Notes under the pieces: model-generated
Told to the model about the DNA's origin: nothing
Databases searched by the model: none
The model's input: the letters and a program-made list of their open reading frames with translations, nothing else
Source: an uncultured archaeon
GTDB taxonomy: Archaea > Asgardarchaeota > Thorarchaeia > Thorarchaeales > Thorarchaeaceae
Assembly: GCA_964648855.1 (NCBI GenBank)
Contig: CAZYLT010000005.1
Location: forward strand, 150,000-181,999
Length of the DNA: 32,000 nucleotides
Direction of reading: 5' to 3'
Made by a program: the position numbers and the translations under genes
Shown: one piece after another, positions 1-32,000 of the stretch
How positions within the stretch are numbered: position 1 is the stretch's first letter
How the letters are laid out: every line of letters begins with the position of its first letter

Positions 1-2
1 AA

Positions 3-404
3 GAGGATGAAAAGCGAAAAACCCAGATTGAAATGAAGAATAAAGCCGATGGGATGATATACCAAGGCGAGAAGCTGCTACGAGACTTGGGCGATAAGGT
101 TCCCGACGACCTGAAGAAGGAATTAGAAACCAAATCCAAAGCCCTGCAGAAAACACTTGATGAGGAAGACTTTGAGAAAATGGAGTCGGCAACTGAAGAA
201 CTCCAGCAAGTCATCTTCAAAATTTCTGAGAAAGTGTATGGCTCTCAAGGAGCTCAGCAAGGCGGTTTCGATCCAAGTCAGATGGGATTCGACCCCTCTC
301 AGATGGGTGCAACCGGTGCAGCGGGTCAAGGAGATCAGAGTCAGCCAAAGAAAGAGCCGGACGACGAAGATGTCGTTGATGTTGACTTCGAAGACCTTGA
401 TTAA
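3..404 (+). CDS. dnaK: Molecular chaperone DnaK/Hsp70, C-terminal fragment (5' end outside the window)
   Basis: Frame is open from base 3 (EDEKRKTQIEMKNKADGMIYQGEKLL...), matching the Hsp70 helical lid; G/Q-rich tail and terminal 'EDVVDVDFEDLD' typical of prokaryotic DnaK; directly upstream of dnaJ. Confidence 0.95.
   Translation, partial: EDEKRKTQIEMKNKADGMIYQGEKLLRDLGDKVPDDLKKELETKSKALQKTLDEEDFEKMESATEELQQVIFKISEKVYGSQGAQQGGFDPSQMGFDPSQMGATGAAGQGDQSQPKKEPDDEDVVDVDFEDLD
264..308 (+). repeat. Two 21-nt tandem coding repeats (GFDPSQM x2) in the DnaK tail
   Basis: ggtttcgatccaagtcagatg / ggattcgacccctctcagatg: identical peptide, synonymous differences only. Confidence 0.85.
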
Positions 405-424
405 GCAGCTGAAGGGTGAATCTT

Positions 425-1465
425 TTGGCTGAAGACGACTACTATGACATTCTTGGAGTCAATAAGAGTGCTTCACAGGATGAAATCAAGAGGGCGTATC
501 GGAAGTTAGCCAAGAAGTATCACCCAGATAGAAACCCAGAAAAAGCAGCTGAAGAGCAGCTGAAGAAAATCAATGAGGCATATGATGTCCTAAGCGACCC
601 CGAAAAGCGAGCTACCTATGACAGATATGGAACTGCGGACTTCGAGGGAATAAACATGAATGGATTCGGGTCCATCTTTGATGAGATATTCAAAGGATTT
701 GGCGGTTTTGGAGGCTTTGGTTCTGGATTCCAGCAAAGAAGTGGACCCAAACGTGGGGCGAATCTGAGGATCTCGATTAATCTCTCCTTTGACGAGGCCT
801 TCTTTGGAACGGAGAAAGAGATTGCCTTTGAGAGGAAGGTCGCTTGTAAGACCTGCAAAGGTAGCGGTGCTGCTCCAGGGACGTCCCCAGTTCGTTGTAA
901 GACTTGTGGGGGAAGAGGACAGGTAATGCGTTCAATGGGTGGATTCATGACTGTATCCCAGACCTGTCCGCGCTGTCAAGGGCTTGGTGAAGTCATAGAA
1001 AATCCCTGCAAAGAATGCAAAGGTTCTGGGCTTCAAACTGAGAGGTTGGAAGTAGAAATCCCAATACCTGCAGGTATAGAGGATGGTATGGGACAGCGGA
1101 TTCGTGGACATGGAAATGCAGGACCAAGGGGCGGGCCTCATGGTGATCTCATAGTGATGTTCAATGTTGAACCTCACGATAAGTTTGTGAGACGGGGACT
1201 TCATGTGTATCTTGAAGAGAGTATTCCGTTCTCAGTTGCTGTTCTCGGTGGTGAAGTGGAGGTTCCAACGATGCGTGGGATGTCTAAGATGAAGATAAAG
1301 GCTGGTACCGAGGGTGGGACCGTGCTTCGAATGAAGGAAAAGGGAGTTCACGCCGATGATGGCCGGAAAGGAGACCAGCTTGTGCGTGTCAATATACACA
1401 TACCTGAGAAACTCTCAAAGGAACAGAAAGAATACCTAGCTGAATTCGGGGAAGTCTTTGGTTAG
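425..1465 (+). CDS. dnaJ: Chaperone DnaJ (type I Hsp40)
   Basis: J domain (DYYDILGV...YHPD), G/F-rich linker, four CxxCxGxG zinc motifs, C-terminal substrate-binding domains. TTG start at 425 is preferred because GGGTGA lies at 414-419 (ORF track starts at 416). Confidence 0.97.
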
Positions 1466-2031
1466 AAATCCAGCGGTTTTGCTATACAGCCTCTCATTTT
1501 AAGTTCTGGAAATTTGTTTGTGTTAGCCGGCTGTACAACCCAGGCTGTATCTGCGCCTCGTCCTGTTCCTGCTATGGCCACTATATTTTTGTCGACGGGA
1601 ACAAGTCCGGCATCTGCAGCCATCAGTGCTATCTCTGCGCAGACCTTTGTACCTTGACCGAATGTTCGATACACCACCGCAAAAAACTCGGCTGTTGTCC
1701 ATGTACCAAATTGTTTCCTGATGCCTCTATCTACACCTGCGAATGCATGTGTGCACGTGAGAACCGAAGCTCCGTTATTCTCTATCTCCTTTCTTATTGA
1801 CTCCTGCATTTCATTTTCATTATCCATTACAAAACCTGTCTGATGTGAAACGACGATGCACTTGTGATTGTTGTATCTCCTTGAAGCTGCCAAACCCGTA
1901 TCGCCTTGAGTGCTCGCAACCACAACATGTTGAATATCTGGATTCGCACCCAGAAACTTCTCAACAACATCGAGCGTTCTTTCGGTATGGTCGGATGAAG
2001 CCTGTTTGAAGTAATTAGTCATGAGTTTCAT
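1462..2031 (-). CDS. Stand-alone pyruvate kinase C-terminal (alpha/beta) domain-like protein, MTH1675 type
   Basis: Motifs '[11 protein letters not shown]', 'THAFAGVDR', '[19 protein letters not shown]', '[12 protein letters not shown]'; start uncertain (2055/2031/2022). Confidence 0.85.
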
Positions 2032-2089
2032 ACTGAGCTTGTTCTGAATAATCATATTTAGAATTGATGGCTAAAGGACAACCAGCTGT

Positions 2090-2533
2090 TCAAGAATCCT
2101 CTTTTTGCCATCTTCGAATTAATGACTCGGCAAAAACAAAGACAAAGAGAATAATCAGCGCGGACCAGAAATCTATGTTAGTGCCTGGAATAGATGAAAC
2201 AAACCAAGCTGCAATTATAACAACAACTGCAGAAATCAGATATCGCAATACGGACTTGATTACCTGCAGCTTGTCGAATCCCTGTTCCTCCATCCTATGG
2301 GTTCTTTCGAACTCGTCAGCTATTATTTGTGGTTCGCCCAAATCTTCCAGAACCTCATGAGTGAGATGTAACTTATCCTCGTCGGGATGCCTGCTCAATT
2401 TGTCATTCAGAGAGTCATAGATATGTACTCTCAGATCCTCAACAAGGTCATCCGTTTCAAAAGTGTCGGGTAATTGACTTCTGACATTTTTGAGATACTC
2501 TTCAATCATCCTATCACTCTCGGTCTTACTCAT
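2090..2533 (-). CDS. HAAS-like (PadR-associated) domain protein with two C-terminal TM helices
   Basis: 'IEEYLKNVRSQLP...DLVEDLRVHIYD...VLEDLGEPQIIADEF' fits the HAAS/DUF1700 pattern; two hydrophobic helices; ATGA overlap with the PadR gene. Confidence 0.75.
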   Translation of the reverse strand: MSKTESDRMIEEYLKNVRSQLPDTFETDDLVEDLRVHIYDSLNDKLSRHPDEDKLHLTHEVLEDLGEPQIIADEFERTHRMEEQGFDKLQVIKSVLRYLISAVVVIIAAWFVSSIPGTNIDFWSALIILFVFVFAESLIRRWQKEDS

Positions 2534-2898
2534 TCCTTCAACGCCTCCAATTTGTTGAAAATATCTTCCAATATCACGGTTAACTGTCGGTATACTCGGT
2601 CTCCCTCTCCTGTAAGGACATAGACTTTTCTTCTTGGTCCGGACTCTGACTTCTCTGTGTGAACGTTTAGCAATCTCTCTTTCTTCAATCTGTGAAGAAT
2701 CGGGTATAATGTGCCTTCCTTAACCTCTAGCAGCCCATCAGTTCGCTCTTCAAGTTCACGAGCGACTCCATAGCCGTGAATACCCTCGGCTCTTGTCCTG
2801 ACAATTGCTAAAACCGCATATTGAAGAATCCCTCTTCTCATCTCAATCTTCCAAGAGTCTTCAAAATCGGTACTCCTCTTCACAGTCACAATCCTCAT
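2530..2898 (-). CDS. PadR-family transcriptional regulator
   Basis: 'RRGILQYAVL...HGYGVARELE...EGTLYPILHRL...GPRRKVYVLTGEG' winged-HTH signature. Confidence 0.93.
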   Translation of the reverse strand: MRIVTVKRSTDFEDSWKIEMRRGILQYAVLAIVRTRAEGIHGYGVARELEERTDGLLEVKEGTLYPILHRLKKERLLNVHTEKSESGPRRKVYVLTGEGDRVYRQLTVILEDIFNKLEALKE

Positions 2899-3061
2899 TG
2901 CGGGCCTGTGTGATTCTGTCTGAATGATGTCCTTAAGTGTGTCTGTGTTTCCAATAACTCTGATTTGGCATACTCTTGGAGGGCAATAAAACCGTCAGAA
3001 TTTCGAGAACCGACACGATTATCAATTCTCTGGGAGAACTGGCTTCGAGTAGGAATTCTCA

Positions 3062-4171
3062 ATGATGGATGAAAAACTGTACCGGACACGTACTGAAAAG
3101 ATCTTTAGAATGATGGCAAAAGAAAATTTTGACATTGCCATTCTCACTCCATCACCCAATTTTCAATACATTGCAGGATACAACTATGAGATGAGAGAAC
3201 GACTTGTAGCACTAGTTGTAGAACCTGACCTTCCCCCTCGTCTCTTAGTTCCATTCTTTGAAGTCAGTGATCATGCTGAAAACACTTGGATTGAAGATAT
3301 CATCACCTGGAAGGAGGATGAAAACGCATACAGCGTCTTAAAAGAATCAATTCATTCCGATAAACAGTCATATCGTATACTCCTGGATGAAACAACTCCA
3401 ATGCTTGTCTACTGGTCGCTTAAGCAAGTTTTCGGGGATTTTGAACACGTAGATTCGATTGCACCATTTCTTAAAAAAATGAGGATTAGGAAATCTGATA
3501 CAGAAATAGAGCGAATGAAAGAAGCGGGTAGAATAATCGACAGAGCCGTCATGAACGTATTCGACGAGATAAAGGTAGGTGAAACAGAACTCTACATGAA
3601 ACAACTGATAGCCAATGAAATAATTGAATTGGGCGGACAGCCTACCTTCTTTGCTGTGCAATTCGGCGAGAGAAGTGCAATGCCTCATGCTCGGCCGAGT
3701 CGGGCACAATTGAATGAGGGCAATGTTGTTCTTGTTGACTGCGGATGTTCAGTAGACGGATACAATACTGACATGACAAGAGTGGGTGTTGTTGGCGAAC
3801 CATCGGCTTTGGTTTCTGAAGTCCATGAGCTTGTCTTGAATGCTGAGCAATCTGCTATCCATAGTCTGAAGGCTGGTATGCAATGTGATACTGCTGATGA
3901 AATCGCGCGTAAGATTATCGATGAAGGGGGTTATGGTGAGTTTTTCACACATCGCCTTGGACATGGTATCGGATTAGAAGTTCATGAGCCTCCTTACATC
4001 GTGAGAGGAAATACACTCGAATTGGAGCCTGGTATGACTCATAGTGTAGAGCCGGGAGTGTATATTGAGGGCAATTTTGGCATACGTGTTGAAGACCTAG
4101 TATGCATTAGGAAGGATAAGGCGGAAGTATTGACTTATTCCCCCAGAGAACTGTTCAGGATTCCGGTCTAG
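3062..4171 (+). CDS. Xaa-Pro aminopeptidase/dipeptidase (M24B family)
   Basis: Creatinase-like N domain; metal-binding motifs 'VDCG...YNTDMTR', 'HRLGHGIGLEVHEPP', 'SVEPGVY', 'GIRVED'. Confidence 0.93.
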   Translation: MMDEKLYRTRTEKIFRMMAKENFDIAILTPSPNFQYIAGYNYEMRERLVALVVEPDLPPRLLVPFFEVSDHAENTWIEDIITWKEDENAYSVLKESIHSDKQSYRILLDETTPMLVYWSLKQVFGDFEHVDSIAPFLKKMRIRKSDTEIERMKEAGRIIDRAVMNVFDEIKVGETELYMKQLIANEIIELGGQPTFFAVQFGERSAMPHARPSRAQLNEGNVVLVDCGCSVDGYNTDMTRVGVVGEPSALVSEVHELVLNAEQSAIHSLKAGMQCDTADEIARKIIDEGGYGEFFTHRLGHGIGLEVHEPPYIVRGNTLELEPGMTHSVEPGVYIEGNFGIRVEDLVCIRKDKAEVLTYSPRELFRIPV

Positions 4172-4174
4172 TAT

Positions 4175-4768
4175 TCACTCGTCTGATTGTGCTTGTCTTT
4201 CTTTTGACATTATCTCATCGAGTTTCTTCCGGTCTTCATCACTCAAGGTCTTCATGGCTTCTGCAGACTGGCGAAGCATCTGGCCCATAATAACCGAATA
4301 AATTGCAGGAAGGGCTGTTACCGTTTCCATGCGCTCCTTGTATTCCGTCTCTGCCAATTCTTTTGCTTCTCTGAGCGCTTCCCGAGTGACTTCACCGCCC
4401 CCTATGCCCGCGCAATCCTTGTTTGTAACGAAATACTTCTCCCCATCATACTGCAATGGAAATGTTCGACATGCAATAGGCCGTGAGAATCTTATTCGAC
4501 ACGCATTGGCATCTTTGTCAAAAAATACGCATGCAGTTTCTTGTTCTCCCTCAGATAAGGTCTGACGCAAGGTTTCTAGGCTCATCTCTGCGTTTTCATT
4601 GTTGTTCATATTCAGAGTGACTCCGGGTAAGATATGGCTCAAATAGTTCTGTAATGTCCATCTTGAGAGGTCACTGAGGGTCACATTAACATGGGGCCGA
4701 GTACAGCAGACTCGCTGAGGGCAATTCTGTTCCAGACACTTGAAGCTGTATTTCTTCTTGTCCGACAT
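4175..4768 (-). CDS. YkgJ-family cysteine-cluster (putative Zn/Fe-S chelating) protein
   Basis: 'FKCLEQNCPQRVCC', 'CVFFD...CRIRFSRPIACRTFP' and a later 'CAGIG' match the CxxCxxCC family pattern. Confidence 0.82.
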   Translation of the reverse strand: MSDKKKYSFKCLEQNCPQRVCCTRPHVNVTLSDLSRWTLQNYLSHILPGVTLNMNNNENAEMSLETLRQTLSEGEQETACVFFDKDANACRIRFSRPIACRTFPLQYDGEKYFVTNKDCAGIGGGEVTREALREAKELAETEYKERMETVTALPAIYSVIMGQMLRQSAEAMKTLSDEDRKKLDEIMSKERQAQSDE

Positions 4769-4934
4769 TTCATGTCACCTAAGTCAGTTGGCGGATTGCG
4801 TTGATTAGAGCATTCTCTTAATCCTTTCGAAGTCGCCATTTTATGCACGCTTCCGACAGATTTATCTTCAATGCTCCATGGCGCTCAACATACTTCAACC
4901 CAAAGAGTGTATTTGGAAGAACGGAGAACTCGCT

Positions 4935-7730
4935 ATGACTTCACAGAAGTGGTACACACATGAAGCCGACGATGTTATGGACCAGCTAGGCACATCTCCT
5001 GAAGGTCTGACAACTGAAGAGGCGAACAAAAGAATTCAGAAATATGGTTACAACGAACTCCAAGAGGTTGATAAGGCATCTCCTCTCAGGATGTTTCTAG
5101 AGCAATTCACTGACCCCATGGTCATCATTCTCCTCATCGCAATAGCCATCTCTCTAGTCGTTGCTCTAGCCCCCGGATCTCATGAGGAGGGCGGCGTTAT
5201 TGATGCTATCATGATTTCGATAATTGTTGTCTTCAATGCAATCTTTGGATTTGTTCAGGAGTATAGGTCAGAGCAGGCGCTTGAGGCGCTCAAGAAGCTG
5301 GCAGCTCCAAGGGCTAGGGTTCTTCGCGATGGTCTTTGGAAGGAAATCGACTCACGGAATGTCGTTCCTGGTGATATAATCGGCTTGGACCCAGGTGACA
5401 TAGCTCCTGCCGATGCCCGCATCAAACAGGCTGTTAGCCTGGCCGTTGACGAATCAATTCTCACCGGGGAATCAGTACCGGTAAGGAAGATAGCCAAACC
5501 TATTGATCCTGAGAATCCAACAGTGGGGGACCTTAGAAACACAGTATTTCAGGGAACTACTGTGGCTGCAGGAAAAGGCACTGCTATAGTCACGGAGACC
5601 GGGATGAATACGCAATTCGGAGAGATTGCCGGGCTGGTACAAGAGAGTGAGAAAGAGATGACACCTCTCCAACATGACTTGGCCGACCTTGGTAAGAAGC
5701 TCGGTCTGCTCATTACCGTGCTCTGTGTCATCATCTTCGCAGCAGAGGTGTACCAAAACATAACTGAATCCATCATAGAAGCACTTTTTGCCGCTATCGC
5801 CCTTGCGGTATCAGCTGTCCCTGAAGGACTACCTGCCGTTGTCACAATCACACTCGCAATGGGTGTACAGCGCATGGTGGAAAAGAACGCAATTGTTCGC
5901 AAACTTCCCTCAGTAGAAACCTTGGGATCAACCACTGTGATCTGCTCTGACAAAACAGGAACAATCACTAGGAATGAGATGACCGTCCGGGAGTTGTATG
6001 TGGATGGCTCTCGTATAAGCGTGACCGGTTCAGGTTATGATGATAAGGGTGACTTCATTCGCAACGGTCAGAAGATTGACCCGTCAAATGATGCTCATCT
6101 CGAAAAACTCCTAGTAATAGGTCAGCTGTGTTCGAATTCTCTCCTTCAGAAGGACCCATCAGGCGCTGCTAGATATGCAGTCGTTGGAGACCCTACTGAG
6201 GGCGCCCTTCTTGTTGTGGCTGAGAAGGCTGGGTTCAAATACGACGAAACCTGGGAGAAGTATGAAGAGGTAACCGAAATCTCCTTTGACTCAGCTCGAA
6301 AACGCATGACCGCTGTATGTAAGGATCAAAATGGCGATTTGGCTGCCTACACAAAGGGTGCTCCTGAAATCGTTCTGTCTCTATGTACACATTATCTTGA
6401 TGACGGTGAGGTTCGACCATTAACTGATTCTGAACGTGAGCAGATACTCTCTGTAAACGCTGACTTGGCGAGTGACGCACTTCGGGTCCTGGGTATGGCA
6501 TATCGGCCTTTGGCAGCACCTCTGCCTGATTGGGAACCAGATATGGTTGAGCAGAATCTCATTTTCGTTGGATTGTCGGCAATGATTGATCCTCCTCGTG
6601 ATGAGGTGGCCGAGGCCATCCAGACTTGCATAGGCGCCGGTATTCGTCCCATCATGATAACTGGTGATCATGCGCTAACCGCTCGCGCAATAGCTCTCGA
6701 TGTGGGTCTGATTTCAGGCGAGGGGGTTGTTCTGACGGGTGCAGACATTGATAAGATGACAGAGGAGGAGTTTCAAGAGTGCGTTCGAGGTGTTGACGCG
6801 TTTGCCAGAGTTTCTCCTGGGCACAAACTCCGGATTGTCAATGCACTCAAGGAGCAAGACCAGATTGTTGCGATGACAGGTGACGGAGTAAATGATGCCC
6901 CGGCCGTGAAGAGTGCAAATGTAGGAGTGGCGATGGGCATAAGAGGTTCAGACGTCACGCGTGAGTCTTCTGATATCATTCTCACAGATGATAATTTTGC
7001 AACCATTGTGACAGCAGTAGAGAAGGGGCGCGAGATCTATGCCAACATCCGCAAGTTTGTTAGATTTCTCCTAGCTGCCAATTTCAGTGAGATATATCTT
7101 ATCTTTACCATGATAATGGTTGGTCTTCCACTGCCAATCACTGCAATCCAGATTTTGTGGATCAACCTTGCTACCGATGGCTTCCCGGCGTTGGCCCTTG
7201 GAGTAGACCCTCCTGAACCCGGTCTGATGGAGCGCGGTCCGCGGAAACCAGGCTCACGGATGATGAATAAAGGGCTTGCAGCTTTCATCATAATAGGAGG
7301 ATTCGTGCAATTCGTAGCTGGCTCTATCCTGTTTCTCTTCTCCCTCTATCAGTACGGGGGATGGATCCCAGGATTGACGGGCGCCATGGTCGATTGGAGC
7401 TCTGCTCCATGGGAATTTTCTCTCAATCATGCCCGTACTATGGTGTTCACGTCGATTGTAGTATACGAGCTGATGTTTGTTTGGAATTGCAGGACAGAGC
7501 ACGCACCGGTATGGAAGACTAACGTCACCAACTCAAAGGCGTTGGCGGGTACCGTCTTGCTGTCAATCATCTTGACATTGATAGTGCTTTACGTGCCGTT
7601 CATCACGCCTCTATTTGGGGCAGTGCCGCTGAGTCTTATGGATTGGATACTAATCATAGTGAGCTCTCTACCAGCACTATTGATTCCTCCTCAGAAGATA
7701 TTTGGCTACTTTAGGGAACGAGAAGAATGA
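4935..7730 (+). CDS. Cation-transporting P-type ATPase, P2A (SERCA-like Ca2+ pump)
   Basis: TGES, PEGL, DKTGT phosphorylation site, KGAPE, DPPR, TGDGVND; ~10 TM helices; ATG 4935 follows GGAG at 4923 (ORF track starts at 4878). Confidence 0.95.
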   Translation: MTSQKWYTHEADDVMDQLGTSPEGLTTEEANKRIQKYGYNELQEVDKASPLRMFLEQFTDPMVIILLIAIAISLVVALAPGSHEEGGVIDAIMISIIVVFNAIFGFVQEYRSEQALEALKKLAAPRARVLRDGLWKEIDSRNVVPGDIIGLDPGDIAPADARIKQAVSLAVDESILTGESVPVRKIAKPIDPENPTVGDLRNTVFQGTTVAAGKGTAIVTETGMNTQFGEIAGLVQESEKEMTPLQHDLADLGKKLGLLITVLCVIIFAAEVYQNITESIIEALFAAIALAVSAVPEGLPAVVTITLAMGVQRMVEKNAIVRKLPSVETLGSTTVICSDKTGTITRNEMTVRELYVDGSRISVTGSGYDDKGDFIRNGQKIDPSNDAHLEKLLVIGQLCSNSLLQKDPSGAARYAVVGDPTEGALLVVAEKAGFKYDETWEKYEEVTEISFDSARKRMTAVCKDQNGDLAAYTKGAPEIVLSLCTHYLDDGEVRPLTDSEREQILSVNADLASDALRVLGMAYRPLAAPLPDWEPDMVEQNLIFVGLSAMIDPPRDEVAEAIQTCIGAGIRPIMITGDHALTARAIALDVGLISGEGVVLTGADIDKMTEEEFQECVRGVDAFARVSPGHKLRIVNALKEQDQIVAMTGDGVNDAPAVKSANVGVAMGIRGSDVTRESSDIILTDDNFATIVTAVEKGREIYANIRKFVRFLLAANFSEIYLIFTMIMVGLPLPITAIQILWINLATDGFPALALGVDPPEPGLMERGPRKPGSRMMNKGLAAFIIIGGFVQFVAGSILFLFSLYQYGGWIPGLTGAMVDWSSAPWEFSLNHARTMVFTSIVVYELMFVWNCRTEHAPVWKTNVTNSKALAGTVLLSIILTLIVLYVPFITPLFGAVPLSLMDWILIIVSSLPALLIPPQKIFGYFREREE

Positions 7731-7732
7731 AG

Positions 7733-8575
7733 CTAGGTTGGAAGTCTCTCTTCCAGCCAGCTCTCCATATCTCCGAGGACAGTAGCCTTCTCGGGTTCAC
7801 TATGTAGTTCATGGAATAACCCCTCATAGGAGCGCCAAGTCTTGTCCTTCGAACCCAAGTGCTCGAAAAATTCTCGAGTCTTTTTGGGATCGACGAGTCT
7901 GTCAGCTTCCGCTTGTTGAACAAGAACTGGTACGGTTATGAATCGGGCGAGGTTATATGCTTCCTTTGCAGCCTTCAGCCCCTCAATGCCGAATCTAGGG
8001 GTGACTTTGTCAAATCGCAGTGGGTCATTCTTATGTTGAGCAACAACCTCGGGGTCGCGGCAGGCATCTTCAAACTCAATCTCATTATCGAAATATCGCT
8101 TAATATTGAAGATGGATAGAATTGCCCCTGCAACCCTCTTCCAAATACTGATTTCTAGGCTCTCAGAAACGGCTGGGCAAGAGAGGATGATGCCATCGAC
8201 TTCTAAAGGATATTTCGCGACATATCTGAGGACATGCTGGCCTCCTAGTGAATGCCCGAAGAGAAACGTGAGGTTGTTGATATATTGGTCCTTTGCGTGC
8301 ATGACGATGCTGTGAATATCTTCAACATACTCATCGAAACTCATCACATGCCCTTTAAGAACTGAATAGTGTCCAAAACCTCTCATGTCCGGAGCGAACA
8401 CGGTGAATCCTCTCTGGGCGAAATATTCTCCGATATTGCTGAGATTCTTCCCATGACTGCCTAGTCCATGAAATGCAATGATGACTGCTCTCGCTCGTTC
8501 ATTGTCAGTACTCCAGACAGCCATATTCATTCTTGTACCGTCATATCCGATATATTGGTCTTCAAAGTGCTTCAT
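7733..8575 (-). CDS. Alpha/beta hydrolase (lysophospholipase/monoacylglycerol lipase family)
   Basis: 'FHGLGSH', 'DMRGFGH', nucleophile motif GHSLGG, 'ADRLVD', 'FHELHSEP'; start probably 8575 or 8584 after AAGGAGG. Confidence 0.92.
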   Translation of the reverse strand: MKHFEDQYIGYDGTRMNMAVWSTDNERARAVIIAFHGLGSHGKNLSNIGEYFAQRGFTVFAPDMRGFGHYSVLKGHVMSFDEYVEDIHSIVMHAKDQYINNLTFLFGHSLGGQHVLRYVAKYPLEVDGIILSCPAVSESLEISIWKRVAGAILSIFNIKRYFDNEIEFEDACRDPEVVAQHKNDPLRFDKVTPRFGIEGLKAAKEAYNLARFITVPVLVQQAEADRLVDPKKTREFFEHLGSKDKTWRSYEGLFHELHSEPEKATVLGDMESWLEERLPT

Positions 8576-8707
8576 GGTATACACATGGATGTTTTCCTCC
8601 TTTGAGAATATTTGTGTTGGGGGTATGATGATCGTAGTTCTCAATGGCATAATGGCGAAGCTTGGAATCCAAACAGCAAACAATCCAATTGCAGCTTAAA
8701 GGAAATG

Positions 8708-8740
8708 AAAAAGAAAGGATGGCCGGATATCCGGCCTTTT
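8708..8740 (-). terminator. Putative terminator downstream of hbd
   Basis: Perfect 16-bp palindrome GGCCGGATATCCGGCC (8721-8736) followed on the minus strand by a U-rich run (ccTTTcTTTTTc). Confidence 0.55.
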
Positions 8741-8745
8741 ACTAT

Positions 8746-9630
8746 CTAGAATGATATTGGTTCAGGTTTTTCCCCTGAGTAGTCATAGAAGCCCCTTCCT
8801 GCCTTCCTTCCTACCCAGCCCGCTCTTACCATCTTCCTCAGTAATGCCGGAGCTCGATACTTACTGTCCTTGAACTCCTCGACGAAGTAATCGGAGATGT
8901 ACAGCAAGGTGTCCAAGCCAACAAAATCTGCCAAGGTGAGTGGGCCCATGGGCCAATTCAAACCAAGTTTAATCGCTTTGTCCATGTCCTGCACTGACGC
9001 GACTCCTTCTTGAATGGCAAAAATAGCTTCATTGATTGCTGGCACTAGTAGTCGATTTACAGCAAATCCGGGTGCTTCATTCACTAAGACGGTCTCCTTG
9101 CCAAGCTTCTCTGAAACTTGTTGAATCACACCCACAGTCTCGTCATTGGTTGCTGCCCCTTTGATAATCTCTACTAAGTTCATCACTGGTACAGGATTAA
9201 AGAAGTGCATACCAACAAATTTCTCGGGTCTCTTAGTAACAGCTGCCATCTGTGTAATACTGATACTTGATGTGTTAGATGCCAGTATGGCATGATCTGG
9301 TGCCTTCTCATCAACTTCCTTCCATGTCTTGAGTTTCAAATCGACAATCTCTGGGACTGCTTCAATGACTAAATCGGCGTCCTTTACCGCATCTTCCAAA
9401 GACAGCGTACCTTCTATACGACCCACGGTGTCTTCTACTTCTTCTTCAGTAATCCTTCCCTTCTTCAAGCCTCGTTCAAGGTTCTTCCTTATCGTGTCCA
9501 AGGCCTTATCGATGAATTTCTGTTCAATGTCGCGCATCTTGACTTGATACCCTGCCTGAGCACAGACATGAGCGATACCGTTGCCCATCTGACCTGCGCC
9601 AAGGACTGCTATTATCTTAATCTCCATCAT
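8746..9630 (-). CDS. hbd: 3-hydroxyacyl-CoA (3-hydroxybutyryl-CoA) dehydrogenase
   Basis: GAGQMG Rossmann motif, 'IEAVPE', 'SNTSSISIT', catalytic 'GMHFFNPVPVMNLVE', 'PMGPLTLADFVGLD', 'GRKAGRGFYDY'. Confidence 0.95.
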   Translation of the reverse strand: MMEIKIIAVLGAGQMGNGIAHVCAQAGYQVKMRDIEQKFIDKALDTIRKNLERGLKKGRITEEEVEDTVGRIEGTLSLEDAVKDADLVIEAVPEIVDLKLKTWKEVDEKAPDHAILASNTSSISITQMAAVTKRPEKFVGMHFFNPVPVMNLVEIIKGAATNDETVGVIQQVSEKLGKETVLVNEAPGFAVNRLLVPAINEAIFAIQEGVASVQDMDKAIKLGLNWPMGPLTLADFVGLDTLLYISDYFVEEFKDSKYRAPALLRKMVRAGWVGRKAGRGFYDYSGEKPEPISF

Positions 9631-9730
9631 TCTCATCCTCACTTCCGTGTGTGTGAGTTACAATGAAAGCTGCAGAAGGGTATGTAATATGTTTGACGCA
9701 TTATACAATAGAAATACACCTCGCGGATTC

Positions 9731-9747
9731 AGTCACAATTTGTGACT
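9731..9747. promoter_or_regulatory. Palindromic candidate operator in the divergent hbd / small ORF-MFS intergenic region
   Basis: AGTCACAA-T-TTGTGACT, perfect 8-bp arms; TATA-like ATTATATA at ~9778. Confidence 0.45.
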
Positions 9748-9948
9748 ACATTCTGTGTCCTTCTTTTGTGGCTCTGCATTATATACCTCTGTGAGCAGGG
9801 CAATTTGTGAAACCGATGACGACGAATCAAACCCTATCAAGAATTTCCAAGAATGCGAAATCCTGCAAGATACCATCGACTCGCGCGCTTGCATTTGCAT
9901 GTTCCACAACAGTACGGTGATCTCTGTCATTTGGGAGGTGTAGAGCCA

Positions 9949-10152
9949 ATGCATTCAGTTAGTGCTCACAATACTGGTCACTTTGTCCCATTAATAGAAT
10001 ATGGACTGACCAATCAATATGAGATTGAGATGAATATTATGAATGCTGTTAAGCAGATAGTAAAGACAGATTCGCATGCTGCAATCACCTTAGCCGAGCT
10101 CCATCAGATTGTGGCTAATGCTTACCAATCAAAATGGAGACTTATGAAATGA
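9949..10152 (+). CDS. Small hypothetical protein (67 aa), translationally coupled to the MFS gene
   Basis: Strong RBS GGAGGTG at 9934-9940, 8 nt before ATG 9949; TGA stop overlaps the MFS ATG (ATGA 10149-10152); no recognisable domain. Confidence 0.6.
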   Translation: MHSVSAHNTGHFVPLIEYGLTNQYEIEMNIMNAVKQIVKTDSHAAITLAELHQIVANAYQSKWRLMK

Positions 10153-11591
10153 GTAGGATTGCCAGTTTTTTTGGCCTAGACAAGGCAAACCTTGACGTCA
10201 TGAGTCTAGCAAAGACATTGACAATGCTGCTCCCAACATTTGCAGCTATTAGTACGCTCTCTACAACCTTTCAGATGATTTTCATTGCTGAAGCACTGGG
10301 TGGTGGGGAGTATATTCAGGGACTAACTCTAGTTGGAATTCTTGTTGTCATACAGATGGTTGTTCAGACTGTATTAGATTATCCAACAGGTGCAATTGGT
10401 GATTGGATTGGACAAAGATATGTGATAGCTTCCTCACTATTATGCTTTGCAATATCCTATTATTTCATCTCTCTCGTGACTGCTTCAACATCCTTTTCCT
10501 TTCTCGTCCTCATCTATATCATGATAGGTTTCGGTACTTCCCAAGCTAGTGGAGCGTTCGACTCGTGGTTTGATAACAACTATCGAGTCGCAGTACCGGA
10601 GGACAGTGGGCGAAAGCAATACGGGGTGTTCATGGGAAAGGTGCAAATGATGTATCAATTGGTTGCCACGCTTGCTCTGATTCCTGGGAGTTTCGCGGCT
10701 ACAATATTCGGTAGGCCCTGGGTGTTTCAGATTCAAGCCGTATCATTTCTGATAATGGCAATAATCGTGTTGAGGTTACTCAAGGACCTACCCGGTGTGC
10801 ATCCAGAAGATAATTGTCAGGCTTCACTATCCGAATACAAAGATGTTCTCTCTTCAGGGGTTCGATTCCTCTTCAGTGATAATTACATAACACTGGTAAT
10901 CATCGGGGGGACTGTTCTTATGGCGGGAGGTATGGTTTGGAGTAACCTTATTCTATTCCCTATGTACTACAGCTACCTAAAAACAGATTTTGCAGTATCC
11001 AGCTTTCGGGCTCTTCTTTTCTTCATTGGAATTCTTACTGGTGAACGGGCAGCTGCATGGTCTAAGCGTTTTGAACCGAAAAATTGGATTCCCCGATTTG
11101 CGATTCTTCAGAGTCTGGGCTTCGTCTTTTACATGAGTTTTGCAATGATTACATTTTTCTTGCCACCCATAGACGGCAGCGAGATGCTAACATTACTGCT
11201 TCCTACAACCGATCTTGTTTTACTTCAAGTCCCAGTCGCATCTCTCATTCCCCTAGCGTTGATGGCCCTGACATTTAGTACGTGCGGTTTCTTCTCGGGT
11301 TTCTATTCCATCCTTCGACAAAGAGAATTGTTGGATGTGATTCCCAATAAGATACGCAATAGCTTGTACTCTCTGTTTCCTACAATCACAGTAATGATAG
11401 CTATTCCCCAGATTGCATTCTTTGGATGGTTAATTCCGGTCGGAGGGCTTCCGATTACCTTGGCGATTTCTGCATTCATATCTTTGATCGGAGTCATCAT
11501 GATAAGGAAAGGGCTAGACTATCCTAAGCCTGTTGCTGATATCCAAAAGGAAGGAGCGAAATCCGAATTAGAGGCAGTTCTGGAAGCTTGA
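10149..11591 (+). CDS. MFS transporter
   Basis: About 12 hydrophobic helices; MFS motif A variant 'DYPTGAIGDWIGQR'; 'SGAFDSWFDNNY'. Confidence 0.9.
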   Translation: MSRIASFFGLDKANLDVMSLAKTLTMLLPTFAAISTLSTTFQMIFIAEALGGGEYIQGLTLVGILVVIQMVVQTVLDYPTGAIGDWIGQRYVIASSLLCFAISYYFISLVTASTSFSFLVLIYIMIGFGTSQASGAFDSWFDNNYRVAVPEDSGRKQYGVFMGKVQMMYQLVATLALIPGSFAATIFGRPWVFQIQAVSFLIMAIIVLRLLKDLPGVHPEDNCQASLSEYKDVLSSGVRFLFSDNYITLVIIGGTVLMAGGMVWSNLILFPMYYSYLKTDFAVSSFRALLFFIGILTGERAAAWSKRFEPKNWIPRFAILQSLGFVFYMSFAMITFFLPPIDGSEMLTLLLPTTDLVLLQVPVASLIPLALMALTFSTCGFFSGFYSILRQRELLDVIPNKIRNSLYSLFPTITVMIAIPQIAFFGWLIPVGGLPITLAISAFISLIGVIMIRKGLDYPKPVADIQKEGAKSELEAVLEA

Positions 11592-11766
11592 AACTGCTTC
11601 TTGGAGCTGTCTATCTTTTCTTGTTTGCTATACGATTCTCAATCAATGATGAGTCTGCAGTACGCAAATTTATTACTACAAACTTCTCTGCATGCCATGT
11701 TGTGATATAATGGCACGTCGTCCTTCATTTCTGAATGTGAGATATTCTGGGACCGATTTGAACAAG

Positions 11767-12423
11767 ATGGACTATGAGAAACGTATCATGAAAGAGAAAG
11801 ATGTCGAGTTCGATGATGAAGATGGCTCAATCGAATTGACAGATGTACGTCTAGTCTGGATTAAGAAACCCTCACGATGGGGCGGCTTGAAAAAAGCTGG
11901 CGGAATTGCGGGAGCAATTGCAGGAGCTGTTGCAGCAGACGCAATAGGTAGTTCCATTGGAGGAGGTGCTGGGCGGGCAATCAGGCGGGCCGGTCGTGGA
12001 TTGGCATATGCATCAATTGGCGCTGCAATATCCTCTTGGAGTAGGGATTCCTACATAAACAAGGACAAGGATGGTAATACAGAAACTGTAGCACTTCCAA
12101 TTCTTGCAATTAGTCAGGCTGCACAGAGCGGGAACAAACTCGTCCTACAATTGAAATCTGGAGGCAACATGCAATTCCGCTTCAAGCAGAAGAAAGTAAT
12201 TCCTTCAGTGATTGCCAACATTACTTCTGCCATGGACGAAGGCAAATGTCCCTACTGTGGTGCGGGTACTAGCGGGGCAAACAAATGCTCGAACTGTGGG
12301 GCAGTACTAGCGGGTGGCGGAGAATCACCTTCATCAGGTGGCGATGGCAGATTTTGCACAAAGTGCGGACATCCTATAGAAGATGGTGATCGCTTCTGCG
12401 GAAAATGCGGAAATCCTGTATGA
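11767..12423 (+). CDS. PH/GRAM-like domain protein with Gly/Ala-rich insert and two C-terminal C4 zinc ribbons
   Basis: 'GSIELTDVRLVW' strand motif; glycine-zipper-like segment; CPYC..CSNC and CTKC..CGKC; ATG 11767 preferred to 11692. Confidence 0.75.
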   Translation: MDYEKRIMKEKDVEFDDEDGSIELTDVRLVWIKKPSRWGGLKKAGGIAGAIAGAVAADAIGSSIGGGAGRAIRRAGRGLAYASIGAAISSWSRDSYINKDKDGNTETVALPILAISQAAQSGNKLVLQLKSGGNMQFRFKQKKVIPSVIANITSAMDEGKCPYCGAGTSGANKCSNCGAVLAGGGESPSSGGDGRFCTKCGHPIEDGDRFCGKCGNPV

Positions 12424-12434
12424 TACCTGGATTG

Positions 12435-12464
12435 GGTTCTCTGGTTCACTGCTAACCAGAGACC
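12435..12464. terminator. Hairpin between convergent genes
   Basis: TCTCTGGTT (12438-12446) / AACCAGAGA (12454-12462): 9-bp stem, 7-nt loop. Confidence 0.5.
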
Positions 12465-12484
12465 TCCCGAATTTCTTGACTCAG

Positions 12485-13234
12485 CTACTTGAATAGGGTT
12501 TCATTAAGAGGACGATTTATGTTACTTGCAGTTTCATCTCCTTCATCAAATACAAAACCCTTGATGATTGCGACTGGAATTCCTTCTCCTGCCTGACCGG
12601 TTACAAGCTCAGCTGCTGCACCCAGCTCATCTACCTGACACACCGTTGAACTTTGGAGCACTCGATTATGGAGGTCCTTCTTTCCTCTGTTGTATTTGAA
12701 AGCACTAATCCCTGAACAGCCAATTGCAATGTTTGTTGCACCCAGTCTCCAAGGCCTTCCTTCTGTATCAGTTATGATTACTGCTATCCTTTTAGCTGAA
12801 AGATCCTGCAACCTTTCCCGAATTCTTGCAGCGCTTGCGTCACTATCAGAAGGTAAGAGAACATACGAGTCCGGTGGTGCGTTTGAATGGTCGACTCCGC
12901 TGAAATTGCATATCCTGCCCGACTTAGTGACGGTGATTAATGCTCTATCTATCCGGAGAACCTCAGTACTCTCCCGCAGAGCCAGAGCAACTTGATATGG
13001 ATCAAAGCCGTTCTTTTTAGCGATTCTTTTTGCTTCATTGGAGAGGGATATGTCATCTCTATGCACGATTCTTCCCTCAGCCTTTGATACTATGGTGTGA
13101 GCTATGACAACTATATCGGCATTGGAGAGTTTCAGTTTGTTCAACTGAATCGTCTGATAGATGATTTCTCCTAGGTCATCTCCCTCCTCAACTATGGGAA
13201 TCCCCTTGAGAGGCTCTACACTGACTGAGTTCAT
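12485..13234 (-). CDS. cofE: Coenzyme F420-0:L-glutamate ligase
   Basis: 'GIPIVEEGDDL', 'TIVSKAEGR', 'NFSGVD', 'ITDTEGRPWRLG', 'DELGAAAELVTGQAGEGIPVAIIKG'. Confidence 0.93.
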   Translation of the reverse strand: MNSVSVEPLKGIPIVEEGDDLGEIIYQTIQLNKLKLSNADIVVIAHTIVSKAEGRIVHRDDISLSNEAKRIAKKNGFDPYQVALALRESTEVLRIDRALITVTKSGRICNFSGVDHSNAPPDSYVLLPSDSDASAARIRERLQDLSAKRIAVIITDTEGRPWRLGATNIAIGCSGISAFKYNRGKKDLHNRVLQSSTVCQVDELGAAAELVTGQAGEGIPVAIIKGFVFDEGDETASNINRPLNETLFK

Positions 13235-13482
13235 AGTTCTAGTTATCCCACTTGGCCTTTTTAGAATGTGCTATCGGGTCATGGACGTGTTCATGGAGTT
13301 TATTATCTTTCAACCGCTACCCATCAACGTGAAACCGGCTAGCTACGGGAAAATATTATAGGATAGCAGAAAAACGACTAAAAGGCAGAGCGCCCTAATC
13401 TGCACATTCAGGGCAAATATTATCAATCCTCATAGTAGTGGGGCATTTAGCCGGGAATAGAGTGCAAAATGGAGTGACCTAA

Positions 13483-15438
13483 TTGAGTCCATCAACTAAT
13501 AAAACAACCAAAGCATCTTCGGGCGACATCAAACAAGGTACCATCGCCAAGTTCATGCGGAAAAGAACACAGCTAGTGGGCTTTGAAACGGGTCTTAACA
13601 AACACACTCAGTATACCATTGAGTTCCTCGATAATGCAATCGATGCCCTGGAGAGCTGGTGGTGGAGAATCAAACGAAAACCCAGGATTCCCGACCAACT
13701 GGATCCGGAGCTCGTTGAAGAAATAAAGGAAGAACTGGTGGGCAATGTTCCTGATACCATTAGCGAAAGCAAGGAGTTGGAGAAGAAGGTTCGTGCCGGG
13801 AAAGAGGTTGAAATCCCACCCCGGCAGGACGAATTACTGGATGACAAAGTCAAAGGGTTCAAGAAATTCATAAAACCGTTTAAGAAACTCATCCGAAAGC
13901 GAGAGCCATTAGTTGTAATGCAACTTAAGGAAGTTCAGATGCCAGACCTTGTCCCCATCGATGACGAAGATGGCTTCAAGGTGTACGAATTCACAGTCTT
14001 TGATTCTGGCATTGGGATGGTACCGTCTGACCTTGAGAAATTTGGAATTTACCTAGCGTCAAGTAAGTCTGAAAAACTAAGGCAAACAAGAGGCAGTCAA
14101 GGATTCGGAGCACCATCTGCGTTTAGCGATGCACAGAATACTACAGGCAAGCCAATATTTACCATAACAAAGCGATACACAGCAGACAAGGGCACAGCAG
14201 CTGATTTCTATACAACCACTGCCAATACGAAGGATTACGTGGCTGGGCCGAAACAAATGAAGCTGCCATTCAAGCAAGGCACCTATATCCGGTTACACTA
14301 TCTTAACATCCAGTATCGCCGTGGATACGCCGATATTTATGCTGAGATGGCATCTTTATTGAATGCACATGTCACCATTGTGTTCATAGACCCGTACGGT
14401 GAAGTTCATATTTATCCTCGCCGAGTGAAGCATTTTCCTGATGAACCCAAATACGCACAACCTCATCCTGCAAGCATAAGAATTGGCGAATTCCAAGACT
14501 TGCTGAGAGAAACTGATCAGACATATGTCAAAGGATTTCTAACGAAGGCATTTGTGCGACTTAGCAATAACAAAGCCGACTCAATCATAGATGCAACGAA
14601 TGAAGAGCTGAAGGCTCGCGAATTAAGAAAAATTGACCCTCGTACGAAAACTAAGAAACTGACCAAGGACCAAGTTGAGCTTCTTTACCGTGCTTTCTCT
14701 GCTGAAGACTACTACGCTCCTCCAACTGACACAGTTGTTCCTGTAGGAGAGGAGGTGTTCGAGCAAACCATACAAATGGCATATAATCCCGATTTTACCG
14801 CATCAGTTACTCGCAAGCCTACATCAGGTAAGGGCCTCTCATTCGCTGTCGAGGTATGCATTGCATATGGTGGCGAAATAAAACCGGCCACATCCGCACC
14901 TATGGTGCTCTGGCGATTCGTAAATCGAGTTCCAAAACTCCGCGATAATAGCGATTGTGCGACCTGGAAAGCAACGGCTATGGTCAACTGGAAGAATTAC
15001 AAGCTTGATACTTTTGACAACGGCATTCCAAAGGGACCTGTTATGGTCTTCATCCATGTCTGTGGAGCTTACGTACATGTGATGTTCAAAGGTCAGAGCA
15101 AACAAGCATTGGCTGAAGATGAAGTCCTTCTGAAGGAAATCAAACTTGCACTGGAAGAAGCAGGTCGGAAGTTCAGGAGATTCATAACAAAGAAAGAACG
15201 CGCAAGAAGAAAGGCGAAAAGGGCTGGGATATTAGCGATGTACGCAGACCAATTTGCAGAGAGCCTCACCACAATTGCTAACGGTGGCCTAGGCAAGAAG
15301 AAGTATGACGCTGAGCAAGTTGCAGGCAAAATTCGTGATGCTATAACAGGTTTCGAAACTGAAGACGACCAAAAAGAAACGGAAACTGATACCGAGGGCA
15401 GTGACCTCGTTGCTGATGTTCCGCTAGATGATGAATAG
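13483..15438 (+). CDS. top6B: DNA topoisomerase VI subunit B, with a large GHKL insertion
   Basis: GHKL N box 'EFLDNAIDA', G1 'DSGIG', G2 'QTRGSQGFG', 'GTYIRL'; H2TH region; transducer 'RFVNRVP', 'VNWKNY', switch Lys 'QSKQAL'; TTG start with GGAGTGA RBS at 13471. Confidence 0.93.
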   Translation: MSPSTNKTTKASSGDIKQGTIAKFMRKRTQLVGFETGLNKHTQYTIEFLDNAIDALESWWWRIKRKPRIPDQLDPELVEEIKEELVGNVPDTISESKELEKKVRAGKEVEIPPRQDELLDDKVKGFKKFIKPFKKLIRKREPLVVMQLKEVQMPDLVPIDDEDGFKVYEFTVFDSGIGMVPSDLEKFGIYLASSKSEKLRQTRGSQGFGAPSAFSDAQNTTGKPIFTITKRYTADKGTAADFYTTTANTKDYVAGPKQMKLPFKQGTYIRLHYLNIQYRRGYADIYAEMASLLNAHVTIVFIDPYGEVHIYPRRVKHFPDEPKYAQPHPASIRIGEFQDLLRETDQTYVKGFLTKAFVRLSNNKADSIIDATNEELKARELRKIDPRTKTKKLTKDQVELLYRAFSAEDYYAPPTDTVVPVGEEVFEQTIQMAYNPDFTASVTRKPTSGKGLSFAVEVCIAYGGEIKPATSAPMVLWRFVNRVPKLRDNSDCATWKATAMVNWKNYKLDTFDNGIPKGPVMVFIHVCGAYVHVMFKGQSKQALAEDEVLLKEIKLALEEAGRKFRRFITKKERARRKAKRAGILAMYADQFAESLTTIANGGLGKKKYDAEQVAGKIRDAITGFETEDDQKETETDTEGSDLVADVPLDDE

Positions 15439-15458
15439 ATACATGATGTCTTACGGAA

Positions 15459-17786
15459 GTGGAGATCTTGGCTAAGAAGAAGTCAACCAAGACAAAGAGT
15501 GTACAGACAACTCTGGGCGAGCATGAAGAGCCCGCGGAAGACAAGGACATCGAGAAGAAGAAAGATACTGGCAAAAAACCAACTCGGAGAAGGAAGAAGA
15601 TGGCCCCCAAGAAGAAATCAACTAAACAAAAAAAGAGCAAGAAGGCCAAAGATGCGGACCTATCACAACTTAAAGAGATACCTGGAGTGGGCCCCAAACT
15701 TGCGTTAAGATTAGCAGAATCAGGATATTCATCGATAGAGAAGCTCTCTAAGACTAAGCCTACAACCTTGGCGAATAAAGTTGAGGGCATGGGGAAAAAG
15801 GGGGCATCTGACATTGTAGACAATGCGAAAAGAATCTCTAGAAAAATGAACAAACCAAAAGACCTAGCTTTTCAAAACCTGCCTGGGGTTGGAGAAACGC
15901 TAGAGACCAGACTCTTTGTTGCTGGTTATGATTCAATAGAGAAAATCTCCAAAGCTTCTGCATCAGAATTAGCAAAAGATATCGAAGGGTTGGGAAAGAA
16001 GGGTGCCACAGATCTTTTGTCTGACGCGAACAAATTTGTTAAGCAGCAAAAAAAGAAGAAGAAGGAATTACCCAAAGACTTGAACTTACGGAAGCTTTCC
16101 GGAGTAGGCAAGAAACTTGAGAGACGGCTTTTCGATGCTGGATATGATACAATAGAGAAGATATCTAAAACGTCACCGTCGAAATTGAGCTCTGAAATAG
16201 AAGGTTTGGGACAGAAGGGAGCCAAGGATTTGGTTGCAGATGCAAAGAAGAAAGCAGCACCTAAACCTAGAAATGCCAAGAAACCTAAGAAGAAAGACAT
16301 TCCAAGCGTGAAACTTACTAGCATTCCTGGGATTGGCTCCAAAACAGCAGCCAACCTGAAAGATGCAGGCTATGATTCACTACAGAAAATTGCTGACTCA
16401 GACCCAAAAACTATGGCAAAAGAAGTTGATGGAGTCGGGAAGAAAGGCGCAGAGAAGCTAGTAAAAACTGTGGCAGATATTATTCCAGAACTTGAAACGA
16501 TAGCAGAACCTGTTACCACCGAAACTAAATCTTCAAGGCGTCGTAAGCCTGGACGCAGGGCATTGAAACGCTTCAAGGTTAAGAGAACAAAATCGGGTCT
16601 GCCCGTTCCCAAGAAGGTCAAAGAAGTAACCAAAGAAATGAGAGCTCACTGGGAAGAGATAGACAAACGGGAGGAGGAAGGAGAACTTGTTGACGAAGAC
16701 CTGCCGGATACAATGGAAGTAGTTGCGCTAACGGGCGATGAAACTAAGGATGAATTGGCTAAAGTTGCAATCGAAGTTCTTAATGAAGCTCTGACTACAG
16801 GAAGGCCAGCATTTGAAATCCCGAGCAGATCAAGTGACAATATAGTCTGGGACGAATTCAGAGACCTGCTACTATTGGGTACGAAGACCATCTCTAGACC
16901 ATATCATTCTCTTGGTTCGGTTGTCGATGCAACCAGAACCGCAAGGTTGATGGAAATTATCTACCGTCTTCTTGATGAAAATCTGCACGCAACAAAGCGA
17001 GAAGTATTCTATAGCGATGTGAATTTGTTTAGAGACCAACGATATAGCGACAAACTCATTGAAGATGTAGCCTCCATGCTTCATACAACCCGTGATAGCG
17101 TCCATGTAGTTGCATCTGCGAGAGGGTCTGCATTGGGCCGCGTTACTATACGCGACGGAGGCGACTTGATAGACCTCACAAAGATGGGGACCGGTGGATG
17201 GTCAATAACCCCATTCCTGGATCAGGTTGAAATCGTCGAGAGCGATGCTGAATTCATCATTGTGTCGGAAAAGGATGCTGCAGTGATGCGACTAGCAGAG
17301 GCAAAATACTGGAACCGACAACCATGTATCGTCATAACTGGAAAGGGCTCTGGTGATATCGCAACTCGCGCATTCCTCAAGATGCTTGTAAGAGAACTTG
17401 AGATTCCTGCATTTGCCCTTATGGACTCGGACCCTTATGGCCACTACATTTACTCTGTTTTCTTAAGAGGATCAAAGCGTCTAAGCTATGAGTCGCCATT
17501 CATTGCTACTCCAGAGCTGAAGCTACTTGGTGTATTGAGTAGAGATCTCGACCGTTTTGATATTCCGAAGAGTGTCCGAATCCCCATGGAAGATTCGGAT
17601 ATCAAGAGAGTCAAGGAAATGCTAAAGGAGCCATTCGTTCAGAAGAACAAAGAGTGGGTCAAAGATTTGGAGCTCATGTTGAGAATCAGAGAAAAAGCAG
17701 AGATCCAAGCATTTGCAAGTCACTCTTTCAAGTATCTTACAGATGAGTATCTGCCCACAAAATTGGAAACTGGTGATTGGATCTAG
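15459..17786 (+). CDS. top6A: DNA topoisomerase VI subunit A (Spo11 family) with N-terminal 4x (HhH)2 repeat extension
   Basis: C-terminal ~350 aa: winged helix 'TKREVFY' (catalytic Tyr ~Y518, nt 17010), TOPRIM 'VSEKDA', 'ITGKG', 'MDSDPYG', 'KAEIQA', 'YLPTKL'; one uninterrupted 775-aa ORF (start may be TTG 15468). Confidence 0.93.
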   Translation: MEILAKKKSTKTKSVQTTLGEHEEPAEDKDIEKKKDTGKKPTRRRKKMAPKKKSTKQKKSKKAKDADLSQLKEIPGVGPKLALRLAESGYSSIEKLSKTKPTTLANKVEGMGKKGASDIVDNAKRISRKMNKPKDLAFQNLPGVGETLETRLFVAGYDSIEKISKASASELAKDIEGLGKKGATDLLSDANKFVKQQKKKKKELPKDLNLRKLSGVGKKLERRLFDAGYDTIEKISKTSPSKLSSEIEGLGQKGAKDLVADAKKKAAPKPRNAKKPKKKDIPSVKLTSIPGIGSKTAANLKDAGYDSLQKIADSDPKTMAKEVDGVGKKGAEKLVKTVADIIPELETIAEPVTTETKSSRRRKPGRRALKRFKVKRTKSGLPVPKKVKEVTKEMRAHWEEIDKREEEGELVDEDLPDTMEVVALTGDETKDELAKVAIEVLNEALTTGRPAFEIPSRSSDNIVWDEFRDLLLLGTKTISRPYHSLGSVVDATRTARLMEIIYRLLDENLHATKREVFYSDVNLFRDQRYSDKLIEDVASMLHTTRDSVHVVASARGSALGRVTIRDGGDLIDLTKMGTGGWSITPFLDQVEIVESDAEFIIVSEKDAAVMRLAEAKYWNRQPCIVITGKGSGDIATRAFLKMLVRELEIPAFALMDSDPYGHYIYSVFLRGSKRLSYESPFIATPELKLLGVLSRDLDRFDIPKSVRIPMEDSDIKRVKEMLKEPFVQKNKEWVKDLELMLRIREKAEIQAFASHSFKYLTDEYLPTKLETGDWI
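15657..16484 (+). repeat. Four tandem ~60-aa (HhH)2 repeats within top6A
   Basis: Units L..(I/L)(P/S)G(V/I)G.....L...GY.(S/T)(I/L)(E/Q)K(I/L)........(L/M)...(V/I)(E/D)G.G.KGA..(I/L), with the PG.G motif at 15681, 15882, 16098 and 16326. Confidence 0.92.
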
Positions 17787-17803
17787 CTGCTGAACTCTGA
17801 ATT

Positions 17804-17851
17804 AGAATACGACTCGCATATGAATATAATATGTCGAACTTGGCGTATTCT
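17804..17851 (+). terminator. Possible stem-loop downstream of top6A
   Basis: AGAATACG / CGTATTCT outer 8-bp stem enclosing CATAT/ATATG, followed by TTATT. Confidence 0.3.
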
Positions 17852-17952
17852 TTATTACCATACTACAACATCCTTAAGAAGTCTGAATCATCTACACTAT
17901 AGTGAATTTCCAATGAGTGTAGGGTTTAATGCCTGCACAACTGGTGAGAAAA

Positions 17953-18882
17953 ATGATTGAGTCCACTGTTGGTATCCCGGTTATTGATGCACATGCGCAC
18001 TTTATGACAAGAAGCACTGTTGAATCTATAATTAACGATTCGCAGTCAATTAGCAAAATACGTGAGAGAGTGTCATCTCATACAGATATGAAGGAATTTC
18101 AAATACCTGATGTGGACTGGGATATCGGCGAAGCGTGGATTGAAGAGCTCAATAAATATGGAGTAATTGCAATCGGGATGATGGTTGGGGAGGAGTCATG
18201 GGATGAATTCAATCAAGTGCGTGAACGATATCCAGGTAGGTTTATGGGAAATGCAAATATCAACCCTGCCAATGAAAACGCCATTGATCTTGTGAAACGG
18301 GCTGGAAGAGACAACTTTCAAGCAATCAAGCTCTATCCTACCTCATGGGACTTTCATTCATATGACGAAATTGTGTATCCTATTTACGAAGAAGCTCTAA
18401 AGCAAGGCCTCTTGGTAATGCTACATTTTGGAATAACAATTGGCTCCACAGCGAATCTTAGATATGGTAATCCGCTTGATATACAGAAACCCGCTCATGA
18501 CTTTCCGGATTTGAATTTCATGATCGCGCACTTTGGGGCAGGTTTCTTCCGGGAAGTTCTCATGCTAATGTATCAAACAGAAAACGTCTATATGGACACT
18601 AGTGGCAGCAATTCTTGGATGAAGTATCTTCCATATGACCTCTCGCTAACGAAAATATTTGAGAAGGCCTTGAGAGCTGGAGGTCCTGACCGTATTGTCT
18701 TTGGAACCGACTCCTCGTTCTTTCCCAGAGGTTTTAGGGCAAGTATTCTCGAAGATCAATATGCTGCTGTTAGTTCTATCTGTCCTCAATTTTGCTATTC
18801 AGAGGATGATGTTGATAAAATCTTCAGGAGCAATATATTGAAACTCAACAAATTTGAACCAGCATCTGAGATATCGAACTAG
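17953..18882 (+). CDS. Amidohydrolase family protein (Amidohydro_2 TIM barrel)
   Basis: 'IDAHAH', 'IKLYP', 'MLHFG', 'IAHFGAG', 'NVYMDTS', 'VFGTDS'; ATG 17953 after GGTGA. Confidence 0.9.
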   Translation: MIESTVGIPVIDAHAHFMTRSTVESIINDSQSISKIRERVSSHTDMKEFQIPDVDWDIGEAWIEELNKYGVIAIGMMVGEESWDEFNQVRERYPGRFMGNANINPANENAIDLVKRAGRDNFQAIKLYPTSWDFHSYDEIVYPIYEEALKQGLLVMLHFGITIGSTANLRYGNPLDIQKPAHDFPDLNFMIAHFGAGFFREVLMLMYQTENVYMDTSGSNSWMKYLPYDLSLTKIFEKALRAGGPDRIVFGTDSSFFPRGFRASILEDQYAAVSSICPQFCYSEDDVDKIFRSNILKLNKFEPASEISN

Positions 18883-18901
18883 AAGCAATAAGTCTCCGAA
18901 A

Positions 18902-20104
18902 TCAAGCCTTCCTGATTTTCTTGTCAAGACCCCTGAGCTTCTTGTTATTGCCCCCTTCCTTGTATTTCTCAGCTGCCTCTTGATATGTCGCTAAAGCCTC
19001 GCGAGTTCTGCCATGCTTTGCCAACTCATCTGCCTTATCCTCCAAATACTCGCCCCAATCAACATAACAATCGCGAGCTTTCTCAGCAGCTTTAGCCCGC
19101 ATCTTCTTATCTGTGGTCAACATGTATATTTCTCTAGCTTTCTTGTATTGTACAATTGCCCATTCGTACTGTCCTGCTTTCTTGTGACTCTCTGCTTGGT
19201 CAAAATGGAACTCAGCCATCTTCTCATATGCCTCATCGATTTTCTTAATGGACTCCTTGACCATCTTTTCATTTGATGCGCGTTCGGCGAGTTTCTTCGA
19301 TTTTTCGAATTGTTCGATTGCGAACTCGTGTTCATTCTCGTCGACTTTCTGTTCACCAAACTCCATTCGTGCCTGAGCCATAGCCTCATAGACATAGGAT
19401 GGATAATCAAAATCATCATCGGATAAGGCGACACCACAGTTTGGGCATGATGGTGTATCAAGCTCCTGCATTTTATCGGGTGCCTTAATTTCTGTTGGTT
19501 TTCCCACTACTCTCTCAACAAAATCTTCGCTTGTTTCGTATTTACCTTCGGGAAAGAGGTGTTGTACTGCTTGCTCTCTTTCTGTAGACCTAATCGGCTT
19601 GGTAGACTTAACTTCGGGAGGTTTTATCTCTTTGAATGGCATTCCCTCTTTGACGTCATCTGCCTCCATCTCTGGAATTTCCCAAGACATATCTGATTCA
19701 ATCTTGGTTTTGCTGTCTGACAGTGTACCGAAATCTTGATCTTTCTCCAATGGAATTTTGACATCATCTTCCTCGATAGGCATGCCATCTTTGGGCTCTG
19801 CCTTGTCTGAGTCCCACAATAAGTCATCAGGAGGTAGTTCTTCCTCATGTTCTGGTAGTGGTTCAAGTGCCGATTCCTCAAGAGTGGATGTGCCCACATC
19901 ATTTGCCTTTTCTTCAGAGGCAATATCAATCCGCGTAAATCCCTTTTCCCGTGCTTCTTGTTTTGCCTCAGCAAGCTCCCTTTTCATGATATCCTCAGGA
20001 GTTTGATCATTAGGTGCAGCAAGTCTAGCTCCACAATTCATGCAAAATGTAGATGCCTTTCCAACTTTCTTTCCGCACTCGGGGCACTCTATCGTTTTGT
20101 CCAT
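18902..20104 (-). CDS. Zinc-ribbon, acidic linker and TPR/SNAP-like helical repeat protein
   Basis: N-terminal CPEC..CMNC; ~180-aa D/E/P-rich region; lone CPNC; three helical repeats ('AIEQFEKS', 'AIVQYKKAREIY', 'ALATYQEAAEKY'). Confidence 0.75.
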   Translation of the reverse strand: MDKTIECPECGKKVGKASTFCMNCGARLAAPNDQTPEDIMKRELAEAKQEAREKGFTRIDIASEEKANDVGTSTLEESALEPLPEHEEELPPDDLLWDSDKAEPKDGMPIEEDDVKIPLEKDQDFGTLSDSKTKIESDMSWEIPEMEADDVKEGMPFKEIKPPEVKSTKPIRSTEREQAVQHLFPEGKYETSEDFVERVVGKPTEIKAPDKMQELDTPSCPNCGVALSDDDFDYPSYVYEAMAQARMEFGEQKVDENEHEFAIEQFEKSKKLAERASNEKMVKESIKKIDEAYEKMAEFHFDQAESHKKAGQYEWAIVQYKKAREIYMLTTDKKMRAKAAEKARDCYVDWGEYLEDKADELAKHGRTREALATYQEAAEKYKEGGNNKKLRGLDKKIRKA

Positions 20105-20234
20105 GGTTAAGAACAACTCTTTCAGTTGAATGGCACGAATTGTTGCCGACTTGCCTTGCCACAGTGTTGATTGTTGAACTTCACTATATGAACAAAGCTC
20201 GTATCATCTGTTTCTGTGGAGATTGTGCTTCTCA

Positions 20235-20861
20235 TTACATCAACATTGGAAGAATGTAATAGGTAAGAATCGTGATTGCTGCAGCAAGAATGACTCCACT
20301 GAGAGACTGTATTAGAGTGTGCTGTTTCAGCGCGGTCCTTGACCAGACAACCAGAATCCAGATTATTATAATAGGTGCAGCGAGTAGACCATATTCGATA
20401 ATAAGCGCAGTTCCGGGTCCCCCGACACCTGCTCCGTGAACCGAGACTTTAGAAATCTTATTGACAAGCATCACTCCTGTTGTTACTGTAATATATGCTC
20501 CAGATAAATAGAGCATAACTTCAGCGTTCACAACATAGTAGATTGAGAATGCAATCATATAGAAGAATATTGCATACGCGAAAAATCTGGTTCTGACTTC
20601 CTGTTTGGAAACATCTAGGTCTACATTTCCTCTATATGCCTCGATTATGATCGGCATCACAGGAAGGACTACCATGAATATCATGCAAATTAGTATTGAT
20701 GTGGCAGGGATTAGTATTGGCCCCAGTCTGTTGGAAGAAGCAATTGACATGATTGCGCCAGCTACCAGATTGATAATTGGGGCGGGAGTAACTCTTGAAA
20801 TGGCACGTGCCAAAGTCACATTTCTTCCTGACAAATCAAGCGATTCATCACCATATTTCAC
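20235..20861 (-). CDS. Membrane protein, divergent PAP2 (phosphoesterase)-like family
   Basis: About 6 TM helices; 'KVSVHGAG' and 'WSRTALKQHTLIQ' resemble PAP2 motifs 2 and 3; motif 1 not seen. Confidence 0.7.
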   Translation of the reverse strand: MKYGDESLDLSGRNVTLARAISRVTPAPIINLVAGAIMSIASSNRLGPILIPATSILICMIFMVVLPVMPIIIEAYRGNVDLDVSKQEVRTRFFAYAIFFYMIAFSIYYVVNAEVMLYLSGAYITVTTGVMLVNKISKVSVHGAGVGGPGTALIIEYGLLAAPIIIIWILVVWSRTALKQHTLIQSLSGVILAAAITILTYYILPMLM

Positions 20862-21034
20862 CTTAGTTCAACTTCCTTTTGGTTGTAAGTATGGGTTTGA
20901 GGCTTCAATCTACCATTTTTGAGCATATCTAGGCGGCGGGTAATCATCGCCAAAAGGCTTTTGTTGAGTCCAAGCTTTTCATAATAATACGGAGCTCAGA
21001 GAAACTCCTATGGATGTGCTACCACATGCCTGCA

Positions 21035-21334
21035 ATGCCCAAACGTGAAGTCTTTGAACGAATTATTCAGAATATAACGAACAAATTTCCAGATATCTAT
21101 GCAGCACTATTCATCAGCCCTGAGGGATTTCCCATAAACACATGGGGAGTGAGTCTGGAACGCGCAGAGGAGATATCTGCGCTGTTAAGCTCCTTGATTG
21201 GAAAAACAAAGGAGATTATCCGTCAGGTGAAAGAGGGTGGCGAGCTTCAGTTTATTCAGATACAAACCAATGTTGGGGGAATTAGAATTGCTCCTCAAGA
21301 GGAGTTTATTCTCGTCACACTAACTAAGTCTTAG
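21035..21334 (+). CDS. Roadblock/LC7 domain protein
   Basis: 'PDIYAALFISPEGFPI...EEISALLSSLIGKTKEIIRQVKEGGELQFIQIQT..G.I.IAP' roadblock alpha-beta pattern; ~100 aa; start uncertain (21014/21026/21035). Confidence 0.88.
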   Translation: MPKREVFERIIQNITNKFPDIYAALFISPEGFPINTWGVSLERAEEISALLSSLIGKTKEIIRQVKEGGELQFIQIQTNVGGIRIAPQEEFILVTLTKS

Positions 21335-21440
21335 TATCAGATTCGATTCATATCAATAGACATTGAAGGCAGAGCATGCATCTAATGAGTCAAGTGGATG
21401 TTGCATATCAAGTTCTAACTCGGAGTGCCCGTTAGTGCCA

Positions 21441-21480
21441 TTTTTATACCTAGTATCCCGACTACAGTAAGACGGGATGC
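21441..21480 (+). promoter_or_regulatory. Putative radA TATA box and downstream stem-loop
   Basis: TTTTTATA at 21441-21448; GTATCCCG...CGGGATGC inverted repeat at 21453-21480; GGAGGT RBS at ~21518. Confidence 0.4.
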
Positions 21481-21530
21481 TTGAGAATATAGTGCAAAAA
21501 ATCTTCGAGCATTCGAGGGAGGTCAATTAG

Positions 21531-22556
21531 ATGTCACCAAAAAATGATGAGAACGACGAGGAAGATGTCGATTACGAGGAATTTGAGGAAGAAGATGAGG
21601 AATTCGATGATGAATTGCCTGATTATGAGCTCACAGACCTTCCTGGTGTTGGTCCTGCAATAGGCAAACGATTAGTAGAAGCTGGATTCAAGAGTGTGGA
21701 GGCTATTGCAGCTGCTTCATCGAGTGAATTGGCAGCTGCCGGCTCAATAGGTGAAACTACTGCAAACAAGATTATCAAGGCAGCCCGTGAGATGCTCGAT
21801 ATCGGGTTTGAAACCGCAGACTTGTTGCTCGAGCGCAGACGAGTTGCAGGAAAAATCACAACTGGCTGCAAAGCTCTGGATGAACTTTTCGGCGGCGGTA
21901 TCGAAACACAAGCAATTACTGAAATGTATGGTTCATTCAGGTCTGGAAAGACACAAATGGCTCATCAATTAGCAGTAAATATTCAATTGTCCCCAGATGA
22001 AGGTGGTCTCTCAGCCACTGCAATCTACGTAGATACAGAGGGAACTTTCCGTCCTGAAAGGCTTGTTGACATGGCCGAGCATCTAGGGCTTGATACCGAG
22101 GAGGTTCTGAAGAATGTGGTTTGGGCGCGAGCCTATAACTCTGACCATCAAATTCTCTTGTGCGATCAAGCAATGGAGATGGCTCCTGAGAAAAATGCAA
22201 AACTCTTAATTGTAGACTCTGTGACCAGTCATTTCCGTGCAGAATATACGGGACGGGGTACATTGGCGGCTAGGCAACAGAAGCTTAACAAACATCTTCA
22301 CCACCTCCAGCGCGGTGCAGAGGTAAATAATATGGCGGTCTATATTACCAATCAAGTCATGGCCAGACCAGATGCATTTTTTGGCGATCCAACGACTCCT
22401 GTTGGGGGCCACGTTCTAGCTCATGTTCCCCAAACTAGATGCTACCTTCGCAAGTCAAAGGGCGAACGAAGAATATGTCGTCTCGTGGATTCTCCACACC
22501 TACCAGAGGGTGAAGCAGTATTCACGATTACTAAGGAAGGAATCCAGGACGTATAG
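21531..22556 (+). CDS. radA: DNA repair and recombination protein RadA
   Basis: N-terminal HhH domain, FETA polymerisation motif, Walker A GSFRSGKT, '[13 protein letters not shown]', Walker B LLIVDS, 'GGHVLAH', '[12 protein letters not shown]'. Confidence 0.98.
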
Positions 22557-22562
22557 ACAGCG

Positions 22563-22583
22563 ATGCCCCTGTTAGAGGGGCAT
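22563..22583. terminator. Hairpin between convergent radA and GGR genes
   Basis: ATGCCCCT-gttag-AGGGGCAT: 8-bp stem in a 33-nt gap. Confidence 0.55.
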
Positions 22584-22589
22584 TCCAAC

Positions 22590-23942
22590 TCATTTGAATA
22601 CAGCCTGATTGATAATGGAGATTACAGATTCATTCCACTCTTCTAGTTGTGTTGGCGAATTAGGATATTGTGAATAGGTCGAATCCATTTTCTTCATTAG
22701 ACTTGCAGCTCGTTGGAGCTTCCTCAAAAGGGTGATGTTACCAATTCCTCGCTTTACTCGTTTCAGCTTGTCGAAAATCCCGAACGAGAACCCTTCCCCT
22801 CGATTCGCGGCCATCAGGTCCTCAGCTTCTAGAAGACGCTTTTCAAACCCATAATTTATCTCTTCATCGGTTACATCAGCAAGCAGCCGCTTGAAAATTT
22901 CTAAAGATGCGAGTCTTCTTCCAAAATTGGACAGAAATCTTGAGTTGAAATGCCACAAACCGTCGGCTGTCAGATTTCTTCTGACAATTGCTTCTTTTGC
23001 AACTTCTCCTAGAATCATCCCTGCTCTCATTCCTGCACCAATGCCTCCACCATGAATTGGATTGACCATCAATGCTGCATCCCCAAGAAAGGCTATGCCA
23101 TCTGAAACCAAGCTCTTCAATGGCCTGCGGACGGGTACCGCTCCTCCTCCTCGATCAATGATTTCACTGCCTTGAAACAAGTCATACTCATCTTTGAATG
23201 AAAGAAATAGGTTCTTGGGAGACCCTTGTCCTTCGCCGCCCGTTACACCAACTCCTGCATTAACACTCTTGTTTCCTTTTGGAAAAATCCAGGAATATCC
23301 ATTTGGTGAATAAGAACCACCAAGAAAGACTCGTGCTACCTCTGATTCCTGCAGAGGCTTCTCGAGCTTCAATATTTCTCTATAGCATAACGCAATATCC
23401 CGTTTGTCGATATTCTGTTCTACGAGTGGGTTATCGATTTTTTTCCGAACCACCGCAGAGAATCCACTGGCATCAATGACGAGTTTGGAGTAGAAATTGA
23501 CCTCTTCACCTGAGGGTCCATCTTTGCTGTAGACTCCCACTACCCGGTCTCCATCCATTATAGGCCCGCCCACATGTGATTGTGGTCGAAAAACAACTCC
23601 TGCATTTTTTGCCTCCTGAAGAAGGCGCTGTCCGAAGAAGTGACGACTCACGGTCCATCCATCAAAATCAGACCAGCCTCGGACATTCAGTATATTTTCC
23701 ATATTCGGAGGGTAAACATCCGCACCGGAGATTACACTTGATATCTCATTTCCATGTGGGTATTCAATTCCAGTTGCATCAAAATGAGATCTACTTATTT
23801 CATCCCCGCAGACCTTTCTCCCAACATCTGCTTCTTGTTTTCTATCCAGCAATAATGTTCGTAGTCCCATCTCGGCACACCTCCGTGCGGCAACGCACCC
23901 AGCGGAACCTGCTCCAACTACGACAATATCAGGACGTATCAA
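22590..23942 (-). CDS. Geranylgeranyl reductase family flavoprotein (digeranylgeranylglycerophospholipid reductase-like)
   Basis: 'DIVVVGAGSAG', 'KVCGD', 'IDASG', 'GYSWIFPK', 'GDAALMVNPIHGGGI'; start uncertain (TTG 23942 or 23984). Confidence 0.9.
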   Translation of the reverse strand: MIRPDIVVVGAGSAGCVAARRCAEMGLRTLLLDRKQEADVGRKVCGDEISRSHFDATGIEYPHGNEISSVISGADVYPPNMENILNVRGWSDFDGWTVSRHFFGQRLLQEAKNAGVVFRPQSHVGGPIMDGDRVVGVYSKDGPSGEEVNFYSKLVIDASGFSAVVRKKIDNPLVEQNIDKRDIALCYREILKLEKPLQESEVARVFLGGSYSPNGYSWIFPKGNKSVNAGVGVTGGEGQGSPKNLFLSFKDEYDLFQGSEIIDRGGGAVPVRRPLKSLVSDGIAFLGDAALMVNPIHGGGIGAGMRAGMILGEVAKEAIVRRNLTADGLWHFNSRFLSNFGRRLASLEIFKRLLADVTDEEINYGFEKRLLEAEDLMAANRGEGFSFGIFDKLKRVKRGIGNITLLRKLQRAASLMKKMDSTYSQYPNSPTQLEEWNESVISIINQAVFK

Positions 23943-24087
23943 TGTGGTTCGAATCTGAAAGATTTTGCACTCATATAAATCCAAGCCTAATGTGTCTCTT
24001 AACTTGGTTGCTCAGAACTCCAACTCGCGGAGTAGGTAGCTTTTCATAAGAATTATCAGTGTCGTATAAGAAGCGGGCGAGAAGACT

Positions 24088-25398
24088 ATGAATCTAGTTG
24101 TTGTTGGCCTTCAATGGGGTGACGAAGGAAAAGGAAAGCTTATTGACGTGCTATCGCCTTATTTCGATATTGTTGTCCGTTTTCAAGGAGGGAGTAATGC
24201 AGGACATACGGTGAAATCTGGCGAGGAAATCTTTAAGCTCAGAATTTTACCCACGGGAGCGGTTCGGGGGAAAATGGTTGTCATTGGTAATGGTGTCGTC
24301 ATAGATCCTAAAATTCTAAGTGATGAAATTGATAGTCTCCGTAAGAGAGGGAAGCATTTCCAACTGCGAATTTCTGATAGAGCACACATCATTACACCCT
24401 ACCAGATTACGCTAGATGGACTACGAGAGAAACAAAAAGGAAATCAAAAGGTTGGCACTACCAAACGCGGTATTGGACCAACCTACTCTGATAAACATGC
24501 GCGACTGAGTGTGAGAGTGTGCGACTTCTACCAGAACGGCAGAAACACACAATGGGAGTTAATGGAATCCAAATCAATCGATAGACTCACGCGTCTTCAT
24601 AATGAAGAGCAAACTCCAGAAATGAAGACAGCCTTCTCTGATTACAAGGCATTGATGCAAGGATTGAGCAACAGCATTTGCAGCTGCTCTGAATTCCTTT
24701 TGGAGGCAATTGACGCTGGTAAGAGGATTCTGTTTGAAGGCGCACAGGGTGCCTTGTTAGATATAGATCATGGCACTTATCCCTTCGTAACGAGTTCAAA
24801 CTGCATTTCATCTGCAGCGGCAACGGGGTCTGGAGTTCCACCTTCAAAAATAGGTGATGTTTTGGGGATTGCAAAAGCATATACAACACGGGTTGGAACC
24901 GGTCCATTTCCAACCGAATTGCGCAATGATATCGGACGTAAATTACAGGAACTAGGTAACGAATATGGAACTGTGACGGGTCGTCCGAGACGCTGTGGCT
25001 GGCTAGACCTAGTTTCGTTGCGATATAGTATCCGTTTGAATGGTGCAAAGTACATTGCTATCACAAAAGCAGATGTACTGTCAGGAGTCAAAGATGTAGA
25101 TATCTGCGTGGCGTATGAGCTTGATGGGACGGAAATCCGAACTCTCCCGGCATGTAATGAAACCTATGAACATCTATCGCCGGTTTATCAAACTCTCAAA
25201 GGTTGGCATGCGCCTGCAAATGGAAACTGGAGTGAAATAGTTGATGCAGGGTATGAGAATCTGCCCGGAGAGCTGAGAGAATACCTTCACGAAATAGCTA
25301 GATACTGCGGTACTAAAGTTGGGGTCGTGTCCTTGGGTCCTGATAGGTATGATACGGTCATGACAGAAGACTTTGAAAAAGACATCATACATGCCTGA
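24088..25398 (+). CDS. purA: Adenylosuccinate synthetase
   Basis: 'QWGDEGKGK', 'GGSNAGHT', 'GTTKRGIGPTY', 'FEGAQG..LDIDHGTYPFVTSS', 'TVTGRPRRCGWLD'. Confidence 0.98.
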   Translation: MNLVVVGLQWGDEGKGKLIDVLSPYFDIVVRFQGGSNAGHTVKSGEEIFKLRILPTGAVRGKMVVIGNGVVIDPKILSDEIDSLRKRGKHFQLRISDRAHIITPYQITLDGLREKQKGNQKVGTTKRGIGPTYSDKHARLSVRVCDFYQNGRNTQWELMESKSIDRLTRLHNEEQTPEMKTAFSDYKALMQGLSNSICSCSEFLLEAIDAGKRILFEGAQGALLDIDHGTYPFVTSSNCISSAAATGSGVPPSKIGDVLGIAKAYTTRVGTGPFPTELRNDIGRKLQELGNEYGTVTGRPRRCGWLDLVSLRYSIRLNGAKYIAITKADVLSGVKDVDICVAYELDGTEIRTLPACNETYEHLSPVYQTLKGWHAPANGNWSEIVDAGYENLPGELREYLHEIARYCGTKVGVVSLGPDRYDTVMTEDFEKDIIHA

Positions 25399-25921
25399 AT
25401 TCAATTATCACCACAGATAGGATGACTATTCCGATTATGGTAATGAAGATGGGCGGCATCCAATTAAGAAACAGCTCGAAATAGGATAGAATAGTGGATG
25501 GATTGAATGGATTTGCTGCAAGATAGCTAACTACCAATAGAAAACCGTATACGCCAAAGATAGGATAGAGAACCGGACCTCCACTGATAATCAGAATGAG
25601 AATAAGTACTGCTAGCTTACTCTTTGTGGGATCCAGTAGGGGGATTGCGATAGTCTGTGAGTCTTTTAGTTGGAAGTAATAGCTAATTAGTAGGGTGGGC
25701 ATCCGAACACGGATTAGCTCTAGTATCTGTATGCCCAGTTGTATTGATAGTAATGCAGTTGAATGTGCCAACATAAATCCTAGGACTAACCAATTGAGAA
25801 ATGGTAGGTCTGATGTGAATAGCTGAAAGCTCTCAATTATTCCAACCAAGACAAAGAAATTCAAGGCCAATAATACTATGTGTCCAATAAATCCCTTTCC
25901 TATTTGCTGGCGAGATGACAT
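25385..25921 (-). CDS. Hypothetical integral membrane protein (4-5 TM)
   Basis: Long hydrophobic segments; RBS-like GGTGGGG; starts 21 nt downstream of the GTPase gene on the same strand. Confidence 0.8.
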   Translation of the reverse strand: MSSRQQIGKGFIGHIVLLALNFFVLVGIIESFQLFTSDLPFLNWLVLGFMLAHSTALLSIQLGIQILELIRVRMPTLLISYYFQLKDSQTIAIPLLDPTKSKLAVLILILIISGGPVLYPIFGVYGFLLVVSYLAANPFNPSTILSYFELFLNWMPPIFITIIGIVILSVVIIEFRHV

Positions 25922-25942
25922 CTGATTACCCCACCGATAGTG

Positions 25943-26542
25943 CTATTCAATCTCTCTTGTGGGTGCGTCTTCAATTGCATGGTCCAAAGAACCCATTTTT
26001 CGCTGCTTTTGAATGGCTTGTGTCACTAGCTTAGAAAAGAGTTCGTCTATGTTCTCTCCAGTCTTTGCCGAGGTTTCATAGTGAAGAACATCCAGCCATT
26101 TTCTAATCATTTCTCCTGATTCCGGCGGCACAAGCCTGTCTGCTCTGTCTATCTTGTTCGCAACAACAGCCACCACGGCATTTGGACACACTGTTATGAA
26201 TTTCGTGAACCACTCACCTACATCTAGGAATGTTTGCGGACGTGTAACGTCGTATACAATCATTGCCATGGTTGCTCCAGCCATGTAACGTCTTCGCAAT
26301 TCGTTGTACGTGGGTTGACCTGCAAGATCCCAAAGAACTATGCGCGCCTTTACTGGGTCAGACTCAGGCATGTTGACTTCAACGGTCTTTAGCGCAAATG
26401 TTGTTCCTATCGTCATGATATAGCGGTCGCTGAAACTCCCCTCAGTGTATCTCTTGATACAACTAGTTTTGCCCACAGCTCCGTCTCCTAGAGCCACGAG
26501 TTTGAACATATGGGATATTTCGTCAGTCGACACTAATATCAT
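25943..26542 (-). CDS. Rab-like small GTPase (Ras superfamily), paralogue A
   Basis: G1 GDGAVGKT, G2 TIG, G3 WDLAGQ, G4 NKID, G5 ETSAK; 'IVYDVT'; no C-terminal Cys. Confidence 0.93.
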   Translation of the reverse strand: MILVSTDEISHMFKLVALGDGAVGKTSCIKRYTEGSFSDRYIMTIGTTFALKTVEVNMPESDPVKARIVLWDLAGQPTYNELRRRYMAGATMAMIVYDVTRPQTFLDVGEWFTKFITVCPNAVVAVVANKIDRADRLVPPESGEMIRKWLDVLHYETSAKTGENIDELFSKLVTQAIQKQRKMGSLDHAIEDAPTREIE

Positions 26543-26790
26543 TCCTAGTGTTGATTTGCTTACGAGCTTGCTTCTTTATCATTTAATGCTTCTGGCAAAG
26601 TGTTTCGTAGTTATTTTAGAAATTCTTTCGCTTTTAGGGATACTTGTAATGTATGCCCCAAAATAGGCGATTTCAATAACTAATCTAATATCCAGAATAT
26701 GCATTTATCGTTTCTAGGGGCATCACACAACATACCTTTTTTTATTCCATTTGCCAATGTGGAGGATGAATAGCAAACAGTTGTGATACC

Positions 26791-27462
26791 ATGGCTGAAG
26801 AATTCCTGAATCGGCTTGATCAAATAGAAGAGAAAATCGAGGGTCTAGGGGAAACTCTCAAGAGAATGATCACCATACTTAGTTCAACTACCGACATAAA
26901 GAGCGATATTCGGGAAGCAAAGGATGAGATTCTAGAGGCAATTTCGACTTCTCAGAAGCCTGCAGAAGGTCCTACCGGCATTTCGAAAGACGAGATTCAT
27001 AGTGTTGTCGCTGAAGAATTGGATGGTTTCTCCAAGAGATTAGATGAGAGATTCAAATCGGTTTCTGCTGAATTAGTTTCTTCAGTTGAAGAGATGATAG
27101 CATCAATTCCCCGACAAGTTCCGCAAGCAGCACCAGCTGCGCAAGCGGGATCTCAAGTCGAATCAGCTGTACCTGCAACAAGTTCCATTCCCGCTGACCG
27201 TTCCATAAAGATAGCAGATGAGCTTCAGAGAATTGTTGATTCTCTGAAGATGGGCTGTGTTGCTGGTGATGTTCTGGACACCATGACCGAGGCTAAAGAG
27301 AATATTACCAAGATTGTTCCTTCAGACCCAATCATGGTTAAAATCGACAAATGGGCTGCAATCGTCAAGTCATATAATCTTCGCCATGAACTCCAAGCTC
27401 GTGACATCCTGAAAATCAAGAACGAATTAAGGGAAGAGATACCAAAATACGGTCTTACTTAG
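26791..27462 (+). CDS. Coiled-coil protein with C-terminal helical bundle (possibly Vps28-CTD-like)
   Basis: Heptad-rich N-terminal ~105 aa, A/P/Q/S-rich linker, ~85-aa predicted four-helix C-terminus; confidence refers to the CDS, the domain call is tentative. Confidence 0.8.
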   Translation: MAEEFLNRLDQIEEKIEGLGETLKRMITILSSTTDIKSDIREAKDEILEAISTSQKPAEGPTGISKDEIHSVVAEELDGFSKRLDERFKSVSAELVSSVEEMIASIPRQVPQAAPAAQAGSQVESAVPATSSIPADRSIKIADELQRIVDSLKMGCVAGDVLDTMTEAKENITKIVPSDPIMVKIDKWAAIVKSYNLRHELQARDILKIKNELREEIPKYGLT

Positions 27463-27863
27463 TCTTCTTCCGTCGCTTTTGCTACCAGTTTGAAAGTGGC
27501 AAGAACCCTGATGATGTCGGAAGCAGCAACCATTCCAATAATCTCATCTCCATCGACCACTGGTAGATGATGTTTTCCAGTACTATTCATCAGGGATATC
27601 ACCTGTCCAACATCAGAATCTGGCGATACACTAACAACTTGACTATGCATGATATCTCCAACTGTTAGAGAACGGTACGTTTCCTCTGACAGCAGCTGAG
27701 CAGATACAACATCTTGTCTTGTTACCATTCCAGATAAGACATCATCATTCGTAATAATCAGGGAGCCAATAGACTCTGCAGCCATCAGTTTTGCTGCATC
27801 CTCTACCAAGACATCCTCCTCAGCCGTGACGATTATTTCAGTCATGAAGTTTCTTACCAGCAT
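27459..27863 (-). CDS. Stand-alone CBS-pair (Bateman domain) protein
   Basis: 'VRNFMT', 'IGSLII...GMVTRQD', 'VGDIMH', 'HHLPVVD...IGMVAASD'. Confidence 0.92.
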   Translation of the reverse strand: MLVRNFMTEIIVTAEEDVLVEDAAKLMAAESIGSLIITNDDVLSGMVTRQDVVSAQLLSEETYRSLTVGDIMHSQVVSVSPDSDVGQVISLMNSTGKHHLPVVDGDEIIGMVAASDIIRVLATFKLVAKATEED

Positions 27864-27904
27864 TTATTTCCCTCTCGTATGACCGTGAAGCTTGAATCGA
27901 GGAT

Positions 27905-28474
27905 TTACATGCTCGGTTGTGATTTTTCTTCGAGATGTTTCCTCATGAGATCTTCTGCAAGTTTTGAGAATACATCTGTTACCTTCTCACCAGTCTTGGC
28001 AGAAGTCTCATAATATGAAGCCTGAAACCAATCTCTGAGCATATGTCCGGGCTCAACAGGGACTATTCTCTCCTCTTCTAGGTCAACTTTGTTCGCACAG
28101 ATTATGGTAATTGCATCTGGGCAGATCTCTCGAAATGACTCAAACCAGTTGTTCATCGCCATGAAAGTTTCTGGTCGTGTCACATCATAGACAATAATGG
28201 CTCCTGTGGCTCCTTTCATATACTGCCGACGGAGCTCGCGATAAGTTGCTTGGCCGCCCATATCCCAAACGACTAGGCGAATCTGCCTCTTCTCGTCATC
28301 TATCTCAGCTTTAACATCCTTTGAGGCAAAAGTGGTTCCAATTGTTTGTTTATATTCCTCTTCAAAAGTGTTCTGAGTGTATCTTCTCAGGATTGATGTC
28401 TTTCCTACTGCAGCCTCACCCAATAAAACAACTCTAAACTTGAATCCGTCAAAATCACCGGTCTCTTCTGTCAT
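27905..28474 (-). CDS. Rab-like small GTPase (Ras superfamily), paralogue B
   Basis: G1 GEAAVGKT, G2 TIG, G3 WDMGGQ, G4 NKVD, G5 ETSAK; RBS GGTGAAGG; no C-terminal Cys. Confidence 0.94.
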   Translation of the reverse strand: MTEETGDFDGFKFRVVLLGEAAVGKTSILRRYTQNTFEEEYKQTIGTTFASKDVKAEIDDEKRQIRLVVWDMGGQATYRELRRQYMKGATGAIIVYDVTRPETFMAMNNWFESFREICPDAITIICANKVDLEEERIVPVEPGHMLRDWFQASYYETSAKTGEKVTDVFSKLAEDLMRKHLEEKSQPSM

Positions 28475-28593
28475 TTTCCTTCACCAGTGTTCGCGAATGA
28501 TATCTTCATGGGAGGCACCTCTATTGCACAATAGCGGTTCACTCTCAGATTCTCTATATTCTTTTATTTCTTCCGTGAAGCAATACCATTGTT

Positions 28594-30267
28594 TCATGCA
28601 GGATTCCAAGTGCCCTTTGTAGGAATCTCTATCTCAAAGCCAATAACGGGCTTTGATAAATTGAAGTTTTCTAGGACAATAGGCGCAATCTGTCCGAAAT
28701 AGCCAATCGATTCACTGATCACTTCTATGGTTGCATATCTACCTTCGATGAAAGCAGGGTTCGTGTTTCGTGTAAATGAAAAATCTTCGTCCAAACCAAG
28801 ATTTCTGAGTAGAAAACCTAGTTCGTTCATTAGATTTGTGAGATTCACCTCACTGTCAATGATGACTCCTGCAACAGAAGGTACCTGCCTTGACCGAGTC
28901 TCTTTCTCCTTGTCAGGAGTGATGATATCCCCAATCTCGAATACTTTTTGAGGATAATCGGCATGCTGATTCTGGGAGATAAATTCCAATAAGATAGGGA
29001 GCAAGGAGTTCCTGAGAACTGAATAATCCCTGCTCTTCGGATTGAGTGTACCAACGAGGTCACTATCTCTGAGCATCTTATCATTCAATATTTCAGGCGA
29101 ACTAAGGATATAGGACAGAATTTCTTGGTATCCTGCGCCAATGAGTAAATCTCGAATTTTGTTTTTCAATCGCGTTGCGGGGAGCAACTTGCCTCTTGTC
29201 ATTGTTTCGGGCATAGTGGGCTGAATTTTGTCAAATCCGTATCCAATGGCGACATCCTCTATAACATCAACTATATGCAAGACATCTACCCTATAAGGCG
29301 GAATTTCTACTTCTATGGTTTCTTTACCAATAGCCTTCCCTCCGTAGCCCATCTTTCTCAAACACTCTAGTACTTGTCTGGTGGTCAGGTCAAGACCTGT
29401 TAGACTTTGAACTTCTCCAAGGTCTAGGCGAATCTTGGTGGGCTCTAGACTTGGTGTAACAACAGATTTGCCATCGGGATAATGTACTTCCACGGATTCA
29501 ATAGTTCCACCACGTTCAACGAGCGATGTAAGCATAATATTCAGTGCTTGGTTAACTGTAGGCAAGTGCGTGCCTGTCACTTCCACAAAGATATTCTCTG
29601 TATCCACTGTAATTCTTCCCAAATCATTACTATTAATGATGGGTGGGAGACTGAGTATCTTATCTTCATCATCAACAAGGAGTGGCCATTTCTTGAATTT
29701 GTCAATGATATATCCGAATTCTTGTCCTTTCTCATGCTTCTCAAGAATCTCTCGAGCTCTCATGGATTCTTCATTGCCCAATGGAACAAACTCTATCTTC
29801 TCAGGTTTTGCTGCATAGTATTTGACTGGAAACTTCAAATCATCGTGAACATAGAGACCGATTGAAGCATTCCGACGATTTCTTCCGTGTGTTGAAGTCA
29901 ATGCCTCCTGCAATCTCATGTATTCTTTGATCAATTCATCATGGCTCTCAAGACCCTTGACAATGCCACATGAGATATACCGCCTGATTTTTGCCAATCC
30001 CCTCTTTGCGACAATCTTCTTTCCCGAGGCAACTACTTCGTAGCGATGAGGTTTTGTGTTGATTCCAATGAATGACTTGACCGCACGGGCTATCCCTTCT
30101 GCTGACAGCATATCTTGTCGATCGGGGTTGATTTCAATCTGAATTTGGTTTCCTTTCACTTCCTCAACTTCCGCCTTGAGAAGGAATAGAGTTTCCTCAA
30201 GTTTAGCAATGCTCATCTCTGTGCCAATCAACTCAAGCAAGTCGTCTATTTTACACTCTACTATCAT
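28594..30267 (-). CDS. pheT: Phenylalanine--tRNA ligase beta subunit (archaeal/eukaryotic type)
   Basis: 'NPDRQDMLSAEGIARA', 'ILSLPPIINS', 'IPPYRVDVLHIVDVIEDVAIGYG', 'LRNSLLP', 'KVFEIG'; 557 aa. Confidence 0.96.
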   Translation of the reverse strand: MIVECKIDDLLELIGTEMSIAKLEETLFLLKAEVEEVKGNQIQIEINPDRQDMLSAEGIARAVKSFIGINTKPHRYEVVASGKKIVAKRGLAKIRRYISCGIVKGLESHDELIKEYMRLQEALTSTHGRNRRNASIGLYVHDDLKFPVKYYAAKPEKIEFVPLGNEESMRAREILEKHEKGQEFGYIIDKFKKWPLLVDDEDKILSLPPIINSNDLGRITVDTENIFVEVTGTHLPTVNQALNIMLTSLVERGGTIESVEVHYPDGKSVVTPSLEPTKIRLDLGEVQSLTGLDLTTRQVLECLRKMGYGGKAIGKETIEVEIPPYRVDVLHIVDVIEDVAIGYGFDKIQPTMPETMTRGKLLPATRLKNKIRDLLIGAGYQEILSYILSSPEILNDKMLRDSDLVGTLNPKSRDYSVLRNSLLPILLEFISQNQHADYPQKVFEIGDIITPDKEKETRSRQVPSVAGVIIDSEVNLTNLMNELGFLLRNLGLDEDFSFTRNTNPAFIEGRYATIEVISESIGYFGQIAPIVLENFNLSKPVIGFEIEIPTKGTWNPA

Positions 30268-30274
30268 TCTATAA

Positions 30275-31777
30275 TCACCTCAAGAAGTAATTCCTTCGTA
30301 TCCAGCTCAAATCTTTGCTGTACAGATCTCGGATGTCACTAATTCCCATGGAAGCCATATACAATCGACCCGATCCTATGCCCCATGCGAGAACGCTGTC
30401 TTTGATACCCAAGGGTGCTGTCACTTCAGGTCTAAAGATGCCTCCTGGCGCAACTTCTATCCAACCTAGCTCTTCGTGTTTGGCGAAGCATTCAATGCTC
30501 GGTTCTGTGAATGGAAATTGCCCTGGTTTGAACTTCATCTTCTTAATTCCAACGCTTTCCACAATCTCAGTGATGTACCCCATCAAATCCTTCAGAGTAA
30601 GGTTAGCATCCATGATAATTCCCTCACACTGGTTGAATTCCATGGCATGACTCGCACTGAGTTTTTCTGACCTGAAATTTCTGTCAATAATGAACATTTT
30701 CTGTGGTGAGAGCCGGTGGTCGTGAAGGAACCTCATTGAAACTGGCGTGGTATGAGATCTTAGACAAAGTCGCGTTGAAACTTCCTTGCTGAAGGTGGAT
30801 TGATATCCCTTGGAACCTGTATCTCCACCATCTTCATGAACACTCTTGACTGCTTTGTAGTATTTATTGTCAGAAATATCTCCATGAGAATAGGGCTGGT
30901 CAACTCTGAACTGGTCCTGAATCTCTCTGGAAACATGGTCCTGGGGTACAAAGAGAGCATCATTGTTCCAGAATTCAGTTTCAACATACGGGCCGAACCA
31001 CTCCTCAAATCCGAGGCCAATGAGTATCTCTCTTAACCAGTCGTTGAATTCCGCATATGGGTGTTTTCTCCCAAGAAATACGGGGGCTGGATGAGCCTCT
31101 ACATTGAAAGGTCTGAACTCAACTTCTTTCCAAGTGCCTTCGGTAATCATGCTTGGCGTGAGATGAGTGACTCCTCCACCTTGTACAGAGATTAGGCTTC
31201 TCACCGTTTCACGGTCAGTAATTTCAGCTTCAAACTTCTTTCTCGTTGTTTCTTCCACAAGCGTCCGGGAAAGGGCTTCTTGTTTTACGTTATCCAAGTT
31301 CTCCGGAATATGACTATTCTTGGTCAAATATGATAGGAGATCTTCTATATCTGAATCCACGTCTTCTGTGACGGTTTCAAGCACAGTATCTCCGTTTTCT
31401 TTCCCAATTTTCAGCCACCCTTTCTTTCTAGCCCAATTGATTGCAATACCCTGTGCGCGTTGCGTTAGCCCACTTTTTTCCACCGCATCGTCCATGGTCG
31501 CCTTGCCATGCAACTCCTTTACTGCATTGAAGAGTCTGATTTCTGGAAGACCATGACTTGTATACTCGGACCCTTCTTCGGTCAGATGATAGGATGGTAT
31601 TTCTTCAATTATTAAAGAAACGAGCTTCCTTTGATCGAGGGAATTCAAAATCGAAATGACTCGTTCCTTTTTGTCCCCCATTCGCTTAGATAACTCCTCT
31701 GCACTGACTCTCCCGGAGATAGCATCCATTTCCTCCAAGACTCGCTGTTCTCCTTCTGTTATTTGCTGTTTAGTCAT
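30275..31777 (-). CDS. pheS: Phenylalanine--tRNA ligase alpha subunit (archaeal/eukaryotic type)
   Basis: 'LTEEG.EY...GLPE', 'GRKHP', 'FWNNDALFVPQDH', 'LRSHTT', motif 2 'DRNFRSE', 'FPFTEPS', 'GIFRPEV', 'AWGIG'. Confidence 0.96.
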   Translation of the reverse strand: MTKQQITEGEQRVLEEMDAISGRVSAEELSKRMGDKKERVISILNSLDQRKLVSLIIEEIPSYHLTEEGSEYTSHGLPEIRLFNAVKELHGKATMDDAVEKSGLTQRAQGIAINWARKKGWLKIGKENGDTVLETVTEDVDSDIEDLLSYLTKNSHIPENLDNVKQEALSRTLVEETTRKKFEAEITDRETVRSLISVQGGGVTHLTPSMITEGTWKEVEFRPFNVEAHPAPVFLGRKHPYAEFNDWLREILIGLGFEEWFGPYVETEFWNNDALFVPQDHVSREIQDQFRVDQPYSHGDISDNKYYKAVKSVHEDGGDTGSKGYQSTFSKEVSTRLCLRSHTTPVSMRFLHDHRLSPQKMFIIDRNFRSEKLSASHAMEFNQCEGIIMDANLTLKDLMGYITEIVESVGIKKMKFKPGQFPFTEPSIECFAKHEELGWIEVAPGGIFRPEVTAPLGIKDSVLAWGIGSGRLYMASMGISDIRDLYSKDLSWIRRNYFLR

Positions 31778-32000
31778 GTGTCTTCAGAACTCCCAATAGT
31801 ATTGATTTAGTGATGAAGGATACGGTATCTATAATGCTACTTGTTTGCAAGAATGAGACCCCTAACGGGCATAATAAAATTGGCGGCACATACCTTCTTC
31901 ACCTATTATAATGAATCTTGATTTAGACCTGCCTTTTTAATGTGTCGTAAAATGCCATGTCCGTGCGGTAGGTATCTGTCAGATTTAGAAAAGAAGGAGC

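Follow-up and report, generated by a model that had tools for sequence, protein, structure and literature searches.

In a family of Asgard archaea, the A subunit of DNA topoisomerase VI (topo VI) carries a long N-terminal arm built from tandem (HhH)2 domains, and we propose that this arm acts as a sequence-independent DNA tether, a reading to which we give a probability of roughly 0.65. The architecture is conserved throughout the family and is found on the vertically inherited Asgard orthologue of the enzyme, with the catalytic motifs of the A subunit and the ATPase motifs of its partner intact. We analyzed it in one stretch of 32,000 nucleotides, called the window below, in which an earlier note made from the sequence alone had pointed it out. 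The note took the source to be a probable Asgard archaeon, correctly, as the homologues carry Thorarchaeota labels. The features concerned are as follows.

13483-15438, forward strand: top6B, the ATPase partner, 651 aa (Pfam transducer, E 3.3e-43; NCBIfam Top6B, E 1.7e-103)
15459-17786, forward strand: top6A with N-terminal HhH arm, 775 aa; possible alternative start TTG at 15468
15459-15662, forward strand: disordered Lys-rich leader, aa 1-68, net charge +14, pLDDT about 30
15501-15530, forward strand: N-terminal short linear motif V15-E24 (VQTTLGEHEE), PIP-box-like in the family, degenerate here
15663-15845, forward strand: (HhH)2 unit 1, aa 69-129 (this and the next three from Pfam, hairpins and an AlphaFold2 model)
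15861-16046, forward strand: (HhH)2 unit 2, aa 135-196, 60% identical to unit 3
16077-16259, forward strand: (HhH)2 unit 3, aa 207-267
16305-16490, forward strand: (HhH)2 unit 4, aa 283-344
16491-16676, forward strand: basic linker (SRRRKPGRR..KVKRTK), SGLPVP motif and helix aa 385-406, kept in orthologues; helix from the model
16737-17783, forward strand: Top6A catalytic core, aa 427-775, winged-helix/5Y-CAP and TOPRIM
17010-17012, forward strand: catalytic Tyr518, in the REVFY motif of the winged-helix/5Y-CAP
17268-17270, forward strand: TOPRIM Glu604, invariant in the alignment
17424-17432, forward strand: TOPRIM Asp656 and Asp658, in the DSDPYG motif
21531-22556, forward strand: radA, 3.7 kb downstream of top6A, a conserved neighbour in the order, outside the topo VI operon

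The reading of the 775-aa frame as an intact Top6A preceded by four tandem (HhH)2 domains is borne out by Pfam, by NCBIfam, by the hairpins and by the conserved catalytic residues. Pfam recognizes HHH_5 in four stretches (E 2.8e-44), TP6A_N at aa 492-550 and the Top6A/Spo11 TOPRIM domain PF21180 at aa 599-769 (E 1.3e-54). The NCBIfam topo VI-A models cover aa 426-775, and the N-terminal part of the NCBIfam RadA models gives four matches on the protein. Since near orthologues open with MARKK or LARKK, the real start may be the TTG at 15468 rather than the GTG at 15459.

Is the fusion genuine? Logan contigs from three runs of a single microbial-mat study, possibly the source sample, cover 15300-17900 with zero differences, and a fourth run (2021) shows substitutions only over the same interval, with zero indels. 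The contigs of all these runs are of DNA. The fused frame was also found again in many independent assemblies. The junction between repeats and core thus contains no stop, frameshift or misassembly. The earlier note had called the architecture unknown to its author, and we found no description of an HhH-armed Top6A in the searchable literature.

The catalytic core retains all the expected residues. R514, E515 and Y518, together with E604, D656 and D658, are invariant in an alignment of 74 sequences, and the S. shibatae structure 2zbk_A matches aa 441-775 with E 6.2e-58. The gene for Top6B ends 20 nt upstream of top6A, and its product retains the N box, G1 (DSGIG), G2, WKxY (WKNY) and the switch lysine. 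Aligned with M. mazei Top6B, aa 18-57 correspond to 15-54 and aa 154-587 to 60-482, with an insert of ~96 aa behind the N box (aa 58-153, nt 13654-13941). On the best reading of these sequences, Top6A serves as the A subunit in a functional type IIB topoisomerase and is probably co-transcribed with Top6B, and an A2B2 holoenzyme would be expected. Top6B ends in an acidic C-terminal tail (nt ~15355-15435). We considered a connection between this tail and the arm and rejected it as a weak link, because the arm-less sister family has a related Ser/Glu-rich tail.

In fold and catalytic chemistry the protein corresponds to canonical topo VI (S. shibatae 2ZBK, M. mazei 2Q2E, M. jannaschii 1D3Y). In the canonical enzymes, however, the A subunit has 301-389 aa and no accessory DNA-binding domain; those studied are slow, distributive sensors of DNA crossings, in which the accessory DNA contacts are all made via Top6B (H2TH, stalk and Ig-like C-terminal domain).

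Which topo VI of this genome carries the arm? The earlier note had suggested looking for a further canonical top6A, and two additional top6B-top6A operons are present. The core of the window's Top6A shows 60-69% identity to the single-copy Top6A of archaea labelled Baldr, Odin, Hel, Hod, Hermod, Loki and Jord and 44% to a protein of the diatom Thalassiosira, as against 27% and 25% for copies 2 and 3 of its own genome. In a tree of 86 rows the HhH-bearing Top6A proteins form one clade (support 100) within a conserved Asgard clade (support 99) that excludes copies 2 and 3. From these alignments we take the window's Top6A to be the vertically inherited Asgard copy. That copy has been described as the sister of eukaryotic Top6A/Spo11 (Nat Ecol Evol 2025, PMC12680538; Brinkmeier et al. 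2022, PMC9665070). The former also describes a signature motif insertion in common with eukaryotes and the existence of extra Asgard topo VI copies, and its main text does not mention HhH domains (PMC12680538). Asgard and eukaryotic Top6A have been reported to possess an extra N-terminal helix (Brinkmeier et al. 2022, PMC9665070), and the helix modelled at aa 385-406 of the window's protein would correspond to it in position. Beyond this level of core identity and the invariant catalytic residues, the window's Top6A shares with the conserved Asgard protein an operon partner Top6B with the Asgard-type GHKL insert. It differs in its additional N-terminal residues, about 385 in number, which comprise the four (HhH)2 units and Lys-rich tracts.

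Far from being rare, the HhH fusion is how Top6A normally occurs throughout the family. Each of 79 genomes from the window's GTDB family has exactly one arm-type orthologue, with a frame of 617-954 aa in 66 of them. Most of the shorter frames lie at contig ends or N-gaps, and a 505-aa frame in one genome is interrupted by a run of N. Frames of 1449-1454 aa in two genomes were considered as a giant fusion and rejected, being Top6B and Top6A that share a reading frame. Relatives have 2, 3, 4, 5 or 7 units, two being the usual form in the family, and with such variation the exact geometry of the arm cannot matter much. The closest sister family has a Top6A without it, and other Asgard classes have proteins of 394-425 aa, or of 470-506 aa with a different, unannotated N-domain of ~90 aa for which Pfam gave no match. 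Among the best 150 cluster representatives, HhH is absent from the other long relatives, which contain inteins or extensions that lack annotation. A query with the N-terminal region also matches 559-aa frames in another Asgard family, at loci apart from the Top6A of that family.

The arm has ~430 residues with a net charge of +40 and about 25% Lys+Arg. It contains eight GhG hairpins (aa 74, 108, 141, 175, 213, 247, 289 and 323), two per unit and ~34 aa apart, and their positions reproduce exactly the repeat spacing of 67, 72 and 76 aa read by eye in the earlier note. In the AlphaFold2 model every unit adopts the five-helix (HhH)2 fold with pLDDT about 90, and the linkers are of low confidence. 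The units are 32-60% identical to one another in protein sequence, and a search of 15400-16800 with Tandem Repeats Finder detected no repeat at the DNA level, so that the duplications are old. Within the genus, identity is 82% for the arm and 98% for the core, the arm evolving far faster. The glycines of the hairpins are strictly conserved, which argues for specific backbone contacts and not for charge alone.

When the modelled arm was used in a fold search the global TM-scores were low, because the units are joined flexibly, and the informative parts are the superpositions of single units and the multi-unit alignments to NusA and topoisomerase V (topo V). One unit superposes on the RadA N-domain and the NusA AR domain at 1.1-1.3 Å (1t4g, 1pzn, 1wcn), with about 29-33% identity. 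The multi-unit alignments among the top matches are to the NusA tandem HhH region and to DNA-bound topo V (8df7_A). By analogy with other members of HHH_5, the units would be expected to bind duplex DNA independently of sequence.

Topo V of Methanopyrus kandleri (type IC) is likewise a topoisomerase with a tandem (HhH)2 array, in its case of 12, and 8df7_A is the best multi-unit match among topoisomerases. Its (HhH)2 domains wrap DNA, serve as a processivity factor and confer processivity on other enzymes (PMC9489208). The catalytic domains are unrelated, however, and the topo V array is C-terminal and compact, whereas the window's Top6A has four N-terminal units on flexible linkers. Pfam and a structure-sequence search found no type IC catalytic domain in Top6A; only single HhH units match, at E about 4e-6 over one unit. 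At most, then, the arm might work like the topo V array, and Top6A is not a member of the topo V class. The array of topo V is also reported to have three AP-lyase sites (PMC4838376), and its standing as the best multi-unit match could be taken to mean that the arm is a comparable repair add-on, some of the Lys-rich units having AP/dRP-lyase activity. We consider this the least probable of the explanations weighed here: the similarity to topo V units is marginal, inspection of the arm identified no lyase motif, and the lyase activity belongs to the topo V array with nothing to indicate it for the window's arm.

How might a DNA tether work on an Asgard topo VI? The arm would run from a short conserved N-terminal motif through Lys-rich disordered tracts, the four (HhH)2 domains and the basic linker to the helix of Asgard/eukaryote type, and so into the core. 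An A2B2 enzyme would have two such arms and eight (HhH)2 domains in total, which would contact the phosphate backbone of duplex DNA with no preference for sequence. An otherwise slow, distributive enzyme could thereby stay on its substrate, with increased processivity and salt tolerance, and the arms could aid the capture or bending of the gate segment, or of a second duplex at a crossing. For most orthologues, docking of the arm's tip on PCNA is a further possibility, although the motif is degenerate in the window's genus. DNA wrapping and altered supercoil handling, which the earlier note had proposed, would be conjectural effects of the arm. Type IIA topoisomerases offer a likeness by analogy only. 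Their C-terminal domains (those of GyrA, ParC and eukaryotic Topo II) are accessory, partly basic DNA-binding appendages by which the cleavage subunit adjusts its choice of substrate and its tethering to chromatin; they have unrelated folds and occupy the other terminus, and for the window's arm there is no indication of the chiral wrapping seen there. Four observations were counted against the tether: the fast evolution of the arm, the range of 2-7 units, the two further topo VI operons and the arm-less orthologue of the sister family.

The composition of the arm can also be read differently. Tracts rich in Lys, Ala and Pro, resembling histone H1, might together with the HhH units anchor the enzyme to chromatin or the nucleoid, localizing and concentrating it, possibly by multivalent condensation, with the catalytic cycle unchanged. 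The high Lys+Arg content and the low-complexity tracts of AKKP type occur in the arms of all orthologues, disorder is predicted for the arm apart from its units, and the number of units is variable, all of which would suit such an anchor. However, the proposal overlaps largely with that of a DNA tether, and the strict retention of the hairpin glycines favours specific backbone contacts. We judge it unlikely as a separate explanation.

A DNA tether on this enzyme would be of some general interest. Topo VI is the principal type II topoisomerase of archaea, and the meiotic Spo11 machinery descends from it. The M. mazei enzyme is slow and highly distributive (PMC8837201), and Thorarchaeota lack gyrase (PMC9348778). 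In this gyrase-less lineage with three topo VI operons, the Asgard copy reported to be closest to eukaryotes would have gained a modular DNA-binding arm on its cleavage subunit, perhaps with a clamp-docking tip. The family may thus provide a natural experiment in adding processivity or substrate capture to a type IIB enzyme, in the division of work among paralogous topo VI enzymes, and in the extent to which eukaryote-style tethers were already present on replication-associated proteins in Asgard archaea.

The kinship of Top6A with Spo11 and the nearness of radA had led the earlier note to suggest that the arm could couple break formation to recombination. Spo11-like breaks would then be linked to repair by RadA, either because the units derive from or mimic its N-domain or because the neighbouring genes are co-regulated. 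The proximity is real and conserved: of 54 family genomes with top6A and radA on one contig, 49 have radA 2.5-10 kb downstream in the same orientation. The linkage is equally present in the sister family whose Top6A lacks the arm, at 2.0 kb, and absent in four other Asgard families. Moreover, radA belongs to a long stretch of conserved synteny whose genes are unrelated to one another, among them those for a hydrolase, 3-hydroxyacyl-CoA dehydrogenase, MFS, cofE, an amidohydrolase, Roadblock and geranylgeranyl reductase. Top6A and RadA are not encoded by one transcript. Opposite-strand genes separate the two, and in one lineage an ABC-transporter insertion lies between them, with radA 7.5 kb downstream of top6A. 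The likeness of the repeats to the RadA N-domain holds at the level of the family, since RadA/Rad51 and NusA AR1/AR2 share HHH_5 and its fold with the arm, but the RadA N-domain is not the nearest relative. The units are 27-37% identical to that of the genome's own RadA and 23-46% identical to HhH2 units on L32e, S25e-like, RpoK-like and HEAT proteins, so no specific kinship is apparent. Top6B, too, has a complete ATPase, like enzymes of strand passage, and a Top6B partner with GHKL ATPase and transducer is what distinguishes topo VI from break makers of the Spo11 type. Because radA sits among unrelated genes and its linkage is kept in the arm-less sister, the coupling is unsupported, and we regard it as very unlikely; the arm-bearing Top6A provides no evidence of an archaeal forerunner of Spo11-Rad51 coupling.

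The extreme N terminus suggests a further role that is compatible with a DNA tether. A short motif with the family consensus K-rich-x-VQ[AST]TLG[DE][LV][VI]E is present there in 105 of 121 orthologues, and it resembles the C-terminal PIP boxes of the genome's own proteins (among them QTLLEEFF, QSSLTEFF and QSGLENFL). If the motif docks on the sliding clamp, the arm would tie topo VI to PCNA for decatenation and removal of supercoils at the fork. Measured against the PIP pattern Q-x-x-[LIM]-x-x-[FYW]-[FYW], however, the window's version (Q16-T-T-L19-G-E-H-E) lacks the hydrophobic pair; positions 7-8 are His-Glu in the window's genus and aliphatic (L/V-V/I), not aromatic, in the family. A search of the literature for an interaction between topo VI and PCNA found no paper. 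We therefore put the replisome connection forward as a tentative possibility. The same caution applies to the wider proposal that thorarchaeal topo VI might be a clamp- and DNA-tethered, replisome-coupled processive decatenase or relaxase in a lineage without gyrase, with the two acquired operons taking other roles.

A complex was predicted with the N-terminal 60 aa of a same-family orthologue, whose motif is close to the consensus, in place of the window's degenerate version, together with the orthologue's own PCNA. The score was 0.63, as against 0.03 for the best of three controls; 58 of 80 solved complexes and 2 of 110 mismatched pairs attain the mark applied. Solved PIP-PCNA complexes are numerous, and the pass may reflect only likeness to those. 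Agreement of contacts between runs was at least 60%, with a partner pLDDT of at least 46. The predicted contacts join residues 10-22 of the orthologue to PCNA residues 38-47, 121-128 (the interdomain loop) and 242-249 (the C-terminal tail), which together make up the canonical PIP site.

The window, 32 kb long, ends contig C5 of a genome of 3.1 Mb that is 94.6% complete, and contains a top6B-top6A pair in which the A subunit carries an HhH arm:

13483-15438, plus strand: top6B, 651 aa, ending 20 nt upstream of top6A
15459-17786, plus strand: top6A with HhH arm, a 775-aa ORF
aa 69-129, 135-196, 207-267 and 283-344 of Top6A, plus strand: (HhH)2 units 1-4 of the arm, with eight GhG hairpins

Pfam identifies four HHH_5 stretches, TP6A_N (aa 492-550) and the Top6A/Spo11 TOPRIM domain (aa 599-769), while the topo VI-A models of NCBIfam span aa 426-775 and its RadA models match the protein four times with their N-terminal part. 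The hairpin positions and Pfam bear out the four tandem repeats, spaced by 67, 72 and 76 aa, that an earlier note had read from the sequence. Net charge is +40 for the arm and -8 for the core (aa 427-775). Translation may start at TTG 15468 instead of GTG 15459, since close orthologues begin with MARKK or LARKK.

The adjacent Top6B has an intact Bergerat fold, with its WKNY motif and switch lysine. A charged insert of ~96 aa directly follows the N box (13654-13941), and the protein ends in an acidic tail (~15355-15435; net -11 across the last 40 aa), whose motif TGFET..ETETD..DLV.DVPL is common to most family members examined. From N box to G1, every Thorarchaeota partner examined has 127 aa, the sister family 120 and two other Asgard genomes 100, indicating that the insert is present in all eight Asgard Top6B proteins examined and is larger in that of the window.

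Checked against independently assembled contigs, the ORF shows no indel in four runs of one microbial-mat study. Logan contigs of three runs, possibly from the source sample, span 15300-17900 with zero differences, and a fourth run (2021) contains a strain variant with substitutions only. Recurrence across genomes is stronger evidence for a real frame than these contigs. More than 250 proteins of 600-950 aa that share this domain set came up in a protein search, nearly all carrying the label Thorarchaeota or Promethearchaeota. Using the core alone as query against the 87 species genomes of the window's GTDB order, we found a single high-scoring orthologue per genome in 79 genomes belonging to the window's family. 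Its open frame is 617-954 aa in 66 of these; at least 10 of the 13 shorter frames begin at a contig edge or are broken by an N-gap.

Armed Top6A proteins are already public, but generically named: "helix-hairpin-helix domain-containing protein" only at NCBI, and "SPO11" at JGI. The earlier note knew of no such architecture, and full-text searches gave no paper describing it. A search joining topoisomerase VI, Asgard and helix-hairpin-helix came back empty; those pairing HhH with Top6A terms gave incidental co-occurrences only, as judged by titles and abstracts; and the arm is absent from the main texts of the papers closest to the subject, which deal with topo VI evolution and the Asgard replisome.

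The genome has three top6B-top6A operons, that of the window and two more (coordinates in the numbering of the extracted loci L002 and L003):

G000:C2 (L002:856-2004): second operon of the window's genome (G000), with a canonical 350-aa Top6A
G000:C9 (L003:1423-2571), minus strand: third operon, with a highly divergent 382-aa Top6A

A second canonical top6A, which the earlier note had suggested looking for, is thus present on C2. The C9 protein reads DMSPWS at the TOPRIM DxD position, and so has lost one metal-binding Asp.

[quoted passage not shown] Sequence comparison identifies the HhH-bearing Top6A as the conserved copy. The core shares 60-69% identity with the single-copy Top6A of Baldr-, Odin-, Hel-, Hod-, Hermod-, Loki- and Jord-labelled archaea and 44% with a diatom (Thalassiosira) protein, and only 27% and 25% with copies 2 and 3 of its own genome. 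In a maximum likelihood tree of 86 rows (short search, SH-aLRT support), the HhH-bearing proteins form one clade (support 100) whose sister is a 423-aa protein without an arm (support 100). Together these are nested among Baldr, Odin/Jord and Loki/Hel/Hod groups, and beside them lies a clade of Heimdall-like long forms with the eukaryote representative. Copy 2 falls outside the conserved Asgard clade, together with unnamed representatives; copy 3 sits on a very long branch.

The sister family, represented in the order by one genome, has an orthologue of 420 aa, 77% identical, that lacks HhH. The arm was therefore gained at the root of the window's family. HhH is confined to the two Thorarchaeota clusters within the 150 best cluster representatives drawn from 1.84 billion proteins; among the further long relatives scanned, the longest have inteins, the remainder have unannotated extensions, and none has HhH.

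Several other Asgard families (loci L004-L008, e.g., L005:175-1593, minus strand) have a Top6A of 470-506 aa, with a ~90-aa N-terminal domain that has no Pfam match and looks beta-grasp/ubiquitin-like by eye; these forms adjoin the eukaryote representative in the tree. Outside the family, one Asgard genome carries two genes for Top6A, with frames of 473 and 389 aa, ~11 kb apart on a single contig (G308:C6:515382-527305).

The arm itself is variable. Counted with an HMM built from the window's four units, the 120 best long homologues have two units in 108 cases, three in 2, four in 6, five in 1 and seven in 3. The N-terminal region is 360-605 aa in all of these, and in most of fifteen examined has ~25% Lys+Arg with AKKP-type tracts. 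The window's units are 32-60% identical pairwise (units 2 and 3, 60%) and no DNA-level tandem repeat was found under the array, so the expansions must be old. Arm identity within the genus is 82%, compared with 98% for the core.

An AlphaFold2 model from a 74-sequence alignment (mean pLDDT 71) predicts each unit to be a five-helix bundle (pLDDT about 90), with residues 1-66 and the linkers below 50-70. A helix predicted at aa 385-406, after a conserved SGLPVP motif, runs into the core and matches in position the extra N-terminal helix described for Asgard and eukaryotic Top6A (Brinkmeier et al., PMC9665070). Searched against the PDB, an arm-only model (pLDDT 80) gave single-unit superpositions of 1.1-1.3 Å on RadA N-domains and a NusA AR domain; those top hits whose alignment covers several units are the NusA tandem HhH region and DNA-bound topoisomerase V. 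Unit sequences match topo V and P. furiosus Rad51 in the PDB with E about 1e-5 to 1e-6.

(HhH)2 domains touch the DNA backbone without sequence preference, and the topo V array, which wraps DNA, serves as a processivity factor and confers processivity on other enzymes (PMC9489208). Topo VI of M. mazei is slow, highly distributive and crossing-sensing (PMC8837201, PMC5922973), Thorarchaeota lack gyrase (PMC9348778), and the Top6A N-terminal region contacts the Top6B stalk (PMC13040014). An A2B2 enzyme would have two arms, emerging beside the region that meets the stalk, and thus eight backbone-binding modules plus Lys-rich tracts. We consider it probable, at roughly 65%, that the arm holds the enzyme on DNA and may assist in bending the gate segment or in capturing a second duplex. 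The HhH-armed Top6A would then give a type IIB topoisomerase a modular DNA tether of its own.

The earlier note likened the repeats to the RadA N-domain and, with radA close by, suggested that the arm could couple break formation to recombination. By sequence, the likeness holds at family level only. A genome-wide scan by the unit HMM ranks the RadA N-domain last of the real hits (35.6 bits), below L32e-like (four units), two HEAT-repeat, S25e-like, RpoK-like and membrane proteins, names judged by eye. The units are 27-37% identical to the RadA N-domain, compared with 23-46% to other HhH-bearing proteins of the genome. (HhH)2 modules occur on many other proteins there; three of the four L32e-like units are nearly identical, and the membrane protein looks multi-pass by eye. 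By contig, these six (HhH)2-bearing proteins lie at:

C6:18303-19646, plus strand
C5:40931-41800
C3:21289-21963
C7:105009-106391
C1:32648-33307
C18:21347-22960

The nearness of radA is real. Of the family genomes, 54 hold both genes on a single contig, and in 49 of these radA follows top6A on the same strand at 2.5-10 kb, so the 3.7 kb that separate them in the window are no accident. However, radA also lies 2.0 kb downstream in the sister-family genome whose Top6A has no arm, while in four other Asgard families the genes are at least 49 kb apart (at least 130 kb for bona fide radA copies). The genes between them vary by lineage, some being on the opposite strand, and radA belongs to a larger block: alpha/beta hydrolase, 3-hydroxyacyl-CoA dehydrogenase, MFS, cofE, top6B, top6A, amidohydrolase, zinc-ribbon/TPR protein, Roadblock, radA and geranylgeranyl reductase. 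These four observations argue against a functional link. The proximity is inherited synteny older than the arm, which neither explains the arm nor demonstrates break-repair coupling, and we regard a RadA or recombination role for the arm as very improbable.

The block (~7700-24000 in the window) is common to distant family members. It also holds a zinc-ribbon protein between MFS and cofE and a 208-aa protein of unknown function between zinc-ribbon/TPR and Roadblock/LC7, and one lineage has an ABC-transporter insertion before radA.

The tip of the arm might also tether the enzyme to the sliding clamp. In 105 of 121 orthologues the extreme N-terminus has a K-rich stretch followed by VQ[AST]TLG[DE][LV][VI]E, which resembles the C-terminal PIP boxes of the window's genome (e.g., QTLLEEFF, QSSLTEFF, QSGLENFL) but is aliphatic at positions 7-8. 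For one family member (98% complete genome), the complex of the N-terminal 60 residues with its own PCNA was predicted with a score of 0.63 (runs 0.61, 0.63 and 0.64) versus 0.03 for the best of three controls, a result that indicates PIP-box likeness and not binding, because PIP-PCNA complexes are well represented among solved structures. Of 80 solved complexes, 58 come up to the 0.63 mark, against 2 of 110 mismatched pairs; contact agreement between runs was at least 60% and partner pLDDT at least 46. Peptide residues 10-22 are placed on PCNA 38-47, 121-128 and 242-249, the canonical PIP site. The window's own motif is QTTLGEHE, with His-Glu replacing the hydrophobic pair, as in the whole genus, and a literature search found no paper linking topo VI to PCNA. 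We consider a clamp-tethering role unlikely for the family, and less likely still in the window's genus. One family genome encodes two tandem PCNA paralogues of 251 and 257 aa (L028, G363:C6:121406-124708).
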